The notes beneath the pieces were generated by a model. The model searched no databases and was not told where the DNA came from. It saw nothing but the letters and a program-made list of their open reading frames with translations. A stretch of DNA of 64,000 nucleotides from Paramecium tetraurelia (lineage: Eukaryota), in the NCBI GenBank assembly GCA_000165425.1, contig CT868022.1, positions 124,001 to 188,000 on the forward strand, given 5' to 3'. Positions 1-64,000 of the stretch are shown here, one piece after another (position 1 is the stretch's first letter; each line of letters opens with the position of its first letter). Position numbers and translations under genes: made by a program.

Positions 1-17
1 GACTAAAACAAAAGTTT

Positions 18-684
18 TCATTTTGCTATTAAACTATTTACAGATCCTATTTCTCCTTTTATTAAGCACTTGCATTTGATTAGTTATCATCATTTTAAGG
101 GCTCGAAAATATTTCAGATAATTCTTAATTCTTGCTATTTTTTTAATATTAATTTCTCCTTTTAATAGTCGAGTCAAACTATTCTATCTCTTAATTCAGT
201 AAGTAGTTATTAAGCGTACCCTTATCAACCATCTTGTCAAATAATTTTTACTAAATTTCCTCCCTAAAAATCATAGGTTACATTACTACTTTTAAGTATC
301 CTTTTGGCTTTTAGTCTATCTAATTGTTTTCGAGAATACATCTTGTGTTTATTGGTTTAGATTCCTTCTCATTCTTGAAGAAGAATGTGATTTGATTGTT
401 TTTACAGAATTCACACTTGAATCTGAACTTCCAGATTATATTGACTTTTGGATAGAAACATCACTATCTGATTCTGAGTCAGATATGCGTTTAAGATTGG
501 CAGGAAATTGATTAGCTTATTTAAGCTCCTGTCTCTCTAATATATTACATCTTTTGATTTATTTGCTCGTCCTTAATTATTTTGGTCTCCTTTTTGGATT
601 ATCCTCAGATTAAAACGATGTGGTGTTGTTGTTAACAACTATTGTTTTAGAGGGATACCTCTTTCTGGGATTTAGAGATTGCAT
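18..684 (-). CDS. Hypothetical Ser/Lys/Gln-rich protein
   Basis: ATG at 684; code-6 frame MQSLNPRKRYPSKTIVV...SDSESDSDVSIQKS...; one 23-nt intron (gtaatgtaacctatgatttttag); ends ...GSVNSLIAK-TGA at 18-20. No recognisable domain. Confidence 0.7.
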
Positions 685-2046
685 AAATTAAATAATATTT
701 AAAAACTAATTCACTCAATAAAACTTGAGAAGATACTACTTTTTACTCACAACCTACAATCTCTGCAATAACAGAAATTTCGAAACTATCATTTATTCTG
801 TAATACTATTGATTATAAATAGTTAGATACTCTATTTTAATTTAGGGTTGCAGGGTTTTAATAATATTAATCCGCATTTTGATTTAAAGCAAATAATATG
901 AGTTTCAATTTATTAAATTACTTTCTAAATAAAAAATCTCCAATCTCTTTTTTTGTGACTTAATAATGATAATTTAATTTTCTTGACACAATAATCTTAT
1001 AATTCAATAATCCAAGATAGATATTTTAATTTATTATTAATTAAGGTTTTCTGTTGGAATTAATCAAGTTCTAATGTTGTAAGGTTTTTTTTGTCTCATT
1101 TGATCAACTAGTGTAATTTATTTAGTTATCGAATATATATTAACTAGACTTTAATAATGGAATTTATATCTAATAAATAAATTTAATACAGAATAAATAG
1201 TTTTAATAATAGTATTATTTGATTATTCACTTTTTTTGGTTCTCCTTTTGTAAATTTACAATAGACTAATAATTATTCAATAAATTTTTGTGTTAATGGA
1301 ATTTTTATGTTATTCTGATATTGAATTAAAGTAATAAGATAACGTATAAAAAATAGCAGAATTAAGTATTTATGTTTCAATGACTATAAAAACAGTAAGA
1401 TAATGAGAACTAATCATAGCGCAAACGAATATTTCTATAATTTACTGTGTATCCGCAGTGTTGTCAAAAATACTCTTTTTGAGGAGGGAGTTGTCCATTA
1501 AAAATATCTTAAAATTCTTTATAAATACTTTTTTTGTTTTTATCATTCATTGATTAATTTGTAAAAGGAGGCACGCATGATAATCATTTCCCAAGATTGG
1601 ATTTTTTGTATTACTATCGTATATGTTATAAATAAATTTAGATATTTTTGTTTTATCCAGTTTTTATCAATTAAGAGTGATATAAATCTAATTACTATCA
1701 AAAAAGTGATCAGGAATAAATCTATATTCTGATTCTTAATTTCTTATTTTGTTATTATGATTAGGTATACAATGAAATCATTAGAGAAATAAATTAAAGA
1801 AAATGAGAGAAACTCAAATTAACATTTCCCTATGAATTTTACACTTTAAAATGATTATTATTATTTTTGATTTTATCCATATTATACAAATATTCAGTTT
1901 TAAATAATTTGTTTCTTAATTAATTCAGACTTTACTATTCTACTTTGAAATTTAAACTGATAAAAGTCTGCAATTTAGCAATAATTTTTGATATATTTAC
2001 TAGAAAAGTTTAGCATTATTATATATTTTTAATCAGAGATTTTATG

Positions 2047-2051
2047 AAAAA
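2047..2051 (-). terminator. Pol III oligo-T terminator of the tRNA-like gene
   Basis: TTTTT on the minus strand 2 nt after the discriminator base. Confidence 0.55.
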
Positions 2052-2053
2052 GA

Positions 2054-2124
2054 GGGACCATATGGGAGTTGAACCCATGCTTGACTTACCCGAATCTTCC
2101 ATACTACCGTTATACTAATGACTC
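2054..2124 (-). tRNA. tRNA-Pro(CGG)-like gene with disrupted anticodon stem (possible pseudo-tRNA)
   Basis: GAGTCAT TA GTAT AACGGTA GTAT G GAAGA TTCGGGT AAGTC AAGC ATGGG TTCAACT CCCAT ATGGTCC C: 71 nt, perfect T arm, A/B boxes, Pro-type loop TT-CGG-GT, C73 discriminator. Anticodon stem pairs only 2 of 5; acceptor has one A-C mismatch and two G-T pairs. Confidence 0.7.
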
Positions 2125-2956
2125 TGTTAAACTTTTTCATTTAATGATTTAATACTATTTTTTTTACATCTTTATTATTTGTTTTAGCAGTGCCTCCTTG
2201 AGAATATCTAAAAATACCACAATCTTGTTACAGATATTTTCAGATAAAATTAATTATTTACATACAATCAACTTTAAGAAACAATAATTGCTCTTGCAAT
2301 TAAAGAAAAATAAAGAACAAAAAAAATTCGAAAATGATGATTGTCTTTATACCAATTTACATATGGTAATTTAGTTAAATTATCAAAACTTAACAGTTTT
2401 TTGATTAGACTAGTAGAATCCTTCAAAGTAGATTTTTTGATAATAGTTGACTTGTCAATTTATGTATTAGAAATTATTTAAAATCCTTAATTATTGAAAA
2501 CTACTCTTAAAAGAATGAATAAATTACAATACTATTTTTCTTAAATGATAGAAATTACAAGTAGAAAAAGGTGTCTAAAATTTCTATCAGAGAATGATGC
2601 TTTAAAAAGTTGACCCTGGGGATAGAATTTAATGAAGCTTGTGAGGAAAATCTGGAGTTTTTTCGAAGGTGTTAGAGAAATTATAGATAAAATCTAGAAG
2701 ATTCTTAGGCTTATAATCATTTGATTTAGACAAAATGTATTTTATGAATTTTTATAACATAATTTGTTATTTTTTTAGTACAATCATTTTAATAGCAACT
2801 AAGTTTCTATTTCAAAATTTCGTGTTGTACAAAAATTATTCAACAGTGTTAACCTTAATGAGACACTTTAACCATATCATTTATTTAACTGCATCTCAAT
2901 AAGAAATTGAGTTTTGCGCAATTTCAGACACATATAAATATTTTCATCCAGAAACA

Positions 2957-3676
2957 ATGGAAGAATTCATACCTCAATATTCTGATTCTAAACCGAAAAT
3001 TTAATCATCAATATACTATGTACCTGATCGAACGATAGCCTATAATAAAAACATATGTATTTTTCAAAAATTTGCTCAAATCCCTTATTATCAATTATCT
3101 GACAATTGTCATATCAAACATGGAATAAATTTCGATATGCCTAATATCAAATTAGCTTCCTTTTTATTTGTAGCCTCGACCGAACCCTTGATAGTTTACT
3201 TTTACAGTAGATTGGTTGTAAATGACTAATATCTTATGCACATCAACGATTTACAAAATCAATTGGGCAATTCATAATTAGATTATAAACTGAGACAGTT
3301 TTGGATTCAAGTAATAGAGTCTCATAATTTTCCTGTGAATTTCAAGCGTTCTTAATTAATTCAAGTAGATTTTCAGTAATACAATGGAGTTTTAAAGGTT
3401 TCTTAAATAAACAATAATGTCATTCATCCGAAGGTCCTTAAGGATGCTTTTGAAATGGATAAGAGAATGGTGATGACCAAATATAATAACATAAGAAATC
3501 TGATTAAAAAAAAATTGAAAAATTTTAGGATGTAGGAGAGCCTTTTCGTAGCTCTGCAAGAATTAACAAAAGATAAAGCATAGGAGTAAAGACATGATGA
3601 TTCATTTCAAATTTTAATTGATTATAATAGAGTAGGCAAGAGAGTTTACAACTATGTAGAATCAACGTGTCCATGA
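2957..3676 (+). CDS. Hypothetical protein, 239 aa, single exon
   Basis: Uninterrupted code-6 ORF MEEFIPQYSDSKPKIQSSIYYVPDRT...RVYNYVESTCP-TGA, 720 nt; no motif recognised. Confidence 0.75.
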
Positions 3677-3749
3677 ATTTATATATATAAGTTATTTAGA
3701 TTAAAAAATATTCAGTCTATTTATTAACGCATTTATTTATGATACTAAC

Positions 3750-4142
3750 TCAACGGATATCGGTTTGCCAAAACCAAAGAAGCAAAATAATCAGGATAAA
3801 ATTAATTAATTGATAGAAGTAAGAGTTTTAATTAATATATTGCTATCCTAGCAAAGTAGGAAAATGATATTTCATAATAAAAATAGTTTACTCTAATGCT
3901 TTAGCATACTACTGAATAGACGAAAGGTAATCAGAGTGTATGATATTCGATTTCATATTTATATAACTAAGTTTAATCTCTAAAAAAGAGCTAAATTTAT
4001 GAGCTCCTAAACTATTATCATTACACAATAGAATATCCATGAAAATCTTTAATCTAATTTGAAACAATTTATTGGCATCTAAATATGTCTTGAGACTAGA
4101 AGTATTAATTAACAAATTTTGGAAATTAAAGTTAATCAACAT
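3750..4142 (-). CDS. Possible small protein (130 aa) with C-terminal hydrophobic anchor
   Basis: Track ORF 3909..4148 extends through TAG/TAA to ...YQLINFILIILLLWFWQTDIR-TGA. A plus-strand frame is also open here, so strand and reality are uncertain. Confidence 0.35.
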
Positions 4143-4281
4143 TAGCAATAAGTTAATTAAAGTTTTGTATTGAATTTTCTTTTTTATTAAAATATTTAAT
4201 AAATGAATAGTAGCTCATAATTCTAAGAGAATTCCAGGGTTAATCAATAAAATATTCGTATATTAAAATTAATTAATTTTT

Positions 4282-4761
4282 ATGTTGTTAATATGGTTGA
4301 TGCATTTCGATTATAGATGGTGCTGGAGAAAAAACATACCCTTTTTTGGTTATTTTTGGATTTTGACAGCCATTATAAAATTTTCCCAATTAGTCCAACT
4401 TTTTGATGAATACAGGAGCGTTGTCCTCATTATTTAAGCAGTTCTTGCAATAAAAATACATCTGGCAATAATGAACAAGAAAAATGAGAAAAATATTGAA
4501 TAATATAAGAAGCGAGCTGATGTAACAACAGAGATGACATTATGGGTCTAAAAAAAAGTGCTTAAGACTATCACTGGAAAAAGCGCATTTTTGTTTTCAT
4601 TGTTTGATGTATTTTGGATATATTAGGACATATTTGCTTTTATTATGGTTGTGCCAGTCATAATGACTTTTGTAGGGTTTGTTGTAATAAAATTATCAGC
4701 TCTTGTTGTGAGTTGGGCATATCCAGAATTGTATATTAAGTTAAATAGAAAATCGAATTGA
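4282..4761 (+). CDS. Small hypothetical membrane protein (~159 aa)
   Basis: Code-6 ORF MLLIWLMHFDYRWCWRKNIPFFGYFWILTAII...DIFAFIMVVPVIMTFVGFVVIKLSALVVSWAYPELYIKLNRKSN-TGA; several hydrophobic stretches; true start uncertain. Confidence 0.55.
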
Positions 4762-4803
4762 TTTATATAATATTATATTGTTTATAAATGAAAGTACAAC
4801 TAA

Positions 4804-6570
4804 TCATTTTGTTAAGTAATCAGGGAATAAATCCTAGACCAAATGCAAGGGATCTTAATAATTTGTATAAGAGTTCATTTTTAATAGTTATGAATTCAGT
4901 TCTCTGACATCAGTGACCATTCTAAATTTCATTAAATAATTTTGTAAATATAATAATTCCTAAATTTGAGCAAATTGATTACTTAATCATGTTTATTATC
5001 ATAATATGCAATAATTGGTACTCCATTATCTATTTATTACCCAAATGAGTAACTAGCATTATCAACTAAGAGAAGATTAGATAACTTCCTATTTCCTAAG
5101 ACTCTAGAGAGAGATAAGTAAATTGTAATACCTTAAATCCTTGATATAAGCTCCATCTTCACTTTGTAAACAATGATCTCTGAAAAGTCTATGACTAATC
5201 CATTGTTTTTTTGGGTCCAAGTAATCCAAGACTACATTGGCATAGCATGAATGCGAAGCTGTGAAAACAATAATTTCGAAATGACGAGATAGAGTTTAAA
5301 GTATTTGTTAAGCAAAAGGTCTGATATTGATTGAAGCTTGAATGGTTTCTCCAGTAGGGAAAGTGATTGGCAATACGACATCTCCAGGAACAGCCACGCT
5401 TTCATTGCAATGAATGAGAGTTTCATCTAAATCAAAAACTACAGTTTTAAGATGATTAGATTTTGGTAGATTCACAACTTTATCCTCTTAGAATTGCAAT
5501 TGTAGGTTCCTAGCATACTCTAGTCCCTAATTTGCGATAAGAAATGCTTTTACCTGTATGGTTTACACAATATGATCTCTAACGACTTCATCATTTTTAT
5601 TAGCCTATTCTTAGACTAAAGCTTTCACTACGCTTGATATATAATACAGAAACTAGATATAAGGTTGAATAATTACAGTGTCATCTTTTTTAGGTTTTTA
5701 GGATGAATAGGATTTCTCATTGACAATGACTTTAGTGGTTGGGATGATATTTTAACTAATTTCTAAGGATTAGTGTCTGCTGAGTTGAGATTGTTGTGGT
5801 TGAGTTGGTTTTTTTATTTGCTTGACTTGTGTAACGAACTGATCTAGATTGACAGTAGATTGTTTTTCTTTGGTTATTTGACTTTATTTTAAGGCTTTGT
5901 TGAGTTGTAGATTGAGTGCAGTTGCACATTTTGTTAGTTCCTTTGGTGTGCTAGATTCTTTGGGTTCATAATTTTCTTGGTCTTTTTTTTGAAAAAACTT
6001 AGCAGCTAATCCAACTGGTTTTTGTTTGGCTCTTTCAGATTGTTTCTGGAGTTGTGAGTTACTTATTTCAATATTGGATTTAATTTTGTTGATCTTGTTT
6101 TCTAAAAATAACAATTTTTCGTGTAATTTTTTATATTCTGATTAATCAATTTATTTGTTTGGCAACTGTTAATTAGATTATGATTTCACAAGAGTATTAT
6201 CTGGAACCTATTTTAATGAATAATATCTCGATTAAGGTGTAGCTTGTTATGGTTGAATGTATGTTGAGTTCTTTAATTCTTTGAATGAGCATCTGGATGG
6301 TTGCTTTTGATTGGAGAAGGCTATTTTGTCATTGGATGCTGAGGATGGTCTTGGCACTGCCTATACTGATGGTTGTCTGGGTTGAGAGGAGTTGGGACGC
6401 ATTTCTGGTTTTTGGAGGGTCTGAGTGGATTGGTATTGTGGATAGGCTTGTATGGGTTTTCGTTTTTGTAATTATGCGTATGTGTTCTCTTTGTCAGGAG
6501 TCTATTTGAAGGACTAACGGAAGGAGTCTTAAACTACAGGTCTTTGTGCATATTGAGGTACTCGTTGCAT
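4804..6570 (-). CDS. NIF/FCP1-SCP family (HAD) CTD small phosphatase-like protein with long Gln/Ser/Pro-rich N-terminus
   Basis: TVVFDLDETLIHC (DxDxT), NIRPFAQQILQTLSRHFEIIVFTASHSCYANVVLDYLDP, YIKDLRVLGNRKLSNLLLVDNASYSF...NGVPI; at least two tiny introns; ATG 6570, TGA 4804-4806. Confidence 0.93.
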
Positions 6571-6780
6571 TCAGTTTAAATTAGTTAAATTAAAAAAAGT
6601 CTGTTTAATTAAATATAATGTCTCCACATTATGTTAATACAGAAAGTCGTCATATGTCATATGAACAAGTTAATATGGGGATATCATAACTGAATTTAAT
6701 GATGCGAGATTAGTTTGCAAACGAAATAAATAAGTTTTTTTACATGTCATTGTGATATTATTATTTTATTAATAATTAAA

Positions 6781-9700
6781 ATGAGTTAGCTGCTGGAATG
6801 TAAGTGATTCATGCTAGACTAGGTTTAATTTAACAATTCATACGGGATGGAGACGAAAAGCAGAGTGAATAGATAAGTCGTTAAGTGATGTAGAAGCATC
6901 CTGTTATCTACTTGTGTAAATGTTCTGAGATTTTGGATGATGTATGTATTGAATGTATGTTTAGATGGCTGAAATCAATGGTGAATACATCAGAGTGCTT
7001 AAGTTGACTCTTCAAGTTGCTGGATTGTTAACCAAAACAGAGGATGCCAAATTAGCAGTCATACAATATACACAAGTGTTAAAACGAATAATAAATCGAA
7101 TACTAAGTCAGACTCAAATTTCAGAGGAGTTGAACTAATTGCTGAGTGATATCCACATTAAATTAATGGATGTTTTCGATGAGTTGATTATCAATCACAT
7201 CTCTGACTTTTTTGAATCAGGACGTGTTCCTGAAATAGTTATTTTGAAGATCATTCAGCAGATTTTTGAATCTCAAAGTAAAGTATTAGTTAAACTTGTT
7301 TAGGCAAAGAATACTTCCGACAATTTTCATATGAAATCTTATAGAAGATTCTGTCGTCTCTCTCTCTTGTGAAGACTGATCAATGTAGATTGGATTATTG
7401 TTCATTGTTGCAATCTATTTATAAGACCCTCAATCATTTCGAAGAGAATTAGGTCCATATTAATCAGGAACAGGTTCAAAATGTGAGTTGGCTTATCTTC
7501 GACTAAATCATTAAGGATTGGATGCAGACAACAATCCAATTGCAAGTGTTGTCATTGGTGGGATTCATGAGTCAATTCATCTCCAGAGAGAGATTGGAAC
7601 GCAGTCTTGAAAGATTGACCTCGATCTACTTGAGCGTATTGAAACAGAAGAATAACCAATTAAGACCATTATTCGAAGGCTTCAACAAATTCTTGGAGAG
7701 ACTATACAAATTGGATAGAATCGGATATGAGGGAATCATTAAATCAATCATGGTGTCTCTGTATGAGTTTTACAAAAACCCCATCTTCTCTCCCAATTAT
7801 CCATTTGATCCCAATGCCTTGAAGTACAAGAATGATTTATTGACTCTTCTGCAGACAGTGTCAAAGTTCAACATTGATAATTGTTTGGACTTGTTCATAG
7901 GAAGAATCAATGTAAATAAACATACGTTATTGTTTAGAGTAAGGATTCAATTGAGAGAGTCTCTTGTCTATGGATTTGCAATTTCATTCTGTCTAGAAAT
8001 TTTAAGCAGATCTCAGAACCATACAAAAGACAACTGGTCTTATAATTGTTGAATTTGTAATTCGAACAAGATTGTGAAGTTAGATATGCCATTTGTGAGA
8101 TCATTCTATAAATACAGTACAAACTCAAGGATGAAGAATAACCAATCAATCAGACCTCCTTGGATGTGAAGGCTTTGCTCTTTTATCTCTTCAATTAAGT
8201 TTCGATACACGATAAGGAATTGGAGGAATACGGCAAACAAAGGGCTGCCCCATTTGAAACCACACTAGAAGTAAGTTTTAAATTTAAATTTTGAAAGCTA
8301 TTGAAGAGTAGAGCATAAAAAATATTGACCACCCTTTCGTAAGATCAATACTTTTATGATTTATTATGGCCGATGGGATTGGAAATCATCAACAACCAAA
8401 AGTTCTCCCCTGGATTGTCTCATATCTTTAAATGTTACACTTAGATCTTACAAAAATTAAACACAATCACACATAACTCCCCTGTTGCTTAACATGTGAT
8501 AATTGTGAGGATGTTGCTCCTCATTTAGATTCCTTACTTCTTCCCAAATTTAGGTTTTGAGGCTGTTAACTTCTTGCCACATTTAATAAAGACTTTCGAT
8601 TTGAAGGTGCCAAGTAGTTTCCACTAAAATGTCGAGGCTTTGAAACAATACCTGACAAACAAGAGACCATTGGATGAATTCTACGAAGAGAAAGTGTAAT
8701 AGATTTGGAAGGTTTGTTTGTCATTGTTCATATAAAACAAAGAACTCTCTTAAATAGAGGAAGATTTCCAAGTGTAACTTAGCATGTACTTAAATTCACA
8801 AGCTTTGAAATTGCCGATTATGAAAATGTAAGCCACCTTGATGAGTTTTCTCACCAATCAAGAAACAATCAAATACAATCTAGATAAGTTGTTTAGTTTT
8901 TGTCATCAAGAATACACAAATCAAGCACTCAATCTGAATGTTCCCATCTAAGAACCAGACTTTAATCTTAGATTGTGTGTTGCTGAATGCTTTGGTTACA
9001 TCGGCGAAAGACACACACAGTTAGTTCTAGACAAAGTGAAGTCGATTTTGAATTGTGAAGTCATTCAAAAGAAAAATACAGGTTCCTTTAAGGAGAGTGT
9101 TTTTTCGATCTTTTAAAAAAGTGGAAGTGATGAGTATTTGGCTTCATTTCGAGCCACTCTGCTGATTGCTTATGGATGTTTAGCCAAATAAGTTTCATTA
9201 GAAATACTGGAGAAGAACATCTTACCTAATGTTATGCCGTTCATTGGACATGAGCAATTGTTCAACTCCCTTCAAATATCTTTGGAATCCATTAGCAAAG
9301 CCATTGAGAGGTCAGTCGAGAACACTGATGAAGCAGCAGCATCCTCATTTTTGTTGAGTTACCAAAAGTATAGGGATTAAGTGTTGACTCACTGTTAAAA
9401 GAATATTACAAGGGGGAATGTATTCAGAAATCTCAATACAATTAATTTATAATATCGATTGGCACCTATTGAGTACAACAAAGTCAAACAATTATTGAGT
9501 CAACACTTGGAATAGAAGTATGATCTATCAATTGAGTAGGTCAATATCACATTTTAGAATTGTTTCTTGTTGTTTTTGGGAACAATCAAATTGGAAGAAG
9601 ACTCTTAAACTATATCTGTTTGGCAATCTCTATTGTATCTAATCAAATCAATAAAGGACAATGATCAACTCATTGAGATTTTGCAGAAAAGCATTTAGAG

Positions 9701-11703
9701 AGTAAAATTGAAGATGGAATAAAACCACAAGAACTACTTTAAGGTGATTCTGACCTTACTCTCAATATTATACCGAAATACAAATGCCAAAAGATCAGTG
9801 GTTCTGATCTTAGAGAAAGTCATGTTGAGTCTAGGAGTGTACTTGGATATCTATTAGAAAACAGATGAAGAATTCAACTCTTAATTAATTAAGTCATTGA
9901 GAGAAAAGTTGCACCACAGTGAATTGACTACTTTGCTGTAAGAGTTATAGAATCTGATCAATGAGCCAATTGTTGAATCACTCCATGGGTTTGTCTCGCT
10001 CATTCAATGTGTTTATCAAAGTGAATATGCTGATTTAAACAGGGTGCTAACTCTATTTTAATTGATTTGTCAATAAGGAGCAGGATCATCTTCTGAAGAA
10101 TTGATGTAATTTTGTTGTTATATTAATTATTATAGTAATTCTAATTTAAGTAAAGCAATGGATTTATTGGCTCAGAATAATTTGAGCGATTCTTTGGAAA
10201 TCCTTCTGGAAAACCATTCAGAATTTCCAGTTGGTATGTTCCCTAAACTGTTCCTTAATTGTGTAGGTTAGAAGAAGGCCTTCATGGTGTAGAGCTTTAA
10301 GTTTTTGACTGATGTCCTAAACAATCCAGAAGGAAGTAAGTTATCATCGTAATTTGTAGTCATTGCTGGAGATATTGGAAACTATTTAGTTAATGCCTCC
10401 TTATTTATTGGATAATTGTTGATTGATGAAAATAAGATTCTAGCTGAAATGCTACCAAAATCAATGGCCAGTATATTGGGAACTTTCTTATTGAGATTCA
10501 TGACTTGTCATGATCCTAAATTATCTGGATCCTCGTAATCAGTTTAGACTGCTATTTGGGCATTCTAAAATTTGTTGACTATTTGCAATATTGAAGGAAT
10601 ATCCTAGCACGTTTTCAAGAAGTTGTTGATCGAAGAGGAAGTGGAGGATGGAGTCCAGGAGATCGTAATGATATATTGCAAGGGAGCATCGTTTCAAGAT
10701 TAACAGAAACTCTTTAATTTCATAGAAGGATTTACCAAAAAGGAATAGGCTTCATATAGATTGGGTGCCATTGTTGTTATTAGTTAATTCATCAGAAGTT
10801 ACAAGAAGGAATATGAATAGCAGAGCGTTTATGAGAATCTCTTGAAAACCCTATTGGAATCAGCTGAGGATGACAGTGATAATGTTAGAGCCCAAGTGGC
10901 ATTTGGATTGGGAGGCCTATCATATTATCTAAAGGCGGAGGAGACCATTGATAAAGAGCTATTACAAGAGATCATCGAATGTCTTATAAGTTTACTGGAT
11001 GACTAATAGGAGATTTGCGTGAGAAGTGCGATGATTAGTTTATAAAATCTGGTTGATTCAAAGACTGATTTTGTGGCATACATTCCATAGTTAATTTTTA
11101 CTACAACATCTAATTTTGAGAAAACTATGACCAAGATTAGAATTTCAGCATTCTCTCTTTTCTCAAAATTATGCAATACTTGTTTTGTAGAGAATATAAT
11201 GAACGAATAGATTATGTCCTATTTGAGATAGGCATTTGTATCTGTGATGCTTCATTTGTTAGATGATAGTGTTTAGGTTAGACAAGTGTGCAAGTTGGCT
11301 TTGGAACCAATAGGCAATTTACTTCAAATCCCATTACTTTAGTATATTAATTTGTTTACATTTTATAGAAAATTATCGAACAATGAAATCTAAAGTGAAC
11401 TTGAGATGAGTCATTTGGAAGAAAATGAAAAAATCATCATGATAATGAGTATAAACTTGGAGCAAGAACATTTAAATGTATTTATTTCAACTAGTTACTT
11501 AGACCTATATCAAAGCGTTGATCGAGTTTTGTAAGAGTCCAGAACACAATATCAAGGGAGCTGCCTTATTTAGTTTGATTATTCTGTTGTCCTTCAGAGA
11601 GGTTGGAGATTACAGAGCACACATTGAGTAATTATGCAAGGACAACAGCAAAGCCAAGTTGGTCACCAAATAATTGGTGATGAAGGCAGCGTACTATTTA
11701 TGA
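6781..11703 (+). CDS. MROH1: Maestro HEAT-like repeat protein (MROH1/HEATR7A; plant SGR6-like), ~1,570 aa
   Basis: Continuous code-6 frame after removing ~8 introns of 23-30 nt; helical HEAT pattern with MROH1-like blocks LLWPMGLE, RLCVAECFGYIGERHTQLVLDKV, RATLLIAYGCLA, IRISAFSLFSKL..AFVSVMLHLLDDSVQVRQVCKLAL. Confidence 0.75.
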
Positions 11704-11815
11704 CATTCCTAAAAATATATAAGAAATGTGTATAATAATAAGCAGTTATAAATAGTCATTTTTTAAATTACTCTTCTCAGTTGCGAATTAATTTTATTAT
11801 ATAATATATATTGAC

Positions 11816-13413
<1,598 letters not shown>

Positions 13414-13520
13414 ATTATATTAATTTATTGTTTATCATAATGGGATTATGTATATGCAATTAATCAATCATTTGTGCATTGCCAATATGAATTACAAATA
13501 ACATAAATATTATTATATCA

Positions 13521-14231
13521 TCAATTAGGAAGGTACTTTTACAAATGAAGCAACAGCTAGGGATTCTTCACTTTGACTAATTCATGAATCTGAAAATGAA
13601 TGAAAATCAAATACATCTTTTATTTTTGCATTTAATATCTAAAACTTAGATTTCACTGCCCCATGTTTGTAATAGACATGCTATTTAATGATTTCCTCAT
13701 CCCCAGCAATCATCTCAAATGTTATTAGAGTCAACTCCTTGTACTCCAATGTTTAAACTATATTCACTTATGCTCTTGCATTCTGCTAAATGTACAATAT
13801 AGGTAAAAAACTTGAGATATATTATCAAAGTATTTACTGTTGTTGCTCCAATTAACATCTTCTAAATGTCTTCACACAAACTTCAGGATAACCAAAGAAG
13901 TCTGTGTTGAGTTTTTAATTTGTTTTTACAACTTGAAAATTGTCCTTATCAACCGTGTGAAAATAATAGAAAAATAGATCGTTCTCACTTGACAACTCCA
14001 AAGTCAATTGTTATAAGTCTTTTCCATTACCCTGTTATTTGATAAATTTAAATTTGATACCAATATCATTATTCTGACTCTGATGTTTTCCGCAATACTT
14101 TGATCCTCTTGATCTGGGAATTTAATCATGAATGAGATCTCTTCATTGTATATTATCTTGTATCCTCCTTGTATACAAGGATCTAGGCTTTCGATTTATG
14201 AAAAGTCAATTTGAATTAAATTTTCTTACAT
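13521..14231 (-). CDS. SAS6L: SAS-6-like protein (SAS-6 head domain, very short coiled coil)
   Basis: LELSSENDLFFYYFHTVDKDNFQVVKTNQKLNTDFFGYPE...LNIVQ-like VNIVQTLEYKELTLITFEMIAGDEEIIKQHV (SAS-6 N/PISA motif), then only ~35 aa ending VKVKNPQLLLHLQK; 3 tiny introns. Confidence 0.8.
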
Positions 14232-14548
14232 TTAACAATAATTACATAATAAAATTCATCCTACTATCTCTCTTCTCTCTATAATATATTACTTATATCA
14301 ACTGCTTACCGTTGAAGATTGAGTTCTATCATCCAGGGATTTTGAATTTCACAAAGAAAAGATGGATTGAAGGGTTGTTACATTTGAGTAATTTCAAACC
14401 TCTACCTATATGTCAAAAGAATATGAAGAGAGCACAAAAGATATAAATCTTATATTTATAAAAAGTATTGAATAATTATGAACTCTAATATTGAATAATT
14501 TTAGGAATTCTGCTTACGATTAGTATAGAAATGAATTTTTAATAATTT

Positions 14549-15436
14549 TCAAAATTATGATAAATATTGACTAGTCAATTTAATAAACTCTCGAGGTTTC
14601 TCTACTTAAACCCAATGTCCTGCTACTGCAACAAAATGTATATCTTTATTGATGTCTAATTTTGGAAACACTTATAGAAAGCTGGCTCTATCATTTTAAT
14701 TCACATATTCCGATCTTTCTCCACATTTGACACAGACAGGACCATCGTAAGCGCTTCTAAATTCCTTGTGTCCCTATTTCTAGAATTCTTATATTGAATC
14801 AATGTTCAATCTCCATACATAATTATCATTCGTCCCTTCCTTAGACACAAGATTAGTCATGATCAATTGAGTCATTTCCTTGTTCCTCAGAACTTCATGA
14901 ATATTATTCTGAATGTCCTTGAGTCTGTTGTTTTTAAGATCAATTTCTTATAATTTCTTAACATAATTTTTCCCCTCTCCTTCTCCTGGCCCAACATCTA
15001 CTATTACGTTACCAAGGTGTCTGTCATTGGGAAAATTCTCCAGAAATGAAAATATAATTCTGCCTTTCCTAGCAGAACCACATTGTCTAGATAATGATTC
15101 TCAATAAAGTGTCTTAAATCACATGGCATCTCTTCGTAACTCATGGTCTGAGTCTATGGGGAGTCTCCGTGATTGCTTACATATCTGCCACTGTCTTACC
15201 GAGCATCTAACAAGTGGGCCGACTTGAGATGTTTGCTTATTTGGGTACTATTAACTAAGTTTTTAAAATTGGTCATGGAACCCATTAATCCATGTAGGAC
15301 TACTAGGTTTATTTTCCATTTCAGAAGGCTAATGAGGTGCTGGAATATGTGTATACTGGTTTCCTTGTGAGAATATGGAGAGTGAAAAGGGGGAGGAGTA
15401 TAAAAATGAAATGATGAATAGATTTATGTATGACAT
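14549..15436 (-). pseudogene. Alpha/beta-hydrolase (ABHD11/YbfF-like esterase) pseudogene
   Basis: LVVLHGLMGSMTNF, LDARNHGDSP (across a 24-nt intron), IVDVGP, YVWRLN, AGHWVQVEKP. Frameshift near 15310-15320 and loss of the G-H-S-M-G-G elbow with frameshift near 15064-15069. Confidence 0.82.
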
Positions 15437-15490
15437 ACTAAATTAAACAAAAGGTAGTATTATTGCTATATATTAAAATTTTATATATTA

Positions 15491-18400
15491 ATGAATAAAA
15501 GCAGCCTGAGTTCATCGAAAATCAAACTGTTGTCTTCAGGTGCACCAATAGAAGTCGTTCCGAATGAGATCATTTTCAAAGATATTCAAATAAACCAGAC
15601 TTATGAAATTGCTGTGTATGTGCGTAACTTGACACAGACTGCCCGTAGGATTCGGGTGTTTCAACCCCATTCGCATTTTAGATGCGATTATGAAATGCAA
15701 GGGTATGCAAGGTCTCCTTATTTAATGTAGTGCAATTGCAGCTGGGCTTTCGATGAAGTTAATTGTCACTTTTGAAACAGCCAGTCTGGATACATTTGCG
15801 GATTCCTTAAAGATCGTCACTGATAGTTAGTATAGCATAAATATTCCATTGCATGCCTTTCCAGCACAAGCAGCGTATTCCAATATAATAAATAAGGATT
15901 ATTTACGAGCCATTCATAAATCTGGGATTTGTGAGAGTGGGCAAGGAGAAGGTAGACAAAATCCATTTTAAAAACGAAGGGAAGGCAGCAGGAAGAGTCG
16001 AATTGAAATTGGATAGAATCGTTGAATTCCGAATAGAACCCAATTCATTCACTCTTACTCCAGGACAGGAATTTGCTGTCACTGTATCCTACAAGCCAAG
16101 AGAGGCAGGCATCTTCAGAGGCATCATTGAAGTCATAGCCGATGGCTAGCAAACTGGGTTGAGTCTGAAAAATCCCATTGATATTAATGCAACATCAATT
16201 GAATTTACAAGATTCCTGATTGATTAGAATGGAACCCAAAGCAATCACTTCAATTTTGGCACCATGTTCTATGGATAATAAAAATAAATCGAAGCCTATT
16301 TGATTAATAATACACCGAGACAATAGAGATTCAAGGCTAAATTGAAAAAGGGATTGCATGAAAAAGAAGAGACCCTTAAACTACAGACACCAGCGGAATT
16401 AGGTCTCGAATAAACCGAGAGAATAATGGAGTGTTGGCCAGACGAAGGAATGATTGAGTAATATTCCTAAGTGACAATAATATTTAAGTGTAAACCCAAA
16501 GTCAGTGAGGAATTGTAAGTCAGAACTCGTTAATATGCATTAAATTAAGACAAGAAAATGGAACAGGATAAGTTTGATTATTCGGCTATTTTTGACTTTA
16601 ACGATGATGAACCACTGATGAGTCATCTTTCTGTCAATTGCATTTGTCCATAGGTGAAATTTCCTCCAACGTAAACCTTGCAATTCGGACAGTGCGAAGC
16701 TAATTAGACCAAGGATATTGTGTTCGAAGTGTAAAATATGTCTAAGGAATAATCTATACTCGTTGGATTTCCAACAATTCCATACTTCACTGTGAATCCA
16801 TAATTAAAATCATTGGCTGTGAATGAGAAGGTCAATTTTTGGGTTAGTTTTAGACCAAAACATGTTGGTTAATTTTCAAATGTTCTAAATGCAGAAATCC
16901 TTGGGGGAGTCTTTAAGATTCCTATTAAAGTGACAGGAGTATGCTAGCAAATGTTGCCAAAGCCATAGTTTAAAAAGGGGGCTGAATCTGAAAGAGCAAC
17001 GTTAGAAATATCTAAAGACAGATCCATCTCTGGAATTAATAGAACATCAACAGATTAAGTAGTACAATCTTTTGAAATGTCTCAATCTCTAGTTTCATTG
17101 TCATAATTGAGTATGGACAAGATTGAAGAGATGAAAAAGCATAACAAGGAGAAATATAATGAGTATTTGAAGTAGCATCGAGAAAAACGAATTAAGAAGG
17201 ATAAGGACTCGCAAATAAAACTAAAATTTAAGTAGATGACTGAAAGGATGGATCAAATGAAGAATGAATCTTTGGTGCTGAAGAAAAAGAAACAACAAAC
17301 TACAGTTGAGGACAAACTTGATCCCCCTATTGATTATGAGTTTGCAGTTGGGATGCATGACGATGTGTACGAGTAAGACTTAAATCTGCCAGATGCTAAC
17401 GAATCGTTATTTGTGACCAAACCCATCTACCACTATGAACCATAAACAAGAGTTAAGGAGGGCAATGTTATTAAACCATTCGATCCTGATCCTAAGACTG
17501 TTCCTAAAAAGAAGTATCCTAGTGAACCAAAAACACACGGGGAAATAAGAGACACTACCACTGAATTAAATGCTCAATAGTTACTCAAGATTTGTGCTGG
17601 ACCAGTTAAGATGGAATTTGGTAACATCTTTGTGAAATCGATGGCTGTCAAGTACTTTTATGTTAGAAACGAGTTACGTAGTCCAATCTCTGCTAGGATC
17701 TATTCTGACAAGGAGGACTTGGTCAATTCATACATGAAACCTTAAATCATCCCAAGTGGATAGACTGCTGGATTTGATGTTTGCATTTGTTCTAAACAAT
17801 TAGGAATGTTCAAATCGCATTTAAAGTACATAATCAATGAGAAACACATTTTCGAGTTATAGGTTTAAGCAATGGTGGAGAAAGTCTTCCTCGAAATGAG
17901 TAGGTAGCAATTAAAAATGTCATTCACAGAAGACAATGCAGAAATGGAGACTTCTGAAATCCTAAGATTAACCAATAATGGCAATGCTGAAGCTAAATTC
18001 AAATGGATTACATCAGACAAGAAACTCTTCTACGTTAAGCCAGAAGAAGGAGTGGTTCCTTCAGGCAAACATTTGGAATGTTAGGTGTTCTATCGACCCT
18101 CATTTGGAGGAAATATCCAATATATTCAAGAAACTGCTGTCCTGTCATTGTACCCAAGACCATACTGCAGCCACAACTAAAACAGAGGAAGATAAAATAA
18201 TACTCAAAACAGACGAAGGCATCGATCAGACTATTAAATGTATGGGCGTAGTTACAGAACCTAAGTGTTCGATTAAGTAAGGTCAATTGGACTTCAAAGA
18301 TGTGATCTTGTGTAAACCAGAATCCAAATTAATTAGCATCAAAAATCATTCTAAATCTACTGCTGTTTTTGCTATTAAATCATAGATTGAATATTTAGAA

Positions 18401-21400
18401 ATAATGCCAATGAAAGGGAAGATCCTCTCAGAAGAAACCAAAGATATTCAGGTCAAATTCTTCAGCAAAGAAGAGAGATCCATTAAAGGAGACATCGTAA
18501 TACAAATAAGAGGAGGTAAGATCTTGAGTATCCCCTTTTCTGCTACATCAATAATCCCTAAAGTGGAAATTGAGTAGGACATCTTTGAGTTTGGGAATGT
18601 CACCACTCTGGGAACCAGCAACTCAATTCCATTGACATTTGTCAATACCTCTCCAGTGAGTGTGGAATTAATTTTGGATTTGAGAACACAAAACGATAAT
18701 CCTAGGGCTCCAGATGGAATCGAGTGTTTGGAAATTAAACCACAAGATGAAGAAGAACAAGTTATGCATTCAATTCTTCCCGATTAAGAAGAAGATGAAC
18801 CAAAGGAAGAGGACCCTTTGGATGATGCGTCAGAAAAGTCAGAACCAATCGAAATCGAATAAAAGTAGTACAAACAGTATGCCATTACCATTGGAGGTGG
18901 CAAGACTCTTCAATTTAATATGAGATTCTCACCCAAGGAAAGTCAAATAGTATTCCTTCGAGATCCCTATTACTTTGGCTAGATATGGTCCATTACCCAC
19001 ATTAATGAGGAAGGTGACATGTCGAGGACTCAAACCTAAGTTTTTGGTAGAACCTCAATAAATAGAATTCAAAAAGAAGATCATCACATCTCCTGATAAG
19101 TGTTTCCCTACTGTCGAAGAAATCAAACTATCGAATCCAGATAGAAAAGATGTCCATTGGAAGATTGATTGTTCTTCCCTGAAATCTGAAAAGATCTTTG
19201 GAATTGAACCTAGTGAAGGTATTGTGAGTAGTGGAGAATAAATAAAAATTAAAATCAAATTCAATCCTTATGGACCTGGGTAGTTTAATGGAGCAGTGCA
19301 ATTATACATACTTGAGGATCCAGAGATTCCATAGACTCTGCCATATGTCGAAATCACAATGAGTGGATCAGGTGCTTATCCAAGATTGTTATTTGATAAA
19401 AAGGAAGTGATATTACCTGTTGTACCTCTCAACATACAGTCGAGGTGCTATTTCAGAATCATTAACGATGGATATGAGAATTTAAATCTCAAATACAATT
19501 GGGCTCAGGAGATTAGCAATTATAATTTGGAACTCAAATTTCCTGAAGGCTCAACTTTGGGTGTTGCTAAGAATAAATTAACTGTTGAAGTAGTGTTTAG
19601 CAATAAAAAACCATTAAGTTTTACAACCAGAGTGGAATTCATCGACGAAGCCAGAGTCTACATCATTTATATATCAGGTACTACTGATAATTGTATATTT
19701 ACGAATCAGAGTTTTCTCTGGAGGATGGGCAGATATCAACTCGAAGTTGAAGACAAAAAACCCATCATGTATGTGGAAGATGAGAACTTAGATTCGGACA
19801 ACGAAAAGAATCCTAAACATAATTTCTCTGTCAAATCCACATCATCCAAAGGAACTGCCAACCTGGGTTACACACCTATTCGAAGAGATTTGCTAGACTA
19901 AGCTAATGAATACATTGCAAGATGGCTTAATTATCATGTCCTAACTACAAGCATTAGTACATACCCTGAAGATGTGATCAGTTCTAATGGGTAATAAATC
20001 TTTGAGTTAATCTCTTTTCTAACTGGAAAAACCACATTTCCTTATAAGTAGAACATAGACCCAAATTGGAAGAAATCCCAAAAAGCTGATGTCCTCTACA
20101 AGCAATATGATGAACTCATAAGGTAACTGAAAATTGAGGGAGCTCTGCTTAATCACATACGATCTGAATACTTATTAGGCTATCAAGATTATTTAGCTTG
20201 GCTTAAAAATTAACCTCCTTCTAAATATGAAAATGTTCCAGAAAATCTACTAAGATTGAATGTCACCAAATACACATATATTCAATATGATTCTTGGATC
20301 TCCCTATTTTATCAAATACTCAAGATCTATTATCTGAATAGAATCACAGCCAAGTCGTTTAAGAGTCTGCCAGGGATCCCTCAAAATAAACTAGCTATTC
20401 CTGAATATTACTTAGAGGGATCCAATGTGATTTCTTAGCCTGAAGGTATTCTACTATACTTCTATGAAATCTGCTATGAGATCTAGCATTCTGCATATAA
20501 AAGAATCAAGAACTTCGACTTAGATTTCAAGGATTCAATCTTCATCTCAGATGCCTTAAATACATTCATCGGAACATCGATGTCTAAATTTTTTGTAAAA
20601 TTTGAGGAATGTCTGCAATAGTGAAGATGATTATAAACATAACACAGAGAAATTGTTCCCTGCTTTACAAGATTTCGGATTATAATCTCATCTGTTGCCT
20701 CAAGATGTTTATCATCCGAATTGTAGAGAAATGGTCATGATGTTGGTGTAATTCTTCTTCGCTTTGCCTTATTATGTGCCATAAAAGGATCCCATCTTTT
20801 TCTCTTGTGTCTTGGGAGAAGAAGTCATCAAGAGTATCGAACTCAAGAACCCTACTCAAAAACCAATCAGTTATTGGGTTAAATATGAAGGACATCCAGA
20901 TTTTCAATTAGATGGAGATGAGAGCATTAAAATAGATCCAGACGTACCCTATTAATACAAAATCAAATTCACGTCTCGTATCTCATAGCCCGTTACTGGT
21001 AGAGTGATATTCACGAATAAAAAAGAGTCCAATGTTTAAGCAGCCGCCTTGGTGTTTGAGTTAAAGTCAAGCATAACTGGAAGGAAATCTGAAAAGTAAT
21101 GGAATGTGAGTTCAATTTTATACGAAATTTTCGATTTTCAAATTTAGATTACCAACAAATTCTTGTTTGATGGAGACTTCTAAATTATAATCACTCACGA
21201 GAAAAAGCAATAAGATCAATAGAAGAGGAAAGGCAAACAAGTGATATAATAAGTACAATAAACGTAAGAAGAAGAGTTTCCTGCATTCTTCTGTTAATAG
21301 GATAGGATTAGAATAAGGAAAAATCAAACTATAAATCTAATTTTGTAGTACATCCCACTAATTATGGAGACACATAAATGCTAGATAGTATTTACAGATC

Positions 21401-24229
21401 CTCAAGTGGGGGAATTTTAACATGATTTATAAGGAACAGTGGAGTTGCCCAATATATCAGGTGAATTTAAACCTGAGAAACTATTATACGTTGATCAGGC
21501 AATTCAGATTCCATATCAAATTCCCTTTAAGAATGAGTAGATACTAAGAGCAAGATAATAGATATTACAAATACTGTAATTTAAGTAGAAGATTAAATAA
21601 TAATAAAACATCGCTGATAAAACTAGTTCATCTAACAATTTCTTGAATAATCCCAATTTCCCTGGAGGCAATTTAGACTAAATTACGTTTGAATTAGAGG
21701 TATTCCCAGCTACACAATACGTCCAAGTGCCCAACGTTCTTACTGTTGCAGATAGTACGAAAAGATCAACTGATAGAAACAATGATGGCAAATTACCTGT
21801 AACTTATGCCTTTAAAAATGCCACTAGAGATTTTAATGTAATCTTGACATTAAAAAACAAATTTGATATCAGAAGGTATAAGTTAACTGCATAAGTGTTA
21901 CCAAAAGTAGTCAAGGCCACTTTAGAGTTTAGAATACCAGCTAGATAATAAGTGATTTAAGAAGTACCAATAGTAAATGGATCGGATAAGGATTGGGTGA
22001 TTAAAGTGTAATTGACTCAATCTGGAGACAACTTATTTTAATGTCCGAATAAGGAGTTTGTGATAAAGAAGAAAACTACTGGATAATTTCCAATTACATT
22101 TCATCCTCAATGGATAGCTTAGAGTGAGGCCAAATTGATTTTGAGCAATCCAATCACGAATGATATGTTCGAGTATGATTTGATTGGGATTGGAGAAGAG
22201 CCAGTGGCTGAGGAACATATCATTTTGAATTGCACTCCAAGGAGGGTATTAAAAAGAGATATAGAGCTGAAGAATTAGACAGACAAGTAAATAGTCTACA
22301 AAGTTGAGACTGATTTGATCTATGCAACGGGTTAATCTTCAATTACAGTGGGAGCAGGGAAGAAGGCTATTTATTAGTTGACAGTCCAACCAATTTTATC
22401 TGGATAATACACCGGATCCATAACATTCACAGAAGAAAATGGGAAGTATCTATGGTACACAGTTTTCATGAACACAGAGTCACCTAAATCAGTACAAACA
22501 TTAGAATTGTCTTGTTTAATCAGATAGGCCACTGTGATTTAATTGACATTGCAAAACCCTCTTCCAGAGACTGCTATTTATGAAGCAATCATCAGTGGCG
22601 ACGGATTGATAGGTGAAGATCAGTTTGCCATTGGAGCTAATAAGGAGGGTCCTTATGAGTTGACCTTCGCTCCTTTTAAAGTGGGTAGGTGGAGAGGAAG
22701 TGTTGCATTTGTTAATAGATAACTTGGAGAGGTTTGGTATGAATTCATATTGACATGTGAGGAATAGCCAGTGATCAAACTAAATCTGTTGAAGGCATCC
22801 TTGGGAAAGGTGGAATAACAAGTAGTAATACTTGAAAATCCATCTGATCAAAAAGTAACCCTATAATCCAGAGTAAGCAACCCCACCAATTTCGATGTGC
22901 TACCTGATGAATTAGTCATACAACCTTTTGATTATCTAAAAGTCAGCGTCAGATATACTCCTTCCTCTTTAGATTAAATAGAACAATCTGAAATTATATT
23001 TACATCATCAATAGGAAAATGGCATTATTTAGCTTTTGGAAATGGACTTCCTCCAACTAAATTTTCTGCTGCCACTGTTAGCATAGGATTGAACAAGGAT
23101 TTCAGTTCAGTTGTTCATTTTAAGAATCCCTTCAAGGATCCAATTACAGTCAAAATTGACTTGGATGCACAAGGACACAATAAAGATATCTTTAGATTGT
23201 TGACAAGCAAAAATGATAAGGTTTTAGTCCCAGGAATGAATGTCTTACAAATCCCTTATTCATTTGTACCCAGAGAAATCACTAGCTATTATGCCGAAGT
23301 CATTGTCCAAATGAATGAAAAGATTTCTTGGGTTTTCCCTATTAAAGGAGTCACTGAAAGTGTTTCCACTCAGACCTTATTCCACTTCAAAGCCAAATGC
23401 AGAGATAAGTGGGAAGATGAGATTAAAATAGGTTTATAAGGCATTGCTCAAACCTTGTAGGCTGATGATAAATTTGAATTCGAGTTAGGCAATGTACCAG
23501 TGGATCTACAACAAATGATTCAAAAATGCTTTAGTGTTAAATGTACTAAGAACTATCTAAGCAACCCTCATGAGAATCTACATTATGCAGTGCGCTTTCA
23601 ACCTATGAAACCATTCAAAGCCAGTCTCGAATTCATAGTTTTGAGATAAAGTGGAGGCAGATGGAAGTAATATCTCATACATATATCTAGATATAAAATA
23701 ATATTAGAAGCCACTCCCCCCGATGAAGATGATGTCATTATCATTAGTTCTCCTCTAAATAAAACCACCAGTGTCTCCTTCAAACTCACTAACAAAACAA
23801 AAAACTATGCCAAATTCTATGCAGGGTTCACTCCAGATTCCGATGCAGAATTTTCCATCATACCCAAAGTTGGCGATCTTGAGCCTTACGGCAGAGAAGG
23901 GACAACCTTTGTCATATCATTTACTCCAATCGAATATGGCAAAATAAGAAAAGGCAAATTAATCATCTAGACTGAAGAGATGTACTGGTACTACTTACTT
24001 AATATCTCCTAGGTCATATGTCATTAAAGGAATCCTCCCAAGATATGTGCCTCCTCATGTTAAACATTCATCTATTGACACTCATCTAAGTTAATCTCTC
24101 ATTCAACAGTCATCTCTTATGGATTTATCCAAAAACTTTGTCATTGACAACATCAAAAAAGCCAGACAACTCACTCCTCCTTCATCCAGAAAGCAAATCT
24201 TATCAGAAGCATCCTTTTTAAAGAAATGA
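15491..24229 (+). CDS. CFAP47: Cilia- and flagella-associated protein 47 (ASH/PapD-like Ig repeats + calponin-homology domain), ~2,880 aa; three apparent +1 frameshifts
   Basis: N-terminal EVVPNEIIFKDI..VRNLT..RRIR..IAAGLSMKLIVTF; CH-like NFDLDFKDS..HNTEKL..DVYHPNCREMVMML..LPYYVP; C-terminal GGRWKY..DDVIIISSPLNK..FTPDSDAEF..GDLEPYGREGTTFVISFTP.EYGK..LIIQTEEMYW. Introns 15703-15730, 15875-15896 and two near the 3' end. Confidence 0.88.
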
Positions 24230-24340
24230 GCAATGTCAATTATTTTACACAATTTATATACAAATATTTACTTCAAATTTTCTACCTATTTTTTATTTCA
24301 TTTTGATTATAATATATATATTTATATGTATTTATATATT

Positions 24341-24639
24341 TCATGCAAATATTGAACCGTGCTCGTTTCCTCTCAGAGCATGCTATATTTTAGGCTATAC
24401 ACAGGCTTCAACACAAGTCACCAAATCTCGATAAGGGTACATCTTACTATTAATCTAAATAATACACAATTTTTTTCAGGATCAGCATTTTTCAATGAAA
24501 GGAAGGCCTTTACACATCTGTCGTACTTATCATCATACCATTTGCATTATGGTCGGCACATTTAAATAACCATGTCCTTTGGATCTTTACCATTTTCAAT
24601 CATATTATGGATTTCTGTCTTATAATTTTCACTGTTCAT
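24341..24639 (-). CDS. QCR6: Cytochrome bc1 complex hinge subunit (QCR6/UQCRH)
   Basis: DPKDMVIQMCRPQCKWYDDKYDRCVK...EKNCMYPYRDLVTCVEACVQPKIQHAL has the hinge-protein Cys pattern; one 23-nt intron. Confidence 0.85.
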
Positions 24640-24836
24640 TAAATTTATTTTTAATATCTCTCTATTTATTTAATTTTTTATCTTAATCTCTCATTTCATT
24701 TCCCTTCTTATTCATTTTAATTTAAATTCTATAGACTATTATTGAAATAAACTTCAATAACAAAATAAGAATTGATGATTATAATGATTTAATTAATATA
24801 ATGCCAAATTTAAGTGAATTGATAAATCTATATTAT

Positions 24837-25511
24837 TCAAACAGGTACTTTTACTTCGGTGATAAGACTTTAACAAAGTGGGCATGTTTATTTTACTTTT
24901 AACCATTTTTAGATGCAATCTTCGTGAAAACTGTGAGAACATTTTAAGATTTTATTGTTTTCTGTAATATCCTCTAAACATATATAGCAATTTTTTATTC
25001 CCTACATTTCTCTTAGTTTTTCCTATTTATAACCATCGCATTCAGCAATATGTTCCTTTAGCCAAGCTTTCACTATTGGAAAAGAGCAATAAGGACATTT
25101 CACTTCGCCATAATAATCATATTGGCAGACCTTTAAGTGATCGTTTAAGTATTGCTTAACAATATTATCGCCACATTATCGGCATTGTTATTCAACTAAA
25201 TCAGGATAACTTATTTGTTCTTCACACAGACCAACGTGAACCCAATAATCCTTTTTGAACATTTCGGTATCACAATAAGGACAGCTTACCTAATCATAGT
25301 CACGCGGATCAAATTATTCAATTTATTAGAGATCTTATACTTGTTGTCCAATATCTTAATCTAATTAGGCTATTGGCTAATTTATGACATTTTCTTCTGG
25401 GCTCTAGCATGTTTATTCATCCTATTGTTAACTTTGAGAATTTGGAGACTCATCCTCAAGGTTTTAAATAGGGATAGATGTTGTAATATTCTCACTAGAA
25501 TTTTAGATCAT
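24837..25511 (-). CDS. RING-H2 E3 ligase-like protein with three C2HC (TRAF/XAF1-like) zinc fingers, 224 aa
   Basis: CPYC..HVGLC, CRQC..HLKVC, CPYC..HIAEC, then [33 protein letters not shown]; intronless. Confidence 0.9.
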
Positions 25512-25866
25512 AATAATTATAAATTTTTCTTTTTTTTATATATGGATTTAAAGATGAATTAAAATTATTATTCTATTATGTTAATAGAATTTGTCTAAAA
25601 TCTTGTAATGCAAAAACCTTTTTTTAATATTAAAATTTTTTTCTTTCCTTATAAGGCATTATCATATTGTATGAAATTTCTATCATTAAGTCAATATAAG
25701 TGAAAAGATAGCACCTAATTTTGATTTAAAGATTAGCTATCCTAGTTTGATGATTAAAGTCATATAGTAAACAAGAAATTAGGAATTATTAGTTTTATAA
25801 CAAAATGAACATTTAAATTTTTATGTAATTAGAAAATATTGAATTAATAAAATTACTTGAAAAACA

Positions 25867-27183
25867 ATGAGGGAAATTTTAGTAATATAATTGGGAGGTT
25901 TTGGTAACAAAGTTGGAGTAAAGTTTTGGGAGGAAATGCTAAAAGATAGTGATTTCGGTAACCAAAATGAATAAGGTCTTTAAAGCTAAGATCCCCTACT
26001 TAATTCAATTAATAATGTCTATTTTAACTTAAACTAGAACAAACCACTTCCTAGATGCGTTTAGGTTGATTTGGGACAGGATTTACCTTGTACTAATATA
26101 GACTTTAATCCATGTTCTCAGTTCTCATTCAACTACTCATCTGGCAATAATTATGGGTTTGTAAAGAATCACTGTGCGAATGAAATAATGGACATTATTG
26201 TTGATAGTATCCGATAAGAAACTGAAAAATGCGATTAATTGTAAGGAATCTAATTATTTTCATCCATAATTGGTGGTACTGGATCTGGATTAATAGCTGC
26301 CTTGGACGATAAATTAGGATATGACCCACTACTTTAATATAACTTATTGATTCCTTCTATTAAATAAGACGATGTTTGTGTTGTTTCCCCTTATAACTCT
26401 ATTTTAGCCTTATCCCAAATTATGAATTAGAGGGAATAAATAGTATGTTTTGATAACTAAGGACTTAAATAAAATTTGAGTAGATTGGGAATCGAATTTA
26501 ATTACGATGATGCCAATCATCATATTGCTTAAACAATATGTTGTAATTCTTCGCCATTTCGAAATAATGGGGACATTAATTCTAGTTTGAAAAAACTAAG
26601 TGCAAACTTGATTCCTTTTCCGCAATAAAATTTTCTAACATGCAGCTAGTCCAATAATTAATTCAGTGATTACTTTAAAGAATATTTGAAGATGGACGAA
26701 ACCTAGATTTTCAGAGAATTAATGTCCACAAATCACAATCAAGCTAGCAATGATTACACTTAAGGTCGATTTCTTACTGCAGCACTTAGTTTGAGAGGAA
26801 ATATATCAAATAAAGAGGTTGACAAATCATGCTCCCTTTTCCAACATTATCTAGATAAACAAACTTACTATAGGAGGTAAGAAGCAAAAAAAATAAAGTA
26901 CATTGATATGTTTCTAACGAATATTTGCAAGAAACCATTTTAAAATTTTGAATATTTTGGAAGTTGCTTAATTAATTCAACTAGCATTACTCAATCTCTA
27001 GAGAGCCTAATTGAAAAATTTAATAAAATGTATGTTCGAAAAAGTTATCTATATAAATACACATAAGAAGGAATTGACGAGGATAATTTCATTGATGCTA
27101 AAACTCGCCTTGAAGAGATTTGTGATTCTTATAAAAATACATACTAGGAAGATTTCGGAGAAGGTCATGAAAATTGGGAATGA
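25867..27183 (+). CDS. Highly divergent beta-like tubulin (theta-/BLT-type), 438 aa, intronless
   Basis: MREILVIQLGGFGNKVGVKFWE, PRCVQVDL, SSGNNY, EKCDQLQG..SIIGGTGSG, VVSPYNSILAL, FDNQGL, GDINSSLKKLSANLIPFP, GRFLTAALSLRG, NSTSI, KMYVRKSYLYKYTQEGIDEDNF. Confidence 0.93.
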
Positions 27184-27709
27184 AAAAAGGCAAATAGAAG
27201 AACCATTTTATTATTTGAATTTTTAATGAAAATTTAAATATTGTTATCATTACAATGAATATTCATAAAAAATATTGATCTAATTACCCAATTGAGAATC
27301 ATTTTACGCTTAATAATTGAATAAATTAAAAGTTTCAATTAAGAAATTTTGTCTTATTTACTATATTAGAAGGTAATTAGCCTTAGTATTTAAGAATATC
27401 ATACAAAAATATATTAAGATAAAATTTAAACAATTTTTCTTTATATGTTAATTATCTTTTATACACAATCTATTATAGTATAAGAAGTTAAGGTTACCTT
27501 CATAAAAACCTCTGCCTTACTCTCTTTTTCATCAATATTGTTAATTGTTCTAAGGCATTTACTCAACATTTCAATTTTAGAATTAAACTTTGTCCTAACA
27601 AATTATTCTTTCTATTGATTCTATTCTTTATTTCTATTTTTTTAAGGATATTCGAAATTCAATTAATCATATATTTAGTATACTATATATTTAATATAAA
27701 TAATAAAAG

Positions 27710-29757
27710 TCATCCAAATAAAAGAGTACTAGATGTACTCTTAGTGTATTTTGAATTGCATTCATAACTATATCCACTAAATAGATTTTGAACTGAATTC
27801 TTCTTTAGTAAAAGCTTATTTTCTTTAATCAATTCATCTTAACTATCATCATCTTCACTTATTTAATTCAGGTATTCAACATTATCATCAATTTACTTTT
27901 TAGAAATAAAACTGTACTTTTGGGATGTAAGGGGACTCAATTTCTTTGTTCAAGAGTTTCTGCCATGGAAAATTACGAAGCCAAGGATGATTCTTAACTT
28001 CATCAGGTCCTTTAAATCCAAGTCTGTTGGCTGGCTTTCTCTATATAAGCTTATTTATAAAATCTGCTGCTTCCACTGACCAATCATCAGGAATTTCAGA
28101 TCTTTTAATTTGAACTTGTCTGGTCAGGATCTGATCTCGGATTTCTTATCTTGATCTTCCATTATAAGGTCTTCTTCCCAACATAAACTCATAGCCCATA
28201 ATTCCTAATGCAAAGTAATCAACTGCTATTGTATGATTCTACCTACACATAACTTCAGGTGCTAATCAATGAATAATGATATATTACCCATATATCCAGG
28301 TGTCCCACTTGTATCTTGAGAATTCTCAGACTTCCAAACCCTTGCAATTCCTAAATCAGTCAATCTTGCATACCCCTATTTATCTATGACTATATTCTCT
28401 GGTTTAAGATCTCTATGAATAATATTATTATTATGCAAAAATTCCAATGCAAGCAAGACACAAGCAACAAAGAACTTGGTTTGATGTTCTTTGAATCTCC
28501 TCATTTTTCCTATGTGATATCTCAGATCGCCTCCAGTTAGCAAATCCATAACAAGGTAAAGGTTCTCCCTATCTTAAAAGCAATAGTTCATATTAATCAA
28601 AAAGGGGTGTTTGAATTAAGCCAAAAGATTACGTTCATTCATTACAGAGTTAACACTTCGTTTAGCTATTATTTTCGCTTTTGACATCTCCTTCATAGCA
28701 TAATATTATTTGCCTTTCTTCATTTCAACTTTCCAAACCTTACCAAAACCACCCTTGCCAATCACATAATGAAATTAAAAACTATACTTATTAATCTGTA
28801 TATTGCAATCTACAATCAAGGTTTCCTCATCCTCCTCACTTGATTCATGCTTTTCTTGTTGTTTTAGAATACTCTTTGAACTTTCATTTTTTGAGATGTG
28901 AGATAAGTGCTAAATACTTAACATAGAGTTGAATATATTATCTAATCCTTTGTTTTATTTAAATTAGTTGGGCACTTGAAACTCCTGCTTTTTAATTTAG
29001 ATCTGAGGAACTTCATGATTGATTAATTGGTATGGTTTATCAGCAGGTTTGTTTTCTTTCACCAGACTATTTTATTATTTCAACTGATTGTCTGGGTATT
29101 TGATATTATGAGTACTCGATTGCTTAAGATTGATAAAAGATGATATCTTTTAAATTGATGTATTTGGAGATTGAGAATTATTATTTCTTCCTGTATTTCT
29201 ATTGATTATATCTAAATTATCATAAAATGCTGGTTTCATAGGTGATTAATCTTTGGATTTGCTCTATAAATCTAGGTTTGAAGATTATTAATTATGAAAT
29301 AAAGAATTGAATAGCAATTTTGATTACTTTAGTTCCTATTTCTTGAATGTTTGAATTGGGCTACGTGAACTTGTATTCTAGTTTAAGTAATCTTGTTTTT
29401 CTTTAAAAAAAGAACTGCTTCTGCTACTATTAATGTTGGAAGCACTTTAATTTCTGGAATGCTTAGATTGTATTTAGATTTATGATTGATCCTATTTTTG
29501 CATATTTAATTGAACAATTTTTATTTTCTAAGGTGTAATACTTCTTTATTAAGATTAGTTGCCATTATTTTTTGAAGTCAATTGAGCTAATTGAAAAAAA
29601 CTTGTAAATTAACTTAAACCTAATGGTGATTTGTGAGTTTATTTTGTTGTTTCACTTGGTTGTTCCTACAATATTAATGCAATGTTCTTACAATTTTAGG
29701 TTTTATAAAATTGAATTTAGAGGGAAATAAATCCTTCAAACTGCGGTTGTTAGACAT
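27710..29757 (-). CDS. AGC-group Ser/Thr protein kinase with long low-complexity N-terminus
   Basis: [63 protein letters not shown]...VKNHPW, SPYIP AGC tail; N-terminal exon structure not fully resolved. Confidence 0.92.
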
Positions 29758-29994
29758 TTTTATATATTATTATAAACAATTCATATTATAAATTGCAAAT
29801 AAAATAAATTATCCTAATTGCAATTAACATATTTTTTAGATAGATAAAATTATAACTAATATATCTAAGCCATTTCTAACAATCTTAAAATGTTAGAGAA
29901 CTTAATTTTCATTATCCTCCATCTCACCATTAAACCAGGATTTGCAAGTTAATAGTTTAAATAAATATGAAAAAAGAATGAATCACAAAAAGCA

Positions 29995-30915
29995 TCAATC
30001 TTCATCCTCAATCCATCTAATACGCTTGCCATTTTCCCACATTCCCTACTTTTCAATTTTATCTATTAGTATTTTACCTTTCCCATGTTACTTGCCCTTT
30101 TTCCAATTTCCTGAATATCTACCAAATAAGTTTCATTATTTACTTTTTACCATCTGGCCATGTGAATGTACCAAATCCATGTTTTTTGTCAAAATAATAA
30201 TCTCCTTCATATTGTTTGCCATCTGCAGAAGTATATTTACCATGACCATGCATATTATTATCCAACCATTCACCTAAATAACACCTTCCATCTTTCCAAT
30301 GACATACTCCCTATCCTGTCATTCTATTTTGCAACCATTAACCCTAATAAACCTTTCCGTCTGGCCAATAATAAGTTCCTGATCCATCCTTCATTCCGTA
30401 TTTGTAGGTTCCTTCATATCTACTTCCATCTGTCCAAGTTTCAGTGCCATAACCATGCTGTTTGTCATCCTTCCACAATCCTTCATATTTGGAACCATCA
30501 GCATGGAAATAAATCCCTTAGCCATTTGCCTTGTCGTTTTACCATTCTCCATCATCTGAATGTTAGATTTCATATATTACATATGTCTCCATCTGCATGT
30601 TTAAAGATACCTTTCCCTTGAGCTTTATCATCCTTCCATTACCCTTCATAAGACGCCCCATCTGGCCAAACCTGAGTACCAAAACCATCACGACATATTC
30701 CAATCCAAAACAAAATATAAAATAATGTTGTACCATTCTCCAGTATATGTTGCTCCATTTTCATATTTGAATGTTCCTCTTTTGTCTCTTGTTACATCAG
30801 TCTCTCCAGTCATTGGAGCTATTATCTCAGAACTCTTAGGCCTTTTCAAATCATTTGGCAAAGCATACAAAATCATCTCCTCTTAAGTGTTTTCACAACT
30901 TTTACAAGTTCCCAT
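29995..30915 (-). CDS. MORN-repeat protein with N-terminal MGxCxxC acylation motif
   Basis: About ten YxGxWxxxxxxGxGxxxxxDG repeats; N-terminus MGTCKSC; three introns, the first (30706-30733) ending in TG instead of AG. Confidence 0.88.
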
Positions 30916-32205
30916 AAAAATATAATGTTATTTTTATTTATGTAGGCATAAAATTATTAATCTAAAATCTATGTATATTGATGTTTGATCTATTTTTAGA
31001 ATTGAATTTTAGCTCATCTCCAATTCTTTGTAGAATTCTAGGTTATACTTATTAGGTCAAGCACATCCAAATATTTTCTTTTTTTAATCAACTATATAAA
31101 TTAACTTTTGACCTAAATCATTCTAGTCAAACCTTTCTTATCATTTTGTGAATTTAGAAGTGAAATAATAATAAATACACTTTAAATGTAAAGATTCAGA
31201 GCAAAAACTTAAAAAAATATATTTACATAATTCAATCATAAAAATAATTTTTCAATTAATCAACATTATTATCATAGAATTCCTTAATCTATTAAATCTT
31301 TATATTAATAACTAATAAACTCTTTTTCCTTATTTGACATTAGAAGATCGATTATATTTTAAATGAAAAAAATTAAAAAAATTGTGAATTATTTGATTAA
31401 AATTACTATTAATAGAACTTTGGTCATATCAATTATATTAATTTTCTTCTATTCAATAACAGAATGATAATCCTTAATTAGAATTTAGTTAATTGTTCTT
31501 TAATAAAAATAATATTAATAGAATATTCAAGATCAACTGAATTTTCAATAAAAGAATGGTATAGACAATTTTATTATCAATAAATCTAATTATAAGTTCA
31601 AAGTGGAACTGGTTCCATAAATAATAATAAGAATGTTTTAAGCTGAATAAAGCATTATTTTATTTAAATTTTTTTGCTAATCCTGAAAAAAGTAGAAATC
31701 TAAAATTACAATATTGATTTTTCTTTGACTAAAATGAAAAATCTTAAAATTATTGCTAAACTAATTAATTGTCTAATAATTATAATCATTCTATAGAAAA
31801 GGAGAAAATTCAAATAGCATAATCTCATTCTATTGATCAAATATTCATTTTGATGTATATCCTTAGTTTTGAAATTATTATTTTCATTAATTTCCAAATA
31901 ATTGCAAATTATCATAAAATTATATGTTATATAGATTTAATATAAACAAATATTTGCTCTAAATATCATATCAAAATAATATGAGAGAAATAAAATAAAT
32001 CCAAATATTAGTAATACCTATAATTGTATTTACAACTAGATTGATATATTAAATATATTTGTATTTGCATAATATTATTTAAAGAAATTAGAGGGAATGA
32101 AGAAACTATTCATCCAATGAATGATGAGATTAATAAAATTGATGGATATGAATTAAGTTAATAAATCACTTATTTAGAAGCATTGAATTTTTAATAAAAT
32201 AAACA

Positions 32206-32954
32206 TCACATCAAAAATCTCTATTTAAAGAACTTCTTAAGGCTCCAAATCTAATATACTCCAGATGCTAGAAGAACAACTATTTATAGAATTGTAGTTT
32301 GAGTAACTCTTCTACTGATATCAATGGATTGAGTTGTCAATTTATCTTCTTATTCTCGATTCAATTATTAAAGTGAAATGAAATCATCAGTTCTGTTTTT
32401 TAAGGCTGAGATTCTGTCTATCGAATAAATAGTAACATGTGTGTAATACCTTTGATTGATTCAACATGAGTCTTATTTGCAGCATCTTGTAGATTATGAT
32501 CAACTCCTTGTTGTATTTTGATGGAGTATTTATACTCATTGACACTCCAAAATTACTTGGACTTAATGACACAGAATTTGTATCTGCCCACTATGTCAAA
32601 TAGATTATATACGTACTTGTTTTAGCAGTGAATGACAATTTGTTCTTTCCTTCCACAGTTTTAGCAGTTTTCACTATGTTGCCATCAGGGCCATACACAT
32701 TTAGAGTGATTCCATCTTTAATCATTTTTGGTATGTCTAAGCATAGAATGATCGAGTACCTCTTTTTTCATTTTTGGCCACGCCTTCAGACATCAATTCA
32801 TGATAAATCACTACAATCTAGAGAATTAAGAGATAGAATTTACAGTTTGACTTGGTATTTCATCTGAGAAGCACTTTTCTACTCCTTCCTTAGCATAGAA
32901 GCTGATACATTGATTCAAACTGACTAATAGTGCAATTACAATAAAGTATTTCAT
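32206..32954 (-). CDS. p24/emp24/gp25L (TMED) cargo receptor
   Basis: Signal peptide MKYFIVIALLVSLNQC; GOLD domain EKCFSDEIP..VYGPDG..LSFTAK..GRYKFC; coiled coil; TM ILQIVVLLASGVYQI; tail WSLKKFFKQRFLM; 4 tiny introns. Confidence 0.9.
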
Positions 32955-33501
32955 ATTAAATGTATTTATTAATAACTCTGTAAAAGTTTAGTATTACTAT
33001 CAATTCAAACTACAATTCAGTCTTAATGAAGTTATTCATTAAGAATGAGTTATTGAACAATCTAAAGTAATAAACAGACTTTTTATTAGCAAATCTTTAA
33101 ATAGAAATAAAATAACAAAGAATATATCTTTAAGCACTTGCTCAATGACAAAGCAGTATAAAATAATAGAACATAAGTATGTTTTATCAACAAATTTCTT
33201 AGATTTAAGGTAGATAATATCTTTTAGCCATATAATTTAGAATTGATAAAAATTAACAAAAAAAATAATGAATCAATGAATGATAATTGAAATTCAATAC
33301 TTATTATTAGATTTTACAAAGAACAATTGATACAGATATATTGATAAATTAAGCAACAAGCAAAGAAATTTCAATTGTATAAAAAGTGAAATCCTTAAAT
33401 TGAAACTTATATTATAGGGAGATGATAGATTACTATGCATTTCAAATAGAGTTAAAATGGAGAATAAATCCCAACATATTATTATAATTTAATTAAAAGA
33501 A

Positions 33502-34015
33502 ATGTTATATATTCTTACAGAAGAGCAAGTAGAGATTCCAGAGATATTGAAATTAAAGCTAATCAAAGAAAGTTGATGTTAAAGATATTGAAGTTAATTA
33601 TGATTATAGGACCAAGAGGAATCTTGAACAGAAACTTTAAACATGCATCCTTGGATATCTAAGTCCAAAAAGAAATTAAAGAAATAAAGCAAATAGGACT
33701 AATCAAGATTGAATATTAGGATGTGGTATAATACAGCAAGCAAAGATTTTAAGTAAAATCAATTGCTGCTTAAATAAAGAATATGATTAGAGGTATTACT
33801 TCAGGAGTTGTGATCACTAGAAAAGAAGCTGAAGAAAAGAGTAGAACAAATAATTCAAATTATTAGATGTCTTGATCTTAAGCGCTAATGATCTTAATAA
33901 TGTTTCATTAACATGTGCTTTAATTCATTAAGCTTGTGCAGTTAAAAATAAAGATATTAGATGATTCTTGGATGAAATCTATGTCTCAGAAAAAGTTTGG
34001 AAGTTTGATATTTAA
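33502..34015 (+). pseudogene. RPL9: 60S ribosomal protein L9 (uL6) unprocessed pseudogene
   Basis: [71 protein letters not shown]. Frameshifts, premature TGA 33962-33964, donor GT->AT in intron 33585-33609, ~44-codon internal deletion. Confidence 0.92.
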
Positions 34016-34071
34016 TAATAAATTTAATATGGAATGCATCACTATTATTTGTGGTTATGTAAATAATTGTA

Positions 34072-35416
34072 TCATATTTCTTCCACTTTGTAATCATGAT
34101 TTTCGAAGAAATTGATTTCTTTCTTCTTTCTTGAATTATACTTTTCTAAGAATCTTAACCTATTGCTAACGATTCTTTCAATAAGTTCATCAGCAGTCTG
34201 TTTGTTGACTGCCTAGATTTATTAATAGATTCCCAATTTAATTGGTAACTCATAAGGATCATCGACGGTCTTTTAGGAACAAGTACCTTCTACAACCAAA
34301 TCAATTTTGAAATTTTTGATTAATTGTTCATTCACCTTATATGGAACTCCCATTATAACTTCGTCTACGAATTTAATTGCCAATAAATTTAAGACTCTCT
34401 CTTACAAATTTAAAATTGGATAGTTTTTCCCTTTTATTTTGTTAATTGTCTAAAAATGTATACATGTCTATACCTCATTGTCATACACTCCAACATACAA
34501 GAAATCTCCCAACTCCTTGGCTTTTCTTAAAACATCAACATGGCCCTGATGCAGAATGTCGAATGATCCATCAATATACACGATCTTATCACCAGGTTTA
34601 GGTTTCTTGTTGTTACTAAATTGCATGATTCTCCTGGTTGTGTTCAGTATTTTGTTATTTAAGGTTTGTTCAATTGAAACTTGGTCTATCTCAAGAGAAT
34701 TGATATTGGAAGCTTCGACGACAGTTTACTTCTAGAATACTTTCTGAAAATATGGAATTCAAAAATTACCTTCTCCTCCCACATAACTTCTTTGGTCATT
34801 AACAACATTCTACCCACTATGTCTGTAGTACTGATTCCTTCTGTTCTTTTGAAGATTCTAAAAAATATGGAATGATCAAAAATTACTTCATTCTTTTTGC
34901 ATCCTTGAATGGTTAATACGCATCTTTGCCATCAGCAGTTTGGACTAAGTCATCTCCATGGGCAACGTGTGAACAAGAGTGTCTATCTATCTATTCAATT
35001 GTTGGGTCGTATGTTTCCTGGATAACTACTTCATCCACCCACTTGCAGGCACTGGCTAGGGCCAATCGTTCCTCATCAGTCATAATTGGAGGTCCTTTTG
35101 CTTTGGCTATTGCATCAGATTTGATCACTCCGACAACCAAGGTCTCACATAATTCTTTGGCTTGACGAAGTGCGTTGAAATGTCCAGAGTGCATTAGGTC
35201 GAAACATCCATCGAAATATAATCTCTTGACTTTCTCTTCGCCATAACTCGAAGATGGGAGTTAAGATAAAAAGAGGTCAGCCTGTTCTTTAGACATGTCC
35301 CTTATGTGAGCATACTGTGCACTGTATTGTTTAGCAAGTTGCTATATCTTTTGTGCTTGCTCAGTTTTAAGAATATGATCTATAAAAAACAATGTATGGA
35401 GGTTATTTTAATCCAT
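34072..35416 (-). CDS. PCYT2: Ethanolamine-phosphate cytidylyltransferase (two cytidylyltransferase domains)
   Basis: YFDGCFDLMHSGHFNALRQAK..ACKWVDEV..HGDD..RTEGISTTDIVGRML; second domain VYIDGSFDILHQGHVDVL..GKNYPILNLQERVL; tiny introns. Confidence 0.95.
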
Positions 35417-35511
35417 TTATTTTAATTTCGATATTAATTCTTTTTCATTAGCATTATAACATAGATGCCTTGATTAATCAATAAATAATTAAAATAATCA
35501 CCATAACTAGT

Positions 35512-36410
35512 ATGTCTACAATTGAGAAAGCTATTTAGTAATTAAGAAAACAATATGAGTATACACATAATTCAACTGAAATTCATTCAAATGCATCATT
35601 CTTTGAAGAAGAAAGAAGTGAACATTATTAAGATGATGACTTATCTTGGCAAGAAGACTTCCCAGATTATTTGTAGATGTCCTCTTGCTAGTTGGATAGT
35701 GTATGCTATGCTATTTAAATATTTAGTCCCTTCTGCCACTTCAAAGCTCGGAAAGCAGTAAAAAATTCTCTACTAATCCGACCTAAACTCTCGTGAGAGG
35801 CTAAGGCTACTTTGTCTAAGAAATTGTTGATGATGTTAATGAATATATTAACAATAACAATTCTTAAACTGGCAAGGGCATTGCCATTCACGTGCGTGGA
35901 CAAGGATCCATAGGTATATCAACCAAAAAAGGGAAAAAATTAGAAAAATACAATAAAAAAAAAATTCAGAATCTTAATAATCAAATAAATATTAATAATA
36001 ATAATGCATTAGAATCATAATCACAACAATAGTCTTCATCAAATCAACCTTCCCCCTCACAATCAAACGATTAATAGAATAAATAAATTTGCTAGAGCCA
36101 AAAAGTCATACTTGCATATCTGATGGTAGAAAGTGATGTATCAAAACAAGCTTAATAAAGAGCAGAAAATTTCATTTAAAAATATATGCAAAATGAGAAT
36201 AATTTAGAAAATCTCCAAAATATTTAAGAAGCTTATAAAATAATGCTTCTACCTGAATAGGTAATACAGTAGCTTGCTCAAGCTCTAAGCTAGGAAGAAC
36301 GAATGTTATACCTGAATTTATCTTTGCATCGACTCAATTTATAGAATAATAGGCATCCATTTGCTGCAAAGGCAGCAGCGAAGATAACGAAATAAATTAA
36401 AATTTGTTGA
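35512..36410 (+). CDS. Hypothetical protein (~290 aa) with Asn/Gln/Ser-rich middle
   Basis: MSTIEKAIQQLRKQYEY...; one 26-nt intron (gtatgctatgctatttaaatatttag) restores a frame open to ...KITKQIKIC-TGA. Confidence 0.72.
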
Positions 36411-36784
36411 TGAAAATAAAGTCACACAACAGGAAAGAACAATGAGGGCTTAAGTATATATGTGGTTCTCATGAACAAAATATTATCATATATAAATTTA
36501 ACCATTAATCTTGTTTCCATTCAGTAGAATGTAATCTTAATCGTATGAAGTAAAACCTCAATCTTTTTTAATTCAATTTAAGGCATTCTTTTATTTTTTA
36601 AATGCAATTCTTTACTTTGCTTTTGAAGTTCTGACAGAATGAAGCCTATTGCTGTTGAGTTAGATCACCATTTTCTAATAAATAAGGGATTTACCTGCTG
36701 TTATTTAACTTCTATACACAAAAGCATAGATTGGTAATTTTATTAATATTATAAATTTAATGCATTGAAACTATTATAAATATA

Positions 36785-39503
36785 ATGCAATTAAATTGGA
36801 AATTAATTTAGTACTATTCAACAAACACTATCAATGTTGCTATCGGACTGCTTTTATATTTATATGATGTTAGTTTAATATTTTCACTTGTACTACTTAT
36901 TTTGAATGGAATAGTATTGTTACTCAGCATATTGATCATTCAAAAACAAAAAAAGTTGATTCCAAAAAAATACTTTCAACAATTTATGAATCTTACTCTA
37001 AGTGTTCATATATCGTATTGCTGTTTTTTAGATAAGGATTTAGCTAGAATAACTTATATTTTATTGAAAGCATTAGAAATATAAATGGTCAAAAAATAAT
37101 CAATAATAAAATCCTTATTATTGCATCTTGCTTACAATATTTTATTCTTTATCTTATTCATAATCCACAAGGAAAATGCAATCTCGTATGTTGTCACAGT
37201 TTATTGTACTCTATTGCTAATTAAGATAAAGTACTCTTCGATAAATCAAGAAAATTAAGAATTCGAATTGCCAGCACAAATGACAAAACCCACACAAAGA
37301 AACTCTGAAATTATCAATTTAATATAAGATTCAATAAGCAATTCTTGGTTGATTCGATTACAAAATATACCAGTGGGCATTATGATAGTTAAAAAGAATA
37401 ATCTTTAAATCATGTTCTAAAACCAGTCTCTGCTTTAAATGTTTGACGGCATTAAGGACATACCCAAATTTCTAATGAACGAATTACAATTCAAACTTCA
37501 AATCAAAAGAAAGAGGAAATAAGTTAAAGAGACAAGTATTAAACTACCGAAGCAATCTCCTAAACAATACAACAGTATTCCGTAGTTTTTTAGTTGCAAC
37601 AAGGTGCCCAGTGTTTAGAGACTTCCTAACACTTTAAATGAAATATTGGTGGAATTATAAAATGGCAATCTGGATTAATTTTATTCAAAGGAAAACAATC
37701 TAGAACTTTTAGCTTAATTGTCAAAATCCAAGTATTCATCCTTTCAGGAGGAAGACTATACAAGATAGATCTAATGCAAGATATTTTGCGGTTAGAACGA
37801 TAATGAATACTTGATCATAATGGATGATATCTCACTGCAAAGCTACTTATAGAAGTTGGAGACTAGGGAGAAATTCTAAGTCAGAATTATTGATTCCTTC
37901 TCCCATGAATTGAGAACTCCATTGAATAGCGCCAAATTATTTTTAGATGGCCTTATTAATGATCCAAGCATCAACGAGAATCACAAATATAATTTTATCT
38001 ATCCTGCTTCCAATGCCCTGAAGTTATAAGCTTATTTAATTAGGGATATTATAGATTTTATCTAATTCCATTCACAAATTATCAAATATAAGTTTGAAGA
38101 ATTTAATTTTGAAGATATAGTCTAAGAAGTAAATGATTTATTTAGACCAATACTCTAAATGAAATACCTTGGATTACACATCATTGTAAAAAACACTGTC
38201 CCTCCATTAATCTACTCAGATTTCGATAGAATCATGCAGATCTTAGTCAATTTAATCTCAAATTCAATCAAATTTTCTGAGAGAGGATTGATTACCTTAG
38301 AAATATCATGCTATGATTCAACTCTAACCTTTTGTGTTAAGGATCAAGGTGTTGGGATAGAAAGTGATTAGTTGCAAAAAATCTAAGAGTTCTTAAAGTC
38401 CTTTAATCAAAACAGAGATTTTTCATGTCATGATGAGTGGTAAGGTTTGGGATTACTTGTCAGCCAAATGAATTTGTTCAAGTTAGCCCCGTTAAACAAA
38501 ACCTATTTGAAAATAAACTCTACTGGCTTAGGCGAAGGTACTTAAGTCACCTTTAAAATTAGGACAACTTAAACTTCAAATACTCAAATATTAGGAACTA
38601 CTATCAAAAGGTAGAGTTTAAGAACTGCATATACAGTCCCTGATCTCTGTATGGGAATTTAAGGGATCTTAATAATTAATAATCCTAAAACGGATGATTT
38701 GATGATTGATAAAAAGCTTTAATAGATTCCGATTAGACATCATTCTTCAATTGCTAATTATTTTCGCCCTTAATAATCCACAGGGTTGTTAAATTAGTAT
38801 GTGTAACCAGAAACAGATCTTTAAGATGAGGACACTCAAAGAGGAAATCTTTAAGGCAATGTAATAAAGTTGAATAGCTCAGCCAAAATATTCTATACCT
38901 TTATCAATAATAAAGAATTAAGGGAAAAATCTATTAAAAGAAGAAAAAAGTCCTCATTTAGTATTTCAGAAATTGATATATAATCAAGCAAACGACCAAA
39001 CACATTAATCTCAAGACTTATTTAAAGGGAGGAACAAGAAATAGAAATGGAAGAGAAGTTTGACAACTTATAATTCCCTTGTTAATGTGCTAGAATTTTA
39101 TCAGTAGATGATGATCTCTTCAATCAAAAAGCATTATAAGTGATAATTGGCCAAATGGGATTTAGATTATTAATAGTAATATTCATTTCATTTTTAGGCA
39201 TATAATGGTTATTAGGCTGTTGAATTAATATAAAACACTGAAAAATGCTCTGAATCATGTAAGTTGTTCCACTTTATTTTGATGGACTGCTAGATGCCCA
39301 TTATGGATGGGTGGACAACCACAAAAGTCCTAATGGATCTCATTAGAGATAAGCAGGTTCCAGATATCCCCATAATAGGTTTGACTGCATTTAATTCAAC
39401 AGAAGATATCAATAGATGCTTTGAGGTTGGTATGAGAGATGTATTGACGAAACCTTTAAATATTAATTAGCTAAAGCAAGCATTACTAAAATTATTTAAT
39501 TGA
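36785..39503 (+). CDS. Membrane-bound hybrid histidine kinase (TM - PAS-like - HisKA - HATPase - receiver)
   Basis: N-terminal hydrophobic helices; LQNIPVGIMIV..FQNQ PAS-like start; SFSHELRTPLN; RIMQILVNLISNSIKFS; VKDQGVGI; QGLGL; receiver ILSVDDDLFN..ILMDCQMPIMDG..IIGLTA..LTKPL; one intron near 39177. Confidence 0.94.
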
Positions 39504-40013
39504 TCCATGTATTATTTTATTTACTGCTTATACTAAAATAACAAATATTGTAAGAATATTTCTCTAGAGTTCATATCCTTGTATTTAGATTTGCAATTAT
39601 TTCAAGACATATGGATATAGAATAAAGTTCTTCCATATTTAGTATGTTTTCTTTGGAAAGAATATTTTCATTAATGGATTCACTGAATATTTTCTTCTTC
39701 TCTAATTATTCCTCTCATGCTTATGATTTTGAATTTTCAGATTTCTTGATGTAATTTATTTTAATGACAATTTGGCACATTCATTATTAATTAATAAGCA
39801 TTAAAATCTAAAGTCTATTTCAACCAAAGTAATAAAATTCATCTAATATTATTTTTATATCTGATTCATAAGCAGAGATGTTGATTTATATTGTGTATTG
39901 ATATTTTTTATATTTTTATGCATTTTGTATATGTAGAAGAATAAATTATATGCTTTTCATTTCATAAAATAAAGAAAAAGATTTAATTTATTTTGAATTA
40001 AAATAAAGTTCAT

Positions 40014-40517
40014 ATGACATTCATCGTGAAAACAAGAAAAGTTCTTTTAAAATAAAGTCTTGAAATAAGAAGATAATTAGTAAGCCAATTTATTAAATTA
40101 AAAAGAGTGTTGAATTGCTTCATCCAAATAAGCCAACTCCATCATAAGAATCAGTTGTCAAGGAATTGGCTAGCAAGTATAAAGCTGATGAGAGAAATGT
40201 TGTTGTCTATGGCCTCAGAACAACATTCGGAGGTAACAGAACTACTGGATTTGCTCTCATTTATGACACTTAATAGTATAGCAATAATTAAATAATTCAG
40301 GTATTTACTTAAATTCGAACCAAAATTCAGATTGAGAAGAAGAGGAATTATCCCTAAAAGAGATGGAAGCAGAAAGGGATGGAAAGAAGTCAAATCAAAG
40401 TTAAAGAAGACCAGAGGTGCAGAAAAAACAAAGATTTATATGTCAAGAAAAACAGACAAGAGAGAAGTCATAAGAGCTTAAAAGGAAACTTATCTTAAGG
40501 GTTTTGTTGGAAAATGA
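40014..40517 (+). CDS. RPS24: 40S ribosomal protein S24 (eS24)
   Basis: [55 protein letters not shown]; two introns (26 and 25 nt). Confidence 0.96.
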
Positions 40518-40706
40518 TGATCATAAATATTAATAGTACATTATAATAAAACAAACTAATAATAATTAGCATATTTTCATATTGTATTTATTATGTGATA
40601 CTGATCCTTTTAATAAGCTTCAATAATTAGTATAATTTATGAAGGATTAATTATTTATCTCTCATAATGATTTTATTTTAATTCGTTTTTAATATTTTAA
40701 TTTATT

Positions 40707-43366
40707 ATGAAATTCGGAGTTCTGTTGTTGATTTTCTCGACTCTAGGCATATTTGCTAAGGATGTTACGAAAATTCATGATTGGGTATCAAAGAACATTC
40801 AATCTCTTGAGAAATATATATAAGAAACCGATATGACAAGCGATATTCTGTTAGGCGTTCAAAGAAATGATAAAGGCAAAAAGTAAATCTCCATCCTTAA
40901 ATTAGCTTTTAAAATTGGATATTTTCTACTAATCATAAATAGCATATAGAATTAACAGATGGACAAATCAAGAAGACAACTGCATTCGGTCCAGATTCTG
41001 AGTACTTTACAGAAACTACATAAAACTTTGTTTTTTTAGGAACATAAATAAAGGATAAGGAATGGATAAAGATCTAAATGAAGAAAGGTAATGAAGATAC
41101 TTAAAGAATTGATATGTTTGCTTAAGACAATTATCAAGGTGTCAGTTTAATCAATTCTAATAATGAAGGGACAATGAATCGTTTATTAATAGTAGAAAAA
41201 ATGAATGAAATTATTTCCTCATATGAAGAACAAGGAAAGTCAACAATTAAAATATCAAATTTATCAGAAGGCTAATCCTTATTCTATATTCTTTACAGTC
41301 AAAATTCAGAGGTCAGTGACATTGAGAAGCTATTTAATTACATCGTTAAAAACGTCATCGACCTTGAAAAGGAACATGATATTAATGCTGATGAATAACC
41401 AGTTACCTAGGATGATGGAGAAGAAGAATCAGATCCCAATGGACATGAAAAATCTGACTAACCCAAAAAGGAAGGAGATGGTGAAGAAAATTAAGTTGAA
41501 GGTTAAGAATAAGAACACGAATAAGAGCATTAGGAAGTACCTGAAGAAGATTGTCCAGGAGGAGAAGAAGATGATACTGCGAAGAATAAAGTTGATGTTG
41601 ATGACACTAAACAATTGCCATCTTAGGATGATCCAAAAAATGTGAAAATATAAACAAATGGTGTTGACTCATAAGAAAAAGAGGAAGTAATTGAAGAATC
41701 AGAAGAAGAAGATGAGGAGGTCGATGCTCCACCAAAAAAGAATTAAGGGTAGGATGAAAATAGTGAACCTGAGCCTCCTTCTGAGGAATATTAGAATTGT
41801 GCAGGAGAAGAGTTGGATACAGTAAAAAATAAGAGAGACTTGAACTAAAACTAGGAATCCAAACAAGGGAGAGTATTTTAGGCAAAAGAAGTGTCAATCA
41901 AAGACACAATTCATGAAGAAGAAGGTGAAGGAGATGGGCAGACAGGTGAATAAGGAAATACTTAAGGAGAAGAAAAGCCTGATGATTCTGAAGGAAAGAC
42001 TGAAGGAACAAATGGAGCAACAGATGATGCTGAAGGAAAAACTGATGATACTACTGGAACTGAGGGAAAGACTGATGCTGCTGATGGAACTGAAGGAAAG
42101 GCTGAAGGAACAACTGATGAATCCGAAGCAACAGAAGGAAAAACGGATGATACTAATGGAACTGAAGGAACAACACATGAGCCTGAAGTAACAGAAGGAA
42201 AAACTGAGGGAACAACTGATGAGCCTGAAGTTACAGAAAGTAAACCTGATGATACCAAGGGAACTGAAGAAACATCGCATGAACATGAACATGAGCATGA
42301 TGTAACTGAAGGAAAGACCGATGATACTAAGGGAACTGAAGGAACAACAGATGAACATGAAGTTACTGAAGAAAAGACAGATGCTACTTAGGGAACTGAA
42401 GGAGCAACAGATTAGCATGAAGGAACTGAAGGAGCAACAGATTAGCATGAAGGAAAGGCTGATGATACTTAGGGAACTGAAGGTACAACGGATGAACATG
42501 AAGTAACTGAAGGAAAGACTGATGATTCTTAAGGTACTGAAGGAACAACAGATTAGCATGATGGAACAACAGATGAACATGAAACAACTGAAGGAAAAAC
42601 TGATGATACCAAGGAAACTGAAGGAACAACCGATGATCCTGAAGTAACCGAAGGTAAAACCGATGATACTAAGGGAACTTAAGAAACATCACATGAACAT
42701 GAACATGAACATGAACATGAACATGAACATGAACATGAACATGAACATGAACATGAACATGAACATGAACATGAACATGAACATGAACATGAACATGAAC
42801 ATGAACATGAACATGAACATGAACATGAACATGAACATGAACATGAACATGAACATGAAATAACTGAAGGAAAGACTGATGATACTTAGGGAACTGAAGG
42901 AACAACAGATTAACATGAACATGAAAATGAAGTAACTGAAGGAAAAACCGACGATGCTAAAGAAACTGAAGAAACTACAGATGGATAAGCAGATGATTAA
43001 TCAAAAACCCAACATGAAAAAGAAAATCACAAATAGGAACCAGAAGTAAAAATAATATATATTTTAAAGGAACCTTGCGTAATTTTATACTCAGAATGCC
43101 ATTTCACTGGTGACGAATTAAAACTGTGCGGTGCTCACCCTGTTATTCCAAATGATATGAAAAACTTTAAAGTGAAATCAATAAAGGTTCCCGAAGGTGT
43201 TTAGGTTACATTCTTTAATAAGCCTAACTTTGATGATGAAAAATTACATGCTAAAAATGAGATGGAATGTCTTGAAACACCTTTAAGATTGAATTTACTA
43301 GAATTGATGAATAACCTAAGAATGTCAAAGCATATTAATATAAACTCTATATCAGTTACAAATTGA
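40707..43366 (+). CDS. Secreted acidic repeat protein (~870-878 aa) with (His-Glu)28 tract and C-terminal beta/gamma-crystallin domain
   Basis: Signal peptide MKFGVLLLIFSTLGIFA; ~200-aa globular region; long E/D/T/G-rich repeats; C-terminal PCVILYSECHFTGDELKLC..VKSIKVPEGVQVTFFNKPNFDD..MECL (two Greek-key motifs); one 23-nt intron, possible second 24-nt intron. Confidence 0.88.
41975..42990 (+). repeat. Degenerate coding tandem repeat, unit ~TEGKTDDTxGTEGTTDEHEV (~60 bp)
   Basis: Recurrent actgaaggaaa(a/g)actgatgatact..ggaactgaaggaacaacagat..catgaa blocks. Confidence 0.9.
42692..42859 (+). repeat. Perfect hexamer microsatellite (CATGAA)28 encoding (His-Glu)28
   Basis: 168 nt of uninterrupted CATGAA, in frame with the 40707 ORF. 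Confidence 0.98.
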
Positions 43367-46215
43367 TAATTGAATATTTAGTTTATATTTACAAAAAATA
43401 TTCTATAATAAGCAATTTTTCGTTATTTAAATAAAATAAATCCCAATTAATAATGTTTTAATTTTACTATAATTTATAATGATAAGATTCATTCCCAATT
43501 CCTATATTATTATACAAAAGGATATTCACTAATTTGAATACATAATATCATACTTATTTTATAAATAAATAATTTAAATAGTATTTTGGAGATTTAATGG
43601 TTTTTCTTTATCTTTGGCATATATATCAATAAGATAATTATTACGTTTTCTTCATTCAATACAAAATTAATACAATTTATTATAACCTGAAAATGGCTAG
43701 TTTACTGAGTTGAGATATCTACAATTAACCCATCAAAATATAAAAAGCAAATAATTTCTTAAACCAAAAAAAGATAAATAGAGTTTAAGACCCAAATTGA
43801 GGAGAATAATAAAAAAATTATCTGATTTATAATGAACAATATGGTAGAAATAGGAGAAGGTTTTTAAAACTAATTAGATTTGCCAGCTAATTGATTAAAG
43901 ACTGTAATATAAAAAATTCTCTTTGAAAAGTAATTCTAATTTCATTTATGCTCAATGGCAATTAAAAAAGAATGTTATTATGATGACCTAGATAATTATT
44001 CTTCTAATAAATTATGCTCAAATAAATTAAAAGATTAGCAGTCGGGATTTAAATATTACATTGTTACACTGGAATGTAAATTCTAATTAGCAATACTTAT
44101 ATGTTATTTGTGTAGACAACTACGTAAGTAAAAAAACTTACAACTTTTATTAAAGGCTTTATGCCATGGTCACAGTTTGCTTAATTATTAAATGTTTATA
44201 GATTTTAAGCATGATTAATTGAAACAAAAGTAAAAATTATTTTTGATAGAAATAAAATTAGGATAAAATTATTAAAAATAACAATTCTAAGTTCGAGGTG
44301 ATAAGATGTGCGTTAAATATAAAAGACCCTTTATTTTTATTTAACTTTAATAAATTTGAATTATTAAACTCTTATTCTGATACTCACAATTATGTTTTAA
44401 AAAATACATTAGAGAAATCTATCTATTTAAAAGCAATCAATTTGAAGGGTAGGCTATTTTTACTAAATCATTTAAATAGAGTGATAATTTGCACTGATAA
44501 TAATTAATAAACTATTAACAAATAATATATGCTCGTCCATCACCAATGAAAAATTTATTTAATTTGCTATAGAACTTACCTTGAATTACATTCAATTGAT
44601 AAATTTTCACAGTATGTATTGAAATCGAATTATTCATTAATTATTTAATTTAATTTTCGAGTCAAGCAAACTTAAGAAAAATAACAATGGTTAAAATTTC
44701 AATCAAATGTAAATACAATAAGTTTCAGTTTTATAGAAATATTGAAAATAATTATAGTTCATGGTGATATCGATGCATAAAATAAGTAAATTATTATAAT
44801 CATATTAATGATGCTTCCACATCCATAAATGAGAATTAAACAACTATTTTCTTCCTTAGAGCTTTTATCAAATATTATATGTTCATTCTCACTATCATCT
44901 AATAAATAATGTTTTTCCTCATCTATATTTTAGATTGATATTTATTACATATATTTATTTAATGAAATAATATTTTTTTACAGAAAGCATTTATTTTATG
45001 TTGGATGCAAAAAACGTCTTAATACAAAGAAAAAGCACTGAATGGAGAAATTTAGCATTAAGCAATAGCAAACCAAATCATAAATATTTCTTAGTTAATT
45101 AATTGATTATAATAATTGTAATATCAAGTTCGTTGAATGATATTTATCATTATATTCTAATCAGGTTAAACAAATATAACTTTTATAGAATTTTGAAAAT
45201 TCACAGTTTATTGCTACAAACAAGATGTTCTTTAACTTTAAATAAAATAAATCATGTAAAAGACATATTTAATTGATGAATATTAAAGTATAGTCATTAG
45301 AGAAGGATAAATAGAAATTTCATAACAATATTGACACTTAAGCATGCAAATCATTTTAATTCAATTTTTCTAAATTAAAGTAAATTTAGTGATTAATACA
45401 TAGATTATCTTTAAAATACACATATAATCTCTATCATGATAGTATTTTTTTAAAGCATCTTACGATTAAATCTTTGTATTTGTGGATTTTGGAATAACTT
45501 TTTCCACTAATTAAAACTAAAATTTAAAGCAAACTACTTAAGATTTCAATTAAAAATTGAATAAAAAAGAAAGTTTCAGATTCCTTCTCCGTTTTAACTA
45601 AAATTTAAATAAAGAACAGCTTCTGCAAAGCAAATATTTAATGTGATATATCTCCTCTAGATTTTATTTTAACTCTACAATGCTAGATCGATTGAAAAAA
45701 TGAGCAATAACCTTTTCTATCTAACAATTTTATTTTTTCTCTAAAAGAATTCTTCCATAAATGTTCATTTTCGTATTCATCCCACTTCACCAAAATATCA
45801 ATAATATATTTTCATGATAAATAATGCTGTTTGGGTAATAGGATAATATTTATCTTGACCTAAAACAGATTTTAGTTTTCAGACTTAAGAGATATTTTAA
45901 TTTATTATAAAAACTGCACATGGATTTTAAATGTCTAAAACCAAAAAAATCTCAAGATTAAACCATTATTTATTAAATAGCTTTAGAATTAATAATGCTC
46001 TAATAATAGTTTACAAAAATAATAAGGAATTTCAGAAGAAAATTCGTTTTAAAATTAATCATCTTATATTTTTTTTTGTCGTATATTTCAATTTTTCATT
46101 AGAGCATTAACAATTAGAAATTCTTTGCAATGTTTTACAGGATTAGTTTTTCTCAAGTTTATCAATGAAGTTTAATATATCTGAGATATTTTTTAATTAT
46201 TTTATAAATAGTATA

Positions 46216-48710
46216 ATGAATCCAAGTTCTCCTCATTGGAGAAGTTAAAATATCGACAACTCTGATCTTGTAGATGAAAGAATATATAGCATTCGAACGG
46301 ACAACAATAAACAATCACTCCTAAAGAAAAAATATTAGAGTGTAGTTTAATAATTAGATAATGATGATCAAATTGAAGACATCAATTTACTCTTTGATGA
46401 TAGATAGTTAAAAATAATAAACGATTTATCATTTGTGCAGACAGCAAAAATTAAAGAAAAGCCAGGCAGGGCATCAATTTCTAGGAAAATGAGTGTTATG
46501 ATTCAAAATAAAGAATAAGAAGAAAAATAACCAAGTTGTTCTTACATTTAAGTTTTTACTTAAGAAGATAAAATACGAATAGTTTGGGATGTTTTTACAA
46601 TGTTAGTAATCTTTTTAGCAATATTAATACTACCAGTTGAAATTTCTTTTAATGTAGAATCCTCTTTCTTAGATGATTTTAATATTTTTAGTTTATCAGT
46701 TTTTACACTCGATATTTTCATAAACTTCAATACAGCCTTTTAACATAAAGGTTAATACGTATTTGATAGGAAATTGATCTTTTAAAATTATTTAAAATGG
46801 TGGTTCTGGATAGATGTAGGTATTTATAAAAATTAAATATAGTTTCTACATTCCCTTTCGATTTAATTGTCGAAGCTGCAACATCAAGTGTAGTGAAAGT
46901 AGACGAAGATGAATTAAACTAACAATAAAATAAGTCCCAAAAGGATTCACTAGTATAAACAATGAAATTGCTTAGGATTCTAAAATTTTTTCGATTAATA
47001 AAAATTATAAGGTTGTTACGTCTATTAAAACTGAAGCAGCTTTTTGCTAAATTAGAAGATTATATAGATATCAGCGGGTCTGTTATCACAATATACTAAT
47101 TGCTTAAATTAACTTTTATAATGCTTTTTGTTGCCCATTGGTTAGCTTGCATTTGGCATTTCATAGCTGAATAAGAAAATAGTTCTAATGGCTATAGTTG
47201 GTTATAGGCTACAGAACTTGCAGAACAATATTGGTACATAAAATATGTGGCATCGGTTTATTGGGCTACTGCAACAATGACTACGGTTGGCTATGGTGAT
47301 ATCGTCCCAGTTACATCTGTTGAGAAATTATTTGGTATCATTGTCATGTTATTGGCTTGTTGTGTTTTTGCTTACATAATGAATAGCATTGGAGGCATCT
47401 TTGTCAAATTAGATACAAATGAAAAAACTATAAGATTGAAACTTGGATAAGCAAACTAATTTTTGAAATCTAATGAGATACCCAAAGATTTACAGGCAAG
47501 AGTGAGGAAATATTTGGAATATAAATATGAGACAGAATCATCATAGGTAAATGAAAAGGATGCATTATCAGTTCTATCATCCACTTTGAAGGACGAAGTG
47601 TTATAGAATGTGAATACTTCATTAATTAAATAGTCAGCTTTTTTTAATTCAGGTAAATTTGAGAAAGAAATATTATCTTAATTACCCTACCTTTTGGAAG
47701 AACAAATCTATGGTCCAGAAGAATGCATATTTTTGGAAGGAATTGACCCAATTGAGAAAGAGAATGGCAACAATATTCAGGACAGAAATTTGTATTTCCT
47801 AAATTAAGGACAGGTTCTTATTTGTATTTAGAAGACAATTACCTGTTTAAAAATAATTGAGGGAGGAGCTACTTTTGGAGAATTGGCATTTTTTACAGAT
47901 AAACCGAGAAGTGCCTCTGCTTATACACTAAATTTCGTCTATGTATAGGTTCTAAACAAAAAAAAGTTTTTTGAAAAACTCAAACTCAATAGTAGCTAAA
48001 ACTAAATATACCTAATGAATAAACATATTGTAGAAATTAATAATGATTACACTCCCTTAGGGTAATGTTGCTTTGCTTGTATGAGTAGCTCTCACTTTGC
48101 TTATGAATGCCCCAAACTTCATTACGTTGTAAATGAAGAAAAAAGACTTGAAATAATTAAAGAAGAACAGTTCAATCAAGAAAATAGCTTAAAAATATTT
48201 AATAGATAATATATAAGGCAAAACAAAAGAGTTAAGTACAATTCAAGAGCGAATTCTTAACTAACCAATGTTGTAGCCGATGAAATCAAATTTGTATACA
48301 ATCATAACCGCGAAGGCGAAGATGACCTTTTAATTTAATCTAATCAGTAATGTATATTATTAAGTTCAGATCAAATGGCACAGAGGAAGAGGATGAAAAT
48401 CCTTTCAAAATGAGTGTCAAAGGGCAGCTCGTTTAATTTTCCGAAGAAACTGATATTGATAGGATGTGTAAGTTTCCTCTTTTCTTTCCCAATTATAACT
48501 ATGATAAAATTATTTAGACTTATAACTAATTCACTCCAGAGATTAGAAAAGAGATCATAAAGAATAACAACTAAGTGAATTAAAAAAATAGAGGCCAGAG
48601 ATCCCATTCTGCAGAAAGAGCTTAATACTTTTAAAGATTAGAAGAAAAGTGCTTTGCCGAGTAATGATTATGTAATTAAAAATCTATTCACTGAGAAATC
48701 CCATATCTGA
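46216..48710 (+). CDS. Cyclic-nucleotide-binding-domain K+ channel (KCNH/HCN-like)
   Basis: RIVWDVF, S4 KLLRILKFFRLIKIIRLLRLLKL, AHWLACIW, YWATATMTTVGYGDI, C-linker IPKDLQARVRKYLEY, CNBD FGELAFFTDKPRSASA; 23-nt intron near 46820. Confidence 0.95.
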
Positions 48711-48762
48711 TTTACTTAGATAACGTAATAACTACTTTATTAATTCTTTATTTTATTATTAA

Positions 48763-49621
48763 ATGAGTATTATGGCTATATTCAAAAATTGCATTGAACA
48801 CTTCCGAGGCAAATTTTCCAAAAATTACATTCCTGCTCAAACTCCTAAAGCTCATTCGAAAAAGAAAGTGCTTGTTTTAGATTTAGATGAGACCTTAGTT
48901 CATTGTGAATTTAAGGAGAACAATAATTTTTAGTATGAAGCTCTATTAAAAGTAATTCATAAAGAATAAGAATATAAAATTCACTTAAGAACCCGACCAC
49001 ATTTAAATAAATTCTTATTAGAAGCTAGTCGGGATTATGAAATCATAATCTTTACTGCAGGTTATGAAGTTTACTGTGAAAAAGTGCTAGAGTATATTGA
49101 CAAAGATAGATTAATTTCGGATTATTACGCAAGAGGAAGTTGCCAGTTTATTAATGGTGTATGCTTTAAAGATTTATCGTTACTGGATAGATCGATGGAA
49201 GATATTATTTTTATAGATGTAAACTTGCAATTAATTTTAGAATAATCCTAATGCTTTTGATAGGTGCCAAGATAATGGATTATTAATACCTTCCTATCTT
49301 GATTCTGATGATGATGACTGTCTCTTAAAATTAATTCCTTTTCTTAAATTTTTATCAAAGAAAAAAGACCTAAGACCAATAAACTAACATGTTCATACAT
49401 ATGAAAATAATATTGGTGAGCCATTATTCACAGACCCCTAAAAAACATTAGAAATATAACAATAAGCGGTTGATGAGGATTCTCTAAGTGAAGATAATGT
49501 AATTAAATAAGAAAATGATATTACAGATTTAGATATTAAACATAAAAAAACTTAAACTCATTTCGAACCAGTTTTTAAGATTAGTAACAAATTAAGAAGT
49601 GCAACTCTATTTTCTGGCTGA
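48763..49621 (+). CDS. NIF/SCP-family CTD small phosphatase-like protein
   Basis: KKVLVLDLDETLVHC, RPHLNKFL..YEIIIFTAG, FKDLSLLDR..IFIDNNP..NGLLIPSY; intron 49219-49240. Confidence 0.93.
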
Positions 49622-49964
49622 AATGAAATATTAAACATTATTTCAACACTCAAAAATGCTTTATTTATAATATTCATATTACTATTATAAAATAATTCAT
49701 CAGAAATTGAATCTAAACTTTTATTTTCCTTCACAGTATCTTATTTAAATTCTTTGAGATTTCTGGTTTTTACTTGTTTCTTAGATTTGATTGATAGATC
49801 AAAATGTAAAAATTATAGGCTAAGAAAATATTACTTGCTAAAAGTTTGAAATTTATTTATAAATTATCATTCATAAATAATTATGCTTGGAACCAATAAA
49901 TAAAAAAGAATCAAAAAGTACTTTATGAAATAAAATTGATAATAAAACACATATTGAAAGTTGG

Positions 49965-52900
49965 TCATCGTTTTTGTTATTTTACAATTTGTTTGATAAT
50001 AGCCAGACATTAGGTTTCATTTAGACATTCTAATGGCATCAAGATGAACGTAAATTTACTTGCAGAAACCAATTGTTATATTTTAGACAAATTTTAAACT
50101 TACAATGCTCCTTACAAAATTAAAACAGAGAATCCAAAGGTTAAAAAATACTACAAAGAGCTTTTAAAATCACTTTGTAGTATTTTAGTTGTCGATTCCA
50201 AAATAGTTACATAAAATTTAACTACAGCCTTGTTAATGTCGAAAAAGTATTCCTAAATATATTGCTTAAATTCTAAAGTTGATAAATAATATGCAGTTTC
50301 AGTTTTATTAGTATTTATTTTGCCTTGCAATTCTAATTAGTAATATGATTTCAGAATGGCTATTAATCTACTATATTTATAACTAATTACTTAGAAAATA
50401 TTCCATTAATACCATTCCTAAAAATCTCCCTATTATTATCTTCTTCTCTAGGTTTAGGGTAATCTGGGAAATATAAAAATTATTCATTTGTATAATTGCA
50501 GAAAGGAAGTTAGTCATTCATCACAGAACACAAATCATTTTAATACAACGTTTCTAATATTTCTTTATCTGTTACAGATATTTTTTTCGAGTTTACTATG
50601 TCCTAATAGATATATTCATTAATTTCTTAGGCCTTTTCATATTTTGATTGAAATTTTTCCAAAAATTCTTATTCCAAAATATGGAAATATTTCTCTAAAT
50701 CCAGAAGATATGGATTTTAGTTGAGAAAACCTAATTCACGTACCCTTTCTGATAAAATTGAATTTGTTTTCAATAATTAAGTTAAAATCATCAGAGAATC
50801 TAAGTCTTATTTGAATTAAACATATTAGATTGTTAATTTAATCTCTGATTGACTTGAATCTATGCCATACTTCATATAAAAAAAACTTGATAATATAAAG
50901 CTTAAAATAAGCAGAAGATACAAGCCATTTTTGAGATAGATGCCTATATGACTAAACTAATAATCGAATAGTTGTAAATTTGATTTAACCTATTTATTAG
51001 CCAAATTTTCTATCCTGTTTAAAATATCTTAACCTCTCTTTACAATAGTTTTATTATAACATTCATTCATATAGTTGGTTCTTTTCCATTTATAAGGATG
51101 ATTAATTATTTACTTTGCTTATTTAGCTGCAATAATGCTGGTCTTAATTTATTATTCCGATAGATGACTTAACAACTGAATTTACAATTAAACCATTTTG
51201 AAAGGTTGTTTCCATAATTATGTTAAGCAAATAATGCAACCTATTGCAAAACATAGTTTAGCGCTCAAAATGATATAGAGAACAGTGTTTGTATTCTCTG
51301 TCTAAATTTGAAGCTCAAGAATAATTTAATCTATCAAATTTTACGATGAGGTTATTTAGTTAATCAAATTTGCTTTGATAAATTGAAGTTTATAATACTC
51401 ATCTATAAGGAAATGATGATTGGATTCTGAATAATTTAATGCCTGATTAATATGTTCAAACAATTATTCAGTATATGTATCAGCTATCATATCAAATTAT
51501 ATCATTGTTACTTCATATTCCTTATAACTAAATTAGTTAAGTATTCTAACAGTAAGATTTTACAATCTTTCTTCATTTTCTAAAATTGAGAATCTGTTTT
51601 TTAGATTTATCATCATGCCTTCCATTTCATCTCTAATACTGCTACCATGATTTATCATTCTATAATTGAGATACTAACCATAATCTTTACCCAATAATGA
51701 TCTTTCTAAATCCATTTATCCGATTGTCGCAAAGGAACAATACAGACGATTGAATTTATCCGGAATTCTCACTAATTAAATATCATATTGCAACAAATCA
51801 TTGAGTTAGGATAAAATAATTAGAATTACTAACATCAACAGGTAAATAATAAAGTATAGAAAAGTAGTCACAACCCAAATCTTTTTGATTGAAAGACAAA
51901 ATTCTTTATTTTTTTAATATTCTCTAATTTAATCTAGAACCTAAAAGTTGGAATTTCTTGAATATCGGCTTGATTATGAGATTTTTTAATCATCAAATTC
52001 AATAATGTTAGCTTTGTTTTTTTATTTTTCATTTAAAGAATTACTATTTAGTTGATTTAGAACCTGCTGACTTTCACCATTAGAAAAAAGTAATTCTTAT
52101 TTCTAATCTTAATTTGAATCGTGTATTAAAAATTGATTTTCAACAGTCCTCTTTGATTAGGGTGCAATTTCAGTAATTTTTTCTATTTCTGTTATAAATT
52201 TGGGATGTGTCTAATGAGTTATGACTTTAACTTATTATTAGATTATTTAAAATTAATTTTAAGTTGATGACTTTTTATCAAGACTGGGTATAGATTAAAT
52301 ATCTTTATATTATTTGGATATGCTACAAATATAATAGATTTGATCAGTAGGTAATTAATGAAATTGAAATTAAACTTCAAATTAAACCTTACAATTAATA
52401 TTTTAATAATTGCCCAATTCTTATTTAATGTAGTGCAAGAATTCTTCAAAATAAGAAATCTTTTTTTATTACTGAGGATTAATGCTTTGATAGTACTTAA
52501 AGTAATATAAATATTGCATAAAATTAGTAACAGTTGATATCTCAATAATTACTTTGTTAATTTAATAGTTGTCATGATCAAAATTAGAATTCTGAATTAA
52601 GGAATCAATATTTGGAATCCAAAATTATATATAGCATTCATAAATAGATGGGTCAATAGAGGAGCAAATAGATTAGGTAGAACTATTATTAGTGTGAGTA
52701 TTCATTAAAATAGAGTAAGCATATTTTGAAACACCTAAGATTTTTCCGTATTAATCAAAAAGGATGTAATCATAATTAGATTTCACCTTTTTTAAAGCAG
52801 TCGTTAAAATAAAATCTTCAGATTTTTCATTTATATGCAAGAAACTCAATATGATTGGAAATATAAAACCTTCATAATCTTTACAAAACACTTATTTTCC

Positions 52901-54826
52901 TTTGTTGTATAGAGTTGAATTGCCTTTATTAATAAATTTAAAAACATATCTATCATGTTCTTGACTAATAAATTTGGGCATATATAAATTAATAAGTTGC
53001 AGATCTTCCTTGTTATTTTTATCTTCATATCCAAAGAATCTGCTAATCTCTTCAATATTCGCTCTGACGATTTGTCCAGTTTTTTCTAGGATACTAGAAC
53101 TAATAACGATTAGATCATTGTTCATAATATTTATGTTCAAAATAGAGGAATTTGATGAATTATTTTCTTGTTTTATCAGGTCTTCGATATATAATTCAAC
53201 AATTTTAGTTTACTGGTAATCATTTGCAACAAAAGAAAAGTATAGAGATAAGAAGCGTAACTCTACGACATTAAATTTTTTTAATGTTTAGACTTTGAGA
53301 ATTGATTCAAAGTCAACACATTAAATCATTGACATTATTTTGATCTTTAATTTATTCAGAGTCTTATACATATTTACCAAATGGTTTGCAATGTGTTCTA
53401 TTTTATCATATCCTCTTTATAATTAATTCCATATTATTATTTTCTAATCCAGTAATTCCAAGAATATATTTAGACTATTATGAAATAAATTGTCTGCTTC
53501 TTTAATTTTAATAATTTAATAATGATATTGTTAACTGCTTTTGCTTTCTCCTGAATATAAATCTTAAATCTGTTGATCGTACTTCTTACTAATTAAGAAT
53601 CCTATTGTTTTAAAGAATAAGGAGTGATTTTTGTTTGTGATTTAGTACCTTTTGGTCTCCAAAAGACTCTATAAGTAGGTTCCCTATATCTCATGTTTGA
53701 GAAGAATTCTATATAATTAAATTTCTTCGTATTAATCACTTTTTTCCAAATTCTTTATATAATACTCCAGCAATTCAAGAATGCTCTGAGTATTCAATCC
53801 CTCTACATTTATATACTATTTTATCAAATAATCTCCCACTCCTTTTTAAACAGAATTCGTAATGTTGTGATTAATAATCTCACCCAAATTTAATATTAGA
53901 GAGATCGAAAGTCTTTGCTGCTTTGCATCAGCAGATTGAATCTAGTATATTTGCATGAATATATGGGAAAAGAGAGGAACTAATAGTGTGATTCCATAAA
54001 ATTGAGCATATAGAGATTCGTCCCAAAGTATTATCCTGATTGTTACTGATACAACCAAAACTCCTGTTGCACCTATGTAGATTAGCTTTAATATTAACAA
54101 TAAGTACATTTATTTTAATGCAATATGGCTACATAATAATTGCATCAATAAAATATACAACACTTAATAACAGTAATAAATATTTGGACCAGTAATCAGA
54201 ACTGAGGGAATGTGTAATGAAATATAAAAAGTCGATAACGACTATAAAATAATTATACACAGAGTATCTTCTTAGCATATGCTGCTATGATATAATAAAG
54301 TAATTGCGAGAGCAATATACTATAATCAAGTAGTTTATGTAAAGTGGAATACCCAACAAAAAAATTACTAGTATATCATACTATTGCTTTAAGTGATGTA
54401 TTTCAGTGTGATATATGATAATCAGCTGATAATATGATATATAGAAAGTAAATATTTTTGAAACAATTTACCAATTGTAGAGTGAAAAGCTGAAAACTAC
54501 AAACATGGCCAAATGCAAAAAAGTGTAAAAAATACTCATCAGATTATTTATTATTTCCATGTTGATCATTTCTAATGGCTTTTAAAATGTAATCCAGGAA
54601 AAAAGGGACCCACAGATATTTAAATATACTTCCTAAACAATATTGTTATTCATACATCTGAATGCTCTATGTGGGAATTTTAAGGCCAAAACAAGAGATA
54701 TAATTTTTGCATCAAAAATATAACCACTATCATAACATTTATGGAAGGTTTTGCATCATGAAAGTATAAATGATCTAATAACTCTGCCAGTCTCAAATGA
54801 AATATTTCTTTAATGTATTGTTGCAT
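49965..54826 (-). CDS. Large multi-pass membrane protein with central PAS-like domain (TmcB/TmcC-like), ~1,600 aa
   Basis: N-terminal TM bundle, helical region, PAS-like GQIVRAN..RFFGY..INLYMPKFISQEHDRYV..VFCKDYEGFIFP, YILFDQYGKILGVS, further TM pairs, C-terminal FILMPLE; at least three tiny introns. Confidence 0.8.
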
Positions 54827-56834
54827 ATGCTCAAATATAATTTATATAATAAAGATTTATGTTTTCTTGTTAAAAAGTTAAAAATTCATTTTGATTACAG
54901 GTGAAATTATATTATTCATAATATAATTCTCCCATTAAACTAAGGATTTCAATATAAAATGATGACACTACCATTTTTTAGGAGCTCGCATAAATATTGT
55001 TCATATTTTAAACAAATAATTTACGAATTACTTTTTAATATTGTATTAGTACTATTTTTAGATTTCATAGAATATTTACTCCTATTGTTGATAAGGATTG
55101 AGGAAAACAGTATCATTCAAAATATATAATATAATGTTGATATATTCATCATCTTATGCTACCCTTACTTAACCACAAGACTATTAAAAATTTCAAAGCA
55201 GCCTAAATAGGCAGAGATCAATATTAGTTGTAAAAGTTATTTACTCGTAAACTAAGCATTGATGATTGATTCCCTTTCAAATTGAAGTTATTAATGAAAT
55301 TCAAAATTATTCGTATTTATAAGCTTTATATTTTAATAATTCAAATTATTTATTTTAAGTTAAAATTTACTTTAATTAGAAATTTTCAAAAAAAAAAAGC
55401 TTCAAAATTTTTAACTCAAGAAACAATGTCTTGATTGCAAAAAATATCACTTCAAAATCGAAATGCCCTTAAAGTCCAAACCAAGTTTCATAAAATCTGT
55501 GATTCCATGAACTTTCCATACATTTTTGATATCGAAAAAAAATTATACTTTTGAAGAAAAATTATTATATCATTTGAGCCCTACAATAAGAGGATGAATG
55601 GTTAAATTAAAATCTTATTAAATTAAAATATTTATCTAAGGTATAATTTGATTTCAAAATGATTTGTTTTCAGCAACTTAGTTATTATGAGTAAATTAGG
55701 TCTTCCATTTTAAAGTTTCCAGTTGATGTATTTGATGATCACTTTTGGTTGTGGCTCATCAAATAGTAATGCAAGTTATTTTATACGAACTATTTTTTTT
55801 TACTTATGCATATAATATGGATTTTTATTTGCAAAGCTTTTTATTATTAAATGGCAGCAATATTAAATATTTACAAGAATTATTATTTTATTTTGCATGA
55901 AATCCTTATTATTAAAATATTTAAATACTTTTGTTTTATTAGAGCTAATTTAAAATTGGAGATAAACAACCAACATCTTAATCTAGCAGATAATTTCTGT
56001 TGAATTTTTCTATTCCTATTAATCTAAAATTTTATGTTTTTTATTAATTCTCAATTTTTTTTGCTATGATTGAATTGTTCAACATAAAAAATACAATAAA
56101 ACTCCTGCCTTTTATCTAAAGAAACTGGGTGCTAAACATTGAGCTCCCTTCTAAATATCAATTTATGGGAATGAGAAATCACTTACCTCTTAAAATTTCT
56201 AAAAGTCCAAGGTTTCAAAATAATTCATGATTATGATGGAAATTTAAAATTGAAAGATTTAACTTAGATATCGAGTTAACTTCGGATTTTGAAGAAAGAT
56301 TTTTATCAATCACCTTTATTTGAGTTGGATCAGATGGTTTATTATGAATCAGAAAATCGCTCAAAAAAATTAATTGATGGTTTATGAAAAAATATTCCAT
56401 TAATTTACATCAGAAGGGACTGATAAGCCTACAGATCTTCTAGTTTAGAGACTCCCTCTACATATTAATTGAAAAATAATAATTATATTATAAATGATGA
56501 TGTAAGATTCATATTTATAATAATTATCTAAATAAAATACTTCAATATATTGTAAAAAGTATTAATTTTAATCAATAAATTAGTATATTATGTTATTCAT
56601 TTATTCAAACCAAAATATAAAAACAAAACAAATATGAATCATAGGTAGAGAGTATTAAGAATGCACTATTATTTTCCTGCTATAAATCTAATTGAATAGT
56701 TAGTCAATTATAAATTTTATTTATTTTTGATAATTTTTTAATTCCTTTTTTTTGAGTAGATAAAGAAAATAACAAGCATAAAAATATTAAATGTGTGAAT
56801 TTAAAAATAAAGATTTTTTTTAATTAAATTTGAG

Positions 56835-57475
56835 ATGTCTTAACAATAAGCAAAAGGTGGAAAGGGATAATAAGCAAAGTCAGAAGCAAAGCCAGAAGCA
56901 AAGACTTAAGCTCCAGCTAAAGTTGTCAAACCATAAGAAACTAAAGAAAATGTGATGAGAAAGATTAGAATTGAAAAATTGATGGTTCATATTTGTGCTG
57001 GTGAGTCCGGTGATAAATTGACTAAAGCTGCTAAGGTTTTAGAGGATTTAACAGGATAAAAGCCTGTATTCGGTAAGGCTCGATACACAGTCAGATCTTT
57101 CGGTATCAGAAGAAACGAAAAGATCTCTGTATTTTGCACAATTAGAGGTGACTAAGCAAAAGACATCTTATTTAGAGGATTAAGAGTTAAGGAAATGGAA
57201 TTAAAAAAGAGAAATTTCTCTGAATCAGGAAACTTTGGTTTCGGTATTCAAGAACATATTGATTTGGGATTGAAATATGACCCATACACAGGTATTAATG
57301 ATATAAAAAATGCGTAGGTATTTTCGGTATGGACTTCTATGTTGTCTTGTCCAGACCAGGTTTGAGAGTTGCTCAAAGAAAGTCAAGAAATGCCAGACTC
57401 GGAACTGCTTAAAGAGTTAGCAAAAAGGAAGCCATGGAATGGTTCAAATAAACATTTGAAGGCAATGTCTATTGA
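56835..57475 (+). CDS. RPL11: 60S ribosomal protein L11 (uL5) with N-terminal extension
   Basis: [74 protein letters not shown]; one 26-nt intron. Confidence 0.97.
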
Positions 57476-57599
57476 TACATTAAAATAATACATTAAAAAA
57501 TAAATAAATTCCATATATATATTTTTATTTTCTTAAATCATTGAAATTTCAAAATTCTTCAATCCAGAGTTAACAGTTCAAATATTGTGCAGGTTCAAT

Positions 57600-58926
57600 G
57601 GAGCATTAATTTAAAATACAATAAAGTAATATTATTCATTGATGAGCTCTGAGTTGATGGACTTTTAAGTAATTTAACCGATCTCAATGTTATCAAGTAG
57701 TATAAATTAAATGGTTAATAAAAATTCCATTAATTTTATATTGCTATTTGGCTTTTTGATTTAAGTATAATAAATGTCTTTTTTCTCAAAATTCACAAAA
57801 AAATTATAACCACAAGGTTTGGGTTTAAGGGAGCAATTCATGTAAATTTTAGATAATGTGCTTAAACCAAATATTAAATGTAACTTAAAAGAATGCGCCG
57901 ATATTCTTGCCCAGTATTTGATAAAAAGTGAATGTAAATTATATTATGATATACAAGAGCATATATCCACTTTATTTGAATTCTTAGCTACCATTACATT
58001 TGATTTTCAACCAATGCAAGTTATTCAATTATTAGCAATACTTCATTAATTATTATCGAAAGATGAATTAACTAAAAATATATCCATTAAAATAAGAACT
58101 GTGAAGATGCCTTGGCTATAAAACATAGGAACTTTAAATGGAATAATGGAATAGAGGGAAAAATGTTAGTAAAGTTCATCAATCATTCAATTGAATGAAA
58201 TACCATACCAAGAGCCAAGCTCTCAATTTTAGTACATATAACAGTGCTACTTTTATTTATAATTGCTTTCTTAAAACATAGATTTATATTATGCTATCTC
58301 ATTTAATAATTATCCATATAATGCTAGATATGAGATAGATCACAGATTGTAGTGCACTTGGATTTACAAGATTTAGAATATTATGAACTACGCAATTCAG
58401 TTACTAGCTTACAATCAAGAATATATTGAGATTTAGAAAGTTATTTATTTGGATATGCTAAAATTTCATTCCTTCATTTGTTAAGAGATAACTTTGGTCT
58501 TAGATTCATATGCTACTTTGGGAAGGTGTTACACTTTGAGTTTGTACGAGATATTTTGTGAAAGTAATAAGCATTACGAATAATTGAAGAGGTTTTGGAA
58601 AGAGATTGGATTATAATAGCCTGAGCAATGTTTGTTATCGAATAGTTTGTTATAAGAATTTTTGCTCTTTGTGTAGAAATTGAAATTACTGAATTAGATG
58701 GTGTATAAAAAGAAAATAACAGTTCCATCATCTAAAATTAAGAGTATAAATGTATTTTAATAAATTAATTAATGAAGAAGAAAATGAATACCAGAAAAGG
58801 AAGTCAGTGTCCGAACGAGGAAGAACTAGCCTCAGTTGAGGATAGTGAGACTCATGAGGAGGTTTTCATGTCAAATCAATCGAAGAGAGATTTGAGATTA
58901 GTTCCGTCTTTTGGTGTTTAATAGTG
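57600..58926 (+). pseudogene. Degraded gene relic of a helical protein (family not identified)
   Basis: Protein-like stretches (ECADILAQYLIKSECKL..VIQLLAILHQLLSKDEL; YELRNSVTSLQSRIY*DLESYLFG..VRDIL*KQQALRIIEEVLERDWIIIA*AMF) interrupted by several in-frame TGA and frame changes; boundaries approximate. Confidence 0.4.
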
Positions 58927-59112
58927 AATTAAAGTTTATAATATCTCATTAATTAATTTAAAAATAATAAAAGGGGATTAGTCAATGTCGTCTTTTTTTG
59001 ATTAGGAATAGACAAATCAAAATTTATATACAATATTAAAATGAAATTGCATTGAGTGAAAAAATTAATAATTACCGCAAATTCTTTCGCGCTTTTCTTG
59101 TTAATAAAATTA

Positions 59113-59923
59113 ATGGATTAAATCAACTGCTAAAACCCAAACCATGACTCACAGAGAATCAAATATATTTGTGTAGATCCAAACTGTTAAGCACAGCAAA
59201 AGATTGGTATTTAACTTAATTTGATAAGGTTGTGCTGATTGCTTTCTGGAAGATCATGTTACTCATTAGAGAAAGACTGTTGATCAATTTCATGATTAAG
59301 TGAAACAACAACTAGATACTTTTAATTAGATTGAATTTTAACCCATTACAAATGCTATTTAATAAGATTTGGAGAAACAAATTGATAAAGAATTAGAAAA
59401 TTGTCTTTCTTGTATTACCTATCGATTCACAAGCATATAAAGTGATCTGAAATCCTCATTGGATGGGGAGAATGAAAAACTATAAGAAAGTTATAATGCT
59501 TTGCAATTGAGCAAAAACTAAGAGGTAGATTCAATAAAGAATGTTAATGATTTACATTCAATTAGTCAAGAGGAAGTAAACGATTTAGTTAAGTTCTATC
59601 AAGAATCTTCGAAAATCTAACAGAATTATTCGAAAGCTTCTGAGATATTTTCTGATGAGAAATAAAAGGTAAAGTAAAAAAAATAGAAATACTTACAGAA
59701 ATTACATACAATCATGTAAGGACTGATGAGGGAATTCAATGAATTAATGACAACTAAGAACTTTTAATAGGAAGACTTCAGTGAATTTGAGACACCGCAG
59801 AAGTCAACAATGTCTCCAAATAAGATAATAAGTCTAGTAGAAAGTACAAGATAATCAAGGAGATTTTACATGAATTAAACAAAAAAATTATTGTTTGGAA
59901 ACGCTTCAAGGAAGAATGAATGA
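59113..59923 (+). CDS. B-box-like zinc finger plus coiled-coil protein
   Basis: C-x4-H-x8-C-x4-C-x7-C-x2-C-x4-H-x2-H at the N-terminus (across a 22-nt intron), then a helical Q/E/K-rich region; ends ..FGNASRKNE-TGA. Confidence 0.82.
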
Positions 59924-60116
59924 ATAATTTAGTTATAATTTAAAAGTTTATAAATTAATTTCTCATTCGATGATATAAATGAAATTAGATGAAGGAGTAA
60001 ATATTATTTTTACATAATTTTATATTTTTCTAAAATAAATTTATTTCATCTTTGTTAATAGATATCATATAGGCTATTAATTTTAAGAACTCAATAATAA
60101 TAAATATTCTGCATTA

Positions 60117-60935
60117 ATGGGTGTGGCTCTATACATAGAGGAGTCCCTAAAATCTTAATGTTTTTTGAGTTCTTTAAATATAATGGGATTAAAGTAAGTT
60201 GTTAAATCTCATATTGATTCCTAAATAAAGTAATCAGTTAAGTATGTTAGTAGATCTATACCTTTGATTAGTATAAAGTAATTATCTTATTAGCACAAAA
60301 ATAAGGTAATCAAACTGTATATGAATACAAAAGTTAGTTGTTAAAATTCATCTCCCTTCATTCCTAATATTTTAAAGCATTTTTAATAAACTTAAATTAA
60401 TCAATAAGGCAGTGATTTTAATTAAAAACATGTAAACAATGAAGTATAATCGCCTAGTCATAGTTAAGCATTAACGTCAATATCTGATATAGTAGTTCTA
60501 GATAATGCAAGATAATCGAATATGCTTACTAATTTCAAACACAAATAAGGGTTAGAATTATAATAGGAAGGATTCAAGTTAACAATTGTTGAAATATAAA
60601 AGTTGAAAATATTAAAAAATCAAAAAAATTTCATTAGGAAAACGAATAATTTCAACCTTTCATTGAATTCCAGGATATTTTCATACGAAAATGGAATTTA
60701 TACTAGGGCAAAATTGGAATGAATCAGAAGAATAACAGTTAATGCATATACTTAATATAGCAGAAGAATAGAAATGAATCTATCCTATGAATCCAGTTTT
60801 ACTTTAACTGAATAATATCATAATCTAATTGATTAGAATGGTTTGAGAAATGTAAATTCAAGATAGAATAATAAATGCTCCAAAGATAAAGGAATAAATA
60901 ATGTAATTAAAAAGGCATTTAATTTAATCTGTTGA
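60117..60935 (+). pseudogene. Probable degraded gene relic
   Basis: ATG at 60117 and protein-like segments (NEVQSPSHSQALTSISDIVVLDNAR..; ..NNVIKKAFNLIC-TGA) broken by internal TGA and frame changes; no family recognised. Confidence 0.3.
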
Positions 60936-61130
60936 AAATTACACATCTTTTTTTAATCATATAATTCTACTATTGCTATGTGTTATTTGGGCATTTTGTT
61001 TAAGCATAGCCCTAATAATTCTTTACATCTTGATTGTTCTCTAACGAGGCTATCATGGTAATTTATGCTGATTGAGTTTTTGATTTAATGAATTTTAGAG
61101 AACAATTTATATATATAATAATTAATAAAG

Positions 61131-63248
61131 ATGGGAGAAAAGAAAGTAGATCGATTTGTTTTCAAAATGAGTGACAAGATTGGATAAGGATCTTATGGAC
61201 AAGTATTTTACTTACATATGAAGGTCTTTAAAGGCTAAGATGAAAAAACTAAATAATTGGTAGCCATAAAGATGGTTTCGAAAGCACTCATTAATGAAGA
61301 TGAATATTTAAGGGATGGTTTGATGAATGAAATTAAAATAATGAGAGATTTATAGGGTAACAATGTAGTAAGGTTTATTGATGTGCTTGAAACAAACAAT
61401 AATTACTATATTGTCTAAGAATTTTGTGACGGTGGAGATTTGCAAAAGTAAAACTTAAACAAAGTTAGTCAATTGAAAAAGAAGAAGTTTTTGCCTCAGA
61501 AAGAAGCAATTCAGCTGTTCATTGATGTTCTTTTGGGCATGATTGAATTGGTCAAGAAGGGAATCATACACAGAGATTTGAAGCCAGCAAATATCCTCAT
61601 CAACAAGGGCATCTATAAAATAGCAGGTATTATGTTGTGAACACTCTTTTAGATTTTGGGTTTTCAAAAGCTATTGATAACTTTAGGAAGCAAATGATTG
61701 AATCTGTTGTGGGTACACCTCTTTATCAATCTCTTTAATTGTTGAAGGCAGAAAAATACACATCCAAGAGTGATATTTGGTCTTTGGGCTTTATCTTTTA
61801 TGAGACTCTGTTTGGCCAGAGTAATTGAGTTAAGTATTATTCTTTTAGCTCCGTGGATTGCCAGATCGATTCCTGAATTAGTGAAGAATATTACATCTGT
61901 GCCATTGAAATTCCCACAGGATAAAAATGTAGACCCATAGATCTTAGATATGATAAGAGGCTGTCTGTAATTGTAAGAAAAGGACAGATTAGGTTGGGAT
62001 CAATTATACAGACATGCTTGTTTTGGACAGAGTTTCTCTTTCTATACAAATCAAGCCAAATAGCTAGAGGACAAGGCAATGTTTTTGGTGTAAGATTTAA
62101 GATTTAAAGTTATGAAAGATAAGATCGATTTGGAAAAGGTGTTTATCAAATATGACAAATCAGGAGATAACTCACTAGATATGAAAGAGTAATGTGAGTG
62201 ATTTTATTAGATTAACTTTGTTATTGCATGAGATAGACCCGAAATTGGATAGAGAGGAGATCGAATACATCTTCAACAAAATAGATCTGGATAGCAGTAA
62301 CTCTATTGAGTTGAATGAATTCAAAAAATGGTTGGAGGAGAATCAAGTCTAAATGTCCATGAGAAACTAGTCTAAACCACACATCTAAAGAAAAGGAACT
62401 GTAGAGATGCCAAAGGTTTATCCTAATAATTCAGAACAAGTAATTCCAGATTTTGATAATACATAACATGTATAACATATAAGTCCTTAATAATAATAAT
62501 AGTAATAAATAGGAAGTCAATAATAATAGTAATATTAGAAATAATATACAAATTAATAATCATAATAATATCCATAATAATAATAATAATAGTAATAATA
62601 AGTAGGAACTCAATAATAATAATATTAGAAATAATATTCAAATTAATTATCATAATAATATCCATAATTACCATAGTAATAATAATAATAATATCCACCA
62701 TAATAATATTCACAATAATTTTAATATCCAAATTCTCCTGGATAATAAGGTACGGCTGGCTCTTAATAACAGTATCAAATGTAATCTCAACCCTTTCCTC
62801 AAATGAACAATTCATAACAATTCAATTAAGGCTTTTATCAACAACCTCCAGCCTATATACCTAATCAGTAACCTCAGCCACCCCAAAATTTAGCTTAAGA
62901 GAGAGCTATGTTGACTATCTAAAAATTGGTTATTGCAATTGAGAAATACAACATTAACATCTACGATCTATTTAGAAAGTATGATAAAACTGAATCACAG
63001 TCGTTGGATATGAAAGAGTTCGGAGTGATGCTCAGGTATCCCAATTAAAACTAATCTTTTACCATAGGAAAATCGATAGTCAATTGACTGATCAAGATAT
63101 TAATCAGGCCTTTTGGATTTTTGACGTTGACAGAAGCCAAGAAATCACTTTCAAAGAGTTCCAAGATGGAATCGTTTCGTACTTAAATCAATGGAAAGCC
63201 CAGGTTAATTAATAAAACAGTGTTGGTTACCAATATTAAAAATATTGA
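61131..63248 (+). CDS. ULK/Atg1-type Ser/Thr kinase with two EF-hand pairs separated by a polyQ/Tyr/Pro linker
   Basis: IGQGSYGQVFKG, VAIK, QEFCDGGDL, HRDLKPANIL, DFG, VGTPLYQSLQLL, KYTSKSDIWSLG; EF loops DKSGDNSLDMKE, DLDSSNSIELNE, DKTESQSLDMKE, DVDRSQEITFKE; six tiny introns. Confidence 0.9.
62488..62730 (+). repeat. Coding (TAA/TAG)n polyglutamine tract with an ~90-bp internal duplication
   Basis: Runs of taa/tag in frame; QQQQQQ(I/V)G(S/T)QQQQYQKQY(T/S)NQxSQQYPQ occurs twice (~62491-62577 and ~62581-62667). Confidence 0.9.
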
Positions 63249-63268
63249 ATTATTAAAAATAGTTTAGC

Positions 63269-64000
63269 ATGTTTAAATTATGTTATAGATTCACAAAAAC
63301 CCATTTACCAGTCTTTAAGCAATATCCCTTGCATCCTAAAATATTAGAAATCTTGGATACTAAAGGCCTACACACAGCCACACCAGTTCAAGATATGATG
63401 TTCTCATGTTAAGATAAAGTAAGATTATTAATTGGACCCACAGGAACAGGTAAGACTTATGCTTATCTCCTACCAATCTTGGGAAAATTGAAACAAGAGG
63501 AAGAGGAATAAAACAAAATATTGACTGAGTAGAATAAACCAAGAGCAATTGTGGTTGTATCAACCAAAGAATTGGCAGAATAAGTGGAAGACGTAAGTTA
63601 AGAGTTCACTAAAGCAATGAAGCTCAGCACAATAGCATTGGGTAAGGGCACTTTTAAGAGGGAATAAAGTTATTTGTAAGAAGGAGTCGATTTGGTTGTC
63701 ACTACATTGGAAAGACTGTAGAGACATAGAAGTGCCTAATCAATATATCTCTCAAGAGTATAACATTATGTGGTTGATGAGATCGACACACTATTGGATG
63801 CGTCTATGTAGGATGACTTAAAAAAATTGGCTACTTATTTCAAGGATAAAGATGCCATGACCACATATTGTGGAGCCACTTATAGTACGAAAGTTAAGAA
63901 TTTTATAGAGAGTTAATACAAGAAGGATATCGCTCTCTTAATTGAAAAGCAATCGCATATGCATCTTGAAAATCTGTCTCATGATTTTGTACACTGCACT
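63269..64000 (+). CDS. DEAD-box RNA helicase, probably mitochondrial (DDX28/Mrh4-like); truncated by window end
   Basis: Presequence-like MFKLCYRF; Q motif TPVQ; GPTGTGKT.AYLLP; STKELAEQ; VTTLERL; VVDEIDTLLD; CGAT. Confidence 0.85.

What the first reader, a model, noticed from the sequence alone, without database searches (positions are those of the whole stretch)
40707..43366. Secreted beta/gamma-crystallin protein with a huge acidic repeat stalk: candidate metal- or pH-responsive granule cargo
Seen: signal peptide, ~200-aa globular domain, ~550 aa of Glu/Asp/Thr/Gly/His repeats, a KR dibasic site (KNKRDL), a C-terminal crystallin domain with Cys residues, and no TM or obvious GPI tail. Established: C-terminal beta/gamma-crystallin domains mark the second family of ciliate dense-core-granule cargo (Tetrahymena Grt1p/Igr1p) and Paramecium PCM proteins; acidic granule proteins condense with Ca2+ and low pH. 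Inference: a chromogranin-like or HRC-like ion-buffering component of trichocysts or another secretory compartment. This is the best candidate for undescribed biology in the window.
Basis: partly seen in the sequence, partly recalled or inferred. Interest (0 to 1): 0.7.

Follow-up and report, generated by a model that had tools for sequence, protein, structure and literature searches.

The report
Paramecium secreted acidic crystallin-tailed protein

Summary
Under the ciliate code (TGA the only stop) 40707-43366 (+) is a two-exon gene; a 23-nt intron (40883-40905) is absent from transcript-type contigs, and stranded poly(A) RNA reads cover the gene. [quoted passage not shown] The window is most likely Paramecium tetraurelia. 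The closest long relatives that carry a name are Paramecium proteins with the same plan: low-complexity acidic/Q/N middle and a single C-terminal crystallin domain. That plan matches what papers report for Tetrahymena Grt1p/Igr1p, whose C-terminal crystallin domain is reported sufficient for mucocyst targeting. Trichocyst localisation, metal or pH response and direct homology to Grt1p/Igr1p could not be tested. The KR 'processing site' is weak. Both canonical Ca2+ motifs of the crystallin domain are degenerate. I found no protein with these domains in the public protein sets searched, although two neighbouring genes are there. Verdict: a real gene, a new member of a known kind with an unusual repeat stalk, of moderate interest.

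The parts
40707..43366 (+). Whole gene (ATG to TGA), 878-aa product, predicted mature form about 97 kDa, pI 4.4
   Evidence: transcribed on the + strand
40707..40882 (+). Exon 1 (58 codons plus 2 nt): leader MKFGVLLLIFSTLGIFAK and the start of the N-terminal region
   Evidence: transcript contigs begin at 40701/40706
40707..40760 (+). Predicted signal peptide (residues 1-18; the only strongly hydrophobic segment)
   Evidence: KD19 1.71 at residues 3-21. No SignalP was available; the cleavage site is inferred
40883..40905 (+). 23-nt intron GTAAATCTCCATCCTTAAATTAG
   Evidence: 'left out 23' at 40883 in 1 contig each of X3 and X8; raw-read depth dips to 3.2-3.8 in bin 40856-40931
40761..41374 (+). 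N-terminal beta-rich domain (residues 19-215, interrupted by the intron); family unknown; carries one Greek-key-like motif FAQDNYQG...NEIISS
   Evidence: No Pfam family at E<=0.01. One 70%-identical 106-aa fragment P0163. AF2 pLDDT 52, 10 strands plus 1 helix. No fold match. hhalign against the crystallin family, probability 0.4%
41375..41914 (+). Non-repetitive acidic linker (residues 216-395, net charge -41) with two Cys (275, 357) in a duplicated motif; KNKR at 41825-41836
41915..43039 (+). Tandem-repeat polyanion (residues 396-770; net -112; 43 His; T 20%, E 24.5%): alternating decamers TEGKTDDTKG / TEGTTDEHEV
42692..42859 (+). (HE)28 tract = perfect (ACATGA)28 microsatellite, grown out of the ...TSHEHE..V variant of the second decamer
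   Evidence: TRF 42691-42859, 28.2 copies, 100% matches
43040..43363 (+). C-terminal 108 residues holding the beta/gamma-crystallin domain (core about 43070-43327, residues 781-866), four Cys
   Evidence: Pfam PF00030 27.1 bits. Protein S 1prr E=0.0011 by sequence. 235 library proteins at E<=1e-3. AF2 pLDDT 67. Foldseek's listed matches are essentially all beta/gamma-crystallins. VIA 1nps Z 10.0, rmsd 2.4, 82 aligned

Best explanation
A soluble secretory-pathway protein of Paramecium (most likely P. tetraurelia). It belongs to the ciliate class of proteins that end in a single, Cys-stabilised beta/gamma-crystallin domain. This is the class reported for Tetrahymena Grt1p/Igr1p, and I also see it in several Paramecium proteins.

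Proposed mechanism:
- The leader takes the protein into the ER. The leader itself is read from the sequence; ER entry is inferred.
- The C-terminal crystallin domain acts as the sorting or anchoring module for a lysosome-related regulated secretory organelle, most likely the trichocyst. This is inferred by analogy with Grt1p/Igr1p, which depend on the sortilin Sor4p.
- The N-terminal beta-rich domain and the 555-aa polyanionic, His-containing disordered stalk are the payload. The stalk would be a low-affinity, high-capacity binder of cations and/or a hydrated spacer. Its charge changes steeply between pH 5.5 and 7 because of 55 His, 28 of them in (HE)28. The charge change is calculated; binding and spacer roles are inferred.

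The crystallin domain itself probably does not bind Ca2+ in the canonical way.
For: Real, expressed, spliced gene: (X21/X22 raw RNA reads on one strand; X3/X8 contigs lack the 23-nt intron).

Secretory character: a single N-terminal hydrophobic segment, no TM segment or GPI-like tail, no KDEL-type end.

Crystallin domain: Pfam 27.1 bits against a cut-off of 25; Protein S by sequence, E=0.0011; AF2 with a 24-sequence alignment, pLDDT 67; Foldseek's listed matches are essentially all beta/gamma-crystallins, best E 3.1e-4; VIA Z 10.0, rmsd 2.4 A, 82 aligned to 1nps, with 39 of 687 chains at Z>=8.

Family:
- The library search gave 235 proteins at E<=1e-3.
- Of the 150 listed, 5 distinct proteins of at least 200 aa have one detected domain within 30 aa of the C-terminus: P0043, P0111, P0142, P0147, P0079.
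- Four of these 5 were looked up by name and all 4 are Paramecium primaurelia/pentaurelia entries. P0147 was not looked up.
- All 5 have low-complexity acidic/Q/N-rich middles.
- 3 of the 5 score at or above the Pfam Crystall cut-off; P0147 falls just under it (24.2 bits) and P0079 has no Pfam hit at E<=0.01.
- The Cys pattern C..YS.C.[FY].G..L..C....S..CL is shared (C30 in >=90% of 24 rows; S47 and P51 invariant).

Conservation: fragments 87%, 85%, 57% and 54% identical to the C-domain and 70% identical to the N-domain exist in other assemblies.

Literature, passages read:
[quoted passage not shown] - Eight further crystallin-domain genes are co-expressed with mucocyst genes (PMC11661410).

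Charge: mature protein -101 at pH 5.5 and -149 at pH 7.0; HE tract -0.9 and -21.2 (generic pKa values).
Against: - There is no localisation, co-expression or binding data for this protein.
- Direct similarity to Tetrahymena Grt1p/Igr1p was not tested, because no Tetrahymena sequence could be obtained here. The link rests on shared architecture and on papers.
- Beta/gamma-crystallin domains also occur in Paramecium PCM1-4, which were isolated from ciliary membranes (PMC9608856), so the domain does not by itself specify granules.
- 2 of the 5 family members (P0147, P0079) show no N-terminal leader in their deposited forms.
- The (HE)28 tract is a 100% pure microsatellite. That argues for recent slippage rather than a length under selection.
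- The second Greek key lacks the signature Gly (FFNKPNFDD), and both Ca2+ motifs are degenerate.
- AF2 confidence for the C-domain is only moderate (67), and the N-domain model is poor (52).
- Mature mucocysts are non-acidic (PMC12752500, abstract), which limits 'low-pH condensation' to immature stages.
Confidence: 0.45

Rival explanations
1. A PCM-like or constitutively secreted extracellular protein. It would leave the cell by the default route or sit on the cell or ciliary surface, where the crystallin domain mediates attachment and the polyanion forms a hydrated, cation-binding coat.
For: Paramecium PCM1-4 carry a beta/gamma-crystallin domain and were purified from ciliary membrane vesicles (PMC9608856, passage). 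The protein has a leader and no retention signal. Many relatives in the library are multi-domain extracellular-type proteins.
Against: There is no TM segment, GPI-type tail or Cys-rich IGFBP-like domain such as is annotated for the PCMs. The nearest named long relatives share the Grt/Igr-like plan, not the PCM plan.
Confidence: 0.22
2. A lumenal low-affinity, high-capacity Ca2+ buffer of the ER or the cortical alveolar sacs. This would be functionally analogous to HRC or calsequestrin.
For: Composition parallels HRC: signal sequence, tandem acidic repeats with His, and a Cys-containing C-terminus. HRC is over 30% acidic and 13% His (PMC6171002, passage). Here the repeat region is 36% D+E and 11.5% His.
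Against: There is no ER-retention motif at the C-terminus (it ends ...SISVTN). There is no sequence similarity to HRC or calsequestrin (no such Pfam hit at E<=10). The C-terminal domain is a crystallin fold, not a CxxC cluster.
Confidence: 0.1
3. A lysosomal or phagosomal (digestive-vacuole) lumenal protein that uses the same sortilin-type route. His/Glu repeats would buffer pH or chelate metals from ingested bacteria.
For: In Tetrahymena the crystallin-domain cargo uses a lysosomal-type sorting receptor (PMC3824020). The charge of the His-rich stalk titrates exactly over the endolysosomal pH range.
Against: No direct data. The known crystallin-domain cargoes are granule proteins, not lysosomal ones.
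Confidence: 0.08
4. The repeat stalk has no specific ion or pH function. It would be a neutrally expanding low-complexity spacer, with the (HE)28 tract produced by microsatellite slippage, and function would reside only in the two terminal domains.
For: (ACATGA)28.2 at 100% identity. The repeat units are only 66-85% matched, with indels. Family members have unrelated low-complexity middles of very different length, in proteins of 241 to 1267 aa.
Against: The reading frame is kept over 375 repeat codons. The composition (E/D/T/G/H/K, almost no hydrophobic residues) is uniform. A shorter HEHEHE run recurs in another unit, and a degenerate HEHENE in a third.
Confidence: 0.3

Closest known systems
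Tetrahymena thermophila Grt1p / Igr1p (Grt/Igr family of mucocyst cargo, 13 genes)
   Same: [quoted passage not shown] In Tetrahymena that domain is reported sufficient for granule targeting and dependent on the sortilin Sor4p. Authors predicted Paramecium homologues at the trichocyst tip (PMC3824020, passages).
   Different: No sequence comparison with Grt1p/Igr1p was possible here. This protein has a distinct beta-rich N-domain and a 555-aa polyanionic stalk with (HE)28. Its localisation, regulation and processing are unknown.
Paramecium 'Beta/gamma crystallin Greek key domain-containing' proteins (P0043 = UniRef A0A8S1LUY5, P0142 = A0A8S1SVP7, P0111 = A0A8S1WHJ3, P0079 = A0A8S1K974)
   Same: A low-complexity acidic/Q/N middle and a single C-terminal crystallin domain with the same four-Cys pattern. 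P0043, P0142 and P0111 also begin with a hydrophobic leader and pass the Pfam Crystall cut-off over profile positions 2 to about 60.
   Different: Only 23-32% identity to them in the alignment. P0079 has no leader in its deposited form and no Pfam hit at E<=0.01. They lack this N-terminal domain and the TEGKTDDTKG/TEGTTDEHEV/(HE)n repeats. Their tails end in a basic NLRxxQ-type sequence, while this protein ends in NINSISVTN. This protein's own subfamily has D in place of the signature G in Greek key 2.
Paramecium PCM1-4 (calmodulin-binding proteins from ciliary membranes)
   Same: Paramecium proteins annotated with a beta/gamma-crystallin domain (PMC9608856, passage).
   Different: The PCMs also carry an IGFBP-N-terminal-type Cys-rich domain and are about 65 kDa. 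No such domain was found here. Calmodulin binding was not tested.
Histidine-rich Ca2+-binding protein (HRC) of sarcoplasmic reticulum; chromogranins
   Same: Signal sequence, tandem acidic His-containing repeats, Cys-containing C-terminus, and an expected low-affinity, high-capacity cation binding (PMC6171002, passage).
   Different: Analogy only. The repeat unit is unrelated (HRHRGH plus an acidic run in HRC, against TEGKTDDTKG-TEGTTDEHEV here), there is no CxxC cluster, and the lineage and compartment differ.
Microbial single-domain beta/gamma-crystallins (Protein S N-domain 1nps, clostrillin 3i9h, flavollin 3hzb)
   Same: The best structural matches of the predicted C-domain: Z 9.6-10.0, rmsd 2.4-2.5 A, 81-82 residues aligned.
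   Different: Those domains carry canonical N/D-N/D-X-X-S/T-S Ca2+ sites (PMC3551895). Here the corresponding positions read NFKVKS and NEMECL, and four Cys are added.

Membership tests
beta/gamma-crystallin superfamily (Pfam PF00030 Crystall) | Profile match above Pfam's gathering score | tested here: met
   27.1 bits against a cut-off of 25 for the isolated 108-aa C-terminus. Only 22.8 bits when the 819-aa exon-2 product is scanned. The match covers profile positions 2-55 of 82.
beta/gamma-crystallin superfamily (Pfam PF00030 Crystall) | Signature Y/F-x4-Y/F-x-G in Greek key 1 | tested here: met
   YSECHFTG (residues 787-794), read. The signature is as given in PMC3551895.
beta/gamma-crystallin superfamily (Pfam PF00030 Crystall) | Signature Y/F-x4-Y/F-x-G in Greek key 2 | tested here: not met
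   The sequence is FFNKPNFDD, with the Gly replaced by Asp. The same is seen in the 85-87% identical fragments, whereas the other Paramecium members keep the G.
beta/gamma-crystallin superfamily (Pfam PF00030 Crystall) | Two-Greek-key beta-sandwich fold | tested here: met
   Predicted only. AF2 pLDDT 67; Foldseek's listed matches are essentially all crystallins; VIA 1nps Z 10.0, rmsd 2.4, 82 of 88 residues aligned.
Ca2+-binding subset of beta/gamma-crystallins | Canonical N/D-N/D-X-X-S/T-S motif in each Greek key | tested here: not met
   The positions read NFKVKS and NEMECL. The motif is as given in PMC3551895.
Ciliate Grt/Igr granule-cargo family | N-terminal signal sequence and soluble lumenal protein | tested here: met
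   Hydrophobic leader at residues 3-21 (KD19 1.71) and no other hydrophobic segment. This is a sequence-based inference; no SignalP was run.
Ciliate Grt/Igr granule-cargo family | [quoted passage not shown] | tested here: met
   The domain core ends 12 residues before the stop codon.
Ciliate Grt/Igr granule-cargo family | Sequence homology to Tetrahymena Grt1p/Igr1p themselves | not testable with these tools
   No Tetrahymena sequence could be retrieved. None of the 20 library hits looked up by name was a Tetrahymena entry.
Ciliate Grt/Igr granule-cargo family | Localisation in dense-core granules (mucocysts or trichocysts) | not testable with these tools
   Needs tagging or organelle proteomics.
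Ciliate Grt/Igr granule-cargo family | Co-regulation with granule genes / induction on regranulation | not testable with these tools
   The held supplements of PMC3091696 contain no gene lists (2 of 3 files unreadable), and the gene has no identifier that I could obtain.
Ciliate Grt/Igr granule-cargo family | No proteolytic processing | not testable with these tools
   The single KR lies in copy 2 of a duplicated motif whose copy 1 reads KNKV. That only suggests it is not a conserved processing site.
Paramecium PCM family | IGFBP-N-terminal-type Cys-rich domain together with the crystallin domain | tested here: not met
   Pfam found no such domain at E<=10. The protein has only 6 Cys in all.
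HRC (histidine-rich Ca2+-binding protein) | HRHRGH-plus-acidic 29-residue repeats and a C-terminal CxxC Cys cluster | tested here: not met
   The repeat unit differs, there is no CxxC cluster and no Pfam hit.

The most novel reading that the evidence does not exclude
The protein is a component of the still uncharacterised Paramecium trichocyst tip or sheath, delivered by its crystallin tail. Its (HE)28-bearing stalk would work as a built-in pH switch. It would be nearly uncharged and compact while the forming organelle is acidic. As the organelle neutralises during maturation it would become strongly polyanionic, by about -20 on the HE tract and about -50 on the whole protein. This would couple de-acidification to Ca2+/cation loading or to spacing of the tip matrix.
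Probability: 0.12. Interest if true: 0.7.

Novelty: new member of a known kind. Interest (0 to 1): 0.4.

Why it matters
Trichocyst tip and non-matrix cargo proteins of Paramecium have not been identified at the molecular level in the papers I could search (PMC3824020 calls them unknown). A Paramecium family with the Grt/Igr plan gives concrete candidates, and this gene is its most elaborate member seen here. If the stalk really is a cation- or pH-responsive polyampholyte, it would be a simple natural model for charge-switching disordered proteins in secretory organelles that are acidic when forming and neutral when mature. On the practical side, I could not find a protein with these domains in the public protein sets searched, even though the gene is transcribed and spliced, so the locus may deserve an annotation check.

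Tried and rejected
1. Relatives by word-indexed search.
- N-domain at near lengths: none of 283 candidates.
- C-domain at near lengths: none of 41 candidates.
- N-domain at shorter lengths: 1 of 78 candidates, P0163.

2. Own genome: none is held.

3. Earlier findings of the scan: nothing by place, sequence or words.

4. ESM Atlas: it does not take ciliate-code readings, so the N-domain was not examined there.

5. Sequencing-run index: no RNA holder listed. The evidence for expression comes only from laying raw RNA runs. The 3' end, the polyadenylation site and the absence of introns in that part are therefore unverified.

6. Idea that the N-domain is a second crystallin domain. It was prompted by FAQDNYQG...NEIISS and by weak repeated alignments to one Greek key of the multi-crystallin protein P0005 (each 3.5 bits or less). 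It is not supported by Pfam, hhalign (probability 0.4%, 19 columns), Foldseek (0 matches at E<=1e-3, TM <=0.27) or VIA wide (best Z 4.5, 0 of 48,161 chains at Z>=5). The model itself is poor (pLDDT 52, alignment of 2 sequences), so the fold remains open.

7. Paralogues in the window: an HMM of the family against the six-frame translation found only the gene itself (next best E 0.068).

8. Microarray check of induction after exocytosis. The supplements of PMC3091696 that could be read hold only a sample table; 2 of 3 files are picture PDFs.

9. Papers not held: PMC117993 (Haddad 2002), PMC2756869 (Rahaman 2009) and PMC4708285 (Bowman 2005a). Bowman 2005b is not in the library. The family definition is therefore taken second-hand from PMC3824020, PMC4142616 and PMC9159632.

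10. Joints reported in the repeat (42361>42492 in 6-7 reads; 42649>42236 in contigs) are read as mis-laying between repeat units, not as splicing.
Full report
**1. What is there**

Read with the ciliate nuclear code (TAA/TAG = Gln, TGA the only stop), the interval holds two in-frame-shifted open frames, 40707-41081 and 41078-43366. They are joined by removing a 23-nt GTA...TAG intron at 40883-40905. The spliced CDS is 2637 nt and encodes 878 residues plus stop.

The splice is confirmed. Two transcript-type contigs (runs X3 and X8) span 40701/40706-42421 with exactly 23 nt left out at 40883 and no other gap. Oligo-dT, strand-specific raw RNA reads (X21, X22) cover 40704-42650 at a depth of roughly 3-109 in one orientation. 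Depth is about zero in 40552-40703 and dips at the splice site.

**2. Organism**

- The window has 22-36% G+C, uses TGA as its only stop and has a 23-nt intron.
- Two neighbouring intron-less ORFs are letter-for-letter in the public protein collection, on a 262,693-bp contig. They are a divergent tubulin at 25867-27180 and a RING protein at 24840-25511 (-).
- The tubulin's 90% cluster is represented by 'beta tubulin, putative [Paramecium tetraurelia]'.

The window is therefore most likely a P. tetraurelia macronuclear scaffold.

The target itself was not found. The 762-aa M-start form is not in the collection. Word-indexed searches with either terminal domain found no self-hit. The exhaustive search with the C-domain found nothing closer than an 87%-identical 69-aa fragment. 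Proteins longer than 1434 aa were not searched.

**3. Anatomy**

- Residues 1-18, MKFGVLLLIFSTLGIFAK. This is the only strongly hydrophobic stretch (KD19 1.71; the next highest is 0.94, inside the crystallin domain). There is no TM segment, no hydrophobic C-terminus and no KDEL-type end.
- Residues 19-215, an ordinary-composition, Cys-free region.
- Residues 216-395, an acidic, non-repetitive linker (net charge -41). Its two Cys (275 and 357) each sit in a copy of the motif C-[PA]-G-x-E-E-x-D-T-x-K-N-K-[VR]-D-[VL].
- Residues 396-770, tandem repeats of alternating decamers TEGKTDDTKG and TEGTTDEHEV (TRF period 60 nt, 10.4 copies, 66% matches). One ...TSHEHE..V variant is expanded to (HE)28, encoded by (ACATGA)28.2 at 100% identity.
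- Residues 771-878, the C-terminal domain with Cys at 783, 790, 800 and 847.
- The mature protein is about 97 kDa with pI 4.4, and contains 156 E, 99 T, 83 D and 55 H.

**4. The C-terminal domain is a beta/gamma-crystallin domain**

- Pfam Crystall scores 27.1 bits (cut-off 25) on the isolated domain and 22.8 bits in the long context.
- phmmer against PDB sequences gives Protein S, E=0.0011.
- AlphaFold2 with a 24-row alignment gives pLDDT 67.
- Foldseek's listed matches are essentially all beta/gamma-crystallins: AIM1, nitrollin, clostrillin, Protein S and the lens crystallins.
- VIA-align gives Z 10.0, rmsd 2.4 A and 82 aligned residues to the Protein S N-domain, and Z 9.6-10.0 to clostrillin and flavollin.

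Greek key 1 carries the signature (YSECHFTG). Greek key 2 reads FFNKPNFDD, with the signature Gly lost. The two positions of the canonical Ca2+ motif N/D-N/D-X-X-S/T-S (motif from PMC3551895) read NFKVKS and NEMECL. Canonical Ca2+ binding by this domain is therefore unlikely.

**5. Relatives**

The exhaustive library search gave 235 proteins at E<=1e-3, 42 at E<=1e-10, and listed the best 150. Most are multi-domain proteins with 2-15 crystallin repeats.

Five distinct long proteins have a single domain at the extreme C-terminus: P0043 (241 aa), P0142 (302 aa), P0147 (285 aa), P0111 (457 aa) and P0079 (1267 aa).

- Of the 20 hits looked up by name, 5 are Paramecium entries and 1 is from Paulinella. 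The Paramecium entries include P0043, P0142, P0111 and P0079, and also P0151, a P. tetraurelia H-lectin plus crystallin protein.
- All five have low-complexity acidic/Q/N middles.
- Three (P0043, P0111, P0142) begin with a clear leader. P0147 and P0079 do not in their deposited forms.
- The Cys pattern is shared.
- Three of the five (P0043, P0142, P0111) pass the Pfam Crystall cut-off over profile positions 2 to about 60. P0147 scores 24.2 bits, just under the cut-off of 25, and P0079 has no Pfam hit at E<=0.01.

Close fragments from other assemblies show that both terminal domains are conserved in related paramecia or in an ohnologue. For the C-domain they are P0003 (87%), P0011 (85%), P0024 (57%) and P0092 (54%). 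For the N-domain it is P0163 (70%).

**6. The N-terminal domain**

No Pfam family was found at E<=0.01. The AF2 model is all-beta, with 10 strands and a helix, but has low confidence (pLDDT 52). No fold match was found by Foldseek or by VIA wide (best Z 4.5).

One stretch, FAQDNYQG...NEIISS, looks like a single Greek key with a near-canonical Ca2+ motif. It aligns weakly and repeatedly to Greek keys of a multi-crystallin protein. A profile-profile comparison with the C-domain family gives a probability of only 0.4%. I record this as a lead, not a finding.

**7. How it most likely works**

Shown:
- The gene is transcribed and spliced.
- The sequence has a leader and no membrane anchor.
- It has a C-terminal crystallin fold (predicted).
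- The closest named relatives are Paramecium proteins built on the same plan.

From papers (passages read):
[quoted passage not shown] The domain is reported sufficient for mucocyst targeting and may be the ligand of the sortilin Sor4p.
- They are neither aggregated nor processed.
- Trichocyst tip proteins are unknown and were predicted to be Grt homologues (PMC3824020, PMC4142616, PMC9159632).
- Further crystallin-domain genes are co-expressed with mucocyst genes (PMC11661410).

Inferred: this protein is delivered by its tail to trichocysts or another lysosome-related secretory organelle. The polyanionic stalk then binds cations at low affinity and high capacity and/or acts as a hydrated spacer.

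Calculated: with generic pKa values, the HE tract goes from about -1 at pH 5.5 to -21 at pH 7.0, and the mature protein from -101 to -149. This matters because forming mucocysts are acidic and mature ones are not (PMC12752500, abstract).

**8.

- The KR site is probably not a processing site, because it lies in a duplicated motif whose first copy has KNKV and because Grt proteins are unprocessed.
- The 100%-pure HE microsatellite suggests recent slippage.
- Crystallin domains also occur in the ciliary-membrane PCM proteins (PMC9608856).
- Nothing about localisation, co-regulation or binding was testable here.

**9. Novelty**

This is a new, unusually elaborate member of a known kind, namely ciliate secretory proteins with a crystallin tail. 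Homology to Grt1p/Igr1p themselves is untested. In my literature searches I found no paper that describes this protein or identifies Paramecium crystallin-tailed granule proteins. The library lacks most subscription journals.

Noticed in passing
window 40400-40551: The 3' end of an upstream + strand gene has RNA depth around 500-1200, well over ten times the target's depth. At six positions a third to a half of reads carry another base, and loose ends appear at 40517/40527. This looks like reads from a close paralogue (ohnologue) with a different 3' UTR.
   Followed up: no
window 25867-27183 (+): An intron-less divergent tubulin (Pfam Tubulin 130.8 bits, Tubulin_C only 21.3 bits). The exact sequence is in public protein sets. 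Its 90% cluster representative is named 'beta tubulin, putative' of P. tetraurelia.
   Followed up: partly
window 15757-24078 (+): A run of large open frames with ASH / HYDIN / CFAP65 / Cep192-type Ig-like domains. It is probably one or two ciliary or centriolar giant genes.
   Followed up: no
window 36659-39223 (+) and 45859-48413 (+): The genes flanking the target are a histidine-kinase-like protein (HisKA plus HATPase_c) with N-terminal hydrophobic segments, and a cyclic-nucleotide-binding K+ channel. I see no functional link to the target.
   Followed up: no
window 62185-63087 (+): A Q-rich open frame in which 62 codons are TAA/TAG. The product carries long poly-Q/PQQ runs before a short ordinary C-terminal part.
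   Followed up: no
window 41084-41224 (residues about 128-165 of the product): The N-terminal domain carries FAQDNYQG ... NEIISS. This is one Greek-key-like signature with a near-canonical Ca2+ motif, although no method supports a crystallin fold for the domain.
   Followed up: yes
window 41557, 42329, 42353: Minor alternative bases appear in RNA reads: A>T at 41557 in 13 of 50 and 12 of 58 reads, and lower shares at the other two sites. They could be an allele, strain differences or reads from an ohnologue.
   Followed up: no
window 40707-43366: I could not find a protein with these terminal domains in the public protein collections searched, although two neighbouring genes of the same scaffold are present. 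Models longer than 1434 aa were not searched.
   Followed up: partly
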